This document shows positions 1 to 64,000 of a DNA stretch of 64,000 nucleotides, one piece after another; positions within the stretch are counted from its first letter, which is position 1; each line of letters begins with the position of its first letter. Below the pieces are notes generated by a model. The model saw only the letters and a program-made list of their open reading frames with translations, ran no database searches and was not told the origin of the DNA. Where the stretch lies: positions 373,332 through 437,331 of IMG/VR virus record IMGVR_UViG_3300037297_000066. One strand, written 5' to 3'. Both the position numbers and the translations under genes were made by a program.

Positions 1-342
1 ATTGAGCACTTCGTGAGGACTCAGTCGGCTTACAACGACGATGGAGCGGGCATCAAGTCAGCTTTGGTTTTGCTGGACAGGATCGAAAAGGCCAGGAAGG
101 AAGCCGAAGAGCTGAAGAAGAGTCTTTCAATGAAGGAAGACGGAGAGGAAGCGGCCCAGGAGCTCACGCCGAAGCCTATGATTTTGGATGAAGAAGACTA
201 CCAACGCCTTCTGAAGACGATCCAGAAGCCTCACAAGCTCCGCAACCAGATGACTGGCGAGATGGTGTCTGGGTACCCCATTACCCCGGCCCACATTTTC
301 GGGGATTACATCAAGGCAGTCGAAGAGGCTGAGAAGATCTAG
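1..342 (+). CDS. Hypothetical protein, probably 5'-truncated by the window edge
   Basis: Frame is open from base 1 (ATT GAG CAC TTC GTG...) to TAG at 340-342. Charged helical sequence with no recognisable motif. Confidence 0.7.
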   Translation: MEHFVRTQSAYNDDGAGIKSALVLLDRIEKARKEAEELKKSLSMKEDGEEAAQELTPKPMILDEEDYQRLLKTIQKPHKLRNQMTGEMVSGYPITPAHIFGDYIKAVEEAEKI

Positions 343-351
343 TGAGGGTAG

Positions 352-1176
352 ATGGCCTACGGGCAAGGTGAGTATGGGCAGATAGGGTACGGCGGCTCCT
401 CTTTGGAGTCTGGCGGCCCTGCTCTGACTTTCTTTGATCCTTCAGAGGCCGAAGCCATCACTCAAGACGACCCTTTGGAGTTCGTTGTTGAGTCTCCTGC
501 TGAACTGGACGTCTTCAGTCTGAATCTAAGCCTGGGTGGGAAACAGGCTATCGTAGGTGGTGTGTTCCTCTCTGGGTATGAGGGGAGCATCACCTACGAT
601 CCTGAGACGAAAGTCGTCATCACCATAGAGAAACACCCTGACTTTCTGTCGAACACGGAAGTCAGCATCACCATCACCGATCTGGCAGGGAACACAGATA
701 CCCTCGGGTACAACCTGTTGGTTCCCAATCCAATCGTTGGGCATGCAACCGTAACCGCTAGTCCAACGATTGAGACCAGTGTTCCTGTTCGGGCCATTGT
801 TTCGGACCCCAAGACTTTCTCGTACATGCAGAGGTTTCAACGGGGGGATCTGCCCATTCACTTCAGCACGGCTCAGGGGTCCTATGTGCCGGCAACGGTC
901 AGCTACACCCTCTACCAAGTCCGTGAGGATGGGACTCGGAAGCGGGTAGGGCCTCGTAACAGAGTTCCTGTGGCGGGGACCTTTGGGGAGTTCTATGTAA
1001 CCGGAAGAGCTGGTGAAAGTGGACAGCCTGGGCGGTGGGTAGTCAAGTGGGAGTACCAGCGAAACTACTCATACCCCGTGGAAGAGAAAGAGATGGCATT
1101 TCAGGTCGTGGATGCAGCGACTTTGAACTGTCCTCTCGATACGACTCCACGTTGCAGAAGGTACGGGTGGAACTGA
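352..1176 (+). CDS. Putative virion structural protein (Gly/Tyr N-terminal motif, Ig-like middle, C-terminal domain resembling the N-terminus of the 1575 protein)
   Basis: Starts MAYGQGEYGQIGYGG. Ig-like 'VSITITDLAGN'. GAGGG upstream. C-terminal SYTLY..VGPRNRVPV..GEFYV..GRWVVKW resembles 1575 WYSLH..LGVPRRSPV..GHYYA..GNYRVRW. Confidence 0.65.
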   Translation: MAYGQGEYGQIGYGGSSLESGGPALTFFDPSEAEAITQDDPLEFVVESPAELDVFSLNLSLGGKQAIVGGVFLSGYEGSITYDPETKVVITIEKHPDFLSNTEVSITITDLAGNTDTLGYNLLVPNPIVGHATVTASPTIETSVPVRAIVSDPKTFSYMQRFQRGDLPIHFSTAQGSYVPATVSYTLYQVREDGTRKRVGPRNRVPVAGTFGEFYVTGRAGESGQPGRWVVKWEYQRNYSYPVEEKEMAFQVVDAATLNCPLDTTPRCRRYGWN

Positions 1177-1571
1177 TGGATAACCTCTCCAAGCGAATCG
1201 CATTTCGTTACCAGGAGGCCAACAGCCCCCTCAACCAAGACTTCTGGATGTCTCAAGACGACATACGGGAGCTCTGCCCAGCCTGTGCTGACCGGATGGC
1301 TTCGTTGAACATCCGACAGGTCAGGGCCTCGGTCTTCTTCTCCAATGCCTCTGAGCTGGCAGGTCTGAAGACAGCCAAAGGGTGGAAGTCTCTTCCCAAA
1401 GGGTGGACTCAAGACTCTCTCAAGAGCATGTGGGAGACCATCACTGGGGACGTGAAGCACAAAGTCACGAAGTGCATCAAGAAGATGGAGGGCAAGGTCG
1501 ATGACCCTGGGGCCTTCTGCGCTTCGTTGGCTGACAAGATGGAGCCTGGGTGGAGAAGCCGTAGGGACTAA
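1176..1571 (+). CDS. Small hypothetical protein (possible internal head protein)
   Basis: Start reassigned to ATG 1176 (TGATG overlap with the upstream stop). Contains CPAC and 'KCIKKMEGKVDDPGAFCASL'. Confidence 0.65.
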   Translation: MDNLSKRIAFRYQEANSPLNQDFWMSQDDIRELCPACADRMASLNIRQVRASVFFSNASELAGLKTAKGWKSLPKGWTQDSLKSMWETITGDVKHKVTKCIKKMEGKVDDPGAFCASLADKMEPGWRSRRD

Positions 1572-1574
1572 TCG

Positions 1575-2468
1575 ATGTCAGTCGCATTCTACAGAGGGCA
1601 ACAGCTGGGTTGTGAAGACCTGAACATCTACCTGGAGAACGCCTCTGGGACTCCTACCAATGCGGCCGAGATCTGGTACTCCCTTCACGATGTGACCACG
1701 GGGCAAGAGGTGTTGTTGGGGGTTCCTCGTCGATCTCCTGTCAACCCTTCCGTGGGGCACTACTACGCTAGTGTGATCATCCCTCTTGATGCGAACATTG
1801 GGAACTACCGGGTGAGGTGGTTCTTCCGGGAAACGGTGGGGGGTCCCATTCACGAAGTGGTCCAGGAATTCTCGGTCATCGACAAGGCAACGTGTCCTAC
1901 CACTTCCTACACGGATTGTGAGACGGACATGATTCGTAGGTTGAGGATTCTGCTCCGAGACAACAATCCTGACCGAAACTACCATTTCAGACCCCCTACC
2001 CACGAAGCCACGATCAACCAGTACAACCAGGTCTTCGGATTCATTTGGGAGGATGAGGAGCTTCAGGAGTACCTGGCTAGGGGCATGGACATGATCATTG
2101 CTGCCCCGCCCAGGACTCCCTTCGCTTCCTGTGATCAGCTGGTGCAGTGTCGCCCTGAGTGGAGGACTCTCCTACTCAATGGGGCTATGATCCATGCTCT
2201 CTTGGCCTTGCAGATCAACTGGATTGCTGACGAATTCGACTACAGCATCGGGGGCGTGAGTCTGACCATCGACAAGTCGAGCAAGTACGAGAGCGCCTAC
2301 AACAGTGTCAAAGACATGTTCAATGACCAGTTGGAAAAGGCCAAAAGCACGGTCAAGATCGTTCGAGGACTGCAGCAGCCTCGCTACGGTATCGGAATTC
2401 GCTCGTCTTTCGGCCCTTACACAGGTCGGGGTGTGTTGAGTCCTCGAAAGTTTGTAGGTTTCGGTTGA
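1575..2468 (+). CDS. Putative head-tail adaptor/neck protein
   Basis: Helical 'MIRRLRILLRD..WEDEELQEYL' followed by 'FDYSIGGVSLTIDKS', a beta-hairpin pattern typical of head-tail adaptors. Lies upstream of the tail genes. Confidence 0.65.
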   Translation: MSVAFYRGQQLGCEDLNIYLENASGTPTNAAEIWYSLHDVTTGQEVLLGVPRRSPVNPSVGHYYASVIIPLDANIGNYRVRWFFRETVGGPIHEVVQEFSVIDKATCPTTSYTDCETDMIRRLRILLRDNNPDRNYHFRPPTHEATINQYNQVFGFIWEDEELQEYLARGMDMIIAAPPRTPFASCDQLVQCRPEWRTLLLNGAMIHALLALQINWIADEFDYSIGGVSLTIDKSSKYESAYNSVKDMFNDQLEKAKSTVKIVRGLQQPRYGIGIRSSFGPYTGRGVLSPRKFVGFG

Positions 2469-2500
2469 TACCTAACCCCTTTGTGGGGTAAGGCTTTCGT

Positions 2501-2836
2501 ATGCCCGATGAGTCCAAGAAGAAACTGACTGTCAAAGATCCTGTTCCTAAGGAAGTGCTGGTTGTGTTGGAGCAGCTGGCTAAGGCTCGGGGGTCCTTGG
2601 CTGACCAGCTACTGGAGATGGAGCAGCGGAGGATCACTTTTTTGGCAGCTGCCAAAAGGGTTGAAGACCAGCGGAAAGCAGTTTTCGAGGAGATCTTGAC
2701 TTCCCGAGGGCTGGCTCCCGGGACCCCTGTTAACATCTCCAGCTCGACTGGTGAGATCACTCTGACGAGCCCTCCTGAGGGAGGTCATCCAGAGGAAACG
2801 TCTTCGGAGGAAACGCCTTCGGAGAAAACGCGCTGA
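2501..2836 (+). CDS. Hypothetical coiled-coil protein
   Basis: 111-aa ORF filling the gap in the operon, with a heptad-like helix. Confidence 0.65.
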   Translation: MPDESKKKLTVKDPVPKEVLVVLEQLAKARGSLADQLLEMEQRRITFLAAAKRVEDQRKAVFEEILTSRGLAPGTPVNISSSTGEITLTSPPEGGHPEETSSEETPSEKTR

Positions 2837-2852
2837 GTGAGCTTTCCTTTTT

Positions 2853-2875
2853 TGGATTCCCTTGAGGGGAATCCA
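2853..2875 (+). promoter_or_regulatory. Perfect 9-bp hairpin covering the RBS and first base of the 2875 start codon
   Basis: TGGATTCCC-TTGAG-GGGAATCCA(TG). Confidence 0.6.
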
Positions 2876-4251
2876 TGCCCTACGCTACTCAGCGAGACAG
2901 AGATCCGCACCAGCTGGAAATTGAGAGCTCCCCTTACCCGGTCTCTCCGTTGAATTTGTCCATGACTTCTGGCTACGAGCCGGGGGTCATCAATTTGACG
3001 TGGGATGACGCGGCCCAACTGTTTCAGAATTCTCGGTTTCAGATCATCGGGGTCAACGTTTGGAGGTCTTTCGACAGCGAGTTCGGTCCTTACGATCGGG
3101 TCACGACCTTGCCGGTGGGATCTAATTTCTGGCAGGACCGTACAGACAACGTGCTGATTCCAGCTGAGGATGTTTCGGATTCGTTCATCCTCAGAGGAGT
3201 TAACTCGACCGGATCGGACTACGGTAGGTACGTATTTCAGACCCAGTATCCTATCGTGAAGGCAGGTTCCCAGGCGATACCGGCAAACAGTCCTGATGAT
3301 GTGTTGGTGATGGTGGATGGGGTCCAGGCTCGGGTAAAGCGAGTTGATGGGTTCGCCAAAGAAGTCGAGCTGGATACCACCAAATACTACAACACCGAGA
3401 AGCAGAACCAGGATACCCCTGTCTATCCGGGGGACAACAGCGTGGTCACCTGTGCCTATCGGTACAACCGAACGCTTCTGAAGACAGACCTAGCACAAAG
3501 GGTCTTCTACAGAGTTACCACGGTAGGTCTTCCTGAGGCTTCTGATCTGTCGGCCGCTTGTTGTGAGGATCTTCGGGAGACGCCTTTGGAGCGGGCTCCT
3601 GTGACCAGCACCTCAGAGATTGAGAAGCTGGACTACATCTGGAGGGAAGGTATTCGACGCAATCGTTGGATTCTGTTCCAGGGGGGCGAGCGAGTGAAGG
3701 TCTTCATCAAGAAGCATGTAGGGCCTATTTGCCCATGCCGAGGTCCTCACTACGAGAGTTTTCATCAGCCCAAGAATGATTGCGAGCTGTGTTTTGGGGC
3801 GGGTATTTTGGGAGGGTATGAAGGCCCCTACGATATCATCATTGCTCCTGACGATGCTGAGCGTAGGATTGCTCAACGGGACGTTGGTCGAACCGTGGAA
3901 CATACCTACGAGGTCTGGACGGGTCCTTCCCCTCTCCTAAGCCAGAGAGACTTCTTGGTTAAGATCAACGGGGAGCGCTACTCAATTGGAGCCGTACGGT
4001 TTCCGTCCAATCGAGGAATGGTGTTGCAGCAGCATTTCAATATCAGCCGTTTGGACGAACAGGACATTCGTTACAGGGTCCGGGTAACGGCTCCTTGTGG
4101 GGTGTCTGCCAACGTGGCGGGAGTTGGTCGAGCTCTTCCTGGCATACCTCCTGGCAGTAATGCGTCTGTCCCCCTCACTGAGAAGTGCAACATTCCTAAT
4201 GAGCGTGAGATCAGAGGCCGCACTGTGACCTGGAAGAACATCACGTTCTGA
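2875..4251 (+). CDS. Putative head-closure/neck protein with FN3-like N-terminus and Zn-finger insert
   Basis: FN3-like 'PLNLS..INLTWD..GVNVWRS'. Zn motif 'CPC..CELCFGAGILGGY'. C-terminal 'LSQRDFLVKINGERYSIGAV' resembles the head-closure barrel. Synteny after the adaptor. Confidence 0.6.
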   Translation: MPYATQRDRDPHQLEIESSPYPVSPLNLSMTSGYEPGVINLTWDDAAQLFQNSRFQIIGVNVWRSFDSEFGPYDRVTTLPVGSNFWQDRTDNVLIPAEDVSDSFILRGVNSTGSDYGRYVFQTQYPIVKAGSQAIPANSPDDVLVMVDGVQARVKRVDGFAKEVELDTTKYYNTEKQNQDTPVYPGDNSVVTCAYRYNRTLLKTDLAQRVFYRVTTVGLPEASDLSAACCEDLRETPLERAPVTSTSEIEKLDYIWREGIRRNRWILFQGGERVKVFIKKHVGPICPCRGPHYESFHQPKNDCELCFGAGILGGYEGPYDIIIAPDDAERRIAQRDVGRTVEHTYEVWTGPSPLLSQRDFLVKINGERYSIGAVRFPSNRGMVLQQHFNISRLDEQDIRYRVRVTAPCGVSANVAGVGRALPGIPPGSNASVPLTEKCNIPNEREIRGRTVTWKNITF

Positions 4252-4257
4252 TTACCT

Positions 4258-4770
4258 ATGCGGCCTCCTAAAGTCAAAGTTGGCCGAGTCAACCTCAAGC
4301 CTTTGCTCCCTCCCGGGAGTCTGGAGACATTTGATGCTCAGAAGGTCCTTCGGTCTATTTCCAGGGAGGTGGTGAAGCAGCTCAGAGACAAAATCCTTCA
4401 GGAGCCTTTCTCGGACCGGGCCAAAGTAGCGTTGAGCAAGGCCATAGGTGTCACGGTGGGGCCCCGGAGCATCACTATCACAGCCAAGCACCCGGCCTTC
4501 AAGCCTCTACTGGAGGGACGCAAAGCCAGACAGATGACCTGGTTGACCAAGGCTAAGCGCCCCATTCCCATCATCACAGAGGACGGTGAGCTGATCTTTC
4601 GTTCGGCTACTCCTCGATCGATGCAGAGGGGCAGTTGGTATCATCCTGGAAGGTCTCCCACGACTGTCATTGAGCGTGCCCGAAAGGAGGCTCGAAAGAG
4701 CGTAAAGAAGAGAATAGTCAAGGCTTTAGCTAGCCACGTACGTAAGACGTACAAGAAGGGATCCAGATGA
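4258..4770 (+). CDS. Basic neck/tail-completion-like protein
   Basis: Very K/R-rich 170 aa with 'WYHPGRSP'. Position between head closure and tail terminator fits Ne1/HK97 gp10-type proteins. Confidence 0.5.
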   Translation: MRPPKVKVGRVNLKPLLPPGSLETFDAQKVLRSISREVVKQLRDKILQEPFSDRAKVALSKAIGVTVGPRSITITAKHPAFKPLLEGRKARQMTWLTKAKRPIPIITEDGELIFRSATPRSMQRGSWYHPGRSPTTVIERARKEARKSVKKRIVKALASHVRKTYKKGSR

Positions 4771-4771
4771 A

Positions 4772-5323
4772 ATGAGTGGTGGTATGGTTGTTTTGGGCAA
4801 CGTCACGGGGACTCACTTGATAGAGGATATTCAGGTGTCTGTGCCTTATCAGGTGGCTGTGACGCTCACACAAGAAGACGTTGTAAGGTCTCGTGACTTG
4901 TGGGTTGCTCTTCAGCAGAGGTTCATAGTCAAGCTCCGAGATTTTCGTCAGGTACCGAATCCTCCTAGATCGAATAATGCAACCTCGGCAGATTCTTCAG
5001 ATCTGTTGAGACTGCAAGAGGAGAATCGGAAGCTTCAATCCGAGCTGAGGCAGTCGAATCAGCGGACCGATGGTCTCGAATACAAGCTGGATGCCATCCT
5101 AGCGGCCCTAGGAAAGCTTTCTACGGTATCCCCTAGGGGAGAGACCGCTCCCGTTGAAAAGCCTCTCAGTGAGGCTGTGGGGGGTGACACGCCCATGTTC
5201 CTTCCGGAGTTTTCAGGGACTGAGTCGGAGGCTCGTATCAAGGTCAAAACTCAGCAGGAGGAGAGTGGCAGGGTACAGGAGGCGGCCGCTCTGCTGAGGA
5301 GGCTTCGCCAGCAAGAGAAGTGA
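4772..5323 (+). CDS. Hypothetical protein with central coiled coil
   Basis: 183-aa ORF coupled to the upstream stop. Contains 'LLRLQEENRKLQSELRQ'. Confidence 0.65.
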   Translation: MSGGMVVLGNVTGTHLIEDIQVSVPYQVAVTLTQEDVVRSRDLWVALQQRFIVKLRDFRQVPNPPRSNNATSADSSDLLRLQEENRKLQSELRQSNQRTDGLEYKLDAILAALGKLSTVSPRGETAPVEKPLSEAVGGDTPMFLPEFSGTESEARIKVKTQQEESGRVQEAAALLRRLRQQEK

Positions 5324-5358
5324 TTCTTTTGATAGCGTTGGAATGACAGAGGTACGTT

Positions 5359-6051
5359 ATGGATCCCAAATGGAAGGCTGTTTCCGTCCCTACCAGCAAG
5401 ACGGCTTGTTCCTGTGACTCTGGAAAAGCTAAATGGCCTTCCAGTTTGGAGGCAGTGTGGCAGAATCCCACTGCTTACGACGCTTTGGAGGACGGCCCTT
5501 CCTACATGCCCACGAAGACAGCCAGTACAACGGATCGGGCGGCTGTAGCCCGAATGGTTCAGGCCAATACGTACGCTGGGCAAAAGTTGGCTGACGAGGT
5601 GGGGGGAACCAGGTTAGTATCTCTGCTGACGGTCATGAAGGCTTTGTACCTGATCCACCAGACTCATCACTGGAGGACCAACGGGGCGTCCTACTATGCG
5701 GACCATTTGTTGTTCCAGCGGATCTACGAAGAGTCTCTGGAGTACATCGATGGGATGGCAGAGCGGGCTATAGGGACGTCAAACAACCCTTGGGTGATCT
5801 GTCCTATGAAGTTGGCCAAAGGTCAGCTCAATGTCGTACACTTCTTCTGTGAGGGCAATTCTCAACCGAGCCCTGAGCAAATGGTCAACATCAGCCTCAA
5901 AGCGGAGCTGGCTTTCTTGGCTTTTCTGAAGCAGGTTGTAGAGGCTATGAGGCAAGAGGGAAGCTCGACGGATGGCGTTGAGGACCTGATTCAGGGAACC
6001 GCCAGTAAGCATGAAGAGTTCGTTTACCTGCTGCAGCAGCGGTCCAGGTAA
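5359..6051 (+). CDS. dps: Dps/ferritin-like protein with ~80-aa N-terminal extension
   Basis: 'HHWRTNGASYYADHLLFQRIYEESLEYIDGMAER' matches the Dps ferroxidase signature HW...H..F...Y.E.....D..AER. Final helix 'HEEFVYLL'. Confidence 0.85.
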   Translation: MDPKWKAVSVPTSKTACSCDSGKAKWPSSLEAVWQNPTAYDALEDGPSYMPTKTASTTDRAAVARMVQANTYAGQKLADEVGGTRLVSLLTVMKALYLIHQTHHWRTNGASYYADHLLFQRIYEESLEYIDGMAERAIGTSNNPWVICPMKLAKGQLNVVHFFCEGNSQPSPEQMVNISLKAELAFLAFLKQVVEAMRQEGSSTDGVEDLIQGTASKHEEFVYLLQQRSR

Positions 6052-6086
6052 AATCCAAATCCAGAATACATCAGACGAGGATACAG

Positions 6087-7097
6087 ATGAGCAAGAAAGA
6101 AGAAGGGCTTACTCTTGGGGTAGGTCTAGACATCGGGACCATGAACCTTGTAGGGGCCCGGGAGGTGGAAGGCAAGACCGTCTTCACACAGGTACGGGAC
6201 GCCTTTCTGGACCTTGATCCGGAAGCGAAACGATCTCTCAAGATGTCGGGAGTGAACTTTCTGGAGAGCAACGGGTCCTTGGTGGTGGTTGGGGACAGTG
6301 CCTTGACCATGGCCAACCTTTTCAAGAGGGAGGCTCGTCGTCCTTTGAGTCGAGGGGTGATCTCGGCTGGGGAACTGGATGCTCAAGAGATCTTGAACGT
6401 CTTGTTGCTTGAAGTGGTGGAGCAGGCCCGGGAAGAGGGGGAGCACTGCTTCTACTCAGTTCCTGCGCCGCCTCTTGATGATCCAGGTCAAGACATCATT
6501 TTCCACACTGAGATCTTTCGTAAGATCATCAGGGGGCACAAGTACACGGCGCATCCAGCCAACGAGGCGATGGCCATCATCTTCAGCCAGTGCGTTGAGG
6601 AGCAGTTCTCGGGTTTGGCGGTGAGTTTCGGGGCCGGGATGTGCAACGTGGCCTTGGCCTACAAGGCTGCTTCTGGAATGGAATTTTCCTTGGCTCGGGG
6701 AGGAGACTGGGTGGATTCTCAGTCGGCCCGAGCGGTGGGCAAGACTGCTAGTCAGATGTGTGCCATCAAGGAAAAGGGAGTGAACCTGGCTCAACCTCAA
6801 GGTAGAGAACAGGAGGCTCTGGCTCTCTACATTCGCTCTTTGATCAACTACTGTCTCCAGAACATCGTTGCTCAGTTCAAGAAGGTTCGAAACGATGTGT
6901 CGTTGCCTGATCCGATCCCCTTTATCGTTTCGGGAGGATCTTCGATGGCCGGCGGGTTCTTGGAGTTGTTCAAGGATGAGTTCCAGCAGGTCAAAGGGTT
7001 CCCCATCGAAATCAGTGAGATTCGAGCAGCCGCCGATCCCATGACAGCCGTGGCCGAGGGGTTGTTGGTGCTCGCCAAGCAGGAACACGAAGAGTAG
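6087..7097 (+). CDS. Actin-fold ATPase (MreB/ParM/MamK-like)
   Basis: Phosphate-1 'GLDIGTMN', MreB-like 'RPLSRGVI', connect-1 'NEAMA', phosphate-2 'SFGAGMCN', adenosine 'VSGGSS', connect-2 'DPMTAVAEG'. 336 aa. Confidence 0.88.
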   Translation: MSKKEEGLTLGVGLDIGTMNLVGAREVEGKTVFTQVRDAFLDLDPEAKRSLKMSGVNFLESNGSLVVVGDSALTMANLFKREARRPLSRGVISAGELDAQEILNVLLLEVVEQAREEGEHCFYSVPAPPLDDPGQDIIFHTEIFRKIIRGHKYTAHPANEAMAIIFSQCVEEQFSGLAVSFGAGMCNVALAYKAASGMEFSLARGGDWVDSQSARAVGKTASQMCAIKEKGVNLAQPQGREQEALALYIRSLINYCLQNIVAQFKKVRNDVSLPDPIPFIVSGGSSMAGGFLELFKDEFQQVKGFPIEISEIRAAADPMTAVAEGLLVLAKQEHEE

Positions 7098-7098
7098 C

Positions 7099-8274
7099 GT
7101 GTACTACTTTCTCACCAACTCCCTTAGGAACCGTTTGATTCTGGAGCTGCAGGATTCGTTTTCGAAGCATGCTCTCTACAAAAAGATCGTTCCTAACATC
7201 CAGAACAAGTACGCCTTCAAAGAGCGGCCTCAGTTTGGGGTAGTGGTCAAGGGAGCCAGCGGAAACAAAATCCAGCTCTCGGCGGACAACTTCATTGGGG
7301 AAGTACTGAGCCATGTCATGCTGGCGTATGTGGGGGAACATCAGTTTCCCTTGGAGTGGGTGAGAGAGGACCTGAATAGAGTTAGGGCAGCAGGAGGTTT
7401 CCCTTCTCCTCCGGGGATCTACTATATCGAGGTTCTTCAGGCTCCAACCAATCCGACAGAGCCTGGGTTTTTCGCTATCGACCCTCTTTACACGCAGCCT
7501 GATGAAGCGGTTCTGGTTTTCCAGTCGGGAATTGAGAAAGAGGCCCAGCTTCAGAACGTACCCGTTCAGGACACTGTGCGGATCTGGGAGAACAACAAGC
7601 GGCTTCTCATCGAGGGAACGGACTACATCGTCAATTATGAGACGGGGGCGGTGGCTGTCTTGCAGTCGTTCCCTCCTGGGACTACTTGGATTGCTCAATA
7701 CCGTTATGCTGGGGAGTCCCAAGGTCCTATTCCCTTCTACTGGAACAGGGCGGACTTCGAGAGCATTCCGGGGGTGGTACTGGCTTTTGGAAAGAGAGCT
7801 GTTGAGGGGGATACGGTGGCTGTGGTTGTCTACCAGGATAGGGTAGGCACAGCCAAGGCTTATGGAGGGCAATTCGAAGCCTCTTTTGATTTGGATGTTA
7901 TGGCTCGTGATACCGAGCAGGTGGGGGAAATCGCCGACATGATCTTCATGTACCTCATGGCGGAGAAGCGTCCGATTCTGAGTGAAGAAGGTCTAGAGAT
8001 CATGGACGTCTCTATGGGGGGTGAGGCTGAAGAAGTGATGGATGAGAGTGGAGACAACTACTCCTATACCGTTTCCATGTCGGTACAGATCCAGTCGGTG
8101 TGGGAAATTCATATTCCGCAACCTCTCACCATCAGCAGAGCTACTCCTGTGACAGCTGCGGGGGATTCCGATCCTTCTCAACCTTCAGGACTTGTGGCCA
8201 GGGCGGACAAGCTGTTTTTCCAGACCACCCCCATTCTGGCCAACAGAAATCCAGATTACGAACGCATCGGATGA
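7099..8274 (+). CDS. Putative tail terminator/tail-completion protein with inserted beta domain
   Basis: 'SFDLDVMARDTEQVGEIADMIFMYL..VSMSVQIQSVW' pattern and position just upstream of the sheath. GTG start coupled to the upstream stop. Confidence 0.55.
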   Translation: MYYFLTNSLRNRLILELQDSFSKHALYKKIVPNIQNKYAFKERPQFGVVVKGASGNKIQLSADNFIGEVLSHVMLAYVGEHQFPLEWVREDLNRVRAAGGFPSPPGIYYIEVLQAPTNPTEPGFFAIDPLYTQPDEAVLVFQSGIEKEAQLQNVPVQDTVRIWENNKRLLIEGTDYIVNYETGAVAVLQSFPPGTTWIAQYRYAGESQGPIPFYWNRADFESIPGVVLAFGKRAVEGDTVAVVVYQDRVGTAKAYGGQFEASFDLDVMARDTEQVGEIADMIFMYLMAEKRPILSEEGLEIMDVSMGGEAEEVMDESGDNYSYTVSMSVQIQSVWEIHIPQPLTISRATPVTAAGDSDPSQPSGLVARADKLFFQTTPILANRNPDYERIG

Positions 8275-8277
8275 ACC

Positions 8278-8712
8278 ATGCCCAAGTACACTTTCGAGTG
8301 TGATTCCTGCAACGTTAGGTTCACTCGGACTCTCAAAATGGGAGAACACCTGACCTGCGCCTGTCCCAAGTGCAGAGAGCAGGTTCCTAGGTTTTGGGAT
8401 GGACAGGGGTTTTCCTTCGATTTTGCCGAGGGAGGGAAGGCCCCGGCAAACAGTGGGGTGACCAAGCACGATTATCCGACGGCGGACCAGGCTGTGGGAA
8501 GGTCCGCCGACAAACGGTGGGCAGAGTACCGAGAGCGGGAAAAGGTGAAAGAAAAGGTTCGGGAGAGGGGGGGTTCCAGAGCCTTGAATCGGACAGACTC
8601 CCCGGAAATAAACGGAAATCGTAGCTATATCCAGTACACAGCCATAGGAGAAAAGGAGCTCCAGGGACGTCGGGAAGTGGTGGGTAAGCTTAAGCAGCTA
8701 GAGCCTCGATAA
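8278..8712 (+). CDS. FmdB-family zinc-ribbon protein
   Basis: 'MPKYTFECDSC..F....CPKC' matches the FmdB-type MPxYxxxCxxC...CPxC motif. Confidence 0.8.
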   Translation: MPKYTFECDSCNVRFTRTLKMGEHLTCACPKCREQVPRFWDGQGFSFDFAEGGKAPANSGVTKHDYPTADQAVGRSADKRWAEYREREKVKEKVRERGGSRALNRTDSPEINGNRSYIQYTAIGEKELQGRREVVGKLKQLEPR

Positions 8713-8754
8713 ACTATCGTTTGACTCTACTAATGTAGAGCGGTTCTGCTGCTC

Positions 8755-8802
8755 AGATTCAGATGTAGACGTAGATCAAAAGCCCTAGATCCAGATTAAA
8801 AT
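8755..8802 (+). promoter_or_regulatory. 6-nt-periodic RAY array in the sheath gene leader
   Basis: GAT/GAC/AAT at 8756, 8762, 8768, 8774 and 8788, 8794, 8800. The same pattern recurs in four other leaders. Confidence 0.55.
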
Positions 8803-8832
8803 TGGCATTTTTCCTGCGAATAGGAGTGTCCA

Positions 8833-11800
8833 GTGTCTCTAGGACCATTGACGACCTACGTTCCCCCTGGCATCTACACCCGCACCCTGACCGAGGTCAA
8901 CGCAGCCAACTTGGTGGCTGGCCTTCGGATCCCCGTTGTCATTGGCGTGGGACAGGAACAGCTGGAGCAATCCGACCTGGAAATGGTCAGGGGTAGCTCG
9001 GCTACTCTGGACCAGCAAATCGTCAGCGAGGACGTCTCACAGTCTTTCGTGGTGGACAACTCCAATCCTCTGGTTCCCGTTCTGGGACCCACGGATGGGA
9101 CCTTCACGACGGTTCGAGTTCGCAACTACCCCATTGTGGATGGACAGGGCTTTGGCCGAGTGACCAACGACGTTCGTTCGGTCAGTGCCACGGTCAACGG
9201 GACGCCTGTGGCCATCGGAAGTGTGCAGGGTACCAACGGATACATCACCTTCCAGGTACCGCCTCAGGTGGGGGACGACGTTCGGGTCACCTATTACTTC
9301 CACCGAGGAGACACTGCTTTCACGGATACCGTGTCTGACCAGGTGACTCCGACCACAGCGGACCTGACCACTCCTGCAGTGGCCAACTTCGCTTTCACGA
9401 CAGGTATCAGCGACACCTTCGTGATCGGAGTGGATGGTACTGACAGTACCGTTGTCTTTACCGAGGGCATTCACACAGCTCTAGCCGTCAAGACCATGAT
9501 CGACGCCGCTCTGATCACTGGATTGACTACGGCAGTCTTCACGGACAACGAAGGCAATGACCACGTCACTCTGACGGCGGCTCAGAAGCTGGTGATTGGT
9601 ACGGGCAACGCTAATGGAGCTTTGGGCTTCACGGCGGGGGCTTCCACCAGTCGAAACGTCAACTTCCGGGTGTTCCAGCGTCCTATCGTGGATGGAACGG
9701 ATGGAGGGATCACCACCACAGACCCAAGCAAGGTTGTGGTGCTAGTGAACAACTCTCAGGTCATTCCCACTGCTGTGGATGGCACCAACGGAATCGTGAC
9801 TTTGCCGATGGCCCCTGCGGCTGGAAGCACCGTCACAATTCAGTACTGGGCCAACACGTGGCAGGACACCTTCGACTACTTGCCCAACACGCTGGTTTCG
9901 ACGGTGACCCGTTGCGGGTTCTCGCCTGGTCGTTCGGACTACATCCAGAACCAGGATTTCGTCATCTCCAATCCGAGCGAGGATGTCTCGGTGGTCCACT
10001 GGGGCTCCAGTGTGGCTGTTTCCTCAGTCCTGAGAACGGCTGGGGCAACCGTCTTCGACGAGACGCAGATCCTGGCCTCTTTGGTCGATGACAAGATGTA
10101 CTTGGCGGAATGCACCCGGGTGGTAGACACCACGGTCGTTCCTGCCGAGACATCTCCCAATGAGTTCCTGCTCCCGGCTATTCCGACCACAGGCAACGGT
10201 CGAGACACGCCGCTTGGGAGCACACTCTACAACACGGTCACCAATGGCCGGATGAACCTGAACACGGATCGTCCCGATCTCATCACGGTCTACACTGGTC
10301 GAGATCTTCGGGATGCGTTGGGTCGGGATCCCATCGATGTGATCGAAGTGGATGCCCTCAATCGCCAGATCACGCTCAAGCAGGCCGTTCCTCCAGATCA
10401 CAACGCCTACGCCACGTTCTGGTATAGCCGTCTGTCTGACGACACCTACGTGCTGACCAACAAGGTGGCTGGAGCCGTTGGTACAGGAGAGTACGAGGTA
10501 TTCAGTTCCGTTCAGAACAACAACCTCTTGCAGGTTCTGTTCGGAAGCAAGACGGCTACCGAAGTCATTCAGTGGCCTCGGGGAGTGGAGAGTATTCCAG
10601 ATGCCTTCCACACGGGTACGGGAACTGGGTCTCCAGTGGCCGAGACTGTCACTGTTACCTTCGCTTCTGAGGCAGCCAAGAATGCTGCTTACACTAACGA
10701 AGGGGCCGCTCCCTACGAGTTCTTCGCTGGAACTTCGGATCAGTGGGTGACCGTGCTCAACGGCGTGACCTACCCTACGGACCTGGATACAGCCGTGGTT
10801 GGTCGAATCGTTGGGACTCGGGTGGCTGTGGATGGTTCCGACCAGATCACCTTCACCACGGGCGTCAACGACGTTCTGAACCTGACCATCGACGGTACGG
10901 ACTACACTGTGACTTTCTCAGCAGGCGCTACTGCTGTGGGGCCAGTGGGAACGCCTGGGACGGTCCTTGCTCAGATCGCTGCGGTCATTCCGACCACACC
11001 TGAACTGGTTCAGTTGGGTCCCTCGGGATCTGATGTGATGTTCATCATCCCCTCGTCTTCGACGCCTGCGGCTTTGCCTGGTGGCTTCGACCATGTCTCT
11101 GCGGTCAGCGTCCGTCAGGGTACTGCCGAGACGACTTTGGGCTTTGTGCCTTTCCAGTCGGCCTCGGGGACTCCCACGGCAACCAACAAGCCGGCCACCC
11201 TTTTGGGTACGGAGACCGGGGACTTCATCATCACTCTTGGCGTGAACGACGAGTTCAAGTTCCGGGTCGATGGATTGGAGTACACAGTCACTCTGACGGC
11301 GGGCACTCGTACGGCGACCCAGGTGGTTTCGGACATCACGGGTGTGGTTGCTGGGGTGGCTTCTGTGGGTACCTTGGCCAACTTGGACAAGGTTCGACTC
11401 ACCAGTACCACCACCAACTCTGGCTCTAGGATCGTCATTCTCGATGGCTCAGCCAACGATACGCTGGGCTTCACCGAAGATGATTCGGCGAGCTACACGC
11501 CTGTCACGGCTCAGGAAGTGGTCAACGAGCTTCTGGCCACGGCCAGTTTCCAGACCGACGGGGTGGCTTACGTTTCCACCATCAATGGAAGCCAGTACGT
11601 AACCATTGAGTCCAGTGATGTGGGAGCCACTACCCCATCGGCATCGAGCATCGCTTTCACGTCGGTTTCCAACTCGGCATTCAACACTACCACGGGTACA
11701 GGCATCGAGCCTGGCACCAGTGGAGACAATGGTGAGGACGCTCGGGACATTTACACCGTTGCCACGGACCGAACAGACGGCCTGGGTTCTGGTGGAACCG

Positions 11801-13092
11801 GTGTTCCGGGGCAGACCTACACGGATGCCAAGACGGGCCTGAGATTCACGGTTCTGGAGTCTGCCACGGGGTCCTACACTCCTGGAGGCACCTTTACTCT
11901 GACTGTCAGCCCGACCTGGAAAGTCCATCCTTCGATTCCAAGCCTGCAGTTGGGCGGTCTCGAAGTCATCGTCACGGACACGGTGGGTGTGGGAGTGGAC
12001 GACACGGCCAATGTTCAGGCGTTCAATCCTGGTGGTAGCGAGCCAGCTGTCGGAGACTTCTACTACATCAGCTATCAGTACCTGAAGCAGGATTTCTCGA
12101 CTCGGCTGTTCCAAACCTTCAAGGTCATCGAGGCCAACTTTGGTCGTTTGAGTCCTGAAAACAGGGTCACCTTGGCTAGCTTCCTGGCCATTCTGAATGG
12201 TGCGGTCCTCGTGGGTATCAAACAGGTGCTCAAGGAGTCCAACACCAACCAGGCCAGTGACGCTTCGTTCTTGGCGGCCCTTCAGGAGCTGACCATTCCG
12301 CTGCCTGGCAACGTCAAGCCGGATGTATTGGTGCCTCTCACGACCTCTACGACGGTCTATGGGGCTCTGATGCAGCACTGTGAGGTTCAGTCCAACATTC
12401 GCAACCAAGCGGAAAGGATGGGCTTCATTGGGTTCGCTTCGGGAACCTCTCCGATCACAGCCCAAACGATTGCCAAGAGCTTGCTCAGCAACCGTATCGT
12501 GGCTGTGTACCCGGACTCGGCAGTCATTACTGTGACCAATGAACTGGGTGAGAGCAGCGAATCTCTGGTTGACGGCACCTTCCTGGCTTCAGCTTTGGCT
12601 GGTGCGATCGTCAGCCCGGCTGTGGACGTGGCGACTCCGTACACGAGGCGACAACTTGTCGGAATCGACCGGCTTCCTCGGGTTTTGGACCCGGTGGAGG
12701 CAAGCCAGACAGCAGTGGCTGGTATCACGGTCCTGGAGGATCTCGCAACAACTGTTCGAGTCAAGCAGGGTCTGACCACGGACATGTCCACGATTCTGAC
12801 TCGCCTTCCCACGGTGACTCAGATTGCGGACTTCGTGCAGCAACAGTCCCGAGCTACCTTGGATGCCTTCGTGGGCACCAAGTTCCTCAGCCAAAGGACG
12901 AACGAAGTCGAAGTCTCGATGACTTCTCTGTTCAACCAGATGTTGCAGGCAGAGATTGTTGGAGGCTTCACGGGAATCAACGCAGAGGTGGATCCCAACG
13001 ATCCGACCATCATGCGGTTCGAGGCGTTCTACGCTCCGATCTTCCCGCTTTTGTACATCGTCCTCACATTCAACCTAAGAGCTAACGTCTAG
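8833..13092 (+). CDS. Contractile tail sheath protein, very large (1419 aa)
   Basis: N-terminal 'YVPPGIYT'. C-terminal sheath domain 'ERMGFIG..NRIVAVYP..LAGAIVS..AGITVLE..VKQGLTT..QIADFVQQ..FVGTK..YAPIFPLLYIVLTF'. AGGAG upstream of GTG. Confidence 0.92.
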   Translation: MSLGPLTTYVPPGIYTRTLTEVNAANLVAGLRIPVVIGVGQEQLEQSDLEMVRGSSATLDQQIVSEDVSQSFVVDNSNPLVPVLGPTDGTFTTVRVRNYPIVDGQGFGRVTNDVRSVSATVNGTPVAIGSVQGTNGYITFQVPPQVGDDVRVTYYFHRGDTAFTDTVSDQVTPTTADLTTPAVANFAFTTGISDTFVIGVDGTDSTVVFTEGIHTALAVKTMIDAALITGLTTAVFTDNEGNDHVTLTAAQKLVIGTGNANGALGFTAGASTSRNVNFRVFQRPIVDGTDGGITTTDPSKVVVLVNNSQVIPTAVDGTNGIVTLPMAPAAGSTVTIQYWANTWQDTFDYLPNTLVSTVTRCGFSPGRSDYIQNQDFVISNPSEDVSVVHWGSSVAVSSVLRTAGATVFDETQILASLVDDKMYLAECTRVVDTTVVPAETSPNEFLLPAIPTTGNGRDTPLGSTLYNTVTNGRMNLNTDRPDLITVYTGRDLRDALGRDPIDVIEVDALNRQITLKQAVPPDHNAYATFWYSRLSDDTYVLTNKVAGAVGTGEYEVFSSVQNNNLLQVLFGSKTATEVIQWPRGVESIPDAFHTGTGTGSPVAETVTVTFASEAAKNAAYTNEGAAPYEFFAGTSDQWVTVLNGVTYPTDLDTAVVGRIVGTRVAVDGSDQITFTTGVNDVLNLTIDGTDYTVTFSAGATAVGPVGTPGTVLAQIAAVIPTTPELVQLGPSGSDVMFIIPSSSTPAALPGGFDHVSAVSVRQGTAETTLGFVPFQSASGTPTATNKPATLLGTETGDFIITLGVNDEFKFRVDGLEYTVTLTAGTRTATQVVSDITGVVAGVASVGTLANLDKVRLTSTTTNSGSRIVILDGSANDTLGFTEDDSASYTPVTAQEVVNELLATASFQTDGVAYVSTINGSQYVTIESSDVGATTPSASSIAFTSVSNSAFNTTTGTGIEPGTSGDNGEDARDIYTVATDRTDGLGSGGTGVPGQTYTDAKTGLRFTVLESATGSYTPGGTFTLTVSPTWKVHPSIPSLQLGGLEVIVTDTVGVGVDDTANVQAFNPGGSEPAVGDFYYISYQYLKQDFSTRLFQTFKVIEANFGRLSPENRVTLASFLAILNGAVLVGIKQVLKESNTNQASDASFLAALQELTIPLPGNVKPDVLVPLTTSTTVYGALMQHCEVQSNIRNQAERMGFIGFASGTSPITAQTIAKSLLSNRIVAVYPDSAVITVTNELGESSESLVDGTFLASALAGAIVSPAVDVATPYTRRQLVGIDRLPRVLDPVEASQTAVAGITVLEDLATTVRVKQGLTTDMSTILTRLPTVTQIADFVQQQSRATLDAFVGTKFLSQRTNEVEVSMTSLFNQMLQAEIVGGFTGINAEVDPNDPTIMRFEAFYAPIFPLLYIVLTFNLRANV

Positions 13093-13100
13093 TTCGAAGG

Positions 13101-13134
13101 ACGGGGTGCCAAGGGATAGCCTTTGGCACCCTGT
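13101..13134 (+). terminator. 15-bp hairpin after the sheath stop (terminator or processing/stability element)
   Basis: ACGGGGTGCCAAGGG-ATAG-CCTTTGGCACCCTGT with two G-U pairs. No immediate U-tract. Confidence 0.5.
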
Positions 13135-13264
13135 GAGGGTTCCTTCCTAGGGGTCTGTAAATCCTGTCTTTTTTGGCAGGAGCATTCGCAGGCTAGGGCT
13201 CATGTGCTATACATGAACCTCGTAGGTCTATGCCGTTTTGGTGTAATGATCTTATCACCTAGGT

Positions 13265-16200
13265 ATGGAGATGGACGCCTCTACCGATTACGACTTCCGT
13301 GTTCAGGCAGCTCAGGACGAGGACATCAGCGAGCTAGAGGCCGCTGAGTACATCGTTTTCAACTTGGCTCTGGATACCTATTTCCGGTACATCGAAGAGG
13401 TCACAGGGGAGGAGCCCCCAGAGGATGACGAGAATACTCTGGATGAGGCCCCCGAGGGTGACACCACGAAGTTGGATTCTCTGGCTTCGGATGGCATTCG
13501 ACTCTTGAAGCGAGTGGATAGCCGATTCCAAGAAGATGCGGTGTCCATGCTGGATACCAACCTGCCCTCTGAGACCCACAAGAAGATGCTTCAGAGGGCG
13601 TTTCGGCGCCCAGCCAGGTCAAGGGACGCTATCTCTCGTCGAGCTCTCTTGATGCGAACTGTGCTCTCCAGAGGAGGGCACAAGACCGTCAAAGCGGTCT
13701 TCCACAAAACTCGACCCCTTCGTGCTGTCAAAGATGCCTTGGCAGATGCCATGATGGAGGATGCAGGGCCGGCTTTGCAGAGATTTGCAGCGGTACCGAT
13801 TCGGAATCCTCGGATCAAGGCTTGGATCAAGGCAGCAGCTTCCGTTACCAGGGAAAGGGATCAGCCCAATGCTGCTCCTCTCAACCCCGTGGAGGTGGCC
13901 TCTTCGGTAGGTGCCGATCATGCGGAGGCACTTCGGAAGGACACTGTTGACGAAACAGGTCTCCAAGGGGCGGAAGAGCAAGCCGTTGCTGGGGATGAAA
14001 GGGAGAACAGGATTTCCGACATCGAGTCGGAGGCTGCCGAAGCTGCCGCTGAGGTTCTGGCTGATGCCGGTGAGCCCGATGAGGTTTTGACTCGTAGTGA
14101 GGTCATTGGCATTGCTACCGCTGCAGCGGTGGCAGCTTCTACCGACCCTACCGACCCTACCAACATCCCAGAGCCTCTTAAGCGTCTAGATGACGAGCAG
14201 AGAGCAGCGGCCATGACTGACGGCAAGGTCTTGGTGGCGGCAGGGGCCGGGTCTGGAAAGAGCTGGACTTTGGTGGCCCGGGTCGAGCATCTCATCAAGG
14301 ATCGAGGCGTCAATCCTGCCAGGTGTCTAGTCACTTCCTTCAACAAGAAGGCCGCTCTAGAGCTCGACTACAAGATCGGCAATGTCATTGGTGGGGACAT
14401 GGCTGACGCTATGTCTATTGGGACCCTTCACGGGTTGTTCCGGCAGTTCATCGACAAGTATGGGACTCAGGAAGAGCGTATCGCTGTGGGGGTTGATAGG
14501 AAAGGTCCCAACGGGTTCGTGAAGGGAGGCGATTCTGTTGCTTCGGCTGTCAACCGGGTGTGGCGCAAGTGCTATGCCACCCAGAAGGCTGATGGGACGT
14601 GGAAGGATGCTGACGCTCCTAGGGTCAAGGATGGAATGCGTGCCAAGACCCAGTGGGCTGGAAACAACGTGACTCCTGCCCAGGCCATAGAGAAAGCGGC
14701 CACGCCAGAAGAGGCTCAGCTGGCTCAGTGGTATGAGTGGTACATGGGTTTCAAAGGGGACCTGGGGAAGGATTGGGAACCCCCTTGTGGTCGAAAGCTC
14801 AGGGAGTGGGAAGGGTTCCTAGCAAAGAAGCGTCTTGGGGGAAGGATTCGTCTTGGAGACTTCGACGACATGTTGGGTATCTTCAAAGACATCCTCAAGA
14901 GACAACCGGAAGTGAAGGCCACTGTCCAGGCGGCCTTCGACCACATTTTGGTTGACGAGTGTCAGGATCTTAATGAGACCCAGAATGAAATTATCATGAT
15001 GATGTCCGAACACATCACTGATGGTTCTGATGGAAAGTCTCTTTGGATGGTGGGCGACGATAAGCAGTGCGTGGGTGTAGACACGCCTGTCCAGGTTTCA
15101 GCAACCGAGACTGTGCCCGCGGGGGAGCTTCAAGCGGGTGCCACTGTGTTGGCTTACCGCAATGGCAAATTGCGTCCCCAGAAGGTGTTGCACGCCAAAC
15201 ATTCCGATTGGCGCACTGGGTACAAGGTCACTACGGAAAGCGGTAAGACGCTTACTATGTCTCCCAACCACAAGATTTGGGCACAAGGTCCCGTTCTTGA
15301 GGAAAGGCAAGTAGCCGTCTACCTTATGTATCGTCAGGACAAGGGCTTCCGGGTTGGGATCACCAACAAGTGCCACGACGAGGATTACTACAACTCGTTT
15401 GGGGGTCGAGCCTTCATGGAGAAGGCCGAGCGTATGTGGGTTCTTACCGTATGCCAAGACCGTGAAGAAGCCTTGTTGAAGGAGGCTTCCTACTCTTTGG
15501 AATACGGTGTGCCTACGGCAGTGTTCGAGGGGGCCAGCAGGGGTATCAACCAGGATCGGTTGGATGCCTTGTTTGAGACTTTTGGACATAACGGTAGGAA
15601 ACTGCTGGCTGAAAAGACTCTGGGTTTTGACCTTCCCCACTGGGTTAGCCAATCTTACACGAAGCATGGGCGTCTCCGTAGAACCGTGCAGATGACGGCT
15701 CATGGATCAAAGGGAAGCCAGGTTGCTTTGGAGTGGTCTGGGGATGACCTGGACGGGAAGTTGGAAGGCATCCAGTTCTCCAAGCAAGCTAATGGGCGTC
15801 GCCGTCTCCGCAAATGGTTCACCAATTATCGAGAGGCTCTTGAGTTCGCTGAGCAGGTGGCAGAAAGGACTGGAGCTGCGTTGTCTCGGCGTTTGTCTAC
15901 TCCTGAAGGGCCTGTGCGGTTGCTCACTGCTTCTGGGTTGTTCTCTGGAATGCAAGTGGTTGTTAGGGACGATGAGGATCCCGAAGCCGTTGCTTTGGAA
16001 ACCATCGTGTCGGTGGAACCCGTTTCCGAGACGGCCTTCGTGGATCTGGACGTGGAAGATGCTTCCAACTTCGTCGGAGGCGGTATTCTTTCCCACAACA
16101 GTATCTACGCCTTCCGTGGAGCTCGTCCTGATCTGTTCACCGCCCTGGATGGTAAGGAAGGCTGGAAGACCCGATCCATTCGAACCAACTACCGCTGCCC

Positions 16201-17683
16201 CCCTGAGATTGTCGAGGCCGCCAACCTTCTCATTGCGAACAACGAGGACCAGATCCCCATGGAGGCCACCCCCAATCCAGCTCGGATTCGAGGGATGGCA
16301 AGCATGCGGGTAGAGCAGATGCAGGACTGTGAAGGTACGGCTATCTTGGCAGCCAACACCATCAAATCCGCTCTTGATGGGGACAGTTGCGAGATCTCTG
16401 ACAATGCGGTCCTGTGCCGTACCAATGCCGAATTGAACATGTTCGAGACGGCGTTGCTGCTTCGAGGCATCCCGTACGCTCGCAAAGGAGCCAGCAGCTT
16501 CCTTGGGTCTCCAGAAACGGCGGCCTTCTTGGGCTACATCAAGATGGTTTCAGGGGGCACTGACTTTGAGGGGCAGCAGAAGGCTCTTCGATCTATTCTC
16601 AACACGCCGAATCGGTTCTTCGTAGCCCCTGATGCAGCCAAAGCTGCTGTAGACCAGGCGCTTAGAGAGTACGCTTCAATGGAAAGGATGCCTATCAAGA
16701 ACGTGGACCCGATGGAAGCCTTGGGTGATGATCGGTTCCGGCGTTCTTTGGCACATGCCTTGACCAAGATTGACCGTCCTCGTAGCCGGCGAGAAGAGTT
16801 CAAGCTGAGCAAGACGGTCGAGAAGTTAGATGCTTTCTGGGAAGAGGTAGCGGATTTGAGAGAGACCGCTCAAGCCGAGGAGACCACAACTCACCAATTG
16901 TTCGACGCCGTTCTCAGTGTCTCAGGAATCGAGTTGGAGGTGGATCCTAACACGGGAAGGATCACGGGAGAGAAGCCGGTTACTTTCCGAGAAGCCGTTT
17001 CCAACAACTTGAAGGACCAGGGTGGGGAGGACGATGACGCAGGGGCTGAGGATGAAGACAGCTCCATGCAAGGGTTGGGGAACATTTCCTTCCTCTACGA
17101 GCTGGCCAAGCCTGATCCGAATGACCCTGCAGACAAGGCAGCCGATCCTCGAACTCCCTTTGGATTCCGAGCCAAGATGGAACGAATCAAGGAGCGGGCA
17201 AAGGAGCTTCGCTACGACATCACGGCTTGGGACAAGCAACAAGAGGCCAAGCCTCCTGAAGAGCGACAGCCGCCTCCTGGGGTGTACCTTGGGACCGTGC
17301 ACTCCACGAAAGGTGCACAGTGGAAGAACACCTTTGTTCAGATGCCCGCTGGCAAGTTCCCTTTCCAGCCGCCTGCCAAGCCTGGGTCTGAGCCGCCTCC
17401 CCCAGAGGTGATCGAGAAGGAGATGCAGCAGGAGCGAAGGCTGGGCTATGTGGCGATCACTCGGGCTATCGACAACCTGACCATTCTCTGTCCAAACGAG
17501 GTCAACGGGAAGCCTGCAGGGGTTAGTCCTTTCGTAGCCGAAGCGGGGCTACACCTTGGGGAAAACATCGGAGCAGAGCCCACCTCTCCTGAAGAAGAGC
17601 CTCCTGGAGAGCCTTCAAAGGAGGCTTCCGATGATTCGGGTTCGGATTGGGATGGTTACGAAGCTGACTACGAGAGGTCCTAG
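13265..17683 (+). CDS. uvrD: UvrD/PcrA/Rep-type SF1A helicase with an intein and a ~300-aa acidic N-terminal extension
   Basis: 'LDDEQ', Walker A 'AGAGSGKS', 'SFNKKAA', 'GTLHG', 'DFDDML', 'LVDECQDLN', split motif III 'VGDDKQ|SIYAFRGA', 'TNYRC', 'VLCRTN', 'TVHSTKG', 'QERRLGYVAITRA'. Confidence 0.93.
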   Translation: MEMDASTDYDFRVQAAQDEDISELEAAEYIVFNLALDTYFRYIEEVTGEEPPEDDENTLDEAPEGDTTKLDSLASDGIRLLKRVDSRFQEDAVSMLDTNLPSETHKKMLQRAFRRPARSRDAISRRALLMRTVLSRGGHKTVKAVFHKTRPLRAVKDALADAMMEDAGPALQRFAAVPIRNPRIKAWIKAAASVTRERDQPNAAPLNPVEVASSVGADHAEALRKDTVDETGLQGAEEQAVAGDERENRISDIESEAAEAAAEVLADAGEPDEVLTRSEVIGIATAAAVAASTDPTDPTNIPEPLKRLDDEQRAAAMTDGKVLVAAGAGSGKSWTLVARVEHLIKDRGVNPARCLVTSFNKKAALELDYKIGNVIGGDMADAMSIGTLHGLFRQFIDKYGTQEERIAVGVDRKGPNGFVKGGDSVASAVNRVWRKCYATQKADGTWKDADAPRVKDGMRAKTQWAGNNVTPAQAIEKAATPEEAQLAQWYEWYMGFKGDLGKDWEPPCGRKLREWEGFLAKKRLGGRIRLGDFDDMLGIFKDILKRQPEVKATVQAAFDHILVDECQDLNETQNEIIMMMSEHITDGSDGKSLWMVGDDKQCVGVDTPVQVSATETVPAGELQAGATVLAYRNGKLRPQKVLHAKHSDWRTGYKVTTESGKTLTMSPNHKIWAQGPVLEERQVAVYLMYRQDKGFRVGITNKCHDEDYYNSFGGRAFMEKAERMWVLTVCQDREEALLKEASYSLEYGVPTAVFEGASRGINQDRLDALFETFGHNGRKLLAEKTLGFDLPHWVSQSYTKHGRLRRTVQMTAHGSKGSQVALEWSGDDLDGKLEGIQFSKQANGRRRLRKWFTNYREALEFAEQVAERTGAALSRRLSTPEGPVRLLTASGLFSGMQVVVRDDEDPEAVALETIVSVEPVSETAFVDLDVEDASNFVGGGILSHNSIYAFRGARPDLFTALDGKEGWKTRSIRTNYRCPPEIVEAANLLIANNEDQIPMEATPNPARIRGMASMRVEQMQDCEGTAILAANTIKSALDGDSCEISDNAVLCRTNAELNMFETALLLRGIPYARKGASSFLGSPETAAFLGYIKMVSGGTDFEGQQKALRSILNTPNRFFVAPDAAKAAVDQALREYASMERMPIKNVDPMEALGDDRFRRSLAHALTKIDRPRSRREEFKLSKTVEKLDAFWEEVADLRETAQAEETTTHQLFDAVLSVSGIELEVDPNTGRITGEKPVTFREAVSNNLKDQGGEDDDAGAEDEDSSMQGLGNISFLYELAKPDPNDPADKAADPRTPFGFRAKMERIKERAKELRYDITAWDKQQEAKPPEERQPPPGVYLGTVHSTKGAQWKNTFVQMPAGKFPFQPPAKPGSEPPPPEVIEKEMQQERRLGYVAITRAIDNLTILCPNEVNGKPAGVSPFVAEAGLHLGENIGAEPTSPEEEPPGEPSKEASDDSGSDWDGYEADYERS
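15068..16099 (+). mobile_element. Intein (344 aa) in helicase motif III with a central endonuclease-like domain
   Basis: Begins Cys (CVGVDTPV). Block B 'TLTMSPNHKIW'. Blocks F/G 'FVDLDVEDASNFVGGGILSHN' followed by extein Ser. Removal restores GDDKQSIYAFRGA. Confidence 0.93.
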
Positions 17684-17685
17684 AC

Positions 17686-18630
17686 ATGGCTGCTCAGTAC
17701 ACTGAGATCACGTTGGAGGATATGGATCGCTTTTTTAAGCGAGCCTATCGAGCTTTGCGACCACGTCGAGACCTTGATCGTGGGGAGTATGTCTACACTC
17801 TCAAGCTCAGTAAGAACGTAGGTATTCGGGTCTACTCATCCATCACAAAGGAAGGAACGGGAGCTGGGGTAGGCAGTGATGCCATTCGAGTTGTCTTGTA
17901 CGGGACTCGGGTTCGAAGACCTTTGGTCAAGGGGAAGGCGCCCATCGTCAAGCGCACCCAGGGATGGAGGAACAGCCTTCAGAAGCAGATTGAACAGGCC
18001 ATCGAGACCTACGACGAGAAGGAAAGCTACTGGGAGGAACGAGCTGGGGGTCCGAGTCCTGAGGAGCGTGAAGAGTCTCGTCAGAAAGAAGGCAAGCCCA
18101 CGCTTCGGATCGAGCCTCGACTGAAGGTCAAGCCTCTGATCCTAGCCATCCTGGAAGAGGTTGGGGGGCCTGATGACGCCATCAGTGTGTTCACAGACAG
18201 CGAGAACGTGAACACAGTGGTTGTTCTTGCCAAAGAAAGCGCTTCCCCTTCGGAGTTGATTCACTCCTTGAGCAAAGCGTTCGTGGCGAAAGGTATCAAG
18301 CCTAAGCAAACCAGGGGGAAAGTGGTTTTGCTAGACTACGATGACGTGGCTGGTTCAGACACGGCCCCGGCTCCGAAGTTGCCTCCCACAGACAAGCAGA
18401 TTCGGTTCGCTCTCAAGCTGCTCAAGAAGGTCAGCGACGACAACTGGTACGACCATAGCTGGAACCAGAAGTACAAGATCCCTACGGTTCCCGACGAAGA
18501 ACAACTGCGTGGGATGGAGCGGCGCCAGGTCAGTGCTCTCATTGACGACTTGCTGAAGAACGGGTTCGGCTACTACAGAAACGCTTCTACTTTGGATTTG
18601 GAATACCCTGAATACGACCAGTTGATGTAG
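17686..18630 (+). CDS. Hypothetical multi-domain phage protein
   Basis: 314 aa. N-domain 'IRVYSSI..GSDAIRV..VKRTQGWRNSL'. C-terminal 'PTDKQIRF..QVSALIDDL' small helical module. Confidence 0.7.
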   Translation: MAAQYTEITLEDMDRFFKRAYRALRPRRDLDRGEYVYTLKLSKNVGIRVYSSITKEGTGAGVGSDAIRVVLYGTRVRRPLVKGKAPIVKRTQGWRNSLQKQIEQAIETYDEKESYWEERAGGPSPEEREESRQKEGKPTLRIEPRLKVKPLILAILEEVGGPDDAISVFTDSENVNTVVVLAKESASPSELIHSLSKAFVAKGIKPKQTRGKVVLLDYDDVAGSDTAPAPKLPPTDKQIRFALKLLKKVSDDNWYDHSWNQKYKIPTVPDEEQLRGMERRQVSALIDDLLKNGFGYYRNASTLDLEYPEYDQLM

Positions 18631-18639
18631 ACTGAGGGT

Positions 18640-19467
18640 ATGCCGGACCTAGAGCTGCAGGTCGTCGTAAACGAAGATCTTCCGTACGAGTTGGAGTCCG
18701 GGGTCGCTTTTGGGGACTTCGAGGTTCGTGAAGGGGTTGTTTACGACGGGGGCCCTGAAAGCCTGCTTCAGCTTTACCGGAATCTCCTGGTGGGGAGAGC
18801 TCACGGCCTAACTCTCTACACTCGGAAGATCCCTTGGGTGTCGAGTCTGGTTGCCATCGCCTTGTTCTTGAGGAGGGACCTGGCAGTGCATCCCAAGATG
18901 GCACAGTTTGTGATGTCGGCCGACCTGGCTAGCACCTACGGAGCGGCTGGGTTAGCCCATGTGGAGCCCGACGTGTGTTCCTTCTTGAGACTCCTGAGGG
19001 ACTACGTGGTGGACCAAAAGCTCGGAAAACCAGAGTTGGGCCGGAGACTTCATCAAGCGGTCGAGTGGATCGGGGAGTACATTTTGGAGGACCGTCTTCC
19101 GAACCTTCGGCCTGACCCAGAACCTCCTCAGGTATTGGATGTGGGCACAGATGGGTTCGTAACGGCGCTGTCTTCCAGGCCGGAAATCACCCAAGATGAT
19201 TGGATCCCTCTCTATCGGCAAGGTTTCTTGCGTGGGGTACTCTTCACTCCTCCCGAGAATGACTTCAGAGGGTACCTAGCTTCCCGCAAGAGCTCTTGGC
19301 TGACCTTCGACCTGCCCAAGGCCGCTGTTTGGCTAAACGAGGCTGAGAAGGCTCTGAGGGGCCTGGCCGGTCCGCTTTGGGAAGCGGATGGGGATTGGCT
19401 TTGGGGCCCGGAGCCTGGGACACTCCTTCCTCCTTCCTCCGTTTTGGATGTTCTGACCAGGGTCTAG
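18640..19467 (+). CDS. Hypothetical protein (possibly a degenerate DHH-like fold)
   Basis: 275-aa ORF with GAGGG upstream. Only a loose resemblance to DHH-type proteins; no catalytic DHH motif. Confidence 0.6.
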   Translation: MPDLELQVVVNEDLPYELESGVAFGDFEVREGVVYDGGPESLLQLYRNLLVGRAHGLTLYTRKIPWVSSLVAIALFLRRDLAVHPKMAQFVMSADLASTYGAAGLAHVEPDVCSFLRLLRDYVVDQKLGKPELGRRLHQAVEWIGEYILEDRLPNLRPDPEPPQVLDVGTDGFVTALSSRPEITQDDWIPLYRQGFLRGVLFTPPENDFRGYLASRKSSWLTFDLPKAAVWLNEAEKALRGLAGPLWEADGDWLWGPEPGTLLPPSSVLDVLTRV

Positions 19468-19500
19468 CGATAGAGTTTTCGTGCCCATGTCTCTGTAGGC

Positions 19501-20547
19501 ATGCCTGCACGAGTTTTAGTCACCCTCGGAACGGATGGGATCACCAACTGGGTTCAGGCCCCGAACGGTCGAAAACTGAGTTTGGGGACCATTGCTCCTG
19601 TCAAGTTCGTAGTGGAATTGGCTTCCAACGCTAGGGCGGCTCGGCAGGCTCTGGATGGCTTTGTTCGGGATGGGGAGGGGATGCTGAGTGTGGATCTTCA
19701 GGGGATGTTGGATTTGCTCACACCTAGACGCACTCGATGGGCCACGGATGCTTTTATTCCCTCTGATCTACAACAGATGGAGAAGTCTAGCCTGGACCTA
19801 CAGTGGGTCGATTTGTTCCTCTCAAAGGCAGAGGGACAGGTGCAGAAGTTGTCTTCGGAACCCGGAGACCCTTCTGAACTGGAGACCCTCAACAAGTCTG
19901 TCCAGGCTCTTTGCCATCCAGAGCAGGTTTCCTTTGAGGGAAGGCTGACTGCCATCGAAGCGTGTCTTGAGAAGGTTCCTTTGTCGGAGGAGAGGGTAGC
20001 TACCTTGAGATATTTGGTAGCGAGTCTTCAAACTCCTAAGGCCGCCGTTGAGTTGGCCGAAAGCATTCTAGCTGAGGTTCGAGAGACGAATGCTCGGATT
20101 GATTCCCTGGTCGAGCAAGGAAAGCGTTTCAGTTCGGTCAAAGCCAAAACTGAACTGGCCAAGGTGGTCAATGCTGTGGCCGGCATTGCTACTCATGATG
20201 TGACGGTTCCAGAAGTTCGAGAGGAGCTGAATGCAACGGCCTGTCGAGCAGACGAGTTGCACCGTCTCTTTTTCAGCAAGAGTGCAGCTCTTCGTCCGGG
20301 AGCAGCCACTCAACTTGAGTCAGCTCTCAACAAACTCCTCCGAAAGTTCCGTGGTGTGAAGGTGTCCTTGGATTTTCGTACCCGAGGCAAGAAGCAGGAG
20401 CCTTACATCACAGTTGCTATGCCGAGCCGAGATTGGTTTGAGAACACCTTGGCTCGTGACTTGGACGCTTTGGGGGACTTCAATTCTCTAGTTGGCTCCT
20501 ATGGGGCTGAGTACAAGCTGACCGGACAAGAGATCATCATCCAATGA
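19501..20547 (+). CDS. Hypothetical, largely helical protein
   Basis: 348-aa ORF filling the space before the tube gene. Confidence 0.7.
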   Translation: MPARVLVTLGTDGITNWVQAPNGRKLSLGTIAPVKFVVELASNARAARQALDGFVRDGEGMLSVDLQGMLDLLTPRRTRWATDAFIPSDLQQMEKSSLDLQWVDLFLSKAEGQVQKLSSEPGDPSELETLNKSVQALCHPEQVSFEGRLTAIEACLEKVPLSEERVATLRYLVASLQTPKAAVELAESILAEVRETNARIDSLVEQGKRFSSVKAKTELAKVVNAVAGIATHDVTVPEVREELNATACRADELHRLFFSKSAALRPGAATQLESALNKLLRKFRGVKVSLDFRTRGKKQEPYITVAMPSRDWFENTLARDLDALGDFNSLVGSYGAEYKLTGQEIIIQ

Positions 20548-20576
20548 GGATTTGAACCCGCCAGGGAGGACCTACC

Positions 20577-21299
20577 GTGCCTACTGCAACCAATTCCAAC
20601 AGCAACGCAAACTACATCTACCGGATGGGCACGAGCCCCAACACCCGAGCGGCCGTTTCACAAAAAAACAAGGTCTACGGGTACATGGAGGGAGCCCAAC
20701 GGTTTCAGCAGATCGGTGTTCTTTCTGAGTTCGGGCATGATGAGTCTCGGGCCATCGAGCCTATCCGTGGGGTAGGTTATGGTGATCAGGTTGCCGAGCT
20801 CATTCCGGGTGTAACGGAGCCAATGACCTTGACGGTCAACAAGACTCTGCTGTACGCCGTGAACATCTTCCAGGCACTCGGCTACAAGGGTGGGGTTCGA
20901 GGGCTGGTTCGAAGCCTCAAGCACCACCGGTGGCCGTTCGACATCCGTCAAGAACTGGTTTTCAGTGAGATCGCTTCGGCTTGGGATACCTCTGAGTATC
21001 AAGAGAAAGCTTTGACTCAGGCAGGGGCTGTTCCGACACCTGCGTCTGTGATCAAGGCTCTGTTCACCTTCTACGAGGGTTGCTGGATGAACAGCTACTC
21101 GGCTTCCTACACATCGGATGCCTCGATCGTAGCGGAGAACTCCAGCGTCACCGTGACCGACGTTCTTGATGGCAAGAGCACCTATGGTGAGTACATCGAC
21201 AGCGGTCTGGCTCCAGTGTCTGAGAATGGTTCGGCAGGTGTTGGCTACTCCATCCGGTTCTCTGGAGGAGGCGCCGCGACACCGGCTCCTGCCGTCTAG
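20577..21299 (+). CDS. Tail tube protein
   Basis: 'IGVLSEFGHDESRAIEPIRGVG..AELIPG..TLTVNKTLLY..PFDI..YEGCWMNSYSASY..IVAENSSV' follows the myovirus tube strand pattern. GGGAGG upstream. Precedes the chaperones and tape measure. Confidence 0.8.
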   Translation: MPTATNSNSNANYIYRMGTSPNTRAAVSQKNKVYGYMEGAQRFQQIGVLSEFGHDESRAIEPIRGVGYGDQVAELIPGVTEPMTLTVNKTLLYAVNIFQALGYKGGVRGLVRSLKHHRWPFDIRQELVFSEIASAWDTSEYQEKALTQAGAVPTPASVIKALFTFYEGCWMNSYSASYTSDASIVAENSSVTVTDVLDGKSTYGEYIDSGLAPVSENGSAGVGYSIRFSGGGAATPAPAV

Positions 21300-21306
21300 T
21301 ACGGTT

Positions 21307-21410
21307 GGACGACGATGAAGATGAGAATGCAGCAAGTACAATTGCGCCCTAGGCAGATGTAGACTTCCGCCTTCATCGCCGTCCTCAGATAAAGAAGAGG
21401 ATGAGGATGG
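21307..21410 (+). promoter_or_regulatory. Structured leader with RAY arrays and two alternative hairpins over the chaperone start
   Basis: 21307-21320 pairs with 21371-21384 (13/14). Alternatively 21373-21386 pairs with 21397-21410. Confidence 0.55.
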
Positions 21411-22549
21411 CAACACTCAAGGCGACAAAGCTCCAAGCAGCTATACGCAAGGCAAAGAAGGTTGGTCTGGTTGAGGAGTTCGTAACCATTACGGGCTGCC
21501 CGATAACGCTGACCAACCTTCAGCCTGAGCAGTTTGAGCAGATCGTAGATGAATGCGAAGAACTGGAGGATGTGGCCTACTACCACGCCTACCAGATCGG
21601 GCACATTTCTCGCAGTCTGGTTGAGGTCAACGGGATCGACCTAAGAGATGTTGACTTCGTAGAAGTTGAGGTCCAAGAGCCTGATGATTCGGGGCAGTTG
21701 GTACCCAAGACGGTCCAGATCGAGCGTCACGAATGGGTCAAGAAAGAGATCCTTTCGACATGGGGGAGAGAAGCCCTTGCTATAGCTTGGCGCAAGTTCA
21801 TGGATGTCCTCCACAAGGCCGAGTTAGCGTCTAAGGAGGGGGTTACTTTCGACCTGGCGCAAGAAACTCCAGAGGAGAAGTATCGCCGTCTGTTGGACGA
21901 GGCCAGGGAAATTGAGGAGAACCTGCCTCCGGATCTGGTTCCACGCATTCTGGAGGAGAAAGGCTACCTGCTCAAGGCTTCTAAAGAGGAGTTGGAAGCC
22001 GCTGGAGAGAGGATAGATCGCCTAGCTCAGGAGCAAGAGGAGAGCTCCCCTTCTTCGGAACCTCCACCACCCTCTCCTGAGCCTCCAGTACCCCCTCCAG
22101 TACCCCCTCCAGTGGCTTTGGCGTCTCCTACTCAGGGTTCCCCTCAGGAGGTTCCAAAACAGCCTCTAGACGCTCCTGAGGGCCCTAGTCAGGACGTTAA
22201 GCAGAGAATGTCTAGTCGGACTCCTTTGAATCGCCAAGGAGTGCAGGCTCCGATACCGGTTCAGAGGCGTGTGGTTTCGGCTCAACAGTCAGTTCCGGTG
22301 CCCCCCAATATTGCAGCCGCTGCTATGAGTGCGTCGGACAAGGCGGAGATAGAGAGGAAGGCGTTAGAGGAGTTGGACCCTAGTTTAGCTCAGGCAGATC
22401 CTTCTCAGTCTGCCAAACGACCTTCTGCGGGGGAGATTGCGGAACTTCGAAAACAAGGGACTTTGGATGCTCGGGCTCTCGTAGGCATCACGGACACCCC
22501 TCCTCCTGCTGGGATAAACCCTAGGTACCGAAAGCCGCCTGGACTGTGA
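21401..22549 (+). CDS. Putative tail assembly chaperone with Pro-rich C-terminal half (start may be ATG 21407)
   Basis: Between tube and tape measure. Contains 'VTITGCPITLTNL..ISRSLVEVNGIDL'. Confidence 0.6.
   Translation: MRMATLKATKLQAAIRKAKKVGLVEEFVTITGCPITLTNLQPEQFEQIVDECEELEDVAYYHAYQIGHISRSLVEVNGIDLRDVDFVEVEVQEPDDSGQLVPKTVQIERHEWVKKEILSTWGREALAIAWRKFMDVLHKAELASKEGVTFDLAQETPEEKYRRLLDEAREIEENLPPDLVPRILEEKGYLLKASKEELEAAGERIDRLAQEQEESSPSSEPPPPSPEPPVPPPVPPPVALASPTQGSPQEVPKQPLDAPEGPSQDVKQRMSSRTPLNRQGVQAPIPVQRRVVSAQQSVPVPPNIAAAAMSASDKAEIERKALEELDPSLAQADPSQSAKRPSAGEIAELRKQGTLDARALVGITDTPPPAGINPRYRKPPGL
22082..22113 (+). repeat. 12-nt tandem repeat CCTCCAGTACCC (~2.7 copies) encoding PPVP
   Basis: cctccagtaccc-cctccagtaccc-cctccagt read directly from the sequence. 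Confidence 0.8.
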
Positions 22550-22553
22550 TCGT

Positions 22554-23810
22554 ATGAGCTACGAGGAAGACCAGGCCAAACTCAAGCGAGAGTTGGAAGG
22601 GGCGCCCGAGGATCCGGATGACGCTTCTTTCATTCCTCCAGAGCCTGAGGTTAACCCGGAAGTATACAAGGATGTGGAGCCCTTGCTTTTTCGAGGGTTT
22701 CTATACCAAGCAGCAGAGATCAATGGGGTCCCTTTCGTTTTCAAGTCTCTCAACCAGCATGAGTTCGATGCTTTGAATTTAGGGGGAGTTCCCTCTGGTA
22801 ACCACAAGCTGGTTCAGAGGTACTACGACCGGTTTCTTTCTTACGGGGTCTTCAAGATCGATGACCAGAATGTGCTGGTAGATCGGGAAGAGAGTCTGCC
22901 TGAACTGGTTGACTTCTTTAAGAGCCTTTCGGGCGAGGCCAAGCAAAAGGTAGTGCGTTACCTGAGTGAATTGAATCGTAGGGCCAGTCGAGCTGTCTTG
23001 TTGTCTGAGGTCTTTGCTATGGAAAGCACCTCCAGGCATCGATGGTCTCAGTATCAGGGGATGGATCTAACTTCTCCAGCCGTCACGGGGATTCGAGGCA
23101 CTGAGTACCTGGGACTCAACTGGGGACAGTTGGCTTGGCGGGCGTTCAACTACTTCGAGGACATGAAGGTCCAAATGGAGGTGGACTGGGAAAACACGAA
23201 ATTCGTAGCCAGCTCAATGGCCGGGAAGGGCATGAACAAGATTCACTCCCAGGATAAGACTCGGCGCAAGAGCGAAATGATGGAGAGGCGCGAACGAAAG
23301 GACAAGATCCTTCGTTTGGCCGTCTTAGGTGAGCCATTTGAGGATAGCAAGAAGGATAGCGCTCAACTCAAGGTAGCTCGAACGGTCGAAGAGTTGACGG
23401 ACCAATTGGAAAGAGATCTTAAGGGTGAGAAAGACTGGCACGACATGGTGATTGCTGACCATGAACGGCGACTCAAAGAAGAGTACGAGGCCAAGTCCCA
23501 ACGTCTGAAGGATCTGGCAGCTGCTCATCTGGCTGAGTATGGGGAGAGCCGACTAGCAGGCTCTACGGATCGTCAAGGGTTGTCTAAGGCCCAAGTGGAA
23601 GAACGTGTTCAGCGACGACGTCAACTCATGGCTCAGCGATTGGCTCAGGGAATCGTCTACCCGGAGCTTCAAGACCCTAAGATGGCCAACCACATTGAGA
23701 AGTGGCAGAGCGCTGTTCCTCTGATTAGGACCAGTCGGGATCCGAGCACTGCTACTCCTGCTGTTACCCGTTCTCGTCCTGTGTCTCAGCCCTTCAACCT
23801 TAAGAGGTAG
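22554..23810 (+). CDS. Second putative tail assembly chaperone
   Basis: Immediately upstream of the tape measure. 'AEINGVPFVFKSLNQHEF..LSYGVFKIDDQNV' parallels the N-domain of the 21401 protein. Confidence 0.55.
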   Translation: MSYEEDQAKLKRELEGAPEDPDDASFIPPEPEVNPEVYKDVEPLLFRGFLYQAAEINGVPFVFKSLNQHEFDALNLGGVPSGNHKLVQRYYDRFLSYGVFKIDDQNVLVDREESLPELVDFFKSLSGEAKQKVVRYLSELNRRASRAVLLSEVFAMESTSRHRWSQYQGMDLTSPAVTGIRGTEYLGLNWGQLAWRAFNYFEDMKVQMEVDWENTKFVASSMAGKGMNKIHSQDKTRRKSEMMERRERKDKILRLAVLGEPFEDSKKDSAQLKVARTVEELTDQLERDLKGEKDWHDMVIADHERRLKEEYEAKSQRLKDLAAAHLAEYGESRLAGSTDRQGLSKAQVEERVQRRRQLMAQRLAQGIVYPELQDPKMANHIEKWQSAVPLIRTSRDPSTATPAVTRSRPVSQPFNLKR

Positions 23811-23812
23811 TT

Positions 23813-26800
23813 GTGCCTACTCCTGAAGAAGTCCTGACTATTGGGTTGGACCTGGATATTACAGGGGCTCTCAAGGATCTGGCAGCCTTTCAACGGAAGA
23901 TGTCTGCTCAGATGGGGGCGGTGACGGATACCGTAGACAAGCTGAGCAAGGCCAACGAAAGGATGGCTAAGAAGGCTGCCAAAGGGACCAGAGAGTGGGA
24001 AGAGTCCGTCGAAGATCTAGAAGAGTCAGTGGACAAGCTGGAGAAGGTACTGGCGAATCTGGAGCGTCGAGCCAAGAAGGCTAGTGGAGAAGAGAAAAGA
24101 CGTCTTGAGCAAGAGATCGCTACTCTTCGACGGGTAGCAGAAGAGAAAAAGAAGGGAGAGAAGAAGGAGAAGGGAAAGAGAGGGGTAGGGGAGGCTGAAG
24201 CAGCTGCGAAAGGTGCTGTAGCTGGAGCTCTTGCTGGCTTGGCTGGTAGAGAGGCTAAGGACATTGGGAGGGATATCTTTGGAGGTATGAGAGGGGGCAT
24301 GCAGTCCTTGTTCCAGAAGGACCTAAAGGGCTCTATCGCTGGAGGGGGAAAGCTTCTTAGCGGCATCATGGAGGGAACCTTCAAGGTTGGTGGTGGGCTC
24401 TTCAAGCGAGGTGGGAAAGTATTTGGAGACCAGGCCGGAAGTTTCCTGATGCGCAAGTCTCAGCAGCAGATGGCTAAGGGAGGGATGAAGGGCAAGATGG
24501 CGGGGGGTGGCCTGGCGGGCGTAGGAGCCGCCTTGAAGGGATTGGGGGGCATGTTCAAGGCAGTGGGTCCCCTTCTCAACACTCTTAGCAAGATCGGACC
24601 CTTGGTGGGAATGCTGTCTTCAGCCTTAATGGGGGTAGTTCAGCTTCTCATAGATCTAGATTCTAGGGCCAAAGACTTCAATCGATCTATCCTCCAGACG
24701 GCAGGCAATGCTGAGTTTCTGGCCAACAACTTCTACGATTCGGAGTTGGCTGCCGGGGATATGGAAGATACCCTGAAAGGGGTGAGAGACGCTGCCTACA
24801 GTCTCAAGAACATTGACTGGGGGATCACTGCGGACGAGCACAAGGCGGTCTACAACACTCTCAACCAAGAGGGTGTAGCCTTTGCTGATGTCTCCAAGTG
24901 GGCTAAAGCTTCCAAGAGATCGGTTGAGGACTTTTCGTTCGAGTTGGTGAAAGTGAGCGTGGGGATTTCTAGGAATCTCGGCGTACCTCTTCAAGAGATC
25001 AACCAAATGCAGGCCGAGATGATAACGGAGCTAGGTTCTAGTTTGGATGAGACCAAGCTGGCCTTTGCTCAAATGACTCGGGCAGCTACAGAGTCGGGGA
25101 TTGCTGGCAACAAGTTTTTCGCCATGATTCGGGGTGTGAGTCAGGACTTGGCTCTGTACAACACTCGAATGGGATCGGCTTCGAAGCTTCTCAAGGAAGT
25201 GGGTAAAGCCATGAATCCTCGGGCAGCTCAACAATTCATGCAGTTTGCCATGCAGGGGCTAAAGTCGATGGATCAGGACGCTCGTATGCGTCTCAATCTG
25301 CTGACCGGAGGCAAGGGCAAAGGCATCGTCACGAAGGATTTGGAACGTAAGGGCAAGCTTCTGGTTAGAGACATTCGAGAGTCTTTCGTTCAGGGTTCTG
25401 AGGCTCTAGCGGCTTCTTGGAGTGAGGACAAGATTCAGGAGGCTTTGTCCAAAGGAGGGATCGAACGGGCCCAGCTGCTTCGTGATGTAGGGAAGATGCG
25501 TGGCGGAGGTGCTCTGGTAGGGGCAGCTGAAGAGATGAAGATCGATAGGTCTGCCGTCAAGAAAGGGGAGTACGGGGTGGCGGCTGCTATGCGAAACCTT
25601 TCTGCAGGGGGCAGCTTGGAGATGATGAGGGCGGGCATCATGAAGTTCAGTGGGGCCAAATCTCTTTCTGAGGGCATCGGAAGCATCGGTCAGGACAAGA
25701 TGGCTCAGATGCTAGGCATCTCTGAAGAGCAGGTGCGGGGAATGGCCAAGCTGGAAGGCCACTTGATGCGACAGAGAGAGTTGCTCAAAGCAGACTTAGA
25801 GTCGTCAGATGAGAAGGTAAGAGAAGATGCCAAGCAGAGGCTTGAGGCAGCGGGGATAACCGAGGAGCAGCTCAAGAGCAACCAGGTGGGTATGGGTGCT
25901 CTTATGGAAACGCTGTCTGATAAGGATCGGAAGCAGGCTGAGGAAGACTCTGAAACTCAACTAGATGTATCGAAGCGGCAAGCAGACATGCAGACGAGCA
26001 TGCTTCAGAAGTTCGAGATACTCGTCAACTTCCTCATGAACCAGCTCTACAACGTACTCCTGGACATCTGGGAAGCCGTTGAATCTATCATGGATCCATT
26101 GGGTTCAGAGAAGGAGAAACGTAAGGCTAAGCGAGCTATTCTGGAGACCAAAGACCCTGAGATGATCAAGGCCATGCGAGACATGGGGGAGAATCTGGAT
26201 GCCTACGCTTTGAGAGGAAAGGCTTCAGATGTGTATGGCAAGGCTTTGACGGAGAAGGTTCAAACAGATGAGGGTCGAGCGCAGGTATTGAAGGTTGCCC
26301 AGGAGCAGTTGACTCACGAAGACATCATGGCTGCCGGAGCAATGGGAGGTGTCTCCAAGGCCAAGATGGATAAGCTGAGGTCCAAGCTGTACAAGAAGGT
26401 AACAGCAACAGAGGCAGGTATGGCTCCTGCTGTTTCTGTTGGGGGCCCAGGCACTATGGCCCCTGCAATGGCAATGGCAGGGGCTACCAAAGTTACGGTA
26501 CCTATCGAAGGGGTGGACTTTGGTCAGGCTATGCGAGATGCTGGTTTCAGTCCCGATGAGATTTCCCATCTCTTGGAAAAGGGAATCTGGGCTGCCGCTC
26601 CTTCTCGGGCAGTTTCTTTTGCTACCAGAGTAGGCAAGCCTGAGGCCAAGAAAGAAGCCAAGGTACAAGCTGAAGAGCAGGCCAAGGTCCAGCAGCCTTC
26701 CGCTCAGCAGCAGGCTTCGGCAAAGACGGCTGCCCCTCCAGGCCAACCTGCTGCGGCAGCGTCCGGCGTAGGTACTCTTGGCCAGGATGAGATGGCTCGT

Positions 26801-27514
26801 AGGTTAGGTGGGGGGATGAGAGGTTCTTTGGCTGCCGCTGTGGAGGCTGCCAGGGCGAAGATTCGACCCGGTGGGTCTGGGGGTACTCTGGAAGGCAAGG
26901 CTGAGGAGGTACCCGCTACGGCTAAGGGTCAAGGTCAGCTGCATGAAGACATGAGCCGGATGGAGAAACGTCTCTCTACAAAGGGCATCCGGTACGACAA
27001 GTCCTTCCTGACCGGAGACTATGGTTCTGAGATCGAGAAGAGAGTTCTCGATGCGATGCGTGTGGCCCTCGTGGAATTCGCTATCTACAAGGACGCTGAC
27101 AAGGAAGCCTTGGTTAGGTCTCTAGGAAAGGCTGATCCTAAGACCTTCGGAAAGGACCTTCTACAAGCAGCCCAGACAACCAAGAATCCTGCTGATTTCG
27201 CTAAATCTCTCACTACGGGAACTATGGGGGAGGGTACGCCTACACAGACCGGGGGGTATGTTGTGGGACGGAACCCGGATGGCACAGCCCGTGTTCTTCG
27301 TCCACCGGCGGGCGAGTCTCCGGCCTTCGTGGGTCCTGGGGAAAGCATCATGTCCCGAGGGGCGATGGCAGCCATGGCTGGAGGGGGTCGAGGTGGGTTG
27401 CCTCCTATTCAGGTCAGCGTCAATGGTGTAGGAGGTCGGGAACTAGCTCGGATCATCGAAGCCAAGGTGGCTGATGGTGTGTACGAGTACAAGCGCAGGG
27501 AAGGGTTCTCTTGA
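23813..27514 (+). CDS. Tape measure protein
   Basis: 1233 aa, A/G/K/M-rich and helical, with an N-terminal coiled coil and a Gly-rich hydrophobic segment. C-terminal 'IQVSVNG..LARIIEAKV'. Canonical position. Confidence 0.88.
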   Translation: MPTPEEVLTIGLDLDITGALKDLAAFQRKMSAQMGAVTDTVDKLSKANERMAKKAAKGTREWEESVEDLEESVDKLEKVLANLERRAKKASGEEKRRLEQEIATLRRVAEEKKKGEKKEKGKRGVGEAEAAAKGAVAGALAGLAGREAKDIGRDIFGGMRGGMQSLFQKDLKGSIAGGGKLLSGIMEGTFKVGGGLFKRGGKVFGDQAGSFLMRKSQQQMAKGGMKGKMAGGGLAGVGAALKGLGGMFKAVGPLLNTLSKIGPLVGMLSSALMGVVQLLIDLDSRAKDFNRSILQTAGNAEFLANNFYDSELAAGDMEDTLKGVRDAAYSLKNIDWGITADEHKAVYNTLNQEGVAFADVSKWAKASKRSVEDFSFELVKVSVGISRNLGVPLQEINQMQAEMITELGSSLDETKLAFAQMTRAATESGIAGNKFFAMIRGVSQDLALYNTRMGSASKLLKEVGKAMNPRAAQQFMQFAMQGLKSMDQDARMRLNLLTGGKGKGIVTKDLERKGKLLVRDIRESFVQGSEALAASWSEDKIQEALSKGGIERAQLLRDVGKMRGGGALVGAAEEMKIDRSAVKKGEYGVAAAMRNLSAGGSLEMMRAGIMKFSGAKSLSEGIGSIGQDKMAQMLGISEEQVRGMAKLEGHLMRQRELLKADLESSDEKVREDAKQRLEAAGITEEQLKSNQVGMGALMETLSDKDRKQAEEDSETQLDVSKRQADMQTSMLQKFEILVNFLMNQLYNVLLDIWEAVESIMDPLGSEKEKRKAKRAILETKDPEMIKAMRDMGENLDAYALRGKASDVYGKALTEKVQTDEGRAQVLKVAQEQLTHEDIMAAGAMGGVSKAKMDKLRSKLYKKVTATEAGMAPAVSVGGPGTMAPAMAMAGATKVTVPIEGVDFGQAMRDAGFSPDEISHLLEKGIWAAAPSRAVSFATRVGKPEAKKEAKVQAEEQAKVQQPSAQQQASAKTAAPPGQPAAAASGVGTLGQDEMARRLGGGMRGSLAAAVEAARAKIRPGGSGGTLEGKAEEVPATAKGQGQLHEDMSRMEKRLSTKGIRYDKSFLTGDYGSEIEKRVLDAMRVALVEFAIYKDADKEALVRSLGKADPKTFGKDLLQAAQTTKNPADFAKSLTTGTMGEGTPTQTGGYVVGRNPDGTARVLRPPAGESPAFVGPGESIMSRGAMAAMAGGGRGGLPPIQVSVNGVGGRELARIIEAKVADGVYEYKRREGFS

Positions 27515-27517
27515 TAG

Positions 27518-28243
27518 ATGGTTCGCATTCCGTCTCCCAACGATATGACTCCCTTCGCTCCGGCGGGCGGAGAAGTTCCGTCTGCGGATACGGGATACGT
27601 ACACCCTGCTGAAATCCGTCGGGGACTCATCCCGATGGCTTTCCAAATCACGAGTCCCTTTGACCGGAGACGAGTACTGCTCCCTCATGCGTTGGTGCTT
27701 CATGTCAACCCTTTGAGCATTCAAGAGTCCTATGTTCAAAAGGTAGAGCGCTTTCAGACCCGAGGTGGTTGGCAAGAGCAACATTGGGGTTCGGATTTGT
27801 CCGAGATCAGTGCTGACTCTACCACCGGGGCTTTCATGAACATCTACACGGGGCTCACCTCAGTGCTTCGGCAGCGGACGATAGCTTGGGACCGGTATCG
27901 AGATCTTGTAGAGCTGTTCTACAACAACGGCAGTGTTTACGATCCTTTCGGCAACATTGTGCTGCAGGGAGGGGTGATGCTCATCTACGATCGGGGGACC
28001 TACATGGGAACCTTCCGGTCCTTAGAGACTCAAGAAACAGATGACGCGCCTTTTTCCTTCAAGGTCAATTGGAGCTTCAAGGTAGAGGAGACTATCTTGC
28101 TTGTTCCCTCTACCATGAGGAGCCCTAACATCCGACTTCCGACGTTTCAGAATCAGAACACTTTACCTGCTTCGAACGGCTCAACGGTCACCGGGTCCGC
28201 CCGAGCATTGACGGCTGAGGAAGCCAATGAATTTGGAGTGTGA
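27518..28243 (+). CDS. Tail tube initiator / baseplate-tube junction protein (T4 gp48/gp54-like role)
   Basis: 'LHVNPLSIQESY..QTRGGWQEQHWG..ISADS..YMGTFRSLETQETDDAPFSFKVNWSFKV'. Directly after the tape measure. Confidence 0.7.
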   Translation: MVRIPSPNDMTPFAPAGGEVPSADTGYVHPAEIRRGLIPMAFQITSPFDRRRVLLPHALVLHVNPLSIQESYVQKVERFQTRGGWQEQHWGSDLSEISADSTTGAFMNIYTGLTSVLRQRTIAWDRYRDLVELFYNNGSVYDPFGNIVLQGGVMLIYDRGTYMGTFRSLETQETDDAPFSFKVNWSFKVEETILLVPSTMRSPNIRLPTFQNQNTLPASNGSTVTGSARALTAEEANEFGV

Positions 28244-28245
28244 GG

Positions 28246-30213
28246 ATGGCAACAAACGTACCAGATCCTTCTCCAGTTCAAGGAGATGTTGACCCCCAAG
28301 CTAGCAACAACGGAGCTACGGAGAGTCGTTCTCCGGTGTCTTCCAACGAACGTTTGTTGCGACAGATCGAAGCTAGTGCTGACTTCTACGACCCTCGAAA
28401 GTACGAATCTCTTCTAACCTACTACAACGATCTCGACCTCCAACCTGAGGGAGGACTCTCTATGGACTACATCGGGTTGACGGCTTCCAAGCCTAACCCG
28501 AAAATGTTCGTGGTAGGTATACTTCCTCCGACAATGAACATCACGGGGAGGTTGCTTGACAGGTCCTCCAGTGCTGCTGCCATCACCGACCCTCTTCCGG
28601 TGAGAGCTTACGATCAGGGCAACCCTCGCCTGGTTTTGCAAGATGGTCAGTTGGTAGAAGACACGTCTGGAGATGCCACTGCTGGAGGAGGTAGTGATAC
28701 TGAAGGTTCTCAAAAGTGGGGAGCTAACGCTAGAAACCTTCCTCGGTACTTCTGGGTTGAGTGGGTTACCATGTGTAGGGACAGGTTGGGAATCGATCCT
28801 GTCGAGTTAGCGGCTGTCTGCTACAACGAAAGTGGGTTCAACCCTGGAGCTGTCAATTCTGGTTCCAATGCCAAAGGCTTGTTTCAGTTCATGCCTGGGG
28901 TTGCTGATGACTACATGACAGACGAGCAGTTCGAGGATTTTGAAAACCTCTCTGCTAGCGAACAACTTCCTTACTTTGAGCAGTTCTTGGCGAAAGGGAA
29001 GTATCTTTGGAGGGGGCGTAAGCCTGGAGCTAGTGGGGCCGGCTCTCAGAGAGTTGGGGCCTATCAACATGTGTTTGGTGGGCAGCAGGGCCTGAACATG
29101 TACGGGGAGTGGTACATTAGTGCTGAAGCCCAACAGAGGAATTTGGCAGCCGTTCAGGCTAAGGTTGACCAACTAGAAGCTCAAGCAGCGGCAGCAACAG
29201 ACCCTGCAGATCGTGACCATTATCTGGCCGAAGCTATTCGAACTCGCAGGTTGTTGCAGAAAGGTTATCCCGGGGGTCGCCAAGGTTGGCTGAATGATCG
29301 GGCGTATCGCCAGAACCGAGGGTTTGACAAGAATGGTGACGGAGCCATTACCTCTAGCGATATCTGGGCATCCATCGCCAGCAAGCCTCCTATGTGGATT
29401 CAACAGATCATCCGTGAGGTAGAAGCTTCTGGGGAAAAGGCTGAGTACGAAGGTTCCTTGGGAACTCAGTTGCGTCCCATGTGGGTGGAGGATGGGAGCC
29501 CTGAAGCTGACTTGGTGAGGAAGCTACTTAGCCAGGTAGGGCAAACGGGGTACAACGCTACTCCGAACGGTATCAAGTTCTTGGAAAAACAGAAGGCCAT
29601 GATTGCCCAGGCTCAGATGAAGCTGGACAACATGCGCAACACGCCCCCTCTCAAGATGCGGGTCAATCCGGCCAGCTTCACAGTCAAAGGGGAGAAGATC
29701 GTTTCGGACGGCAATTGGAGCCGCAACGGACCTATCATCGAGCATTGGGGAGACGCCCAGGACAAGATCTCGGGATCTGGGAAAGTGGCTGGCTTCTACT
29801 CCATGTACCGTAACGATGCTCGAATGCCCGGGTTGACCCGGACTGCCAAATTCTTCTCCGAATCCTTTCAGAACTTCTTGTCTCTGTTCCTGATCTACCG
29901 GAACAACGGCGGCCTTTTCCTGCAAGACCAGCAAGGAGAGGACGTTCGGCAGAACTTGTCGGTAGTAGGCACAATCTACATCTACTATGACAACACTTTG
30001 TACCTAGGGAGCTTTGACAACTTCAACATCACTGAGGATGCCACCGCTCCCCACACCTTGGAGTACAGTTTTGAGTTCACAGTGAGAGCGGCGTTCTTGC
30101 TTGATCGTCCCAATGAACAAAGCTTCACGTACGGAGCTCCTAATCTGTTTCCTTCTGAAAAAGCCCCCCTTCTTCAAGCCACGTCAGGCTCTGGAGTTCT
30201 AGGGGGTCGGTAA
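28246..30213 (+). CDS. Tube-initiator paralog carrying an SLT lytic transglycosylase domain
   Basis: SLT motifs 'IDPVELAAVCYNESGFNPGAVN..AKGLFQFMP' and 'YRQNRGFDKNGDGAIT'. C-terminal domain aligns by eye with the 27518 protein. ATG 28246 preferred over GTG 28240. Confidence 0.82.
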   Translation: MATNVPDPSPVQGDVDPQASNNGATESRSPVSSNERLLRQIEASADFYDPRKYESLLTYYNDLDLQPEGGLSMDYIGLTASKPNPKMFVVGILPPTMNITGRLLDRSSSAAAITDPLPVRAYDQGNPRLVLQDGQLVEDTSGDATAGGGSDTEGSQKWGANARNLPRYFWVEWVTMCRDRLGIDPVELAAVCYNESGFNPGAVNSGSNAKGLFQFMPGVADDYMTDEQFEDFENLSASEQLPYFEQFLAKGKYLWRGRKPGASGAGSQRVGAYQHVFGGQQGLNMYGEWYISAEAQQRNLAAVQAKVDQLEAQAAAATDPADRDHYLAEAIRTRRLLQKGYPGGRQGWLNDRAYRQNRGFDKNGDGAITSSDIWASIASKPPMWIQQIIREVEASGEKAEYEGSLGTQLRPMWVEDGSPEADLVRKLLSQVGQTGYNATPNGIKFLEKQKAMIAQAQMKLDNMRNTPPLKMRVNPASFTVKGEKIVSDGNWSRNGPIIEHWGDAQDKISGSGKVAGFYSMYRNDARMPGLTRTAKFFSESFQNFLSLFLIYRNNGGLFLQDQQGEDVRQNLSVVGTIYIYYDNTLYLGSFDNFNITEDATAPHTLEYSFEFTVRAAFLLDRPNEQSFTYGAPNLFPSEKAPLLQATSGSGVLGGR

Positions 30214-30216
30214 GCA

Positions 30217-33200
30217 ATGGCACGCAGTCCATACCAAGGCACTTGGCAACAAGGCATTCGTCCTACGATAGTGACGGCGCCTGATGCCCTTGTGTTCATC
30301 AACGGGGAGATCGACGTTCTGGGGTGCTCTCAGTGTCAACGCCGCTTCGACATCCAGAAGTACATCACTAGTATTCAAGTGGACCTGAACGTCGATAGTC
30401 CGCCTGGTTCGGCTAGCATCAATCTGAGCATCCCCCGGCATACGATAGACGATTTCTACTTCGAAGGGGTCCCTCTCATCTCTCCGATGATGGAGGTAGA
30501 GATCTATGCCAAGGGCTATTTCACTCTAGAGGGCCTACCGCAGTACTACCCCATCTTTTGGGGACTCACGACGGAAATCAGTGACCAGTATGCTGGAGGG
30601 GAACACACTGTCAGCATCAACTGCTCAGACATCCTGAAGTGGTGGGAACTGTGCAAGATGAACATCAACCCATCCTTCACAGGAGGGCAGTTCAAGGGGC
30701 TCGCTTTCGGCAACATCTTCCACGGCATGAACCCTTATGATGTCATCTGGACGCTAGCTCAACAGTCGTTCGGAGATGTGGTTGTGGGCACCGGTTCTCT
30801 CACATCCTTCTTCAAGGAGAACTCCCAGAAGCAGACTTTCCAGTACGCTCTTCGGGACATCATGCAGTACTGGAACGAAAGGTTCACGCGCATTCGTTCC
30901 AACATGATGCTGTACGGGACGGAGGGTGCTTCTGTCCGAGGGGACTATCTGTACGCACGGTACAAGGCTTGGCGAGCGGGTATCGGAACGTCGAAGAAAG
31001 ACGCTGTCAACCAACCTTTCGCCTCTGCTGTAGTTAGAGAAGCCAACGGAGGGGCCTTAGGAAGTCAGATGATCTTCGATCCCACCTCTTCTTCGGTGGT
31101 GGCTTTTCGCACTCAGATGATGGAGGCTGGTCAGGTCAACTTCTGGCAATCGGAGTATCAAACCAAGCTGGAGTTGGCTAATGCTGCCAAAGAAGCAATC
31201 GGCTACGAGTTCTTCATGGATGTGACGGGGGACATTGTATTCAAGCCTCCCTTCTACAACCTGGATGTGCTGAGCAACAAGCCAGTATCTTGGATTCAGG
31301 ATATTGACATCATCAACTGGGACTTCTCGGAGTCTGAAGCGGAAGTAGTCACCCAGCTGTCAATTCAAGGCAACTACACGGGCGGTGTGGATTGGGGTAT
31401 GGGAGAGGAGACCACTCCTTTCACCTCAGTCACAGACTATCATCTACTCCGTAAATACGGATGGCGTACCCAGACTTTCAACTCAGAGTTCATGGCTTCC
31501 CCCAAGCTCATGTTCTACATGGGTCTGGACCTCATGGATCGTTACAACGCTCGTCGGCATCGATCTACGGTCAACATTCCTTTGCGCCCCGAGCTCCGAC
31601 TTGGCTTTCCTGTCTACGTCGCTCCCAAGGATCAGATGTGGTACGTCCAGGGGATCAGCCACAACATCCAGTTTGGGGGACAAGCCCAAACTACTCTGAC
31701 CTTGAGTGCTCGTCGCCAAAAGTTCGTAGCGCCTCAAGGGATTGGAACCATCCGTCTCACAAACTATGAAGGCCCACCGCCTTCTGAAGCACCTGCTACC
31801 CAGCTTCAAGACAGCAACCCGAAGCCTTCTGTTCGTCAGCTTCGAGCCGGGGGCGCTTTCAAGCTCACCATTGGGGAAGCTGCTTTGGTTCCTCCGGTGA
31901 AAGCTCAGGATACCGGCAACTCTTTCAATCCCTACGCGCCTTTGATCTTGAGGCATCCCAAAACAGGGAGGATCGTGGGTTACCCTAATGTGGTGATGAC
32001 CTACACCCGGCCCTTTGCTTCTGAGTTGTTCAGTGAAGAGCAACTGGCTCGGGCAGAAGGTCGGAAGCCTAGTCCTAGAGACAATCCCTATCTCAAAGAC
32101 TACGATGAGGTCACAGCTAAGAATCTGGCGGATACCGAACGGGCCATGATCACTCAGACCACTGAGGATCGGATTCGAGACAAACATCTTTCGAACCGTT
32201 ACTCCTATGGTCTCAATTCGGCAGGGGTGTACACGTACGCTCACGATGTTTCGAAGGTCTTGGAAGAGATTTTGCTCATCCCGAAGTCCAAGATCACGGT
32301 TGAGACTCTGGAAGAGGACGAGGCCACGGCTTCGGTTCTTGGTAAGCAGCGAGGCTCTGCCATGATTCGTCCGGTCTCTGATTCCAGAGGCTTCGAGGTC
32401 ATCGGACACTACAAGTACGGCCGAGGTATCTCTCTGAGAGATGGCTCTTTGGTTTTGTCTGGGCCGAACAACACCAACCAGCAAGCCAATGTAGATCTCC
32501 AGTTGGCTCTGAGTGGGGGTTTGTACGAGACTCTTAAGGCTCAATCCCAAGGACTCACAGGATTCGTCAACACCTATCCCAACCCTTCTGATGCTGTAGC
32601 TCGCCTGGCTCCTGAAGAGCTCCAGACGGCCGCTGTGGTCAACCCGGACACGAAGGAGCCTGAATTTGTGGAGGTGGGTAAGAACTTCGTGGACGCAGCT
32701 CCATTGGGTTCCGCAGCCAATGAGGGGGTTCCTGTTAGTGTGGAGGCAGGGCAGCTTTCCAGGGCTTTGACCTTGGCAGAAATGCGGGTTCGTGAAGACA
32801 GTATCGAGGCAACAGCCAACTGCAACTGTTTGTCTGGGAGGGCCGACTTGTCTTTCATCAACGTGGGTTACCAGGTCAAGGTTTTGTCAGGGGGAAATGC
32901 TCAGGGAGATCTGTCTCAGCTACCAGGAGATCAAGGACTGGTTTCTTTCGGAGCGGGCCTTGACGAGGAAGGCCAGCAACGAAGAGAAGAGGCTCATACG
33001 GCTTACGAGGCAGCCTTGGAGCAAGCTCGGATCGAGGCTCAAGAAGTTTGGGACGAGACTTTTGCCAAGGAGATGCCAGACGCTTATGTCAGGCGTCAGG
33101 AAGAGCGCTGGAGACAGGACCAAATCACTCGGGAACAGTTAGAGCAGGTCTACGCCAACAACACGAATTACAATATCGATGAGCCTTCTTCTTCAGTAGC

Positions 33201-33939
33201 TAAGCGAGAGACTGCTGCTAAAGCCAAAGCAGATGCTGCTGCTCAAGAGACCCGAGAGCGTTTAGAAGGGGAGGCCCTGGCGGCTTACCAAGAGGCTCTT
33301 GGTACAGAGGGTATAGACGGGACTATAGCGGAACAGGCGTTGTACGACTCCTATCAAGAGGATGGTGGCCCTATAGACCTGCGTGGGGCAGCTTTAGGAC
33401 AGCAGCAGCTGAACCAGGTTGAGCAGTTCCTAGTCACTCTCTACGAGGCTCTTGACGCTCCTCACCAGCAGTATGAGAAAGCTCTTCGGGGTGAGTTACT
33501 GGATGTTCCCAACAAGACTGCGAATGAGATTCGCTTTGACAACCCTGCTGATACGGGTCTCAGTCCGTTGGAGCCTCCCTACTCTCAACCAAACCGGGCC
33601 CTGGGAGGTGATCCAATAGCTTTGGCGAACCAGATCAGTAGCAACGCTGATCAAGTAGCTGAGTCCTGGAGTACCTTTGGGACTCGTTTGCAAGAGAATG
33701 CCCAACGATCTCAGATTGAAGCAGAGATCTCCAGGGACACTCAGCGTCTCAATGGCCTTAGGGAAGAGCAGGAGCGTCTGCAAAGAGCTCAAACAGCTGG
33801 AGGGGTTCGGTATACTGGGATCCCTCTTGAGGACCTTCCGTCTCGAAGAGCTGAGGTGGATGACCAGATCGTACGTACTGAGCAGAATATCGCTCGAAAT
33901 CAGGCTCGAATCATCGAGCTGAACAACAGCAACCCGTAG
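30217..33939 (+). CDS. Baseplate hub protein (gp27/gpD-like) with long C-terminal extension
   Basis: 'ITSIQVD..GSASINL', 'TKLELANAAKEAIGYEFFMDVTGDIVFKPPFYN', 'LLRKYGWR', 'PLRPELRLGFPVY..WYVQGISHNIQFG..TTLTL'. Confidence 0.8.
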   Translation: MARSPYQGTWQQGIRPTIVTAPDALVFINGEIDVLGCSQCQRRFDIQKYITSIQVDLNVDSPPGSASINLSIPRHTIDDFYFEGVPLISPMMEVEIYAKGYFTLEGLPQYYPIFWGLTTEISDQYAGGEHTVSINCSDILKWWELCKMNINPSFTGGQFKGLAFGNIFHGMNPYDVIWTLAQQSFGDVVVGTGSLTSFFKENSQKQTFQYALRDIMQYWNERFTRIRSNMMLYGTEGASVRGDYLYARYKAWRAGIGTSKKDAVNQPFASAVVREANGGALGSQMIFDPTSSSVVAFRTQMMEAGQVNFWQSEYQTKLELANAAKEAIGYEFFMDVTGDIVFKPPFYNLDVLSNKPVSWIQDIDIINWDFSESEAEVVTQLSIQGNYTGGVDWGMGEETTPFTSVTDYHLLRKYGWRTQTFNSEFMASPKLMFYMGLDLMDRYNARRHRSTVNIPLRPELRLGFPVYVAPKDQMWYVQGISHNIQFGGQAQTTLTLSARRQKFVAPQGIGTIRLTNYEGPPPSEAPATQLQDSNPKPSVRQLRAGGAFKLTIGEAALVPPVKAQDTGNSFNPYAPLILRHPKTGRIVGYPNVVMTYTRPFASELFSEEQLARAEGRKPSPRDNPYLKDYDEVTAKNLADTERAMITQTTEDRIRDKHLSNRYSYGLNSAGVYTYAHDVSKVLEEILLIPKSKITVETLEEDEATASVLGKQRGSAMIRPVSDSRGFEVIGHYKYGRGISLRDGSLVLSGPNNTNQQANVDLQLALSGGLYETLKAQSQGLTGFVNTYPNPSDAVARLAPEELQTAAVVNPDTKEPEFVEVGKNFVDAAPLGSAANEGVPVSVEAGQLSRALTLAEMRVREDSIEATANCNCLSGRADLSFINVGYQVKVLSGGNAQGDLSQLPGDQGLVSFGAGLDEEGQQRREEAHTAYEAALEQARIEAQEVWDETFAKEMPDAYVRRQEERWRQDQITREQLEQVYANNTNYNIDEPSSSVAKRETAAKAKADAAAQETRERLEGEALAAYQEALGTEGIDGTIAEQALYDSYQEDGGPIDLRGAALGQQQLNQVEQFLVTLYEALDAPHQQYEKALRGELLDVPNKTANEIRFDNPADTGLSPLEPPYSQPNRALGGDPIALANQISSNADQVAESWSTFGTRLQENAQRSQIEAEISRDTQRLNGLREEQERLQRAQTAGGVRYTGIPLEDLPSRRAEVDDQIVRTEQNIARNQARIIELNNSNP

Positions 33940-33941
33940 TC

Positions 33942-36134
33942 ATGCCTGTAAACCGCACTGTTCCCAGAAGGCCCATAGGCACTGTTCCAAAGAAAGACTT
34001 TGCTGACGGTCCTCAGAACTTCATTGGTACCAAGATTGGTCTGATCACCCGAGTGGATGAGATCAACATGAAGGCCGATGTGAAGATTCTGACAGGTGCA
34101 GGTTTTCGCTATGAGCTGGATCTGACCCAATCGATGGCGGGCCCTCGTAGTTTCTGGGGCGGGATCCCTGAAGTCAATTCTTTGGTCATCTTGGGGTATC
34201 GTCGAGTCCACAAGAACCTTCAAGAGGCTGTAATTCTCACCTACCTGCCGACAGGTACCAAGAGCGGTCTTCGTTTCGATCCCTTCTCTCAGTACGATCC
34301 GAACAACGTTGACCCCGACGAACTAGAACTGGTTGAGCAACTCTTGGGGAAGGCCGTCAGGTACAAGCGACTCATGATGAAGCCGGGGGACGTGGGAGGC
34401 ATGTCCTCGTCGGGGTCAGAGCTGGTGCTGTCCAAGGACGTGTCCTTCTGCAACCGAGCCGGAGATTTCGTTGAGCTAAGGGATTCAGAACGAACTTTAG
34501 TAGCACAGTCGGTCCACAGGATTGAAGCAGAGTCAGGTGTCCGCAGAGTCTCTGGGCCTATCCGTCGTAGTGCTTTCTACTTACCCGAAGACATCTTCGA
34601 TGCTGATGGGAAGCTCAAGAGCGCTAGTGCAACGGCAGTCAAAGATCGCTACTACGGGCAGGATGAGCTGGAGAAGATGGGCCCTGGGCTACAGGCTGGG
34701 GAGCCCCCCAAGTACGCCAACTCTGACGGAACGGTTTCTGAGATCTTCAACGACTTCACCAACTATCCCCCCACTACCTATTCAAACGGCCGAAAGGTTC
34801 ACTACGTCCCCACCTCTCCAGGGCAAGGGATAGACGACATTGGCGCAACGGCTGATGCCTTTGTGGAACATCGAATGGAGATGAGTCAGACCTCTGACTT
34901 GTCTCAGGAGGTCCTCGAAGAGATAGATGGGTTCCGTTTGGATCAACGGCTTCCCTACATCGAGCAAGTTCTGGGTACCGTGGTGGGCAACGACATGCTC
35001 ACCTCTTTGGGGATGCGTCAGTACGCCGACATTCTCAAACCACGTATCTTTGACGAGTTCAACAGCATCCAGAGGGGTCGGTTCCGTTTGGAACGGTGCT
35101 TAAGGTCTCCTACCAATGATCTCGAAGCCTATACGAAGGCCGGGGCTTACCTGTTCCGGCTTCGAATTCCTCGGGGTCGTGGGACAGAGTACTTTGCAGC
35201 GGCGGTATCGAAGCAAGGAAAGCTCTTCCTCAACGTTCCGGCCCCAGCCACTGAGGACTATGCCTCGGGGGTGAAGAACGTCTCGGCCGAGATCAACATG
35301 GGAGGGGCTCTCAAGGCTCATTTTGGGGCAGCCCGTCCTGATGGTGTTTCCATTCACGCCACTATGGATGGGGGCATCAAAGCAGTTATTGGACATGACT
35401 CCAGGGGCCGAGCTCTAGACATAACCTATCGGTCTTCTGTCAAGAGCACTTACGAGGCCAATAACCCTGACGACAACGGGGTAGCCTACGAGATGCTTTG
35501 CAAAGGGGCTCGCCGTACGAACGTCACAGGGACCGACCAAGACTTCGTGGGAGCTCGTCAGTCGGTAGTAGATGGTGGGGACAAGCTTCAGTGTGATCGT
35601 AGAATGGTCAATGCCCATTCCGGTTACACTCTCAATGCGGGAGAGATGAACACTCTCATCGCCGGCAAGTCTCAGTACAACTACGCCCTTCAGGTATTGG
35701 AGAACATCATTGCGGGGGGCCGGATCTCGACCATCTTGGCGGGTGGCTTGGTTCAAAACGTGGCCGCCGGAGGGATGTCCTACAACGTTGGGGCCGGGGG
35801 CATCACGATGACGGTTCAGGCTGGAGGCATCGTGGGGAATGTCACGGCTGGAGGGGTGTCTTTTACTACCGCTGCTGGAGCTGTGAATCTTGCAACTGCC
35901 AGTGGGGCGGTGTCTATTGGAGCAGGGGCAGGGGCCATCTCTTTGACGGCTAGCTTGGCTCTCAACTTGACTGGAGCTCTTATCGTGGCCTCGGCTGCCC
36001 AGGTGAAGCTCGGGGCTCCTATCGCCGTTCTAGGAGTCTGCAGAGGTACTCCTACGATGCCCCCAAACATGCCTACACTGGATCCAATCACGAACATCCC
36101 TCTCCAAGGTAGCGTGCAAGTCTGGTCCACCTGA
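33942..36134 (+). CDS. Central baseplate spike (gp5/gpV/VgrG-like)
   Basis: OB-fold start 'IGLITRVD..ADVK..GIPEVNSLVILGY'. C-terminal Gly-rich beta-helix repeats with AGG every 9 aa. Follows the hub. Confidence 0.78.
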   Translation: MPVNRTVPRRPIGTVPKKDFADGPQNFIGTKIGLITRVDEINMKADVKILTGAGFRYELDLTQSMAGPRSFWGGIPEVNSLVILGYRRVHKNLQEAVILTYLPTGTKSGLRFDPFSQYDPNNVDPDELELVEQLLGKAVRYKRLMMKPGDVGGMSSSGSELVLSKDVSFCNRAGDFVELRDSERTLVAQSVHRIEAESGVRRVSGPIRRSAFYLPEDIFDADGKLKSASATAVKDRYYGQDELEKMGPGLQAGEPPKYANSDGTVSEIFNDFTNYPPTTYSNGRKVHYVPTSPGQGIDDIGATADAFVEHRMEMSQTSDLSQEVLEEIDGFRLDQRLPYIEQVLGTVVGNDMLTSLGMRQYADILKPRIFDEFNSIQRGRFRLERCLRSPTNDLEAYTKAGAYLFRLRIPRGRGTEYFAAAVSKQGKLFLNVPAPATEDYASGVKNVSAEINMGGALKAHFGAARPDGVSIHATMDGGIKAVIGHDSRGRALDITYRSSVKSTYEANNPDDNGVAYEMLCKGARRTNVTGTDQDFVGARQSVVDGGDKLQCDRRMVNAHSGYTLNAGEMNTLIAGKSQYNYALQVLENIIAGGRISTILAGGLVQNVAAGGMSYNVGAGGITMTVQAGGIVGNVTAGGVSFTTAAGAVNLATASGAVSIGAGAGAISLTASLALNLTGALIVASAAQVKLGAPIAVLGVCRGTPTMPPNMPTLDPITNIPLQGSVQVWST

Positions 36135-36697
36135 TGCCTGCTACGATTCCGGGTGTGGTAGGGGTACTGGTACCCAACATCCTCTTTACGGGGGTGGGCG
36201 TGATCAAGTATTCCAAAGGTGTAGCCAACGGGCTGACTGCTTGGTCTAGGGCTATTCAGATCTCAACTACGGACGCAGGTACAGTAGGCGTAGGTAAGGG
36301 GGCTCCAATACCGCTCATTGTTCCTCAACCCATTCTGTTTGGAAACATCCTGGCAGGGATGAAAGCCTATGACTTGATAGGCTTGTTGGCGGTGCCTTTT
36401 GTACTTGGCCTATCGACTGGTCTGAGTCTGGCGTTTGCTCAGATGCTAATCAACACGACACATCCGTCGGTAGGTTCCGGGACGGCCATAGCGAAGTTCA
36501 GCGCTCCCCCAGCCTCTTCTTTCATGATCAGCGGTTTTGCCCGAGAAAACATGACCGGAGAAGGATCCGTCCGGAAGGCCAGAGCTTTGTCACAAGGTCT
36601 GGACAGATCCATCGCGAGTCTTGTTATCCCCGTCCCCATTGTAGGGCCTGCCGCCTCAGCCCCCTCTTCGGGGTCGGGTTCTGGCAAGCTCATATGA
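36134..36697 (+). CDS. Small Gly/Ala/Pro-rich protein, possible spike-tip component
   Basis: TGATG-coupled to the spike gene. Hydrophobic, ends 'GSGSGKLI'. Confidence 0.5.
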   Translation: MPATIPGVVGVLVPNILFTGVGVIKYSKGVANGLTAWSRAIQISTTDAGTVGVGKGAPIPLIVPQPILFGNILAGMKAYDLIGLLAVPFVLGLSTGLSLAFAQMLINTTHPSVGSGTAIAKFSAPPASSFMISGFARENMTGEGSVRKARALSQGLDRSIASLVIPVPIVGPAASAPSSGSGSGKLI

Positions 36698-36738
36698 GGA
36701 TGAAAATGCAAACGTCGATTCGTTCCCAGGAGTAACCC

Positions 36739-39700
36739 GTGGGCCTTTCCGTCACTGGTTACGTAGTGGAGGCCCCAAGAGTCGGACAGGGGAACTCCCC
36801 TTTCACGGCTACCCCCAATAGTGTCATCTCGGATCAGGCGGCTTTCAACGCAGCCTATCCTTCGAACGAGTCTGCTCCTCGAACCGAATACCTGGTTTTC
36901 GTTCTGACCGACGGCAAGCTTACGGCTGCTGTTTTGGGGTGGACGAGAAACGAGGTCATCAACCGGTTTGACTACGAAGGTCAAGAGGGGCGTTTCAAGC
37001 CGTTGCCGGGAGCCGCTCTAATCGAGGTTGGGGTTCTAGCCTCTGGCTCCAACACCAACCGTCTCACCGCTCCCATCCCAATCAGCACCGACTTGGTGAC
37101 CTATCCCATGCGGATCTCGGTGGGATCCGGAAGTGGGACTACGTTTACCGTCTCCCTGGTAGCCAACGATGCTGCCTTGAACTCCCCTGACCCGCCCTCG
37201 GGGACGGTCCAGCTTTCTTTGGAGTCAGGGGATTTGGGGTGGGCCCCCGCGGATTTGGTGACCTACGAAGGGCAGGATGTTCGAGCTCAAAGACAGACGT
37301 TCTACAAGTTAGACCAGTCGGCCAGTATAGGAGCCATAGACGGAGTTTTGCTCCTCAATCCTTTGCCCGCTACAAGCCAGTCTCCGCTCGTTCGGATCGG
37401 GTTTGGCGAATACCTCACGGCGATTGAGAAAGCCACAGAGGGGGCGTTTTCAGCGAACCCAACGGCAGGTACGGTTGAGTGGGCCCGGAACACTGGAAGG
37501 CTCAAGTTCAACTCGGGAGACATTTCCTCTAATTCCGGACGTCCGGTCTACTATGACGGGGTCTTGATGTCCGCCAGTCTGACAGTACCGACCCAAACGG
37601 TGGGCACCGTTGATTCCCCGGGGTCGGTTTTTCCAGTCCCTTCCGAGGATAGCGATCTCTACTTCCGGGTCCCTGGGGTGGTGCAGTTTGAGCAGACCCA
37701 GTTCGTGGACACTCTCACATCGGGAAAGGCCGGAGTAGTCCAGATCAACCGAAGCACCGGGGTTGTGAAGCCCTCTGATGCTGACCAGGCTACCTATGCG
37801 GGGGAAACGTTGCAGGCTGTTCTCCCGGACGTTCCTATCGAGCGAGGGATGTCCCTTCGCCTGTTCCGATCTCCTGTGGATTTGGAAGGGGCTAACCCTG
37901 CGGTCAGAGACCTGGCGGCCTTCCACGAGAGTGAGGGAGCCACGCTGTCGGATCCCATCATTGCCGTACCTCAGGTCTACTTGCCAGCGGTTCCTGTAGA
38001 TACCCTCCCTCTTTCCGTAGACGTGTCTCAAGGGACAGGCTCTTTCACACCCGGGGCTCTTCCTCGCTTGGATGTCACGTCGCCCCCGACAGGCTACGGG
38101 TATGTTCTGGATTTCGAGAATCGGCAGCTGCTTTACGCTCGTCGAGAGGAGAACCAGGTTTTGGGGGCTCCTCAGGACTACGGGGCAGTTCAGCTTCCAA
38201 ATCCCCTGGTCTTCTCTTCCAACTTGGTTCTAGAGGTTGAGGACACTGCTGGTGGCGGAACCTACACGCCGTTGGTGTTGGGAACAGATGCCCTCATCGA
38301 GTATCCCCCGGGCCTCGTCACTCTGATTGCCACAGAGGGGAGCTTCGTTCTTTCGGGCACGGCTGGCTCCATCTCTGGAAGCACCTTCACGGACGCCTCC
38401 CAAGACTTCACGGTTCCCCCCGTGTTGGCTGGTGATCTGCTGGTCATTACTAGTGGATCCGCTCAAGGGGTCTACACTGTCAACACAGTAGCTGCTACCA
38501 CTCTTGGTCTGGAAGAGAGCTACTCTGGTTCTGAGACTGGAGTGGCCTACGAGATTCGTAGGGGTCAGGAAATCCTGGCAGACAGGTATTTCCAGGAGGT
38601 TCTTCCTCTCGACCCTAACACGAAGGTGGAGCGTCTAAACGCTTTGGGTACCACCACCAACTCCCCCAGGCTCAACATCAATGTTTCCTTTGCCTCGGTG
38701 AGTCGGTTCAGATTCGGCAAGACAACCTTTGCCACGACGGTTTCGCTAGTCATCGATGATGGGTCTTTCACTGCACCGTCCTTGATGACGGCGGGGCAGG
38801 TGGAGATCAGTCTCGATACGGGCAACCTGAACTTCAGTCAAGATGACGTGCTTGCTGCCGAGACGGTCTACTGGGTGAAGGAACTGGATCTAGGGAAAGA
38901 CTACAAGCTGCAGCCAGACCTGGGCTTCATTGAGTTCACCGAACGGATGTTGGAGTTGGAGGAGGTCTTGGTCACCTACAAGACCTCTGACGGGACCTTA
39001 GTTGAAGAACGAGGGACCTTTTTGGTTCGAAAAGAGGAGGTCTCACATCCGACAGCCACCTCCACCATGACCTTCAACCCTTCAGGGAGAGAAGCCGCTG
39101 AAACGCCTGCTCCCAGGGTCTTTCGAGGGGGGCGCCCCCAGACCTCTGCTCAGGTCACCATCGATGTAGCTACTTCCACCATTACCTTCTTACCTAGCAC
39201 CCAGGTGACAGATGCTCTTCCGGCTGGAATTCCAGTAGACCCTGTTGAGAGCGTCTACATCGACTACTATCTCTACCAGGCTTTCGGAGGAGAGAAGACT
39301 CTCTCGGTTCTACAGCCTCCTATGCTGAACGTTCCGGTTCAGATCACAGAGGGAGACACTTCTTTTGAGATGGGGGGAGATCGTACACCTGACTTCCTGG
39401 CTAACTACTTGCTCAAGGTGGATGAGTCACAGGTCTACCTCATTGCCTCGTCGAGCTACGACAGCTTGACCGAGAAGACCACGATCAACATTGTAGCTGG
39501 TTCGGGAGACAACCAAGGCTTCCTTGATGATTTCCGGAACCCTTCCTTGGCGGTCACTTCTGGGCCCACCCCTCTTGCTTCTTATTTCCAGGTGGAATCG
39601 GGCTCTTTTGAGGCCACTCCTCGGGGATCTAACACGCTTCGTTTGAGTGGAGATCTGACTCAGACTTACACGAAGGGAGTTGTGATCTACTTTGACGGGG

Positions 39701-42594
39701 GGAGCACATACACGGATCTCAATCTGGTGGACGGCTCTGTCTACGACAAGGATACGGATCGAACGGAGGTTACCTTAGCTTCCAATGGAGCTCGTCAGTA
39801 CAGCTCAACTCCAGGTCTTTTGAAGCGTTCTGTGAGAGCTATTTTGGGGTCTCCAGTGGCTCAGGCCAATACGGCTCGGGCCCCCATCCTAAGCGAACCC
39901 AGTCCAGACTCTCCTATCTTCCAAGGCTCTCTTTACGTAGTTTTCCGGAAGGCCGAGGGGGAAATCGGAACCATCCTGACAGAAGGAGAAGACTACACCA
40001 TTGACGGCTCTGGGCTGGTGGTCTTCACGGATCCGTTAGGCTCTGATGAGGAGCTTTCAATTCTTTACTCGGGCAATCGGTTGGTAGAAGCCGGCCGACG
40101 TTTCCGGGTTTCATACACCTACGGGATTGGGCCGGATGACAGCAGCAACGGGCTCTTAGATCAGGTCCTCACCATGGACTACGTGGCCTACATCCCGGAT
40201 TCTTTCTTCTGGAGGGTCGAGACCTACACCAACTTCCGAGGGGAGTTGGCTGAGCAGTATGAGGATGAGGCCAAGGCTTCCGTTCCTTCTGGGGGGCCCG
40301 TTTTGGAGAATGCTCCGGCGTCCCGACTTTACGAGCAAGGGGTAGAGTCTGAGTTTTTCGATGAGAGATACCTGTCCAACGAAGATGTGGTGGCCCGAGC
40401 TACTCTCAAGCTCTACAACGACATGGTTAACTATCTGGAGGATGCCCTTCAGCATATGGATGGCCGGGTAGTAGGTGATCAGGATGGTCGGTTCTTGTTC
40501 GACGGGAATCTTGACAACCCTGATCGAACTTCTTTCGACGATGTCACCAACCAGATCGACGACCGCTTCAAGATCAGTCCCGCTCCCTACGAGGTCAACT
40601 TCCCTCCCTTGTCGTTGGTTTCCGTGGGGACCTACCAAGAGGTCTACAAAGCTGCCCCAACCAGTCGTTTCTATCCTACCCAGAGACAGCTGTTTTCCGG
40701 GGTGGACTATACGGGAACACCTGATACAGGAGAACCGATTGGGGCTGTAGGTTACGAGAACGTTACCGGTCTCAATGGAGTAGAAAAACGGTGGCCCTGG
40801 GCTATCGTGACGGAGACGGCAGAGGCCACAGCCACTCAGCTTTCGGTGGACTATGCTCAAGGGGATGAAACGCTGCTACGGCCTCCTTTCTCCTCGGGGG
40901 ATACGGTCACTGTGTACGCCCCCAATCGAGTCTCAGTTCTCATTTCGGCCGTAGCTGTGGTGGGGGTTCCCAACGGTACTACCATTCAGCTAGGGACCCT
41001 GGGGGTGATCGTTCCCAGGGGTTCGGCGGTGGTGCTCGACAAGTCTGACACGAACTACCGAGACAAGTACTCTGTGGGTTGGGATCTTGGCTTGGATTCT
41101 GAGCTTGGACTACTGACCTACATTGATGCGGGCACCTTTTTCACCAACAACCCCCCTCCAACGGGAACCATGTTGGACATGGTGGCTGGCCTTCCGGCAG
41201 CTTACACAGATCCCGAGCGTTTCCCTGCTTTGGATGGCCTTACCACGGATGACGATGGGAATCGGGCCCTGCCGCCCCTCAACCCCTACTATGAGTCTGA
41301 GCTAGGAGGATCCGAGCATATTGGGTATCTTTACCGAGAAAGAGAGGCGCTTGAAGGTGGGGGACGCTTGAGGGATGCCACTCAGGCACCGTTCTTGGGG
41401 GTGGGGGATACCACAGGCACGATCATTAACCTAACTAGCCCAGCTACTTTCCCAGCTCCGGCTCCTCAAGCAGGGGACTTGGTACGCATTCTGGATGGTA
41501 ACCCTGCCAACACGGCGAACTTCCGGAGAATCATCTCGGCGACAACCAACAGTGTTACTGTTGCGGGTGGGGATAGCTACGTTTCGGACACTGGGTTCAA
41601 CTTCACGGTCACAGTCAGCAACAACCTGGAGTCTGGTTCTGGGACAGTCAGCCCCGCTACTCGTCTGACTGATGGTTCGGCTACCTTCCAAAGCAACAAC
41701 GTGTTGCCAGGGCACACGGTGGTTTTGAACAACACCGAAAGACGTCAGGTGACAGCTGTGATCTCCGAGACTCAGCTCAACATCACGGCGGCTTCTTTCA
41801 CTGGGGGGGCTTCCTATCGAGTGGAAAATCCTCGAAGCACGTTTGGGGGTAGTAACTCGATTCAGGACGACGTTGTAGACTTCCTGAACGGAGAGTTGGG
41901 AGCCCTTTCTACGAACACTCCTCCGGGCCCTTATGGGCAACGAACAGCTCTTGGGAAATACTTAGACGAAGCCTTCTCCTACATCTATGTAGCCTATGGA
42001 GGCAGCGTTAGTGGGAGCACGCTCACGAGCGGCGGAGCTCAGTTCCTAGACGATGCTCAGGCTGGGGACTACATCTACGTCAAGACGGGGGCCAACACTG
42101 GTGTTTACCGAATAGACTCGATCACGAGTCAAACAGCTTTGGAGATCGAAGGCACTTTCCCCTCCGCCGGAGCCGTCACTTACTGGCTTGCCCAGACGAG
42201 TTTGGCTACTCAAACTGCCTTGGAAACGGTGGGAGAGGTGATGGCTCGTATTGACGACGCCATTGCTGAAACCACCACCTTCTTGAGTTTGGCCAGTACT
42301 CAGATTCCTGTTTCGGGGGATGCCGGAGCCTTTGCTCTAGGTTGGCTGACTTCGGACATGACCAGTCGGGTATCTGAGATCAACCTTCGAATCAGTGCCC
42401 TCACGACGGATGTGCCTTTACTGGAAGACATTTTGGCAGCCACTGACCGGCTCTACGACAAGAGGTACGTATGGATCGATGCAAGGATCAATCGGGAGAA
42501 CGGAATCATAGTGAGGAAGGAACGGGCGCAGGAGAGCCGGTCGAAGAACAAGAGCAAGACGCTGAAGGCACTGACGAAACTCCTGACGACGTAA
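36739..42594 (+). CDS. Very large (1951 aa) baseplate-associated structural protein with repeated beta modules
   Basis: AGGAG upstream of GTG. Beta-rich with recurring modules. Lies between spike and wedge genes. Confidence 0.75.
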   Translation: MGLSVTGYVVEAPRVGQGNSPFTATPNSVISDQAAFNAAYPSNESAPRTEYLVFVLTDGKLTAAVLGWTRNEVINRFDYEGQEGRFKPLPGAALIEVGVLASGSNTNRLTAPIPISTDLVTYPMRISVGSGSGTTFTVSLVANDAALNSPDPPSGTVQLSLESGDLGWAPADLVTYEGQDVRAQRQTFYKLDQSASIGAIDGVLLLNPLPATSQSPLVRIGFGEYLTAIEKATEGAFSANPTAGTVEWARNTGRLKFNSGDISSNSGRPVYYDGVLMSASLTVPTQTVGTVDSPGSVFPVPSEDSDLYFRVPGVVQFEQTQFVDTLTSGKAGVVQINRSTGVVKPSDADQATYAGETLQAVLPDVPIERGMSLRLFRSPVDLEGANPAVRDLAAFHESEGATLSDPIIAVPQVYLPAVPVDTLPLSVDVSQGTGSFTPGALPRLDVTSPPTGYGYVLDFENRQLLYARREENQVLGAPQDYGAVQLPNPLVFSSNLVLEVEDTAGGGTYTPLVLGTDALIEYPPGLVTLIATEGSFVLSGTAGSISGSTFTDASQDFTVPPVLAGDLLVITSGSAQGVYTVNTVAATTLGLEESYSGSETGVAYEIRRGQEILADRYFQEVLPLDPNTKVERLNALGTTTNSPRLNINVSFASVSRFRFGKTTFATTVSLVIDDGSFTAPSLMTAGQVEISLDTGNLNFSQDDVLAAETVYWVKELDLGKDYKLQPDLGFIEFTERMLELEEVLVTYKTSDGTLVEERGTFLVRKEEVSHPTATSTMTFNPSGREAAETPAPRVFRGGRPQTSAQVTIDVATSTITFLPSTQVTDALPAGIPVDPVESVYIDYYLYQAFGGEKTLSVLQPPMLNVPVQITEGDTSFEMGGDRTPDFLANYLLKVDESQVYLIASSSYDSLTEKTTINIVAGSGDNQGFLDDFRNPSLAVTSGPTPLASYFQVESGSFEATPRGSNTLRLSGDLTQTYTKGVVIYFDGGSTYTDLNLVDGSVYDKDTDRTEVTLASNGARQYSSTPGLLKRSVRAILGSPVAQANTARAPILSEPSPDSPIFQGSLYVVFRKAEGEIGTILTEGEDYTIDGSGLVVFTDPLGSDEELSILYSGNRLVEAGRRFRVSYTYGIGPDDSSNGLLDQVLTMDYVAYIPDSFFWRVETYTNFRGELAEQYEDEAKASVPSGGPVLENAPASRLYEQGVESEFFDERYLSNEDVVARATLKLYNDMVNYLEDALQHMDGRVVGDQDGRFLFDGNLDNPDRTSFDDVTNQIDDRFKISPAPYEVNFPPLSLVSVGTYQEVYKAAPTSRFYPTQRQLFSGVDYTGTPDTGEPIGAVGYENVTGLNGVEKRWPWAIVTETAEATATQLSVDYAQGDETLLRPPFSSGDTVTVYAPNRVSVLISAVAVVGVPNGTTIQLGTLGVIVPRGSAVVLDKSDTNYRDKYSVGWDLGLDSELGLLTYIDAGTFFTNNPPPTGTMLDMVAGLPAAYTDPERFPALDGLTTDDDGNRALPPLNPYYESELGGSEHIGYLYREREALEGGGRLRDATQAPFLGVGDTTGTIINLTSPATFPAPAPQAGDLVRILDGNPANTANFRRIISATTNSVTVAGGDSYVSDTGFNFTVTVSNNLESGSGTVSPATRLTDGSATFQSNNVLPGHTVVLNNTERRQVTAVISETQLNITAASFTGGASYRVENPRSTFGGSNSIQDDVVDFLNGELGALSTNTPPGPYGQRTALGKYLDEAFSYIYVAYGGSVSGSTLTSGGAQFLDDAQAGDYIYVKTGANTGVYRIDSITSQTALEIEGTFPSAGAVTYWLAQTSLATQTALETVGEVMARIDDAIAETTTFLSLASTQIPVSGDAGAFALGWLTSDMTSRVSEINLRISALTTDVPLLEDILAATDRLYDKRYVWIDARINRENGIIVRKERAQESRSKNKSKTLKALTKLLTT

Positions 42595-42731
42595 GTCCGA
42601 AATGGGTCCGGAAGGAACGTTTCGCCATTCAGGATCGCATGATTGATGTGGTGAAGAAGACCATTGAAGCCGCTAAGGCTGAGAGAGACGCAGCCAAGAA
42701 GAGACTGAGGAAGCTGCAGTACGGAAGATAG
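42471..42731 (+). CDS. Small hypothetical protein overlapping the end of the 1951-aa gene (start uncertain)
   Basis: The only + ORF that spans the 42595-42734 gap. Acidic N-part and basic coiled-coil C-part. Confidence 0.5.
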   Translation: MDRCKDQSGERNHSEEGTGAGEPVEEQEQDAEGTDETPDDVSPKWVRKERFAIQDRMIDVVKKTIEAAKAERDAAKKRLRKLQYGR

Positions 42732-42734
42732 TCT

Positions 42735-45044
42735 ATGGCCAATTGGCAGTCGTTCGTCATCCAGGTACCCGGCAAGGACGTTCTTGAACCAGTCAGGAAT
42801 GTCCTAGAGACGCTACTCATTTACCTGGAGATCCTGAAGGCTATCCTAGACACCATCAAAGCGGCCCTGATTGACTTCGGAAACCCGATCAAGGAACTCA
42901 TCGAGGCCCTTCTTAGACTCATCGAAGAGCTTCTGCAATCTCTGAAAGCCACGGGTGTTTTCGCCTATTTCGACGTGCCTGATCCGTTGGTAGACCCCAA
43001 CTTTGACGCCTACCATGGGGGCTTCCCAGCTTTCACTACTCGCTGGAAAGGTTCTTTGCTGGATTCTCAGGATCCGAATCGTCCCCAACCCAGAGCAGGT
43101 ACCAAGAGTGGTTTCGTCATCCTTCTAGTGGATGCTTCTGATCCTTTCACGTTGCTGAATCGGTTGAAGAACCTTCTTCGCTTTTTCAGCAAGGAGTTCA
43201 CTGCTCCTCGCTATGCCGCACCAGCCAACTTCCGAGCTGTACCGGTTGGCTCGGATGGGGATCCAATTCTGGCAGTGGCTAGCATGTTCGATAGTGAGAT
43301 CGAAGCTATCGAGGTCATGTGGACGCTGCCTACTTCTCAAGAGGTTCCTGATCCGGGCTTCCAAGACGTCGTAAGCAAGGTGGCTCACGAGTTTGTTCCC
43401 CCTACCTTCTTGCTGGAACGCTCCAACATTGCTCCTAGCCGGGACCTTGATGCCACGCTACGGGGGTCTGACGGGAATCCGACTTCGGGCGTCGTTGACC
43501 AAGACATCATGCGTTCGGAGGACGATGCTGGGAAGGTAGTTTTCAGCAATGCTCAGAGCTTTGCCTTTGCCCGGGATGAGGTGGGTTACTCGATAGAGCC
43601 CCTTAAGGATGAGAATGGGGACCAGGTCCTGAAGTTCCAGAAGTACATCAAGATCGATCCCACTGATGTAGCCGCTATCTTTGGCCAGTTGGGAACTTTC
43701 CGGTACTTGGACTCGGACATCGAAAGGGATGTCACCTACTACTACCGGGTGCGAGCCTATTCAGGGGATTTGGACATCGATGAGACGGCCAATATGGTTC
43801 GTTTCCCAGGCAGTCTTGAAGCTGGCGGAGCTTCCGGTAGAGGGGACTACTTCTTGCGGTGGCCTTCGACCAGCGGGGGGGTAGTCACCATGGGAGAGCC
43901 CACGAGCATCGTGTCGGCTATCGTGCCTACGGTGCCCGAGGACTTCAACGTCATCGAGACTTTGAGAAGGTTGTTTCAGGCGGCTTTCTCTCTGGATTTC
44001 CACCTTCCTTTGGAGGCCAATGCCACCTTCGATGACAACGGACTGCCTACAGGTAGTACCGAGTCTTTGCAAGTGGGGCGAGGGTCTTTGCAGGACTATG
44101 CAGGTATTGTAGCTACGCTCTTTGCTTTGGGCAGCATTGAGGAATCTGGAGAAGCTCTAGGGCTGACTGAGGCAACCGCTGTCCCCAGGACGGAAGCAGA
44201 GATCTTGGAGGACATCGGAGAGGCGACGGCCAATCGTTCTTCCATCAGCTACCCTTGGCAGAACTTCGTATTGAGAAGGCACTCTGCTCGGCTGGCGGAC
44301 ACGGTAGCTTCTGCCATGCTGGAGGCTTCTCATGTGGGGGCGGCTGGCAACTTCCAGGCCATCATGGAAGGTTCTTGGCCCAAGACTCCCATCCCCGACA
44401 TCGACGTGACGGTGGATGGTGTAACTAGACCAGCCCAGAATATTCGGGAGCTGGTCTATGCGATGACGGGAACGGAAGACGATCCCAATCAATCAGCTGC
44501 CTACAATGCGCTCTATCCGGGGATAGCTACCGAAGAGTCCATCCGAGTCTACTTCCGGTCCTATGACAACACAGCTCCTCGGATCAACATCTTGGCAGCC
44601 GTCAAGTTCATACTCTCTTTTACCTTGGGAGGGGTGCCCCCGGATTGGGAAGCGGTGGTCCCTTTGCGGGACATCATCCCGTGGTCAGGGCAGTACATCT
44701 ACGACCTTCTTGAGCTCATCCGTAAACTGATTGCGGCCTATGAAGGGATCATCCAGGAGATCAACAACTTCATTGAGCTGCTGGAACGGAAGATTGATGC
44801 TCTGGAACGGCTCATCCAGTTCCTGATCGACATCTTGAACATCATCGAGAGTTTGCAGGTGGGTGCCTACATGCTCAGTGCCAGCGGCCTCAGTGGGGAC
44901 GTTTCCACCTGGTTGGACGTGATAGACAACGCTGGAGGGGACATTCCTCCTTCGGGGCCGGGGGGCTATTCGGCCGGCGTTTCGTTTGCTTACGTGGCGG
45001 TAGATGTAGCCGCCTTTGAGGAAGCATTTTCGATCATCTTCTAG
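42735..45044 (+). CDS. Hypothetical baseplate-region protein (helical termini, FN3-like middle)
   Basis: FN3-like 'APANFRAV..IEVMWTLP' and 'YLDSDIERDVTYYYRVRAY'. Amphipathic helices at both ends. Confidence 0.7.
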   Translation: MANWQSFVIQVPGKDVLEPVRNVLETLLIYLEILKAILDTIKAALIDFGNPIKELIEALLRLIEELLQSLKATGVFAYFDVPDPLVDPNFDAYHGGFPAFTTRWKGSLLDSQDPNRPQPRAGTKSGFVILLVDASDPFTLLNRLKNLLRFFSKEFTAPRYAAPANFRAVPVGSDGDPILAVASMFDSEIEAIEVMWTLPTSQEVPDPGFQDVVSKVAHEFVPPTFLLERSNIAPSRDLDATLRGSDGNPTSGVVDQDIMRSEDDAGKVVFSNAQSFAFARDEVGYSIEPLKDENGDQVLKFQKYIKIDPTDVAAIFGQLGTFRYLDSDIERDVTYYYRVRAYSGDLDIDETANMVRFPGSLEAGGASGRGDYFLRWPSTSGGVVTMGEPTSIVSAIVPTVPEDFNVIETLRRLFQAAFSLDFHLPLEANATFDDNGLPTGSTESLQVGRGSLQDYAGIVATLFALGSIEESGEALGLTEATAVPRTEAEILEDIGEATANRSSISYPWQNFVLRRHSARLADTVASAMLEASHVGAAGNFQAIMEGSWPKTPIPDIDVTVDGVTRPAQNIRELVYAMTGTEDDPNQSAAYNALYPGIATEESIRVYFRSYDNTAPRINILAAVKFILSFTLGGVPPDWEAVVPLRDIIPWSGQYIYDLLELIRKLIAAYEGIIQEINNFIELLERKIDALERLIQFLIDILNIIESLQVGAYMLSASGLSGDVSTWLDVIDNAGGDIPPSGPGGYSAGVSFAYVAVDVAAFEEAFSIIF

Positions 45045-45049
45045 TAGGC

Positions 45050-45844
45050 ATGGCTCACGACACGTATCTCGGGACCTTCAACCAGGCGCAGTTCGAACGC
45101 TTTCTGGAGTTCGCCCGCAGTCAGCTGTCCTTGATTGAGGCCAGGCAGGCCCATCTAGCGGCAGAGATGACCCGGGTGGGGGTAGTAGTTTTCACGTACT
45201 CTTCAAATGGAGTTCCGACAGGCTACTCGGCCGATCCTTCTACCTCATACCTGGCGAAGCTTCTGGCGGCCTATGAGGTGCTCGGAGGCAATCCCTTCAT
45301 TGACCTGAGAGCTCGGGTCAAAACGACCCCTGTGTTCGTGGTGGCAGGGGATGAGAACGTGTCTCCTAACCTCATGTCGAGTGGTGACGTGATCGCCCAG
45401 AAAGGGCTTTCTGATGCCACGACGGCACAGCTGATGCGCCAGGCCCGGAGCTGGCTGGATGAGACCCTGTGGAGTCGGTCAGGGCGCCTAGAGAGGCGTA
45501 TCAGGAGAGCTCTGGACTACTACGATGCTCTTCAGGAGGAGTTGGATCATCTGACGGTCATTCAGCAGGCCGTGACTACCAAGGGGAGTTTGGAGGAGGT
45601 AGCAGCCCAAATCTCAGTGTGGATCAATGACCCGAGCTATTTAGCTGTTTTGCCTTTGTCGGCAGAGATAGACGCCTACGGTTTCCAGAATCATGCTCCC
45701 GAAGCCCCTTATGCCCCACCTGTAATGACCACTCCGGATGGGCAATCCCTCACGAACCCCAATGCTGTGGGTCGTGTGGCCGGAGTGGAGGGTACCCAGA
45801 AGTATTCTGGCGGTATTGCAGAACCAGGACAGAACCAAGGATGA
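45050..45844 (+). CDS. Hypothetical baseplate-region protein
   Basis: 264-aa helical ORF with ATGA overlap to the next gene. Confidence 0.7.
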   Translation: MAHDTYLGTFNQAQFERFLEFARSQLSLIEARQAHLAAEMTRVGVVVFTYSSNGVPTGYSADPSTSYLAKLLAAYEVLGGNPFIDLRARVKTTPVFVVAGDENVSPNLMSSGDVIAQKGLSDATTAQLMRQARSWLDETLWSRSGRLERRIRRALDYYDALQEELDHLTVIQQAVTTKGSLEEVAAQISVWINDPSYLAVLPLSAEIDAYGFQNHAPEAPYAPPVMTTPDGQSLTNPNAVGRVAGVEGTQKYSGGIAEPGQNQG

Positions 45845-46980
45845 GTTTCGACCGAAAGATCGATCAGGTATGTCCCCACGAGGTGGTGGCAGAGCCCTTG
45901 TATTTGAGCACCGACAGGCAGACGGTTCGCCCACTTCGTCCTATCGGCTCATTTCGGTCTGTTCGGTTGCGGCTCAATGGCTTGATCGAGGTTCCAAGCG
46001 AAGGGGTACACATAGCTGCCAGGGCTATGGGTTCTAGACGGGGGCCCTTCAACATCACTTCTGGTGTCAACGACTCGATGGTAGTGCAGGTGAATCAGGG
46101 AGACGAGCAGATACTCACGGCTCCTCCTGGCAATAGTATCCCAGCCTCTAACCTAGTTTCTGCACTGAACCAGCAAATCAGCAAAGCTCGTTTTGAGGTC
46201 TTCAACGAGACCCTTCAGCTGAAGTCCGAAGCTATAGGCCCTTACGCCAGCCTCTTCATTGGTTCGTCAGGTAGTTTGGCTACTACTTTGGGGCTCACTC
46301 AGAATCGCCTGTGGCGTGGCGTCCAAACAGTGCCCGGTTGGTCATTGGTGAACCTGCCAGGGGCGCTTCCTGATCGACCCCTTCGTCTTGTTCTGTTTGA
46401 CGAGAAGCTCAAAGGCTTTTCGGACTACGTGGAGTTGGATTACGCCACTATTCGGCAAGAGTGTCGTCGTTGTGGAGGAGTGGGGGTAGAGAACGACTGG
46501 CGCTACACTCAGCAAGGAAATACTGTCGAGGTTCGAGACGAGGCTCTTTTGATCCAGGAGATCCTCAAGTTCACCTACACAGTCAAAGGTTCCAACCGAT
46601 TCCATGGCTGGTACGGAACTAGCGTCTTGACGGTGGTGGGACAGAAGTTGTCGAACGGGGGCTTGGTTCAGAACATCCTTTCATCTGAGTTGCAGGAAGG
46701 GTTTCGTCGTTGGCAGAACATCAAGAAGCAGCAGGAAGAGACCGTGGGGCAAGAGGTCTCTGACGCTGAGTATCCTCTAGCAATCTCTGCCGTCAACGTC
46801 GAGCAGAGCACGGAAGATCCAACGGTCATTTACGTTGGAACCACCGTCATCAATCGTTCTCGGCAACCTATTCAGATAGAGCGAGGAGTCAGAGTCCCAG
46901 AACCTTTGGACCTACTTGGATCAACAGCGCAAGAAGGTGTGATTCGTCAGTCTCTCAGTGGCTACTCTCGTATCGGGTAA
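45841..46980 (+). CDS. Baseplate wedge / sheath initiator (gp25/gpW-like) with N-terminal extra domains
   Basis: C-terminal 'LLIQEILKFTYTVKGSNRFHGWYGTSV' resembles the gp25 T..GER...P.YG motif. CRRC Zn knuckle. Directly upstream of the gpJ-like gene. Confidence 0.78.
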   Translation: MSFDRKIDQVCPHEVVAEPLYLSTDRQTVRPLRPIGSFRSVRLRLNGLIEVPSEGVHIAARAMGSRRGPFNITSGVNDSMVVQVNQGDEQILTAPPGNSIPASNLVSALNQQISKARFEVFNETLQLKSEAIGPYASLFIGSSGSLATTLGLTQNRLWRGVQTVPGWSLVNLPGALPDRPLRLVLFDEKLKGFSDYVELDYATIRQECRRCGGVGVENDWRYTQQGNTVEVRDEALLIQEILKFTYTVKGSNRFHGWYGTSVLTVVGQKLSNGGLVQNILSSELQEGFRRWQNIKKQQEETVGQEVSDAEYPLAISAVNVEQSTEDPTVIYVGTTVINRSRQPIQIERGVRVPEPLDLLGSTAQEGVIRQSLSGYSRIG

Positions 46981-46989
46981 GTCTTTGGT

Positions 46990-47010
46990 CTCTGCTGGTG
47001 AGCCGCAGAG
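46990..47010 (+). terminator. Intergenic hairpin after the gp25-like gene
   Basis: CTCTGC(T)GG-TGAG-CCGCAGAG followed only by a weak T-run. Confidence 0.3.
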
Positions 47011-47098
47011 CTGGCTTTGTTAGAACTCATTTCTCCCTGAAAGAATCTATGTCAACCCAAAATTATCCTTTTTGAGGGAAAGCCTCGGGTAAGCAACG

Positions 47099-50000
47099 AT
47101 GGCTACAGCACCACAGATCAATCTCAGAGACGGCTCGGGCACATCCCAGACGATTGAGTACTCCACCAACATGGAGTTCGCTACGATCGAGGGGACCATC
47201 GATACCACTACGGTGGATCTTCAGGTGTCTGTCAATGGGTCTGCCTTTGTTTCTGACCCCACCCTGGTGAAGTTGGATGCTCAGACCTTCATAGTACCCA
47301 ACCCTGCTTCGTTGCCTGACGGGTTGTCTCTGGACATCGGTATAAACACGATCCAACTTCGTGCCATTGGTATTTCGGGGGACGTGAGTGCGGCTTCCAC
47401 GGCTACCATTACTCGGCTCGAACCTACGGATGACGACGGTACCATTCCTTCGGGGATACGGGTTCGTAGGCACCGGAACTACATTGACATTCTTGTAGCT
47501 AAGCCACAGTTTTCAGCGGGCCTTACGCTTGACCTGGCTCAGTTGCCGCTTCAATTCAGAGGCTTCAACATCTACGCCTCAGCGGCACCAGGAGGGACCA
47601 CAGGGTACTTCAAGGTCAATGAAAGCCTCCTGACTGAGGCAGGTACCTATGAGGAAGACACCAATACCATCCAGCAGTACAGCACGGTATTTGAGCCTGA
47701 GGCTCAGTATGTTCGGGTGGTGGTGACTCAGGAAGACGAGTTTGGAAACGAGATTCACAGGAACCTTGATTCCTCGTTCAGTGTGTTGGGTTACTCTAAC
47801 GACCTTCGTTTCTCGGGTACTCTAGATAACCGAAAGTTGACGGAGTTCATCTCCTTTTCGCACAACCGTTCTGGGGGCGCCGGAATCATCAACAGTGATA
47901 GGTTCTTGAATGTTCAGTCTACTGACCCTCTTTACTACGTTGTCACGGCTGTCTACTACGATGCAGATCTGAACCGAGAGTTCGAAACCCCTTATTCTCA
48001 AGAGGTTTTGGGAGCGCCCTTAATCATTGACACTAACATCACCGATTTGCCTGGTAGAAATCAGCTTCAGATCATTACCAGTTTCGTGGATGATGTACAG
48101 AGGGTAAACCAGGAGATCAGTCTTCTGCCAGGGTCCACTACCCGAGATGTGAGCATCGACCCCTTCTCTAGTGAGGCCGAGCGTATTTGGTTCATCATCG
48201 ACTTTGTTCACCGAAGTCAGTCTTTCGTAACCCTTCTTCAGATCGATGACTCCAACGGAGATGGGGTGTCGGATTTGGTGTCGGGAAGTGCTTACAAGAC
48301 AGCTCTCAAAGCAGCCCTTGGGTACTCCACGGATTCGGCTGTTCAGCAGCTAATCGATGCTCAATTCGATAAGCTGGCCAAGAATGTGCAGAAGACTCGC
48401 CTCCCTGGGCGTCAGGCGGTAGGGGAAGCGGTTTTCTACAAGGCGGTTCGTCCTACCGAAGACATTACCATCGCCTCAGGTACGACAGTTTCTACTAACG
48501 CAGACTCTGCCTCAGGACTTGCTTCGGTCAGGTTTGTTGTGGGGGGCACCTACGTGATGGTGGCTGCTAATGCAGACGCCTACTACAATTTCGACAACCA
48601 ACGTTACGAGATCACAACCGACATTTCAGCGGAGACCATTGGAAGTGCCGGAAACCGTCCTGCAGGAAGCATCAAGAACGTTCAGGGTTCGGTAGGGGGT
48701 CTGCAGGTCACCAACGTAGAAGCAACGGTTTTCGGTAACAACCGGGAATCCAATGCAGCCTTAGCGGCTCGGGCTCAGCTTGGATTTGTCAGTGTGGATA
48801 CGGGAACCGAAGGGGGCTATCAGTCTACCTCGGCCGAACAGACTGGAATCATCAAGAGCAAGATCGTCAAGAGTGGAGATCCTCTGATGATGAGGGATTG
48901 GGACGAGGTCCGAAAGAAGCACATTGGGGGCAAGGTAGATATCTGGATTCAGGGTCTGCGGGAGCGAACTGTCACGGAAAGGTTTGCTTTCACCTTCGAG
49001 ATCGCCCGAGACATTCGGTGTGAGATCATCGATTTGGCCAACCTCATTTTCCGAGTGCAAGACTCTCGGGTCACAGTTGATACCCCCATCATGGATATCC
49101 TGAACGACTCCGTTCACGGGTTGGGCGTCAGAAATGTTACTCTAGGCTTGGACTACGATCTGACGGGGGTGACTATCCTCGACTATGAAACCTTCCAGAT
49201 CGACAATTCCATTCCTCAGCCGGCTACGGCTATCGACGACATCATCACTGCAGACTACCGTTTCCGATCCATCAACCAGTTCACCTTCAGCCTTCAGCCG
49301 GTACGTCGAGTGGTGTCCGTGGTGGGGACTGAGTCCGGGGCTCTGGACAACAGCTTGGGGTACGATCTGTACAAAACTGACGATCCCCTTCTGGATGGCG
49401 AAAGCACGATCGCTCAGAACTACTTGGTCATCAACCAAGTAGGAGGCATTCCTACAGGAGCTACGATCCCGGTCAACGGGGAAGAGCATGTGCTGATTGG
49501 GTTCTTCCAAGAACCTCTTGGAAGCGTAGGTATCAATACAGCGACCCTTCGAGTCTTCAGTGAGGACGGGCTTATCGAGTATGACGGCCCCTCTGCTTCC
49601 AGCCCGGATTACGAGATCGTTGAGGGAACCTCAACCACTCCCATCAAGATCGTTCGTACAGCTTCTTCGGCGATCCTCAGTGGTCAGACAGTCAGTGTGG
49701 ACTACGACCACGACGAAAACTTCACAGTCACTTACGTGATCAACGATTTGGTGCAGGAGTTGCAACGCACGGTGAACACTCGGCGACACACAACTGCCGA
49801 TGTGCTGGTCAAGCAGGCTGTCGAAAATGAGCTGGACTTGGAGACTACCGTACAGCTCAAGCTGGGGGCCAAAAAGGACAAGGCTGATCCGGCCATTCGG
49901 TCAAGTGTCTCTATTGAGACCAACTCCAAGATCATTGGGGCAGGCTTGGCGCAATCTGACGTAATCCAGGCTGTAGACTCCACAGAGGGCGTTGACTTCC

Positions 50001-50551
50001 AAGTTCTACCCTTGGCCCAGATGGGATACTCCGATGGCTCCTTGAGGCTCAGAGAGGCCGTATTGAGCAGTTATGTGCCTCTCCCCTACTACAACACCGG
50101 GGCCAATCTGGTCTACCTCCTCACCAATCCACTGCAGTACCCCACCACAGATGGTGGAGGTCTCGAAGTGGAACACAAGGGGGTGTTCCAAGACGATGAG
50201 GCCATGCTCCTTGCTACCAGTCTTGCTGTCGTCAAGTTGAATGACTTCTCGGCTTGGATCATCGGGGACGATGGGGCTGTCATTCCCGAATACTCTGACG
50301 ATGCCACCCTTGTCAGTGAAGGTTTCACGGATCCTGATGACATCGAGACTGAGCGTCTTCGTAGGACGGCCAACCACATTGTGGTGTCTATCGCTGGAGG
50401 GGGAACTCCGGTGGATACCCCAGCGAACCACAGCTATGCCGTGAGCTATGTGGTGAGAAACGACAAGGGACCTCACAACATCGTCAGCTCGGACGTGGAG
50501 CACTTGTCCATGGGCAACTTTACCCTCACTTGTAGGGAGGTCACGAGCTAA
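47099..50551 (+). CDS. Baseplate J-like wedge protein (gpJ/gp6), enlarged to 1150 aa
   Basis: 'PGSTTRDV', 'RLPGRQAVGEAVF', 'ITIASGTTVST', 'AETIGSAGNRPAGSI', 'VTNVEATVFGNNRESNAALAAR', 'GGKVDIWI'. Confidence 0.88.
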   Translation: MATAPQINLRDGSGTSQTIEYSTNMEFATIEGTIDTTTVDLQVSVNGSAFVSDPTLVKLDAQTFIVPNPASLPDGLSLDIGINTIQLRAIGISGDVSAASTATITRLEPTDDDGTIPSGIRVRRHRNYIDILVAKPQFSAGLTLDLAQLPLQFRGFNIYASAAPGGTTGYFKVNESLLTEAGTYEEDTNTIQQYSTVFEPEAQYVRVVVTQEDEFGNEIHRNLDSSFSVLGYSNDLRFSGTLDNRKLTEFISFSHNRSGGAGIINSDRFLNVQSTDPLYYVVTAVYYDADLNREFETPYSQEVLGAPLIIDTNITDLPGRNQLQIITSFVDDVQRVNQEISLLPGSTTRDVSIDPFSSEAERIWFIIDFVHRSQSFVTLLQIDDSNGDGVSDLVSGSAYKTALKAALGYSTDSAVQQLIDAQFDKLAKNVQKTRLPGRQAVGEAVFYKAVRPTEDITIASGTTVSTNADSASGLASVRFVVGGTYVMVAANADAYYNFDNQRYEITTDISAETIGSAGNRPAGSIKNVQGSVGGLQVTNVEATVFGNNRESNAALAARAQLGFVSVDTGTEGGYQSTSAEQTGIIKSKIVKSGDPLMMRDWDEVRKKHIGGKVDIWIQGLRERTVTERFAFTFEIARDIRCEIIDLANLIFRVQDSRVTVDTPIMDILNDSVHGLGVRNVTLGLDYDLTGVTILDYETFQIDNSIPQPATAIDDIITADYRFRSINQFTFSLQPVRRVVSVVGTESGALDNSLGYDLYKTDDPLLDGESTIAQNYLVINQVGGIPTGATIPVNGEEHVLIGFFQEPLGSVGINTATLRVFSEDGLIEYDGPSASSPDYEIVEGTSTTPIKIVRTASSAILSGQTVSVDYDHDENFTVTYVINDLVQELQRTVNTRRHTTADVLVKQAVENELDLETTVQLKLGAKKDKADPAIRSSVSIETNSKIIGAGLAQSDVIQAVDSTEGVDFQVLPLAQMGYSDGSLRLREAVLSSYVPLPYYNTGANLVYLLTNPLQYPTTDGGGLEVEHKGVFQDDEAMLLATSLAVVKLNDFSAWIIGDDGAVIPEYSDDATLVSEGFTDPDDIETERLRRTANHIVVSIAGGGTPVDTPANHSYAVSYVVRNDKGPHNIVSSDVEHLSMGNFTLTCREVTS

Positions 50552-51363
50552 TGCCCCGCTTCATGTTTGACCCAAATCGGGTCAACTACAGCATCCACAA
50601 GAAGGGCAAAGAGTACAATCTACTGGTTTTGCAGAGGGCTCAGTCCATTTTCTCGACCTTGCTAGACCTCCTTCCCAGCAACTGGATCAGTGGAGTGCAA
50701 GGCCCGAGCTACACACTGGAACTCAAGGCTGTTGCCGTAGAACTGGCCAAAATCGAGATAGCTCTGGAGGATGTGAATCGGGATATTTCCTTCGAGACCA
50801 CTCGTAGTGAGTTCCTTCAGTCGATCGTGGGCTACCTGGTTTTCGTCAACGGCAAGATCCCTCCTATGGAGTATGACGACGTTGAATTTCGTCGTTTTCT
50901 CCTCACTCTCATTCGGATCTACTTTCAAGGTTCGATTCCGGAGGCTCTCAAGGACGCTGTAGACCTATTTTTGACCGAAGAGTCGGATTTCATAGAGAAC
51001 TTTCTCCTGGTTCGGCAGGGGGCTTCTGGGTACGACATCAGCGATCAGTTCGGTTTTCAGGCGACAGTGGACACAGGCGGGGTGTTCCCGGAAAACGCTT
51101 TTGCCCTCCAGGCGGCTCTAGGAACCATCATGGACGTGATCCGGCCGGCCCATACGCTCTACCGGATTCGATACCTCTTCACCGATGACTACATCCCCAA
51201 TGGGGACGATATCAACCGCATTTTGGACGAGAGTCGGTGGCGTTTGGCCTGCTACTACTACGAAGATTTTCGGACCTATTGTGCTGGGATCAAGGATCGG
51301 GACCGTTTGGGGCGGAAAACTAACCAGGCGGTGGTCGGGGAAGACCACAGTCAGGATTTCTAA
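50551..51363 (+). CDS. Baseplate wedge protein (gpI/gp7-like)
   Basis: TAATG-coupled to gpJ. Contains 'LLDLLPSNW', 'DDVEFRRFL..GSIPEALKDAV' and 'DVIRPAHT'. Confidence 0.72.
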   Translation: MPRFMFDPNRVNYSIHKKGKEYNLLVLQRAQSIFSTLLDLLPSNWISGVQGPSYTLELKAVAVELAKIEIALEDVNRDISFETTRSEFLQSIVGYLVFVNGKIPPMEYDDVEFRRFLLTLIRIYFQGSIPEALKDAVDLFLTEESDFIENFLLVRQGASGYDISDQFGFQATVDTGGVFPENAFALQAALGTIMDVIRPAHTLYRIRYLFTDDYIPNGDDINRILDESRWRLACYYYEDFRTYCAGIKDRDRLGRKTNQAVVGEDHSQDF

Positions 51364-51398
51364 CGGTTTTATGGGCCCGCTAGAGAGCAGGAGGCCCT

Positions 51399-51917
51399 AT
51401 GCAGATCAAACTCCGAGCCCGAGCCCGAGTCCGGGTTCACCAAGAGCGCCCCTATTGCTACGACAAGAAGAGGGGTCTCTGGCTTTACCGGCAGGTAGGG
51501 GAGGATGAAGAGGCGGGAAACATCGTCACAAATGCGGGTTTGGTAGCTCTTCATACCTACATCTACGGGACAACTGCTCAACGGACAGCCGGTGGTTTGA
51601 GTGGCACAGGATTCAATTACATCGCTTTGTCCAATGATGCCGCTGCTCCAGCAGCCTCTGACACATCCCTGACCGGGGAACTTTCTGGGGATGGTCTCAC
51701 TCGGGCAGCAGGGTCGGTGACATTGCCCACGGGGGCAGGCACTGCCACTGAGATTTCCCATGCCTTTACCTACACAGGGGTCTCTCAAGGAGTCCGTAAG
51801 ACAGCTCTTTTTGACGACTCCTCTAGCGGGAAGATGGCGCATGAGATTCAGTTCACCCAGCGGGTTCTAGTCACCAACGACGTTCTGACGCTCACCTTCT
51901 CGATCACGATTTCCTAG
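51399..51917 (+). CDS. Tail fibre attachment/baseplate protein (fibre-proximal fold)
   Basis: 'NIVTNAG..YIALS..APAASDTSLTGE..ALFD..GKM..F..VLTLTFSITIS'. AGGAGG upstream. Confidence 0.72.
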   Translation: MQIKLRARARVRVHQERPYCYDKKRGLWLYRQVGEDEEAGNIVTNAGLVALHTYIYGTTAQRTAGGLSGTGFNYIALSNDAAAPAASDTSLTGELSGDGLTRAAGSVTLPTGAGTATEISHAFTYTGVSQGVRKTALFDDSSSGKMAHEIQFTQRVLVTNDVLTLTFSITIS

Positions 51918-51929
51918 GGGCTCTAGTCA

Positions 51930-54900
51930 ATGGCCGCCATAGCTCTCATCAAGTTCACTCAAGGGCCTAACACAGACATTGCAGGTCGAGCCGTCGTTGG
52001 AACTCCCTACGGTGTGGACGGCTCTGTGGTGGTCTCGAACGACGACCCTACTGACATTCATCACTGGAAGGTCTACCTGGTCAGTGCCCCTCCCGGGAGC
52101 GCTCTGGAGCTAGCTACTCAGGGAGATTGGACTCTACTCAACGAAGGAGTCAGCAACACCCCGACGGCCAGCTTCAATCCGGACATTGCCGGTAGCTACC
52201 GTATCTTGCTTCAGGTTTGGGATGTCGCCAACAACCTGAACCAAGACATTCGAAACTTCATCATCCTGGATGATGGTGACTTCATCCTGCCTCCTTTCCA
52301 GAAGCTTCCAGACCCTCTTCCGCTACCCAATCCTCAAGACCCTAGTGACGTCCAGAAACCTAATGAGATGAACGTTGGGGGGCAGCCCTATGGCTGGATG
52401 GGCAACACCAGCTATCAGCTTCATCATCAGCTCATCAAGCATGTGGCTACTTTGGTGCCGTCTCCTGGGGCAGGCGACACAAGCAAGATCTACGTGGTCA
52501 CAGGCGCCGGATCTGTAGCTTTTTCGTTCTTGGTTGATGCCAACATCGATGCTGCTGCGGCTATTGATGTTTCGAAGTTAGCTCCAGGTACGAACGGATA
52601 CGTGTTGACCACGAGTGGAGGAGTCCCTGTCTGGGCGGCTCCTTCTGGTGGAGGGCTTACACCCCCTAGCGGAGCTGGGGACATAGCAAAGCTGGCCTTT
52701 GCAGATGCCGCTGGAACTGACCTGGATTATGCCGATGGTGTCAAGGTCAAGAATGCTGGGACCACTCAAAATGGTCTTGAGTTTGGTACGGCAAGCATTG
52801 AGAACGAAAGTGATGACCTCGTATTCAATGTGGCTACAGGTCAAGCCCACATCCTCCAAGAGAATACCACGGAGTTTGCCCGGTTTGATTTAGGCTCTGG
52901 AGGGAGCACGCCTCGGCTACTGTTTGCCAACGATGGGGCGGTTGTCTTGCCCGGGGATGGGTATGTGCTTTTCGGGGATGGGACTGCACCTTCTACCGGA
53001 GCGATCCGAGTGGGCGGTGCTTTCACTACTGGAAGCCCTGTAATTATTCCAGTGATGGTTGCTTACAAGAATAGCAACGATCGCAATATCATCAGCTATA
53101 TAGCTCCAGAGGGTCCTCCTTCTTCGCTAGCCTTCGGAGACTTCTCTGAGCCTACTCAGATTCTGGGGACTTCTGTTGGGATCCAGACCGGTTACTTCGG
53201 TGTCAACTCATCCGGAGAGATCAGGTTTGCTGCCTCCAGCAATGCCACTGGCTTGCATTTGCTAGCTAGTGGGCTTGTGAAGATCGTAGGTGGTTCTACA
53301 GATCGCGTACTAGAGTTCGATGCTTCTCAGGACGCGATCGTTCGCTGCGCTGCTTGGACGGCTGGAATACATCCTGGAGACAACCTGACGATTCTGGCTG
53401 GAGAAGCCTTCGGCTCCGGGCAGCCTGGAGGCCAACTCAGATTGGCCAGTGGTCCCGGAAGTACTCCAGGTACTAATGATGGGGATCTGGAGTTCTACGT
53501 TGGAGGAACGTCTGGGACGAAGGTTCTAGTCTTCGACGTCGATACGGTTGCCCCGACTGATGGTCAGGTGTTGACCTGGAGTGCCACGAACGCTGCTGCT
53601 GAGTGGGTTACACCTGGAGGTGGATCTGGGGACGTAGTTGGCCCAGCTTCAGCTACAGACAACGCTGTTGCCCGTTTTGACACCACAACAGGGAAGCTGA
53701 TTCAGGACTCCGTCTTCCTGGTTGACGATAGCGGCAACGTTACCGGAGCTGGGACTTACAACGGGGAAACCGTTGCTAACCTGATCCATGACAATGTAGC
53801 GGGAGAGATCGCAGCCGTTACAGAGAAGGCCAGTCCGGTTTCAGCGGACCTAGTGCTGATTGAAGACTCGGCAGATTCGAACAACAAGAAGAGAGTCCAA
53901 GTTGGGAACCTTCCAGGTGGTGGATCTGGAGACGTAGTTGGCCCAGCTTCAGCTACGGACAACGCTGTTGCTCGTTTTGACACCACAACAGGGAAGCTGA
54001 TCCAGGATTCGGTCTTCTTGGTTGACGACAGCGGAAACGTCACTGGTGCTGGCACCTACAATGGTGAGACAGTCGCTAACCTGATCCATGACAACGTGGC
54101 CGGAGAAATTGCGGCTGTCACGGAGAAGGCTACTCCTGTCTCAGCTGATGTTCTCCTGATCGAAGACTCGGCAGATTCGAACAACAAAAAGAGGATCCAG
54201 ATTGGAAACCTTCCGGCCTCTTCTGGAGACGTGGTCGGGCCCGGGTCGGCCACGGACAATGCCGTAGCCAGATTCGACACAACCACAGGGAAGCTCATCC
54301 AGGACTCCGTCTTCCTGATTGACGATAGTGGAAACGTCACAGGAGCGGGTACTTACAATGGTGAGACGGTTGCTAACCTGATCCATGACAACGTGGCAGG
54401 GGAGATCATAGCTGTCACAGAGAAGGCTACCCCGGTTTCTGGAGATGTTCTCCTGATCGAGGACTCAGCTGATTCCAACAACAAGAAGAGAGTCCAGGTC
54501 GGCAACCTTCCTACGGGAGGAGCTGGCTCCGATACTACAGCCATTCATGATGACACGGCAGCTGAGATCTCTGCCATTACAGAGAAAGCAACTCCCGTCA
54601 GTGCTGACCTTCTATTGATTGAGGACTCGGCAGATTCGAACAACAAGAAGAGGGTTCAAGTTGGGAACCTCCCCTCTTCCTCTGGGGACGTTGTAGGCCC
54701 AGCTTCTGCCACCGATAACGCTGTTGCCCGGTTCGACACAACCACAGGGAAGCTCATCCAGGATTCGGTCTTCCTGGTTGACGATAGTGGAAATGTCACA
54801 GGTGCAGGGACTTACAACGGGGAAACAGTAGCCAACCTGATCCATGACAATGTGGCAGGGGAGATCACTGCTGTCACTCTGAAAGCTACCCCGGTTTCTG

Positions 54901-57900
54901 GAGATGTTCTCCTGATCGAGGACTCGGCAGATTCCAACAACAAGAAGAGGATCACGGTTGGAAGTCTCCCCTCTTCCTCTGGGGACGTAGTTGGCCCAGC
55001 TTCAGCTACAGACAACGCTGTTGCCCGGTTTGATACCACAACCGGGAAACTGATTCAGGACTCTGTTTTCCTGGTGGATGATAGTGGCAACGTCACAGGG
55101 GCAGGGACTTACAACGGGGAAACCGTAGCAAATCTGATCCATGACAACGTGGCAGGAGAGATCACTGCTGTCACCGAGAAAGCAACTCCCGTCAGTGCTG
55201 ACGTTCTATTGATTGAGGACTCGGCAGACTCAAACAACAAGAAGAGGGTTCAAGTTGGGAACCTCCCCACGGGAGGGGCTGGTTCTGATACAACGGCTAT
55301 TCACGATGACACTGCTGGAGAGATCTCAGCCGTTACAGAGAAGGCAACTCCCGTCAGTGCTGACCTCCTCTTGATCGAGGATTCAGCAGATTCCAACAAC
55401 AAGAAACGAGTTCAGGTAGGCAACCTCCCGAGCTCCTCAGGGGATGTGGTGGGTCCTGCTTCGGCGACAGACAATGCCGTTGCCAGGTTTGACACGACTA
55501 CCGGAAAACTCATCCAGGATTCGGTCTTCCTGGTTGACGATAGCGGGAATGTCACGGGAGCAGGAACCTACAACGGGGAAACGGTAGCCAATCTCCTACA
55601 TGACAACGTAGCTGGGGAAATCGCAGCTGTCACAGAGAAGGCTACCCCAGTCTCGGCTGACCTTGTTCTGATTGAAGACTCGGCAGACTCAAACAACAAG
55701 AAGAGGGTCCAGGTTGGGAACCTCCCTGGAGGGGGCTCTGGGGACGTGGTAGGTCCCGCTTCTGCTACGGACAACGCTATTGCCCGGTTCGACACGACCA
55801 CTGGAAAGCTGATTCAAGACTCCGTTTTCTTGGTTGACGACAGTGGCAACGTCACCGGGGCTGGGACTTACAACGGAGAAACGGTTGCGAATCTGATCCA
55901 TGACAATGTAGCGGGAGAGATCTCAGCTGTTACTCTGAAGGCCACTCCGGTCAGTGCTGACCTTCTTCTGATTGAAGACTCGGCAGACTCGAACAACAAG
56001 AAGAGGATCACGGTTGGAAGCCTCCCCTCTTCCTCTGGAGACGTTGTGGGGCCGGCTTCAGCGACAGACAACGCTGTTGCCCGGTTTGATACGACCACAG
56101 GCAAGCTCATCCAAGACTCAGTCTTCCTGGTGGATGATAGTGGCAACGTCACAGGCGCCGGCACATACAATGGTGAGACGGTAGCGAACCTGATTCACGA
56201 CAACGTGGCAGGGGAGATCACAGCTGTCACTCTGAAGGCCACTCCGGTCAGTGCCGACGTTCTTTTGATCGAGGATTCGGCAGACTCGAACAACAAGAAG
56301 AGGATTACGGTTGGAAGCCTGCCTTCTTCCTCTGGGGACGTAGTTGGCCCAGCTTCGGCCACGGACAATGCTGTTGCCCGTTTTGATACTACCACTGGCA
56401 AACTCATTCAAGACTCTGTCTTCTTGGTTGACGACAGCGGCAACGTCACTGGTGCGGGAACATACAATGGTGAGACGGTTGCTAACCTAATCCATGATAA
56501 CGTAGCCGGGGAGATCACAGCTGTCACTGAAAAGGCTACCCCCGTTTCAGCAGACGTTCTTCTGATCGAGGACTCGGCTGATTCAAACAACAAGAAGAGA
56601 GTCCAGATTGGGAACCTCCCCACAGGATCAGATCCGGACGCCATCCATGACAATGTGGCCTCTGAGATCTCAGCCGTTACAGAGAAGACCACTCCCGTCT
56701 CGGCAGATTTGATCCTGATCGAGGACTCGGCTGATTCAAACAACAAGAAGAGAGTCCAGATTGGGAACCTCCCCTATTCTTCAGGGGACGTGGTAGGTCC
56801 TGCTTCAGCTACGGACAACGCTGTTGCCCGTTTTGACACCACAACCGGGAAACTGATTCAGGACTCCGTCTTCCTGGTGGATGATAGCGGCAACGTCACC
56901 GGGGCTGGGACTTACAACGGAGAGACAGTAGCAAATCTGATCCACGATAACGTGGCAGGGGAGATCACAGCTGTTTCTCTGAAGGCCACTCCGGTTTCCG
57001 GAGATGTTCTCCTCATTGAGGACTCAGCTGATTCTAACAACAAGAAGAGGATCACGGTTGGGAGTCTCCCGAGCTCTTCCGGGGACGTTGTGGGACCGGC
57101 GAGTGCCACGGATAATGCAGTTGCTCGCTATGACACTACCACCGGGAAGCTCATCCAGGACTCAGTCTTCCTGGTTGATGATAGTGGAAATGTCACGGGT
57201 GCGGGAACATACAACGGAGAGACTGTTGCCAATCTGATTCACGACAACGTGGCCGGAGAGATCACAGCGGTAACAGAGAAGGCAACTCCTATCAGTGCTG
57301 ACGTTCTCCTGATCGAGGACTCAGCTGATTCGAACAACAAGAAGAGGGTTCAGATCGGAAACCTCCCCACGGGAGGGGCTGGCTCTGATACCACTGCCAT
57401 CCATGATGACACAGCGGGAGAGATCGCAGCTGTCACGGAGAAGGCCACTCCGGTCTCGGCAGATTTGATCCTGATCGAGGACTCAGCTGATTCGAACAAC
57501 AAGAAGAGGGTTCAGATCGGAAACCTTCCTGGAGGTGGCTCAGGAGACGTAGTTGGCCCAGCTAGCGCTACAGACAATGCAGTAGCCAGGTTCGACACCA
57601 CAACAGGGAAACTAATCCAAGACTCAGTTTTCCTAGTTGACGACAGTGGGAATGTCACGGGTGCGGGAACATACAACGGTGAGACTGTTGCCAATCTGAT
57701 TCACGACAATGTGGCAGGAGAGATCTCAGCTGTTACTCTGAAGGCCACTCCTGTCAGTGCTGATGTTATCCTGATCGAAGACTCAGCCGATTCGAACAAC
57801 AAGAAAAGGATCACGGTTGGAAGCCTCCCGAGCTCTTCTGGGGATGTTGTAGGGCCGGCGAGTGCCACAGACAACGCTGTAGCAAGGTTCGACACGACCA

Positions 57901-59675
57901 CCGGGAAGCTGATTCAGGACTCAGTATTCTTGGTTGATGACAGTGGAAACGTTACGGGCGCCGGTACCTACAACGGGGAAACGGTTGCCAATCTGATTCA
58001 TGACAATGTAGCAGGGGAAATCTCGGCTGTTACAGAGAAGGCAACTCCTGTCAGTGCTGACGTTCTCCTGATTGAGGACTCGGCAGACTCCAACAACAAG
58101 AAGAGGGTCCAGGTTGGAAACCTTCCAGGAGGAGGGGCTGGTTCTGACACTACAGCCATCCATGATGACACTGCTGGAGAGATCTCAGCCATCACGGAGA
58201 AGGCAACTCCGGTCTCGGCCGATCTAATTCTGATTGAGGATTCAGCTGATTCGAACAACAAGAAGAGAGTCCAAGTTGGGAACCTGCCCTCTTCCTCTGG
58301 GGACGTTGTAGGACCTGCCAGTGCTACGGACAACGCAGTAGCCAGATTCGACACAACCACAGGGAAGCTCATCCAAGATTCAGTCTTCCTCGTTGACGAC
58401 AGCGGGAACGTTACCGGGGCAGGAACCTACAACGGAGAAACCGTAGCGAACCTGATTCACGATAACGTGGCGGGAGAGATCACGGCTGTCACTCTGAAAG
58501 CAACCCCGGTCAGTGCCGACGTTCTTCTGATTGAAGACTCCGCAGACTCCAACAACAAGAAGAGGATCACGGTTGGGAGTCTCCCGAGCTCTTCCGGGGA
58601 TGTAGTTGGACCCTCTTCAGCCACAGACAATGCAGTGGCTAGGTTCGACACAACCACTGGAAAACTCATTCAGGACTCTGTTTTCCTGGTTGACGACAGT
58701 GGAAATGTCACAGGGGCAGGGACCTACAATGGAGAGACCGTTGCCAATCTAATTCACGACAACGTGGCCTCTGAGATCTCAGCCATTACGGAGAAGGCTA
58801 CTCCAGTCTCGGCAGACCTTCTCTTGATTGAGGATTCTGCGGACTCGAACAACAAGAAGAGAGTCCAAGTTGGGAACCTCCCAGGTGGTGGCTCAGGAGA
58901 TGTTGTAGGGCCGGCTTCGGCCACGGACAATGCAGTAGCCAGGTTCGACACCACAACAGGGAAGCTGATTCAGGACTCTGTCTTCTTGGTTGACGACAGT
59001 GGAAATGTCACGGGGGCGGGCACCTACAATGGTGAAACAGTCGCCAACTTGATCCATGACAATGTGGCAGGAGAGATCACAGCTGTCACAGAGAAGGCTA
59101 CGCCGGTCTCAGCTGACGTTCTTCTGATCGAGGATTCAGCCGATTCCAACAACAAGAAGAGGGTTCAGGTTGGCAACCTTCCGGGCGGGGGTGCTGGTTC
59201 TGATACCACTGCCATTCACGATGACACGGCAGCTGAGATCTCTGCCATTACAGAGAAAGCAACGCCGGTCAGTGCTGACCTCCTATTGATTGAGGACTCG
59301 GCAGATTCGAACAACAAGAAGAGGGTTCAAGTTGGGAACCTCCCCTCGGGAGGCAGTACTGTAACCTTCATCAGTCCTTCTCAAATCACTTCCGATCAGA
59401 ACAACTACGCTCCGACAGACTGGAGTACGGCGAATGCCGTAAGGTTGAGCTCCGATGCTTCTCGTAACATCACGGGGTTGAATGGGTCTGCTAGTGTGGT
59501 CAAGAAGATTCTGATTAACGTGGGGTCCTACAACATTGTTTTGCAGCATGAGAACAGTAGTTCTACGGCTGCCAATCGGCTCATTGTGTCTGGAGGGTCT
59601 GACTTGACAGTACAACCAAATGATGCTGTGACTGTGCTATACGACCCTGTAACGACCCGTTGGAGGGTTGTCTAA
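51930..59675 (+). CDS. Giant repeat-built tail fibre protein (2581 aa)
   Basis: PKD/Ig-like N-terminus ('LVSAPPGS..ASFNPDIAGSYRILLQV'), fibre linkers 'GYVLTTSGGVPVW' and 'DGQVLTW', ~1900 aa of tandem repeats, C-terminal ~105-aa domain ending RWRVV. Confidence 0.85.
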   Translation: MAAIALIKFTQGPNTDIAGRAVVGTPYGVDGSVVVSNDDPTDIHHWKVYLVSAPPGSALELATQGDWTLLNEGVSNTPTASFNPDIAGSYRILLQVWDVANNLNQDIRNFIILDDGDFILPPFQKLPDPLPLPNPQDPSDVQKPNEMNVGGQPYGWMGNTSYQLHHQLIKHVATLVPSPGAGDTSKIYVVTGAGSVAFSFLVDANIDAAAAIDVSKLAPGTNGYVLTTSGGVPVWAAPSGGGLTPPSGAGDIAKLAFADAAGTDLDYADGVKVKNAGTTQNGLEFGTASIENESDDLVFNVATGQAHILQENTTEFARFDLGSGGSTPRLLFANDGAVVLPGDGYVLFGDGTAPSTGAIRVGGAFTTGSPVIIPVMVAYKNSNDRNIISYIAPEGPPSSLAFGDFSEPTQILGTSVGIQTGYFGVNSSGEIRFAASSNATGLHLLASGLVKIVGGSTDRVLEFDASQDAIVRCAAWTAGIHPGDNLTILAGEAFGSGQPGGQLRLASGPGSTPGTNDGDLEFYVGGTSGTKVLVFDVDTVAPTDGQVLTWSATNAAAEWVTPGGGSGDVVGPASATDNAVARFDTTTGKLIQDSVFLVDDSGNVTGAGTYNGETVANLIHDNVAGEIAAVTEKASPVSADLVLIEDSADSNNKKRVQVGNLPGGGSGDVVGPASATDNAVARFDTTTGKLIQDSVFLVDDSGNVTGAGTYNGETVANLIHDNVAGEIAAVTEKATPVSADVLLIEDSADSNNKKRIQIGNLPASSGDVVGPGSATDNAVARFDTTTGKLIQDSVFLIDDSGNVTGAGTYNGETVANLIHDNVAGEIIAVTEKATPVSGDVLLIEDSADSNNKKRVQVGNLPTGGAGSDTTAIHDDTAAEISAITEKATPVSADLLLIEDSADSNNKKRVQVGNLPSSSGDVVGPASATDNAVARFDTTTGKLIQDSVFLVDDSGNVTGAGTYNGETVANLIHDNVAGEITAVTLKATPVSGDVLLIEDSADSNNKKRITVGSLPSSSGDVVGPASATDNAVARFDTTTGKLIQDSVFLVDDSGNVTGAGTYNGETVANLIHDNVAGEITAVTEKATPVSADVLLIEDSADSNNKKRVQVGNLPTGGAGSDTTAIHDDTAGEISAVTEKATPVSADLLLIEDSADSNNKKRVQVGNLPSSSGDVVGPASATDNAVARFDTTTGKLIQDSVFLVDDSGNVTGAGTYNGETVANLLHDNVAGEIAAVTEKATPVSADLVLIEDSADSNNKKRVQVGNLPGGGSGDVVGPASATDNAIARFDTTTGKLIQDSVFLVDDSGNVTGAGTYNGETVANLIHDNVAGEISAVTLKATPVSADLLLIEDSADSNNKKRITVGSLPSSSGDVVGPASATDNAVARFDTTTGKLIQDSVFLVDDSGNVTGAGTYNGETVANLIHDNVAGEITAVTLKATPVSADVLLIEDSADSNNKKRITVGSLPSSSGDVVGPASATDNAVARFDTTTGKLIQDSVFLVDDSGNVTGAGTYNGETVANLIHDNVAGEITAVTEKATPVSADVLLIEDSADSNNKKRVQIGNLPTGSDPDAIHDNVASEISAVTEKTTPVSADLILIEDSADSNNKKRVQIGNLPYSSGDVVGPASATDNAVARFDTTTGKLIQDSVFLVDDSGNVTGAGTYNGETVANLIHDNVAGEITAVSLKATPVSGDVLLIEDSADSNNKKRITVGSLPSSSGDVVGPASATDNAVARYDTTTGKLIQDSVFLVDDSGNVTGAGTYNGETVANLIHDNVAGEITAVTEKATPISADVLLIEDSADSNNKKRVQIGNLPTGGAGSDTTAIHDDTAGEIAAVTEKATPVSADLILIEDSADSNNKKRVQIGNLPGGGSGDVVGPASATDNAVARFDTTTGKLIQDSVFLVDDSGNVTGAGTYNGETVANLIHDNVAGEISAVTLKATPVSADVILIEDSADSNNKKRITVGSLPSSSGDVVGPASATDNAVARFDTTTGKLIQDSVFLVDDSGNVTGAGTYNGETVANLIHDNVAGEISAVTEKATPVSADVLLIEDSADSNNKKRVQVGNLPGGGAGSDTTAIHDDTAGEISAITEKATPVSADLILIEDSADSNNKKRVQVGNLPSSSGDVVGPASATDNAVARFDTTTGKLIQDSVFLVDDSGNVTGAGTYNGETVANLIHDNVAGEITAVTLKATPVSADVLLIEDSADSNNKKRITVGSLPSSSGDVVGPSSATDNAVARFDTTTGKLIQDSVFLVDDSGNVTGAGTYNGETVANLIHDNVASEISAITEKATPVSADLLLIEDSADSNNKKRVQVGNLPGGGSGDVVGPASATDNAVARFDTTTGKLIQDSVFLVDDSGNVTGAGTYNGETVANLIHDNVAGEITAVTEKATPVSADVLLIEDSADSNNKKRVQVGNLPGGGAGSDTTAIHDDTAAEISAITEKATPVSADLLLIEDSADSNNKKRVQVGNLPSGGSTVTFISPSQITSDQNNYAPTDWSTANAVRLSSDASRNITGLNGSASVVKKILINVGSYNIVLQHENSSSTAANRLIVSGGSDLTVQPNDAVTVLYDPVTTRWRVV
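53616..59345 (+). repeat. Intragenic tandem array: 16 long (~99-100 aa) and 6 short (~51-54 aa) units
   Basis: Long unit GDVVGPASATDNAVARFDTTTGKLIQDS...IEDSADSNNKKR..LP. Short unit GSDTTAIHDDTA...IEDSADSNNKKR..LP. 22 copies of IEDSADSNNKKR counted by eye; unit lengths sum to the region length. Confidence 0.95.
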
Positions 59676-60391
59676 TGACTTTTTTGCTGAAGCAGTTGTC
59701 TGGGGGCGGGGCTGGCTCGATTCTGACTCAAGTTTCAATTCCAGGTTTTAGTGGGGAGGCTTCCAACACGTATACTACATGGGGGGTTATAGGATCATTT
59801 GCTCTAGATCCTTCCGACTTTCCAGGAACCTACACGTTTGAGTCGGTACTTGAAGTGACGGATACCTACACTGCGGAGGTTCGGTTGTATGATGTGACCG
59901 CTGCCGCAGCTGTATCTGGATCTACTCTGAGTTCCACGTCCGATACTCCTGAGATAGTTTCTGCTTCGATCACTCCTGCCAGTGGGGCCCGTGTTTACGA
60001 GGTGCAGCTGAGAGTAACCGCTACAGGAGGAACAGCTGTCTGCAAGTTCGCTACGCTGAGGGTGGGACAGTTTGCGAGCCTTACGATCTCCCCCGCTCAG
60101 ATCACAGCAAACCAGAACAACTACTCACCGACTGACTGGAGCACAGCGACACATGTTCGGTTGAATACGGACGCTTCGAGGGATATCACCGGGTTCAGTG
60201 CGACTGCAGACATGAAACTCAAGGTCATCATCAATGTAGGGTCCTCAGATCTGGTTCTGAAGCATGAGAGCGCTAGTTCAGATGCTTCAAACCGAATACT
60301 TGTCCCGAGTGCTTCTGATCTCACCCTGGGAGCCGGAGATGCGGTGAACCTGTACTATGATGATACTTCCTCTCGGTGGAGGTGTGTCTGA
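59675..60391 (+). CDS. Fibre-associated protein sharing the C-terminal domain of the giant fibre
   Basis: Start reassigned to ATG 59675 (TAATG overlap). C-terminus 'ISPAQITANQNNYSPTDWSTA..RWRCV' parallels the fibre C-terminus. Confidence 0.78.
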   Translation: MTFLLKQLSGGGAGSILTQVSIPGFSGEASNTYTTWGVIGSFALDPSDFPGTYTFESVLEVTDTYTAEVRLYDVTAAAAVSGSTLSSTSDTPEIVSASITPASGARVYEVQLRVTATGGTAVCKFATLRVGQFASLTISPAQITANQNNYSPTDWSTATHVRLNTDASRDITGFSATADMKLKVIINVGSSDLVLKHESASSDASNRILVPSASDLTLGAGDAVNLYYDDTSSRWRCV

Positions 60392-60493
60392 TGACGTTCA
60401 TACTAGTCAGGGCAGTAACGGTGAGTGGGTGTTGGGAACACGTTAGATAGGGGCAAAAGGACCCCCCGAGCAGCTGAATAGACTGGAGAAAAT

Positions 60494-61408
60494 ATGGCAA
60501 TCGTAACTACAGGGGCAGGAATAACCACCGACGTTGCTCACGAAGGCCCCTCGTTGATTTTCGAGCTAGTCGATCTTTTACGGACCAGTACCAATTGGAC
60601 CGTTGATGGTTCGGGGAATGGAACCAGTGGGGGGATGGGTGGCGACTACATCACGACGGCGGCAGATCTAGAGGATTCTGGTGCTTGGGTGTGCATGGGG
60701 TGTCCGGGAAGCGGTCCTCAGATCTTGTTTTCTCGCTACACCGCCACGGATACCCAGTGGAGAGTGGCGGTTGCTCCGGATGCGGATTACACGGGAGGCG
60801 GTGCTTCTACCATTCCGACAGCGACCTCCGAGGCATTGTTCTTCGCGACGACTATGATCGGTACAAGTTCGACCAGGTTGCACATTACCGCAGAAAATGG
60901 ATCAACAGTAGCAACAGCTGGATGGTCCGTGTATGCTCACGCGGAGGGAACTCCTGCCACAGCAAAAGCTGCGTTTGCTTTTTGTCCTACGGTGTACTCA
61001 TTTGCTGAGGATACAGACCCGTGGATACTGTATATTGGGTCTTACACTGGGGGACATGATCAGAGCGGGTGGAATGAGACTACTACATCTACTACCCAAG
61101 GAGGTGCTCGTGGAATTGCTACGGATTCCTCAATGCAGACTGTACCGGCGGCTCTCCTCCAACACGAAACTACCATTGCTGCTCCGAACAACAGCCCCAG
61201 TTCTCCAACCTCGCAAGATCTGGCACTACCTATGATGCATATACGGGCACCCTCTCTTGGGACGGGGTGTTGGAAGGGGGCCAATACCTTCGCTTACTGG
61301 AATGGGACTACGAGAGCTCCTTTGGAGACTTACGCATCGAAAACACGTGTCTCGTTCGGAGATGTCAACTTCCCGTGGGACGGGACCAGCACCCCTTCGG
61401 CTAGCTAA
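60494..61408 (+). CDS. Hypothetical Thr/Gly/Ser-rich virion (fibre-region) protein
   Basis: GGAG upstream. Beta-rich 304 aa, TAATG-coupled to the next ORF. Confidence 0.7.
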   Translation: MAIVTTGAGITTDVAHEGPSLIFELVDLLRTSTNWTVDGSGNGTSGGMGGDYITTAADLEDSGAWVCMGCPGSGPQILFSRYTATDTQWRVAVAPDADYTGGGASTIPTATSEALFFATTMIGTSSTRLHITAENGSTVATAGWSVYAHAEGTPATAKAAFAFCPTVYSFAEDTDPWILYIGSYTGGHDQSGWNETTTSTTQGGARGIATDSSMQTVPAALLQHETTIAAPNNSPSSPTSQDLALPMMHIRAPSLGTGCWKGANTFAYWNGTTRAPLETYASKTRVSFGDVNFPWDGTSTPSAS

Positions 61409-61680
61409 TGGCTGACTGGACTCAGAGAATCCCGATAGCTGCATCAGACGTCTCTATGGAGCGTCTAACTAGGGATGGCCATGGTGGTTGGGTGGTAGCG
61501 TTCGGGGGTTCCGCTATCACCGCTTACTACAAGATGCGAGCCCTGGACGATACACAGAGCTACTACGTGACATGGGTAGTGTCTAACGAACCAGATCCCC
61601 TAGGGACCTACGCTCCTGAGGAAATCCATGCAGGGTCTGCAGTAGTTGCTGCAAGATGGACGGATCCTCCAACAGGTTAG
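61408..61680 (+). CDS. Small hypothetical protein
   Basis: 90-aa ORF coupled to the upstream stop. Confidence 0.6.
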   Translation: MADWTQRIPIAASDVSMERLTRDGHGGWVVAFGGSAITAYYKMRALDDTQSYYVTWVVSNEPDPLGTYAPEEIHAGSAVVAARWTDPPTG

Positions 61681-61719
61681 TGGACTGTTTCTGATTAGGG
61701 TAATAGGTTGTAACAGGTA

Positions 61720-64000
61720 ATGTCTGGAGGCGGATACGGTGGTGGTGCATGGGGCGGGGCCCCGTACGGATACGGTTCCGTAATAGGGGGCTCTGCAGAT
61801 GTACCCCTATCGGAATCCCTTTCCATAGCGGAAGGGTTGTCCGTCAGTATCGGATTGCTGAAAGTCGAGATCACCGGAGGCCGCTACATCACAGCTACTC
61901 CAGTCACCGAGCTCCGATTTCACAAGATCCGAGACTTTCAGCGCTACAGTCTCTTTACGGTGGTCGAAGGGAGCACAGTTCTTCCTAGAATCCTGAGCAT
62001 CGATCCCGTTTATACAATCTTAGAGTCAGGCTCAGGAGGAGCAGTCGTAAACACGGGGAGCTCCTATTCCACCCGAGCTCTTCAGGTTGATGGCCCTATT
62101 GCTGCCAACGACTACTACAAATACATCGAGATCGAAAACGGTCCCAACACTGGTCGCTACCAGATCTTGTCAGTACTGGTTCCTGGAAACCCTGGGACAG
62201 TCCTCTTAGATCGTGAGCTTGTTCTGAGAGATGCCTACAGTGGAGCTCTTTCTTGGAAGTTGACTACAGCGGTTCAAGCCATCGAAATGGAGGTCACCAA
62301 GGTCACGAACAACGTAGAGTATCAACTGGAAGTCAACCACCTCTGGACCGATTCAGGGTCGGTGTTCAGCGCTTCGGGTAAGTTCGAGACAGCCGCTGCT
62401 CCCAAGCCACAAGTGGCCTCAGCAAGCGCTTTGGAGGATGGGGTTGTCCTAGTGACCTTCAACGAGCCTATGCGCTCAGAAAACGATCTCGTTGACCCTG
62501 CGGACTATGAGATCACTGGGCCCACAACGGTTCGGGTAAAGCGGGCATGGACCCTGACTGACACAGAGGTGGCTCTGGACACCGTAGGGTTGGACGCTGG
62601 AAGCTACACTCTGGAGGTAAACACTTCAGGAACGCCAAAGGACATTGCTGGAAATCCTCTGGACCCGATCTTCAATCAGGCAATTTTCACAGCCTCAGCG
62701 TCCCTTGCCGTTCGTAGCATCTTCACAAACAAGGGACCTATTACCAAGCCGATCGAGACATTGGACTCTGGTACCTCCGCCGTTCTGGAGAGCTCCAATG
62801 AGGTGACCCTTCCTGGGGCGTCCCTTACCAGTAGCCACGTGGGTAAGGAAGTGGTTCTTTCAGGAGGCTCCCTGAATGAAGGCACCTTTTATGTCGTCTC
62901 TGTCATCTCTAGCACCCAAGCCAAGCTGAAGGCTTGTTTCAACCTGCCGGACCCTGCCAGCGGAAGCATCGACTGGGCTCTCATCGACTCTCACCACGGG
63001 GAGATAGCCGACGACCCGGCAGACGTTACAGTACGAGTCAACAGCGTTCCCGTTACCCCTGAGGCAGTGATTGGCTTGCTGGGTCAGATAGTGCTCAATG
63101 CCGCCCCGAGCTCTACTGATCCTGTCGAGGTGGACTACTCCCATATCTGCAATCCTACGGTAGAGATTCGTAGACTTAATTCCAAGGAGTTTCGTCTCAA
63201 CGCTTGGAACCGGAACGTGGGCGGAGTTTCCTATGCCAACCACAACTACCGTTACAACAACGTGTTGGTCACTCCTTCGGACTACGATCCTGACAACATG
63301 CTGGATACTGTCGATCAGCCGTTGCAGAGGGAGATCCACTATCGGGCTTATGAGCGTGCTTACACTCCGGTTCTGAATGATCCGAATCTGTTGGTGCTCA
63401 ACGCTCCCATCCATCGCATCGCATACCCGGAGGCTTCTCGTAGCCTCTCAGAGGTATTCGTTCGGTACGAGGCTCTGTTTGTTCCCGACGATACGAACCT
63501 TACCTACCCTTGGGAGAAGCATGGGACAGGGACCGGATCGATCTTTGCTGGGGTCTTGACTGTCGATGATGATTCTGGAGGGGAGTTCCCCACGGGGCAG
63601 CCTCTCTTCTGGACTCGTGAAGTAGACCTCACCTACCCTCTTGTCTTCGCCTCTTCTTGGAGATTCTATCTGGAGACTGTGACGGAAGCCGAAGGGGTCT
63701 TCACAGGGGTGGCTTCTGGTTTCTCTGACGACAAGGTATCCGTCATCGTGGGTTTCCTCGAAGACGGTGGGGTCAAGAAGGTGGGCCTCTTCAAGAGGGG
63801 AGCCGTGGATCCAGGAGACCTCACGTCCTGGACCGGTGGCTTGGATTCTCTAGGGGTTCCCACAGGCCAGCCCGTGGAATTCGACTGGTCTATCCTTCAC
63901 AGCTATCGTCTGTTCCGAGATCTGAATGGGACGGTCAAGCTCTACGTGGATGGGGAGATCGTCGAGTCCCTGAGCTTGACAGCGGATGAGCTACCTTTCT
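61720..64000 (+). CDS. Large structural protein with Ig-like and LamG-like segments, 3'-truncated (not in the ORF track)
   Basis: Manual translation from ATG 61720 has no stop to the window end (760 codons). Starts MSGGGYGGGAWGGAPYG. Ig-like 'VLVTFNEPM..YTLEV..KDIAGNPL'. Near the end 'WSILHSYRLFRDLNGTVKLYVDG'. Confidence 0.85.
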   Translation, partial: MSGGGYGGGAWGGAPYGYGSVIGGSADVPLSESLSIAEGLSVSIGLLKVEITGGRYITATPVTELRFHKIRDFQRYSLFTVVEGSTVLPRILSIDPVYTILESGSGGAVVNTGSSYSTRALQVDGPIAANDYYKYIEIENGPNTGRYQILSVLVPGNPGTVLLDRELVLRDAYSGALSWKLTTAVQAIEMEVTKVTNNVEYQLEVNHLWTDSGSVFSASGKFETAAAPKPQVASASALEDGVVLVTFNEPMRSENDLVDPADYEITGPTTVRVKRAWTLTDTEVALDTVGLDAGSYTLEVNTSGTPKDIAGNPLDPIFNQAIFTASASLAVRSIFTNKGPITKPIETLDSGTSAVLESSNEVTLPGASLTSSHVGKEVVLSGGSLNEGTFYVVSVISSTQAKLKACFNLPDPASGSIDWALIDSHHGEIADDPADVTVRVNSVPVTPEAVIGLLGQIVLNAAPSSTDPVEVDYSHICNPTVEIRRLNSKEFRLNAWNRNVGGVSYANHNYRYNNVLVTPSDYDPDNMLDTVDQPLQREIHYRAYERAYTPVLNDPNLLVLNAPIHRIAYPEASRSLSEVFVRYEALFVPDDTNLTYPWEKHGTGTGSIFAGVLTVDDDSGGEFPTGQPLFWTREVDLTYPLVFASSWRFYLETVTEAEGVFTGVASGFSDDKVSVIVGFLEDGGVKKVGLFKRGAVDPGDLTSWTGGLDSLGVPTGQPVEFDWSILHSYRLFRDLNGTVKLYVDGEIVESLSLTADELPF

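What the first reader, a model, noticed from the sequence alone, without database searches (positions are those of the whole stretch)
6087..7097. Actin-fold ATPase embedded among neck/tail-terminator genes
Seen: all actin-superfamily motifs are present, including MreB-like RPLSRGVI, but phosphate-2 reads SFGAGM rather than DxGxGT. The stop is 1 nt from the GTG of the probable tail terminator, and the leader carries a RAY array. Known: phage cytomotive proteins such as PhuZ tubulin and actin-like AlpC act in DNA or capsid positioning, and ParM works with an adjacent DNA-binding adaptor and centromere. Inference: late, tail-coupled expression suggests a role in virion assembly or trafficking (scaffold for tail polymerisation or head-tail joining) rather than genome segregation.
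Basis: partly seen in the sequence, partly recalled or inferred. Interest (0 to 1): 0.7.

Follow-up and report, generated by a model that had tools for sequence, protein, structure and literature searches.

The report
Volactin-type actin plus adaptor in huge phage
A 437-kb phage carries, inside its neck and tail gene block, a well-conserved actin relative of the archaeal "volactin" family together with a small partner protein predicted to clamp onto it, which suggests that some huge phages build their own actin-like filament system.

Summary
The ORF at 6087-7097 is real. It encodes a 336-aa actin-fold protein of the Volactin family (Pfam PF25216, 233.7 bits; MreB falls below its cut-off). The odd phosphate-2 loop SFGAGM is the signature of the whole family, including haloarchaeal volactin, which forms dynamic filaments in vivo.

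The neck and tail context is also real. The flanking genes are homologous to the head-tail connector, a stopper-like neck protein, the tail terminator and the tail sheath of Tunturiibacter phage Tunturi_5. The downstream protein has the gpU-type tail-terminator fold. The cassette is conserved in about 65 huge-phage contigs.

The actin is not a neck part, however. Phages with the same neck module (Tunturi_5, Bacillus phage G) lack it, and a more distant phage clade carries it elsewhere.

What travels with the actin is an upstream partner gene (4772-5323). It encodes an N-terminal domain, a coiled coil and a conserved C-terminal helix. The helix is predicted to dock into the cleft between actin subdomains IA and IIA (ipSAE 0.69, best control 0.00). 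The same C-terminal motif ends the membrane protein (DUF7139) encoded upstream of archaeal volactin.

Best reading: an adaptor-coupled filament system, ParM/ParR-like in logic, that is probably expressed late. Its cargo and timing are untested. The "RAY array" is not significant.

The parts
6087..7097 (+). Volactin-family actin homologue (P0001, 336 aa)
   Evidence: Pfam PF25216 at 5e-69, 233.7 bits (cut-off 35), covering profile positions 3-321 of 321; MreB_Mbl scores 18.6 bits, below its cut-off of 27. AF2 model pLDDT 93.5. Best match is Hfx. volcanii volactin D4GU28: TM 0.92, rmsd 1.8 A, 36% identity. Median 64% identity across the phage clade.
4772..5323 (+). Predicted actin adaptor: soluble N-terminal domain (about 1-57), coiled coil, FIP motif and C-terminal amphipathic helix (about 156-182)
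   Evidence: It is the immediate upstream neighbour of the actin in L067, LR745208 and the distant clade L072/L073 (hmmsearch 8e-13, 3e-12, 4e-7, 7e-6). C-terminal motif conserved. Coiled-coil Pfam hits. No TM segment. Complex prediction ipSAE 0.69 against a best control of 0.00.
5359..6051 (+). Dps/ferritin-like protein inserted between adaptor and actin in this clade only
   Evidence: Pfam Ferritin 24.6 bits (cut-off 24.5); phrog_3636 'DNA binding protein' 1.3e-10. Present in 62 clade loci. Not detected in L059, L067, LR745208 or the distant clade.
6052..6086 (+). 35-nt leader with GAGGA Shine-Dalgarno; the 'RAY array' is not significant
7099..8274 (+). Tail terminator (gpU-like core with an inserted beta-sandwich); start 1 nt after the actin stop
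   Evidence: tblastn to Tunturi_5 gp324 'tail terminator' 5e-17 against the locus (6e-12 in the collection search). VIA-align Z 11.1 to the phage 812 neck, 10.4 to the E217 neck, 8.7 to the pyocin R2 collar, 7.7 to lambda gpU, 6.7 to T4 gp15.
8278..8712 (+). Small protein with an N-terminal zinc ribbon; conserved member of the neck/tail cassette
   Evidence: Pfam Zn_ribbon_8 1.8e-7. Profile also hits Tunturi_5 (5.5e-10).
8833..13092 (+). Tail sheath (1419 aa)
   Evidence: tblastn to Tunturi_5 gp326 'tail sheath': 2e-58 (N-terminal part) and 2e-56 (C-terminal part).
2875..4251 (+). Neck protein, stopper-like, with an invariant C-P-C ... C-x-x-C tetra-cysteine motif
   Evidence: Homologous to Tunturi_5 gp322 (1e-32) and Bacillus phage G gp175 (5e-7). 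Invariant C286/C288/C306. The same Cys pattern is described for Herelleviridae stopper proteins (PMC12886913).
4258..4770 (+). Conserved 170-aa cassette protein of unknown function, upstream of the adaptor
   Evidence: Present in 59 clade loci at 41-65% identity. No family hit.
1575..2468 (+). Head-tail connector (adaptor) protein
   Evidence: tblastn to Tunturi_5 gp319 'head-tail connector protein' 8e-27. Weak phrog_17327 hit. Most conserved gene of the cassette, median 69% identity.

Best explanation
The gene encodes a phage-borne member of the volactin family of actin homologues. It works as one half of a two-gene module.

The actin most likely polymerises into nucleotide-dependent filaments, as Haloferax volactin does. 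The partner encoded at 4772-5323 is a soluble, oligomeric (coiled-coil) adaptor. Its conserved C-terminal amphipathic helix inserts into the cleft between actin subdomains IA and IIA. This would couple filament ends or subunits to whatever the adaptor's N-terminal domain binds. The logic is that of ParM/ParR.

In this phage clade the module has been inserted into the neck/tail late gene block, between the head-completion genes and the tail terminator. It is therefore probably made together with virion parts. It would then position or move a large assembly intermediate (filled heads, tails or the DNA being packaged) in the infected bacterium.

What is shown:
- family membership, fold and motifs
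- conserved synteny
- the conserved adaptor-actin gene pair across phages and archaea

What is predicted: the adaptor-actin interface.

What is inferred only: polymerisation, late timing and the cargo.

My odds:
- volactin-family actin homologue: 0.97
- filament plus adaptor system: 0.6
- role in virion assembly or trafficking specifically: 0.3
For: 1. Family. Pfam Volactin 233.7 bits over the full length. AF2 model pLDDT 93.5, TM 0.92 and rmsd 1.8 A to Hfx. volcanii volactin; next come salactin, MreB/Mbl and MamK. It is 35-38% identical to haloarchaeal volactins and shares the SFGAGM.N phosphate-2 loop. Volactin forms dynamic filaments in vivo (PMC10869688).

2. Constraint. Median identity in the clade is 64%, second only to the connector and above sheath and terminator. 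Inteins have invaded homologues at five or more sites inside the phosphate-2 loop and at AR|GGDW. Inteins typically target essential active-site motifs.

3. Partner. The 4772 family is the immediate upstream gene of the actin in several divergent clades, including one where no neck genes are nearby. Its FIP motif and C-terminal helix are conserved. The complex prediction passed: score 0.69 with a best of 3 controls of 0.00. That mark was reached by 58 of 80 solved complexes and 2 of 110 mismatched pairs, and these counts hold only roughly because my own alignments were used. The runs agree in at least 38% of contacts, and partner pLDDT is at least 54. The interface is partner residues 156-182 on actin residues 26-36, 166-174, 193-195 and 320-336.

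4. Generality. A profile of the phage C-terminal motif hits 33 ORFs among 6,637 in the archaeal volactin loci. All 33 are same-strand ORFs lying just upstream of volactin. These are DUF7139 four-TM proteins that end in repeats of the motif. hhalign gives E 5.6e-5. Other viral and metagenomic lineages have small upstream proteins with the same C-terminus, three of them with an N-terminal TM helix.

5. Context. The order connector, stopper-like protein, adaptor, actin, terminator, sheath is conserved in about 65 loci. The actin lies 1 nt from the terminator start. No sigma-70-type promoter on the + strand, and no terminators above chance, in 1-14000. The window continues into a tail lysozyme and Baseplate_J.
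Against: - No expression data of any kind. Only DNA runs hold the sequence.
- Polymerisation was not tested. Phosphate-2 lacks the Asp and Thr of MreB, ParM and actin, so the chemistry of hydrolysis may differ.
- The complex score is a model's confidence. It may reflect memory of ParM-ParR or actin-WH2 type complexes.
- The neck placement is specific to this clade. Phages with the same neck module manage without the actin, so it is not required for neck or tail assembly as such.
- The adaptor's N-terminal domain matches nothing, so the cargo is unknown.
- The promoter scan covers only sigma-70-type sites. A phage-specific promoter in front of the module cannot be excluded.
Confidence: 0.55

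Rival explanations
1. ParMRC-like DNA positioning. The filament plus adaptor moves or segregates phage DNA (replicating genomes or DNA destined for packaging). The neighbouring Dps/ferritin-like DNA-binding protein, or the adaptor's N-terminal domain, would provide the DNA contact.
For: - The actin plus an adaptor with a C-terminal helix predicted to dock in the IA/IIA cleft is the ParM/ParR arrangement.
- A Dps-like 'DNA binding protein' (phrog_3636, 1.3e-10) sits between the two genes in this clade.
- Salactin, another haloarchaeal actin, aids DNA partitioning (PMC10869688).
- The genome has no tubulin/PhuZ that could do this job.
Against: - No centromere-like direct or tandem repeats in 2400-9000.
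- The adaptor shows no recognisable DNA-binding domain.
- The Dps-like gene is missing from L059, L067, LR745208 and the distant clade, all of which keep the adaptor-actin pair.
- The placement is in the late structural block rather than among replication genes.
Confidence: 0.2
2. Manipulation of the host cell. The phage actin remodels host cell shape or the envelope, or anchors at the membrane as cellular volactin does, for example to enlarge or stabilise the cell for a very large burst. It would not handle virion parts.
For: - Cellular volactin acts in cell-shape transitions, and its filaments touch the membrane at their tips (PMC10869688).
- In archaea and in three viral or metagenomic lineages the adaptor is a membrane protein.
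- The nearest solved folds are MreB and MamK.
Against: - In the window's clade none of the 17 adaptors examined has a TM segment.
- MreB Pfam score is below cut-off.
- No MreC/MreD/RodZ-like partner was seen nearby.
- The host is a bacterium (SLT tail lysin), and no bacterial cellular volactin homologue turned up in my searches (one search returned only archaeal titles, apart from one MAG labelled 'bacterium').
Confidence: 0.12
3. A non-polymerising actin-fold ATPase that acts as an Hsp70-like assembly chaperone for neck, terminator or sheath assembly. It might even be a minor virion component.
For: - Tight coupling to the tail terminator gene (1-nt gap; 9 nt or less in 31 of 61 loci).
- The phosphate-2 loop is divergent.
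- Hsp70 and HscA nucleotide-binding domains appear among distant structural matches.
- From memory, not checked here: closteroviruses use an Hsp70 homologue in virion assembly.
Against: - The closest relatives by far are filament formers (volactin TM 0.92, then salactin, MreB, MamK).
- There is no substrate-binding domain.
- Phages with the same neck module lack it.
- The distant clade keeps the gene away from neck genes.
Confidence: 0.1
4. A recently captured cellular gene (host MreB/FtsA-like or archaeal volactin) with no phage-specific role.
For: Actin-fold genes are occasionally picked up by phages. The family was named after an archaeal protein.
Against: - It lies in a 13-row all-viral clade (SH-aLRT 99), inside a 47-row clade of viral and metagenomic sequences (98). 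The 15 cellular archaeal sequences fall in a separate 16-row clade (97), together with one metagenomic representative.
- Conserved at 54-71% identity, with fixed synteny, in about 65 huge-phage contigs of up to 512 kb.
- It has its own phage-type adaptor.
Confidence: 0.03

Closest known systems
Volactin (VolA, HVO_2015; UniProt D4GU28) of Haloferax volcanii, Pfam PF25216
   Same: - Same Pfam family, with a full-length match.
- 36% identity, and predicted structures superpose at TM 0.92 and rmsd 1.8 A.
- Same S-F-G-A-G-M-x-N phosphate-2 loop and RRP..G.IS motif.
- Same gene arrangement, with an upstream partner that ends in the same amphipathic motif.
   Different: - Encoded by a huge phage of a bacterium, not by an archaeal chromosome, and in a separate, all-viral branch of the tree.
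- The partner is a soluble protein with a coiled coil instead of the four-TM DUF7139 membrane protein.
- It is embedded in a neck/tail operon. A cell-shape role is not expected.
ParMRC plasmid segregation system (ParM actin, ParR adaptor, parC centromere)
   Same: - An actin-like ATPase encoded next to a small oligomeric adaptor.
- The adaptor's C-terminal helix is predicted to bind the cleft between subdomains IA and IIA. The ParR-ParM binding mode is recalled from the literature and was not checked here.
- Volactin dynamics were likened to ParM by its discoverers.
   Different: - Not the ParM family. ParM structures rank far below MreB and MamK.
- The adaptor is encoded upstream rather than downstream and has no ribbon-helix-helix domain.
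- No centromere repeats found.
- The setting is late structural genes, not a plasmid.
MreB / MamK
   Same: Nearest solved structures: the MamK filament 5ljv (TM 0.74-0.76) and MreB (TM 0.6-0.7).
   Different: - 16-18% identity.
- Pfam MreB_Mbl is below its cut-off (18.6 against 27 bits).
- Phosphate-2 is D-x-G-G-G-T in E. coli MreB and S-F-G-A-G-M here.
- No MreCD/RodZ or magnetosome context.
PhuZ tubulin spindle of nucleus-forming jumbo phages (Chimalliviridae)
   Same: A phage-encoded cytomotive filament in a very large phage. PhuZ is implicated in positioning the phage nucleus and delivering capsids (PMC8314001 and PMC9067925, listed, abstracts only).
   Different: - Tubulin fold against actin fold.
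- This genome has no tubulin.
- No adaptor of this kind is known to me for PhuZ.
- This phage clade is related, through its neck genes, to Tunturi_5 and Bacillus phage G, not to Chimalliviridae.
Phage and prophage actin-like proteins AlpC (Corynebacterium CGP3) and the Alp7A family
   Same: Actin-like proteins encoded by phages or plasmids and working with an adjacent adaptor (recalled from the literature, not checked here).
   Different: - Different actin families.
- Their known roles are in DNA replication and segregation of temperate elements.
- They are not placed in neck/tail operons.

Membership tests
Volactin family (Pfam PF25216) | Full-length match to the family profile above the curated gathering score | tested here: met
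   233.7 bits against a cut-off of 35, profile positions 3-321 of 321. The same result comes from the genome search.
Volactin family (Pfam PF25216) | Actin fold close to the founding member (Hfx. volcanii VolA) | tested here: met
   AF2 model pLDDT 93.5. TM 0.92/0.90, rmsd 1.8 A and 36% identity to D4GU28.
Volactin family (Pfam PF25216) | Family-specific nucleotide-site motifs (GLD.GT; S-F-G-A-G-M-x-N; GGDW.D; GG in the adenosine loop) | tested here: met
   All are present, and invariant or nearly so, in 26 family members and in 14 of the 16 archaeal sequences examined (one more reads SCGAGM; one ORF is truncated).
Volactin family (Pfam PF25216) | Assembly into dynamic filaments | not testable with these tools
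   Known only for Hfx. volcanii (PMC10869688).
MreB/Mbl (Pfam PF06723) | Match above the gathering score | tested here: not met
   18.6 bits against a cut-off of 27, C-terminal third only.
MreB/Mbl (Pfam PF06723) | Canonical phosphate-2 D-x-G-G-G-T | tested here: not met
   Reads S-F-G-A-G-M.
ParMRC-type segregation system | Adjacent adaptor that binds the actin through a C-terminal helix | tested here: inconclusive
   Prediction only. ipSAE 0.69 against a best control of 0.00. The mark was reached by 58 of 80 solved complexes and 2 of 110 mismatched pairs. Runs agree in at least 38% of contacts; partner pLDDT at least 54. The gene pair is conserved.
ParMRC-type segregation system | Centromere-like repeat array next to the genes | tested here: not met
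   Only short, chance-level repeats in 2400-9000, and no tandem array near the module.
ParMRC-type segregation system | Actin of the ParM family | tested here: not met
   The Pfam assignment is Volactin. A ParM structure appears only at rank 48 of the fold search.
Tail terminator (gpU / gp15 type), for the downstream gene 7099-8274 | gpU-like core fold, and a position directly upstream of the sheath gene | tested here: met
   VIA-align Z 11.1 (phage 812 neck), 10.4 (E217 neck), 8.7 (pyocin R2 collar), 7.7 (lambda gpU), 6.7 (T4 gp15). Homologous to the gene annotated as tail terminator in Tunturi_5. Model confidence is modest (pLDDT 64).

The most novel reading that the evidence does not exclude
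Volactin-family actins, in haloarchaea and in many huge phages alike, are one half of a conserved two-gene cytomotive module. Its second half is an adaptor with a shared C-terminal actin-binding helix and an exchangeable N-terminal 'address'. The address is a four-TM membrane anchor in archaea, a single TM helix in some viruses, and a soluble domain in this phage clade. In this clade the module has been wired into the neck/tail late operon. There it would work as an actin-based machine that positions or transports virion assembly intermediates. That would be the first actin counterpart of the PhuZ tubulin spindle, and it would also identify the missing volactin-binding factor in archaea.
Probability: 0.3. 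Interest if true: 0.85.

Novelty: new variant of a known kind. Interest (0 to 1): 0.66.

Why it matters
Phage-encoded cytoskeletons are known mainly from the PhuZ tubulin of nucleus-forming jumbo phages. Here an actin family known so far only from one archaeal study turns out to be widespread in huge phages. More than 1,000 clusters at 50% identity match it, and many lie on contigs of 300-500 kb. It is strongly conserved, invaded by inteins at its nucleotide-binding loop, and paired with a previously unnoticed adaptor.

This gives two directly testable predictions:
- Huge phages of bacteria build actin-like filaments late in infection.
- The DUF7139 membrane protein encoded upstream of volA is the factor that anchors the tips of volactin filaments to the archaeal membrane, a factor the volactin paper left open.

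The full-text library held no paper that mentions DUF7139, and none of the 14 volactin papers listed (of 17 found) is about phages, judging by title.

Tried and rejected
- PDB sequence searches with the actin and with profiles of the three main neighbours gave nothing useful.
- The PHROG scan gave no hit for the actin and only weak hits for the neighbours.
- The protein atlas gave only unnamed viral clusters for the 2875 and 4772 proteins.
I left that row out.
- Profile-profile comparison of the distant clade's neighbours with the terminator and the stopper-like protein found no relation. Pfam and PHROG gave only NUDIX and GT9 there.
- No paralogue of either adaptor domain exists elsewhere in the genome, so the cargo could not be guessed from shared domains.
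- No RNA runs were found.
- The idea that the adaptor's N-terminal domain is an AbrB/SpoVT-like DNA binder rested only on a visual resemblance. It got no Pfam support and is dropped.
- The 'RAY array' as a regulatory element of the actin leader is rejected.
- I could not establish which phage 812 neck protein the matching chains (8qkh_G, 8q01_M) correspond to. The terminator call rests on the gpU, gp15 and collar matches and on the Tunturi_5 homology.
Full report
**What the window is.** The window is the last 64 kb of a 437,331-bp IMG/VR virus record (G000:C1:373332-437331). The record has a 127-bp terminal overlap, 55% G+C and the standard genetic code. It was assembled from wetland metagenomes and also occurs in marine-sediment metagenomes. 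No RNA run holds it. The genome encodes an SLT lytic transglycosylase/tail lysozyme (window 28240-30213) and a Baseplate_J protein (47099-50551). It has no tubulin and no sigma-70. So this is a huge contractile-tailed phage, most probably of a bacterium, and the whole window is a co-directional structural gene block.

**The observation.**
- ORF 6087-7097 (+) encodes 336 aa. It matches Pfam Volactin (PF25216) at 5e-69, 233.7 bits against a cut-off of 35, over profile positions 3-321 of 321. MreB_Mbl reaches only 18.6 bits, below its cut-off of 27.
- In an alignment of 26 family members the classical actin-fold motifs are invariant or nearly so.
- The unusual phosphate-2 loop S-F-G-A-G-M is therefore a family signature. 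Haloferax, Halorubrum, Natronomonas and other cellular volactins read SFGAGMTN.
- An AF2 model has pLDDT 93.5. Its best match among reviewed proteins is Hfx. volcanii volactin (TM 0.92, rmsd 1.8 A, 36% identity). Salactin, MreB/Mbl and MamK follow. Among solved structures the best are MamK and MreB filaments.
- The actin stop is 1 nt from the GTG at 7099.
- The 'RAY array' in the 35-nt leader amounts to 5 RAY triplets in 33 positions against about 2 expected, in no common frame. The related hexamer is not enriched upstream of genes in this genome. I do not count it as a feature. The leader has a good GAGGA ribosome-binding site.

**The neighbourhood.** tblastn against deposited phages linked the flanking genes to Tunturiibacter phage Tunturi_5 (308 kb, host Acidobacteriota):

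| Window gene | Tunturi_5 gene, as annotated | E-value |
|---|---|---|
| 1575-2468 | gp319 'head-tail connector' | 8e-27 |
| 2875-4251 | gp322 'minor tail protein' | 1e-32 |
| 7099-8274 | gp324 'tail terminator' | 5e-17 |
| 8833-13092 | gp326 'tail sheath' | 2e-58 and 2e-56 |

- The 2875 product has an invariant C-P-C ... C-x-x-C motif, like the tetra-cysteine loop described for the stopper proteins of Herelleviridae (PMC12886913).
- An AF2 model of the 7099 product has modest confidence (pLDDT 64). It aligns with the neck of phage 812 (Z 11.1), the E217 neck (10.4), the pyocin R2 collar (8.7), lambda gpU (7.7) and T4 gp15 (6.7). That is a gpU-type terminator core with an inserted beta-sandwich.
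- No sigma-70-type promoter on the + strand, and no excess of terminators, was found in 1-14000.

**Distribution and conservation.**
- The protein has more than 1,500 homologues in the 90% clusters. In the 50% representatives there are 1,032 clusters at E of 1e-3 or better and 303 at 1e-30 or better.
- Eighty IMG/VR loci were fetched. In about 65 of them, on contigs of up to 512 kb, the cassette is collinear: connector, small ORF, stopper-like, 4258, 4772, Dps-like 5359, actin, terminator, Zn-ribbon, sheath.
- Median identities are connector 69%, actin 64%, sheath 61%, stopper-like 57%, terminator 56% and adaptor 32%. The actin is as constrained as the core structural proteins.
- In a maximum-likelihood tree of 109 sequences rooted on E. 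coli MreB, the window's protein lies in a 13-row all-viral clade (SH-aLRT 99). That clade sits inside a 47-row clade of viral and metagenomic sequences (98). The 15 cellular sequences (Halobacteria and Thermoplasmatota, including one MAG labelled only 'bacterium') fall in a separate 16-row clade (97), together with one metagenomic representative.
- It is thus not a recent capture of a host MreB or FtsA. The root on one long MreB branch is weak, so the direction of transfer between viruses and archaea is open.

**The neck link is specific to this clade.** Tunturi_5 and Bacillus phage G share the neck module but have no actin. Only two deposited phage records, both uncultured huge phages, match the actin. 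A phage clade at 35-38% identity (L071-L078) carries the gene next to a NUDIX hydrolase and a GT9 glycosyltransferase. No connector, stopper or terminator homologue lies within 8 kb there, even by profile-profile comparison. So the actin is an insertion into the neck block of one lineage, not a part of the neck machinery.

**What travels with the actin.**
- A profile of the 4772 family finds the gene immediately upstream of the actin in L067 (8e-13), LR745208 (3e-12) and the distant loci L073 and L072 (4e-7, 7e-6), and about 1.5 kb upstream in L059 (1e-21).
- The family has three parts: an N-terminal domain of about 57 aa that is absent from the distant clade, a variable coiled coil that hits many coiled-coil Pfam families, and a conserved C-terminus with an F-I-P motif and an amphipathic helix (A-A-x-x-L-R-x-L-R).
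- It has no TM segment and no paralogue in the genome.
- I used the one complex job on this pair, and it passed. The score was 0.69 and the best of 3 controls 0.00. The mark was reached by 58 of 80 solved complexes and 2 of 110 mismatched pairs. These counts hold only roughly because my own alignments were used. The runs agree in at least 38% of contacts and the partner's pLDDT is at least 54.
- The confident contacts are adaptor residues 156-182 with actin residues 26-36, 70, 109-110, 166-174, 193-195 and 320-336. In the model these actin residues are the connect-1 helix, the C-terminal helix and adjoining hairpins, that is, the cleft between subdomains IA and IIA. From the literature (recalled, not checked here) this is where ParR binds ParM and where WH2-type helices bind actin. 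The pass could therefore partly be memory of such complexes.

**The pair is older than the phages.**
- A profile of only the C-terminal 44 residues of the phage adaptors was searched against all 6,637 ORFs of 80 archaeal volactin loci. It gave 33 hits at E of 1 or better. Every one is a same-strand ORF ending just upstream of volactin, a class that makes up 9% of the ORFs. The loci are related, so this is not 33 independent events.
- These proteins are DUF7139 (PF23600) proteins. They have four TM helices, an acidic linker and two or three C-terminal copies of V-D-D-A-V-x-x-L-x-x-L-R-G-G-like motifs. hhalign of phage against archaeal partners gives E 5.6e-5, probability 66%, over 32 columns.
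- Four further lineages taken from the metagenomic representatives, plus L079 and L080, were checked. All but L167 have a small protein encoded just upstream (one gene removed in L166 and L079) with the same kind of C-terminus; in L080 this is by eye only, without a profile hit. Three of these proteins have an N-terminal TM helix.
[quoted passage not shown] The DUF7139 protein is an obvious candidate. No paper in the library mentions DUF7139.

**Inteins.** Many homologues are about 700 aa long. In L069 Pfam finds an intein splicing domain and a LAGLIDADG endonuclease inside the actin. Junctions in 18 representatives show at least five insertion points within the phosphate-2 loop (after S180, G182, M185, N187 and the next residue) and one at A-R|G-G-D-W. 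Inteins characteristically home to conserved active-site motifs of important proteins. This fits a functional nucleotide site despite the missing Asp and Thr.

**Mechanism.** The best-supported reading is a filament-plus-adaptor module. The actin polymerises. The coiled-coil adaptor binds it through its C-terminal helix and links it to a target chosen by the N-terminal domain. In this clade that domain is soluble and unique, and the genes sit between head-completion and tail genes, tightly packed with them. A late role in handling virion intermediates is therefore plausible but unproven.

Rivals:
- DNA positioning in the ParMRC manner. The Dps-like neighbour speaks for it. The lack of centromere-like repeats and the patchy presence of the Dps-like gene speak against it.
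- Host shape or membrane manipulation. The membrane-anchored adaptors elsewhere speak for it. The soluble adaptor here speaks against it.
- A non-polymerising chaperone.
- A functionless recent capture, which is effectively excluded.

**Verdict.**
The gene is an actin homologue in a genuine neck/tail setting and has long been a phage gene. But it belongs to the volactin family. Its constant companion is an adaptor, not the tail genes. Its timing and cargo remain to be shown.

Noticed in passing
L069:7989-10088; proteins P0121, P0125-P0127, P0129, P0136, P0155, P0173, P0180, P0184, P0191, P0210, P0226, P0231, P0237, P0248, P0260: Intein hot spot. Volactin homologues of about 700 aa carry inteins (splicing domain plus LAGLIDADG endonuclease) at five or more distinct points inside the phosphate-2 loop and at A-R|G-G-D-W. 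The window's own copy is intein-free.
   Followed up: partly
L103:4993-5895 (Haloferax gibbonsii), with equivalents in L085, L093, L152, L083, L135 and L087: The gene upstream of cellular volactin encodes a DUF7139 four-TM protein. Its cytoplasmic tail ends in 2-3 repeats of the same amphipathic motif as the phage adaptor. It is a candidate membrane anchor for volactin filament tips and is not mentioned in the volactin paper.
   Followed up: partly
window 13265-17683 (+): A UvrD/REP-type helicase of 1472 aa interrupted by an intein (Intein_splicing, residues 617-945). It sits directly after the tail sheath gene, in the middle of the structural block.
   Followed up: no
window 8755-8796 (intergenic, upstream of the sheath gene): The densest cluster of AGAY / CCAGAT-like repeats on the + strand of the genome (6 in 42 nt). 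Similar arrays lie upstream of the sheath gene in related phages (median 4 per 130 nt against 1.1 expected in 51 loci). It may be a regulatory or translational element of the most highly expressed tail gene.
   Followed up: partly
window 2875-4251; L036:3627-6260 and L041:3729-6359: The stopper-like neck protein has an invariant C-P-C...C-x-x-C motif like Herelleviridae stoppers. In two related phages the ORF is about 878 aa instead of about 450, possibly another intein or an inserted domain.
   Followed up: no
L071-L078 (for example L073:6877-7434 and 9610-10866); L082 (Tunturi_5 gp321); L167:5550-6476: NUDIX hydrolase genes recur near volactin genes or the neck module in otherwise unrelated contexts. 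In the distant phage clade a GT9 heptosyltransferase-like gene lies shortly downstream of the actin, after one small ORF.
   Followed up: no
window 51930-59675 (+): A 2581-aa ORF with repetitive matches to DUF2963, fvmX3 and DUF2585. It lies downstream of the Baseplate_J protein (47099-50551) and is presumably a giant tail fibre or baseplate protein.
   Followed up: no
window 5359-6051 (+): A Dps/ferritin-like protein with an N-terminal extension of about 85 aa is wedged between adaptor and actin in this clade only. Whether it keeps a ferroxidase centre or binds DNA was not examined.
   Followed up: no

What the first reader, a model, noticed from the sequence alone, without database searches (positions are those of the whole stretch)
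21300..21410. Two mutually exclusive hairpins over the tail-chaperone start codon (switch-like leader)
Seen: segment 21371-21386 (CTTCATCGCCGTCCTC) can pair upstream with 21307-21320 (GGACGACGATGAAG, 13/14 pairs), which leaves the RBS free. It can instead pair downstream with 21397-21410 (GAGGATGAGGATGG: 7 bp, 2 mismatches, 5 bp including G-U), which buries the GAGG RBS and both ATGs (21401, 21407). Both competing partners are RAY arrays. Inference: a protein occupying the upstream array, or a ribosome terminating at the tube stop (21299), would flip the fold. This could set the tube:chaperone ratio without the usual frameshift.
Basis: partly seen in the sequence, partly recalled or inferred. 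Interest (0 to 1): 0.68.

Follow-up and report, generated by a model that had tools for sequence, protein, structure and literature searches.

The report
Switch-like leader before tail-chaperone gene
Between the tail-tube and tail-chaperone genes of a 437-kb jumbo phage lies a conserved folded mRNA leader: one pyrimidine strand can pair with either an upstream look-alike of the ribosome site or the real start region, and a tiny upstream reading frame runs between the arms, so it probably tunes how much chaperone is made.

Summary
The registers and the balance between them differ from what was proposed.

**Window fold.** ViennaRNA predicts a perfect 10-bp hairpin (H2, 21378-87/21402-11, p about 0.9-0.99). 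It buries the conserved start ATG 21407 and leaves the GAGG at 21397-400 in its loop. H2 coexists with a 7-bp remnant of the long-range helix (H1, 21314-20/21371-77).

**Relatives.** In 18 of 19 distinct homologous leaders, and again in 16 new leaders from a later metagenome scan, H1 closes a variable 50-135 nt domain. H1 abuts or overlaps (0-7 nt) a hairpin over the chaperone SD or AUG. Arms match their own partner far better than other loci's arms (z=-7.0, and -6.7 in the new set). Compensatory changes occur, one reaching the chaperone's second codon.

**New feature.** In the window's subgroup a 13-24 codon upstream ORF (21315-21362) starts inside the 5' arm and stops 0-12 nt before the 3' arm. 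Six of nine new leaders show this (P about 2e-4).

**Verdict.** This is a real cis-regulatory leader with no Rfam match. A ribosome on the 5' arm raises the cost of opening the chaperone start by 4-6 kcal/mol. Actual switching, and what triggers it, remain inferred.

The parts
20577..21299 (+). Upstream gene, 240 aa: a virion structural protein in the tail-tube position. Its stop TAG is at 21297-99.
   Evidence: tblastn hits phage G gp180 and a Tunturi_5 'virion structural protein'. In phage G, gp180 lies between the sheath and the chaperone. The fold prediction failed (pLDDT 35), so 'tube' rests on position and homology only.
21307..21320 (+). H1 5' arm (GGACGACGAUGAAG). The inner 7 nt (21314-20) are paired in the predicted equilibrium fold. 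The outer part competes with H2.
   Evidence: Conserved with compensatory changes.
21315..21362 (+). Upstream ORF of 15 codons (MKMRMQQVQLRPRQM, then stop) with in-frame AUGs at 21315, 21321 and 21327. Its stop TAG 21360-62 ends 8 nt before the H1 3' arm.
   Evidence: The geometry was reproduced in 6 of 9 newly fetched leaders. No GGAGG-like SD lies upstream.
21354..21363 (+). Conserved motif CAGATGTAGA. It holds the uORF stop and belongs to the AGAU(G)-rich content of the H1 domain.
   Evidence: The only other exact copy in the window is at 8760-69, before the sheath gene.
21371..21384 (+). H1 3' arm (CUUCAUCGCCGUCC). Its 3' half (21378-84) is shared with H2.
21378..21387 (+). H2 5' strand (GCCGUCCUCA), the anti-start / anti-SD strand.
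   Evidence: Pair probabilities are 0.96-0.995. 94.8% of cells are paired and 5 pairs carry compensatory changes in 17 sequences.
21388..21401 (+). H2 loop of 14 nt. It contains the likely SD GAGG (21397-21400), 6 nt before ATG 21407.
   Evidence: Unpaired probability is 0.65-1.0.
21402..21411 (+). H2 3' strand (UGAGGAUGGC). It covers the second GAGG, the start codon AUG 21407-09 and the first two bases of codon 2.
   Evidence: Pair C21379-G21410 changes to U-A in L028, L158 and L154, which changes codon 2 from GCA to ACA/ACG.
21407..22549 (+). Tail assembly chaperone gene (380 aa from the conserved ATG). The N-terminal domain has a chaperone fold and the C-terminal half is proline-rich. It is a single ORF.
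   Evidence: Start codon. Homology. Fold. No frameshift signal.
21397..21410 (+).
   Evidence: The sequence is confirmed. This register has p about 7e-5 at equilibrium. Its first 7 bp are the MFE only at transcript lengths ending 21404-08.

Best explanation
The 107-nt spacer between the tube-like gene and the tail-assembly-chaperone (TAC) gene is a conserved, structured cis-regulatory mRNA leader built as a three-strand competition.

**Anatomy.** A pyrimidine-rich strand (21371-87) can pair downstream with the TAC start region. This is H2, which closes the AUG at 21407. The same strand can instead extend its pairing upstream with a purine-rich look-alike of that region just after the tube stop. 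This is H1, which closes a variable domain.

**Effect of the 5' arm.** When the 5' arm is available, opening H2 for a ribosome is partly paid for by H1 extending. When the 5' arm is occupied, H2 is harder to open.

**Likely occupant.** In the window's subgroup the natural occupant is a ribosome. A short upstream ORF starts inside the 5' arm and ends just before the 3' arm. In the window the tube stop also lies only 7 nt before the arm. Ribosome traffic over the leader would therefore depress TAC initiation. That would keep the chaperone scarce relative to the tube protein, in a family whose TAC has no G/GT-type frameshift.

**Shown versus inferred.** Shown: the structures, their conservation and covariation, the uORF geometry, and the computed energetics. 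Inferred: that the leader controls translation, the sign of the effect, and that ribosomes are the trigger.
For: **Window fold**
- H2 has p 0.9-0.99 together with a 7-bp H1.
- The 66-nt H2 region folds with z=-4.5 against shuffles.

**Family conservation**
- The H1+H2 architecture is present in 18 of 19 distinct leaders, at tube identity 56-100%.
- The H1 3' arm and H2 5' arm overlap by 3-7 nt in 13 of these leaders and abut (0-1 nt) in 5. They are never separated.

**Arm co-evolution**
- Pairing with the locus's own partner averages -29.2 kcal/mol. Permuted partners give -22.4+-1.0, and 0 of 20000 permutations do as well.
- H2 gives z=-3.0, and the coding control is null.
- The result is reproduced on 16 leaders fetched afterwards: H1 z=-6.7 and H2 z=-2.3.

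**Formal pair counts on 17 model-aligned sequences**
- 94.8% of cells are paired, against 26-58% when partners are slid.
- 5 pairs carry double changes, and 0 of 500 shuffles reach the observed value.
- The shared nucleotide C21379 co-varies with its H2 partner inside TAC codon 2.
- Conserved G-U pairs fit only the + strand RNA.

**Energetics**
- Blocking the 5' arm raises the RBS-opening cost in 18 of 18 loci.
- In the window that cost is 11.3 kcal/mol free, 15.4 with a ribosome at the tube stop and 17.3 with a ribosome on the uORF AUG.
- The difference between full H1 and full H2 lies within about 2 kcal/mol in several relatives.

**uORF**
- It spans the domain in 5 of 5 first-set subgroup members, at about 8% chance each.
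- It does so in 6 of 9 new leaders (binomial 2e-4).
- The peptides are not conserved beyond MK(M/I), and the stop codon type varies.

**Gene identity and missing frameshift:**
Against: - In the window itself H2 wins regardless, and full H1 has p<=0.002. There is no bistability at equilibrium.
- The TAC RBS-opening cost (10.3 kcal/mol) is only the 31st percentile of 297 genes in this genome, so strong repression is not demonstrated.
- Five first-set leaders have no H1/H2 overlap.
- The outer H1 pairs are invariant within the window's subgroup. They carry a conserved A/C mismatch and show no significant covariation there.
- The uORF has no recognisable SD, was noticed post hoc, and spans the domain only in one subgroup. 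Other subgroups have only 1-7 codon ORFs.
- The distance from tube stop to arm varies from 2 to 52 nt.
- There is no expression data and the host is unknown.
- All energies are nearest-neighbour predictions.
Confidence: 0.5

Rival explanations
1. The architecture is static and does not switch. H2 is a constitutive start-codon hairpin that simply lowers chaperone translation. H1 closes an independent domain, for example a stabiliser or processing site at the 3' end of the tube message. The two helices stack coaxially, and their overlap is incidental.
For: - In the window both helices coexist in the MFE and the centroid fold.
- Five relatives show no overlap between H1 and H2.
- Many relatives have GC-rich hairpins just after the tube stop, and distant relatives have classic terminators there.
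- The outer H1 pairs in the subgroup show no covariation.
Against: - Overlaps of 3-7 nt recur in at least 7 sequence-distinct lineages. In each, both partners are matched to the shared strand.
- Blocking the 5' arm changes the RBS-opening cost in every locus.
- The uORF geometry is tied to both arms.
- The net opening cost is not high, which argues against simple strong occlusion.
Confidence: 0.25
2. The leader is an operator run by a protein. A phage or host RNA-binding protein recognises the AGAU(G)/YAGAU repeats in the H1 domain. These repeats are shared with the sheath-gene leader. Binding shifts the H1/H2 balance, as Com does on Mu mom mRNA or coat protein does on the MS2 replicase operator (both from my own knowledge).
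For: - AGAT occurs 60 times against 8 expected, in 18 of 18 H1 domains. TAGAT occurs 26 times against 0.6 expected.
- The only other such cluster in the 437-kb genome lies just upstream of the tail sheath gene.
- Sheath leaders of relatives carry the same CCAGAU/CCAAAU arrays.
Against: - No candidate protein was identified.
- Part of the enrichment follows from the AUG-rich uORF start and from the need to mimic the GGAUG start region.
- The coding background under-represents TAG, which inflates some of the enrichment ratios.
- The repeats are few in the window's own leader.
Confidence: 0.12
3. The element acts at the DNA level. The repeats and the conserved CAGATGTAGA would be a promoter or regulator-binding array for tail genes, and the inverted repeat would be irrelevant to RNA.
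For: The exact 10-mer occurs twice in the window, both times in intergenic DNA before tail genes. The arrays are conserved before sheath genes.
Against: - The motif is not enriched in intergenic DNA across the genome.
- No sigma-70-like promoter was found.
- Arm covariation with strand-specific G-U pairs needs a + strand RNA that contains both arms.
Confidence: 0.08
4. It is a chance inverted repeat with no function.
For: About five comparable inverted repeats occur per 64 kb.
Against: Conservation and covariation appear in two independently fetched sets of relatives. A covariance model built on 7 sequences recovered 8 new members at E 1e-12 to 1e-17.
Confidence: 0.02

Closest known systems
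Leader-peptide translational attenuators (ermC, cat/cmlA type; from my own knowledge)
   Same: A short upstream ORF lies in the leader. Alternative helices share a strand, and one of them occludes the SD or AUG of the downstream gene. The position of a ribosome on the leader decides which helix forms.
   Different: - It has three strands rather than four, so ribosome occupancy is predicted to close the downstream start rather than open it.
- No stalling motif or inducer is evident.
- The uORF lacks a clear SD and its peptide is not conserved.
- The context is a phage tail module.
RNA-phage MS2/Qbeta long-range control (Min Jou interaction; the 5' UTR kinetic trap of the maturation gene; from my own knowledge)
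   Same: Long-range pairing with an upstream segment sets access to a downstream start. Ribosome passage or co-transcriptional folding determines the state. The purpose is to set the stoichiometry of virion proteins.
   Different: Here the upstream partner acts as an anti-sequestor rather than a sequestor. It lies in an intergenic leader with its own uORF, and the genome is dsDNA.
Lambda cIII mRNA alternative structures and the T4 gene e / soc / 49 RBS hairpins (from my own knowledge)
   Same: These are phage mRNAs in which two conformations, or two transcript forms, differ in whether the RBS is paired.
   Different: Those cases depend on RNase III or on alternative promoters. Here no promoter or processing site could be shown.
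Translational riboswitch expression platforms
   Same: A closing helix (P1-like H1) shares its 3' strand with an SD/start sequestor.
   Different: The enclosed domain varies from 50 to 135 nt and has no conserved core beyond short AGAUG-type motifs. There is no Rfam match.
G/GT programmed -1 frameshift of tail assembly chaperones (lambda; phage G gp181/182)
   Same: It concerns the same gene family and the same biological problem: a chaperone needed in small, fixed amounts relative to tail proteins.
   Different: This family encodes one 318-404 aa ORF. It has no overlapping frame and no conserved slippery heptamer. Any dosage control would act at initiation.

Membership tests
Any Rfam 15 family | Covariance-model match at or near the gathering score | tested here: not met
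   In the window (21200-21500, E<=10) the only hit is a chance mir-598 match at 15 bits on the minus strand. There are no gathering-level hits in 17 homologous loci.
Leader-peptide translational attenuator | A short ORF in the leader upstream of the regulated start | tested here: met
   15 codons at 21315-21362. The uORF spans the domain in 5 of 5 first-set and 6 of 9 later-fetched subgroup leaders. Other subgroups have only 1-7 codon ORFs.
Leader-peptide translational attenuator | Mutually exclusive helices, one of which occludes the SD or AUG | tested here: met
   H1 and H2 share 3-7 nt in 13 of 18 leaders, and H2 covers the SD and/or AUG in 18 of 18. In the window the exclusivity is partial, with 7 shared nucleotides.
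Leader-peptide translational attenuator | The leader ORF has its own ribosome-binding site | tested here: inconclusive
   No GGAGG-like element lies before AUG 21315, only purine-rich GGACGACG. Reinitiation from the tube stop 15 nt upstream is possible in the window but is not general.
Leader-peptide translational attenuator | A ribosome stalling signal or inducer | not testable with these tools
   The peptides are unconserved beyond MK(M/I), and there are no expression data.
Riboswitch | A conserved ligand-binding core enclosed by the closing helix | tested here: not met
   The domain varies from 50 to 135 nt and is unalignable between subgroups.
Intrinsic terminator / attenuator of transcription | A GC-rich hairpin followed by a U tract | tested here: not met
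   No terminator-like site lies in 20400-21700, and no U run follows H1 or H2.
Termination-reinitiation coupling | The stop of the upstream ORF overlaps or closely abuts the downstream start | tested here: not met
   The tube stop lies 107 nt before ATG 21407, and the uORF stop lies 44 nt before it.
Tail assembly chaperone with G/GT frameshift | Chaperone fold | tested here: met
   The model has pLDDT 78. BFVD hits are phage G gp181 (E 3e-6, TM 0.83 by target) and gp182, plus Rhodococcus phage Finch TAC. The top PDB hit is the HK97 chaperone 2ob9 (prob 0.99). Sequence-level support.
Tail assembly chaperone with G/GT frameshift | A slippery heptamer and an overlapping -1 frame extension | tested here: not met
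   No other + strand ORF of 50 aa or more lies inside 21401-22549. All 20 homologs have a single ORF. The window has no X XXY YYZ heptamer and none is conserved across the family.

The most novel reading that the evidence does not exclude
A clade of jumbo phages has replaced the near-universal G/GT frameshift of tail assembly chaperones with a ribosome-sensing RNA toggle. Ribosomes leaving the tube gene, or translating a domain-spanning uORF, strip an anti-sequestor helix and so lock the chaperone start codon. Chaperone synthesis then runs inversely to tube translation on the same message. The AGAU-repeat arrays shared with the sheath leader would tie this device into a wider, still unknown tail-gene regulon.
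Probability: 0.25. Interest if true: 0.78.

Novelty: new variant of a known kind. Interest (0 to 1): 0.62.

Why it matters
Tail assembly chaperones must be made in small, fixed amounts relative to tube and tape-measure proteins. The textbook solution is a programmed frameshift. This phage family lacks that signal. Instead it carries a conserved, covarying leader with a shared-strand competition and an upstream ORF.

If the leader does set chaperone dosage, it would be a second, initiation-level solution to the same stoichiometry problem. It would also be a new structured-RNA family from uncultivated jumbo phages.

The leader is compact, at about 110 nt, and directly testable with reporters and structure probing. 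The covariance model built here already recovers new members, so the family can be expanded and curated.

Tried and rejected
- **RNAalifold on MAFFT alignments** of whole leaders gave no consensus. The variable domain misaligns the arms, so I used cross-locus permutation tests and a covariance-model alignment instead.
- **Covariance model R1**, built from the window's subgroup, reaches only that subgroup and finds L007 and L009 weakly. No family-wide model was built.
- **Conserved AUG-stop mini-ORF.** I tested whether CAGAUGUAG marks a conserved 'start-stop'. I rejected it as the general rule, because UAC/UAU variants exist and L007, L011 and L020 lack the AUG.
- **Readthrough extension of the tube protein.** The uORF is in frame with the tube ORF in the window but in only 2 of 11 relatives, so I rejected this.
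- **General promoter motif.** The AGATGTAGA-type motif is not enriched in intergenic DNA genome-wide, and no sigma-70-like promoter or terminator was found.
- **Unusually closed RBS.** I rejected this on equilibrium grounds, because the opening cost is at the 31st percentile of genes.
- **Expression and strain variation.** No RNA runs hold the locus. A 99% identical strain has no differences inside the leader, which is uninformative.
- **PHROGs and Pfam** gave nothing for the seven neighbouring proteins.
- **The AlphaFold model of the tube-like protein** was unusable (pLDDT 35).
- **CsrA-like (GGA) and Hfq (ARN) site readings** of the repeats were considered from memory and not pursued. The enriched core is AGAU rather than GGA.

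Full report
**Context.** The window is the last 64 kb of a complete 437-kb virus record with direct terminal repeats. It is a jumbo phage known only from wetland and marine-sediment metagenomes. Genes in the window are almost all on the + strand.

ORF 20577-21299 (240 aa) is homologous to phage G gp180 and to a Tunturi_5 'virion structural protein'. In phage G, gp180 sits between the sheath and the frameshifted tail assembly chaperone gp181/182, which is followed by the tape measure.

The next ORF (21401/21407-22549) is a tail assembly chaperone (TAC):
- tblastn hits the annotated chaperone of Tunturi_5 (E 5e-5).
- blastp hits gp181 (E 2e-4).
- A pLDDT-78 model of its first 210 residues matches gp181 (E 3e-6, TM 0.83 by target), gp182 and other chaperones in BFVD.
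- Its top PDB hit is the HK97 chaperone (prob 0.99).

The tube assignment rests on homology and position only, because the fold prediction failed. The sheath gene is ORF 8833-13092.

**The observation.** The upstream inverted repeat is reported independently as 14 nt, 93% complementary, with 50 nt between the arms. Taken alone it is only moderately unusual, since about five comparable repeats occur per 64 kb.

**Thermodynamics in the window.**
A perfect 10-bp hairpin, H2 (21378-87 with 21402-11), dominates, with pair probabilities of 0.96-0.995.
- H2 buries the second GAGG and AUG 21407. It leaves the GAGG at 21397-400 in a 14-nt loop.
- A 7-bp remnant of the long-range helix H1 (21314-20 with 21371-77, p about 0.77) coexists with H2 and abuts it.
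- Enforcing the full 14-bp H1 costs 3.6-5.4 kcal/mol (p 2e-4 to 2e-3).
- For growing transcripts, full H1 is the MFE up to nucleotide 21400. H2 takes over from 21412.
- The estimated refolding barrier from full H1 to H2 is about 11 kcal/mol. This is a findpath upper bound.

**Start codon.** In homologs the protein alignment begins at the position of ATG 21407, and many loci have only that ATG. The real start is therefore 21407 (MATLK...), with GAGG 21397-400 at a 6-nt spacing as the likely SD.

**Comparative evidence.** A scan of viral contigs with the tube protein gave 19 distinct leaders in which the tube gene is followed by the TAC gene.
- In 18 of the 19, the same architecture recurs with different sequences. 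A long-range helix closes a variable 50-135 nt domain. It is directly followed by a hairpin whose 5' strand is an anti-SD/anti-start sequence and whose 3' strand covers the SD and/or AUG.
- H1 cores include GACGACGAUGAAG/CUUCAUCGCCGUC, CGACGAAG/CUUCGUCG, GAUGACAGCG/CGCUGUCAUC, GGAUGGCGG/CCGCCAUCC, GACGGCUUGG/CCAAGCCGU and GGCGCGUGC/GCACGCGCC.
- The H1 3' arm and H2 5' arm overlap by 3-7 nt in 13 leaders and abut in 5. They are never apart.

An unsupervised test used raw regions, with no hand-picked arms. The region after the tube stop pairs with its own -50..-18 region at a mean of -29.2 kcal/mol. Permuted partners give -22.4+-1.0 (z=-7.0, 0 of 20000). H2 gives z=-3.0. A coding-region control is null.

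A later metagenome scan supplied 19 new unique leaders. The 16 long enough for the test reproduced the result: H1 z=-6.7, H2 z=-2.3 and a null control.

A covariance model built on 7 sequences of the window's subgroup recovered 8 of the new leaders at E 1e-12 to 1e-17. On that 17-sequence alignment:
- 94.8% of cells pair, against 26-58% for slid partners.
- 5 pairs carry double changes.
- 0 of 500 shuffles reach the observed value on four of the five measures.

The shared nucleotide C21379 is mismatched in H1. It changes to U in three leaders together with its H2 partner, G to A. That alters TAC codon 2 from GCA to ACA/ACG. Conserved G-U pairs would be A/C mismatches on the other strand, so the structure belongs to the + strand RNA. 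There is no Rfam match.

**Competition.**
- The energy difference between full H1 and full H2 ranges from -3.8 to +10 kcal/mol and lies within about 2 kcal/mol in several relatives. The window's closest relative, L006, favours H1.
- Blocking the 5' arm raises the cost of opening the TAC RBS in all 18 loci, by 1.3-10 kcal/mol.
- Two cautions apply. Within the window's subgroup the outer H1 pairs are almost invariant and carry a conserved A/C mismatch, so covariation there is not significant. The window's net RBS-opening cost (10.3 kcal/mol) is only the 31st percentile of 297 genes in the genome.
- What is unusual is the conserved architecture, not the strength of occlusion.

**An upstream ORF.**
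- The H1 domain is strongly enriched in AGAU(G): AGAT occurs 60 times against 8 expected and is present in 18 of 18 domains.
- In the window, AUG 21315 lies inside the 5' arm, with two more in-frame AUGs at 21321 and 21327. It opens a 15-codon ORF that ends at TAG 21360-62, 8 nt before the 3' arm.
- In all five first-set members of the subgroup, an ORF of 15-20 codons starts at the same arm AUG and stops 4-8 nt before the 3' arm. This holds despite unalignable interiors, indels and different stop codons. Chance is about 8% per locus.
- I noticed this post hoc, so I tested it on the leaders fetched afterwards. Six of nine had the stop 0-12 nt before the arm, against a null of 0.12 (binomial 2e-4). 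Some of these loci are related to one another.
- The peptides are conserved only at MK(M/I). No SD precedes the uORF. The uORF is not consistently in frame with the tube gene.
- Other subgroups carry only 1-7 codon ORFs at the arm.

Modelled ribosome footprints in the window give these costs for opening the TAC RBS:

| Ribosome position | Cost (kcal/mol) |
|---|---|
| None | 11.3 |
| Terminating at the tube stop | 15.4 |
| Initiating on the uORF AUG | 17.3 |
| Mid-uORF | 12.3 |
| Terminating the uORF | 11.8 |

**Interpretation.** The best reading is a cis-acting translational leader in which the 5' arm acts as an anti-sequestor. Ribosome traffic over that arm makes the chaperone start harder to open. 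The traffic could come from the uORF or, where the tube stop is close, from tube termination. This would keep the chaperone scarce. It fits a family whose TAC is a single 318-404 aa ORF without an overlapping frame or a slippery heptamer.

The structure, its conservation and the geometry are shown. The regulatory role, its sign and its trigger are inferred. It cannot be the general mechanism, because the distance from stop to arm is 2-52 nt, often with a GC hairpin in between.

The rival readings are set out separately: static stacked helices, a protein that binds the AGAU repeats, and a DNA-level element. The protein rival draws on one observation. The only other AGAU-type cluster in the genome precedes the sheath gene, and it is conserved in relatives.

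**Limits.** There are no RNA data. Strain variation is uninformative. The host is unknown. All energies are nearest-neighbour predictions. I found no prior description of such a leader. Comparisons with ermC, MS2, lambda cIII, T4 gene e and Mu mom rest on my own knowledge.

Noticed in passing
window 8735-8800 (upstream of sheath gene 8833-13092); L086-L145: This is the only dense YAGAT cluster in the 437-kb genome. It includes a second exact CAGATGTAGA and lies just before the tail sheath gene. Sheath leaders of about 45 relatives carry similar CCAGAU/CCAAAU/CCAGAC arrays. The array may be a shared tail-gene signal, and its nature is unknown.
   Followed up: partly
L011, L018, L020, L149, L152, L153, L158 (H2 loop, about -25 to -3 before the TAC ATG): Many relatives have a 4-codon mini-ORF (AUG AAG AGG AGA UGA, 'MKRR') starting in the H2 loop. 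Its UGA lies 2 nt before the TAC AUG. The window has AUA instead of AUG at that place.
   Followed up: no
window 21407-22549 and homologs: The chaperone is a single long ORF with a chaperone fold in about the first 145 residues. Its C-terminal half is proline-rich and low in complexity. No short 'G' form is apparent.
   Followed up: partly
window 21291-21305: A 5-bp hairpin (GCCGU/ACGGU) presents the tube stop codon UAG in its loop. It is specific to the window. Relatives instead have GC-rich hairpins after the stop, and distant relatives have classic terminators.
   Followed up: partly
window 13265-17683: A 1472-aa UvrD-type helicase is interrupted by an intein-like insertion (Pfam Intein_splicing, below the cut-off, at residues 617-945).
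   Followed up: no
window 17686-27514: Seven consecutive structural-module proteins have no PHROGs hit and no significant Pfam hit. ORF 23813-27514 (1233 aa) shows a GC-skew peak of 0.28 in 24001-26000 and may be the tape measure.
   Followed up: no
L019 3699-4364: One relative has a 664-nt spacer between the tube and chaperone genes. This suggests an insertion, and its leader was not analysed.
   Followed up: no
L017 3723-3831: This is the one distinct leader of the first set without a recognisable H1. It still has an 18-codon MKT... uORF ending in a CAGAUGA motif 17 nt before the TAC AUG.
   Followed up: no
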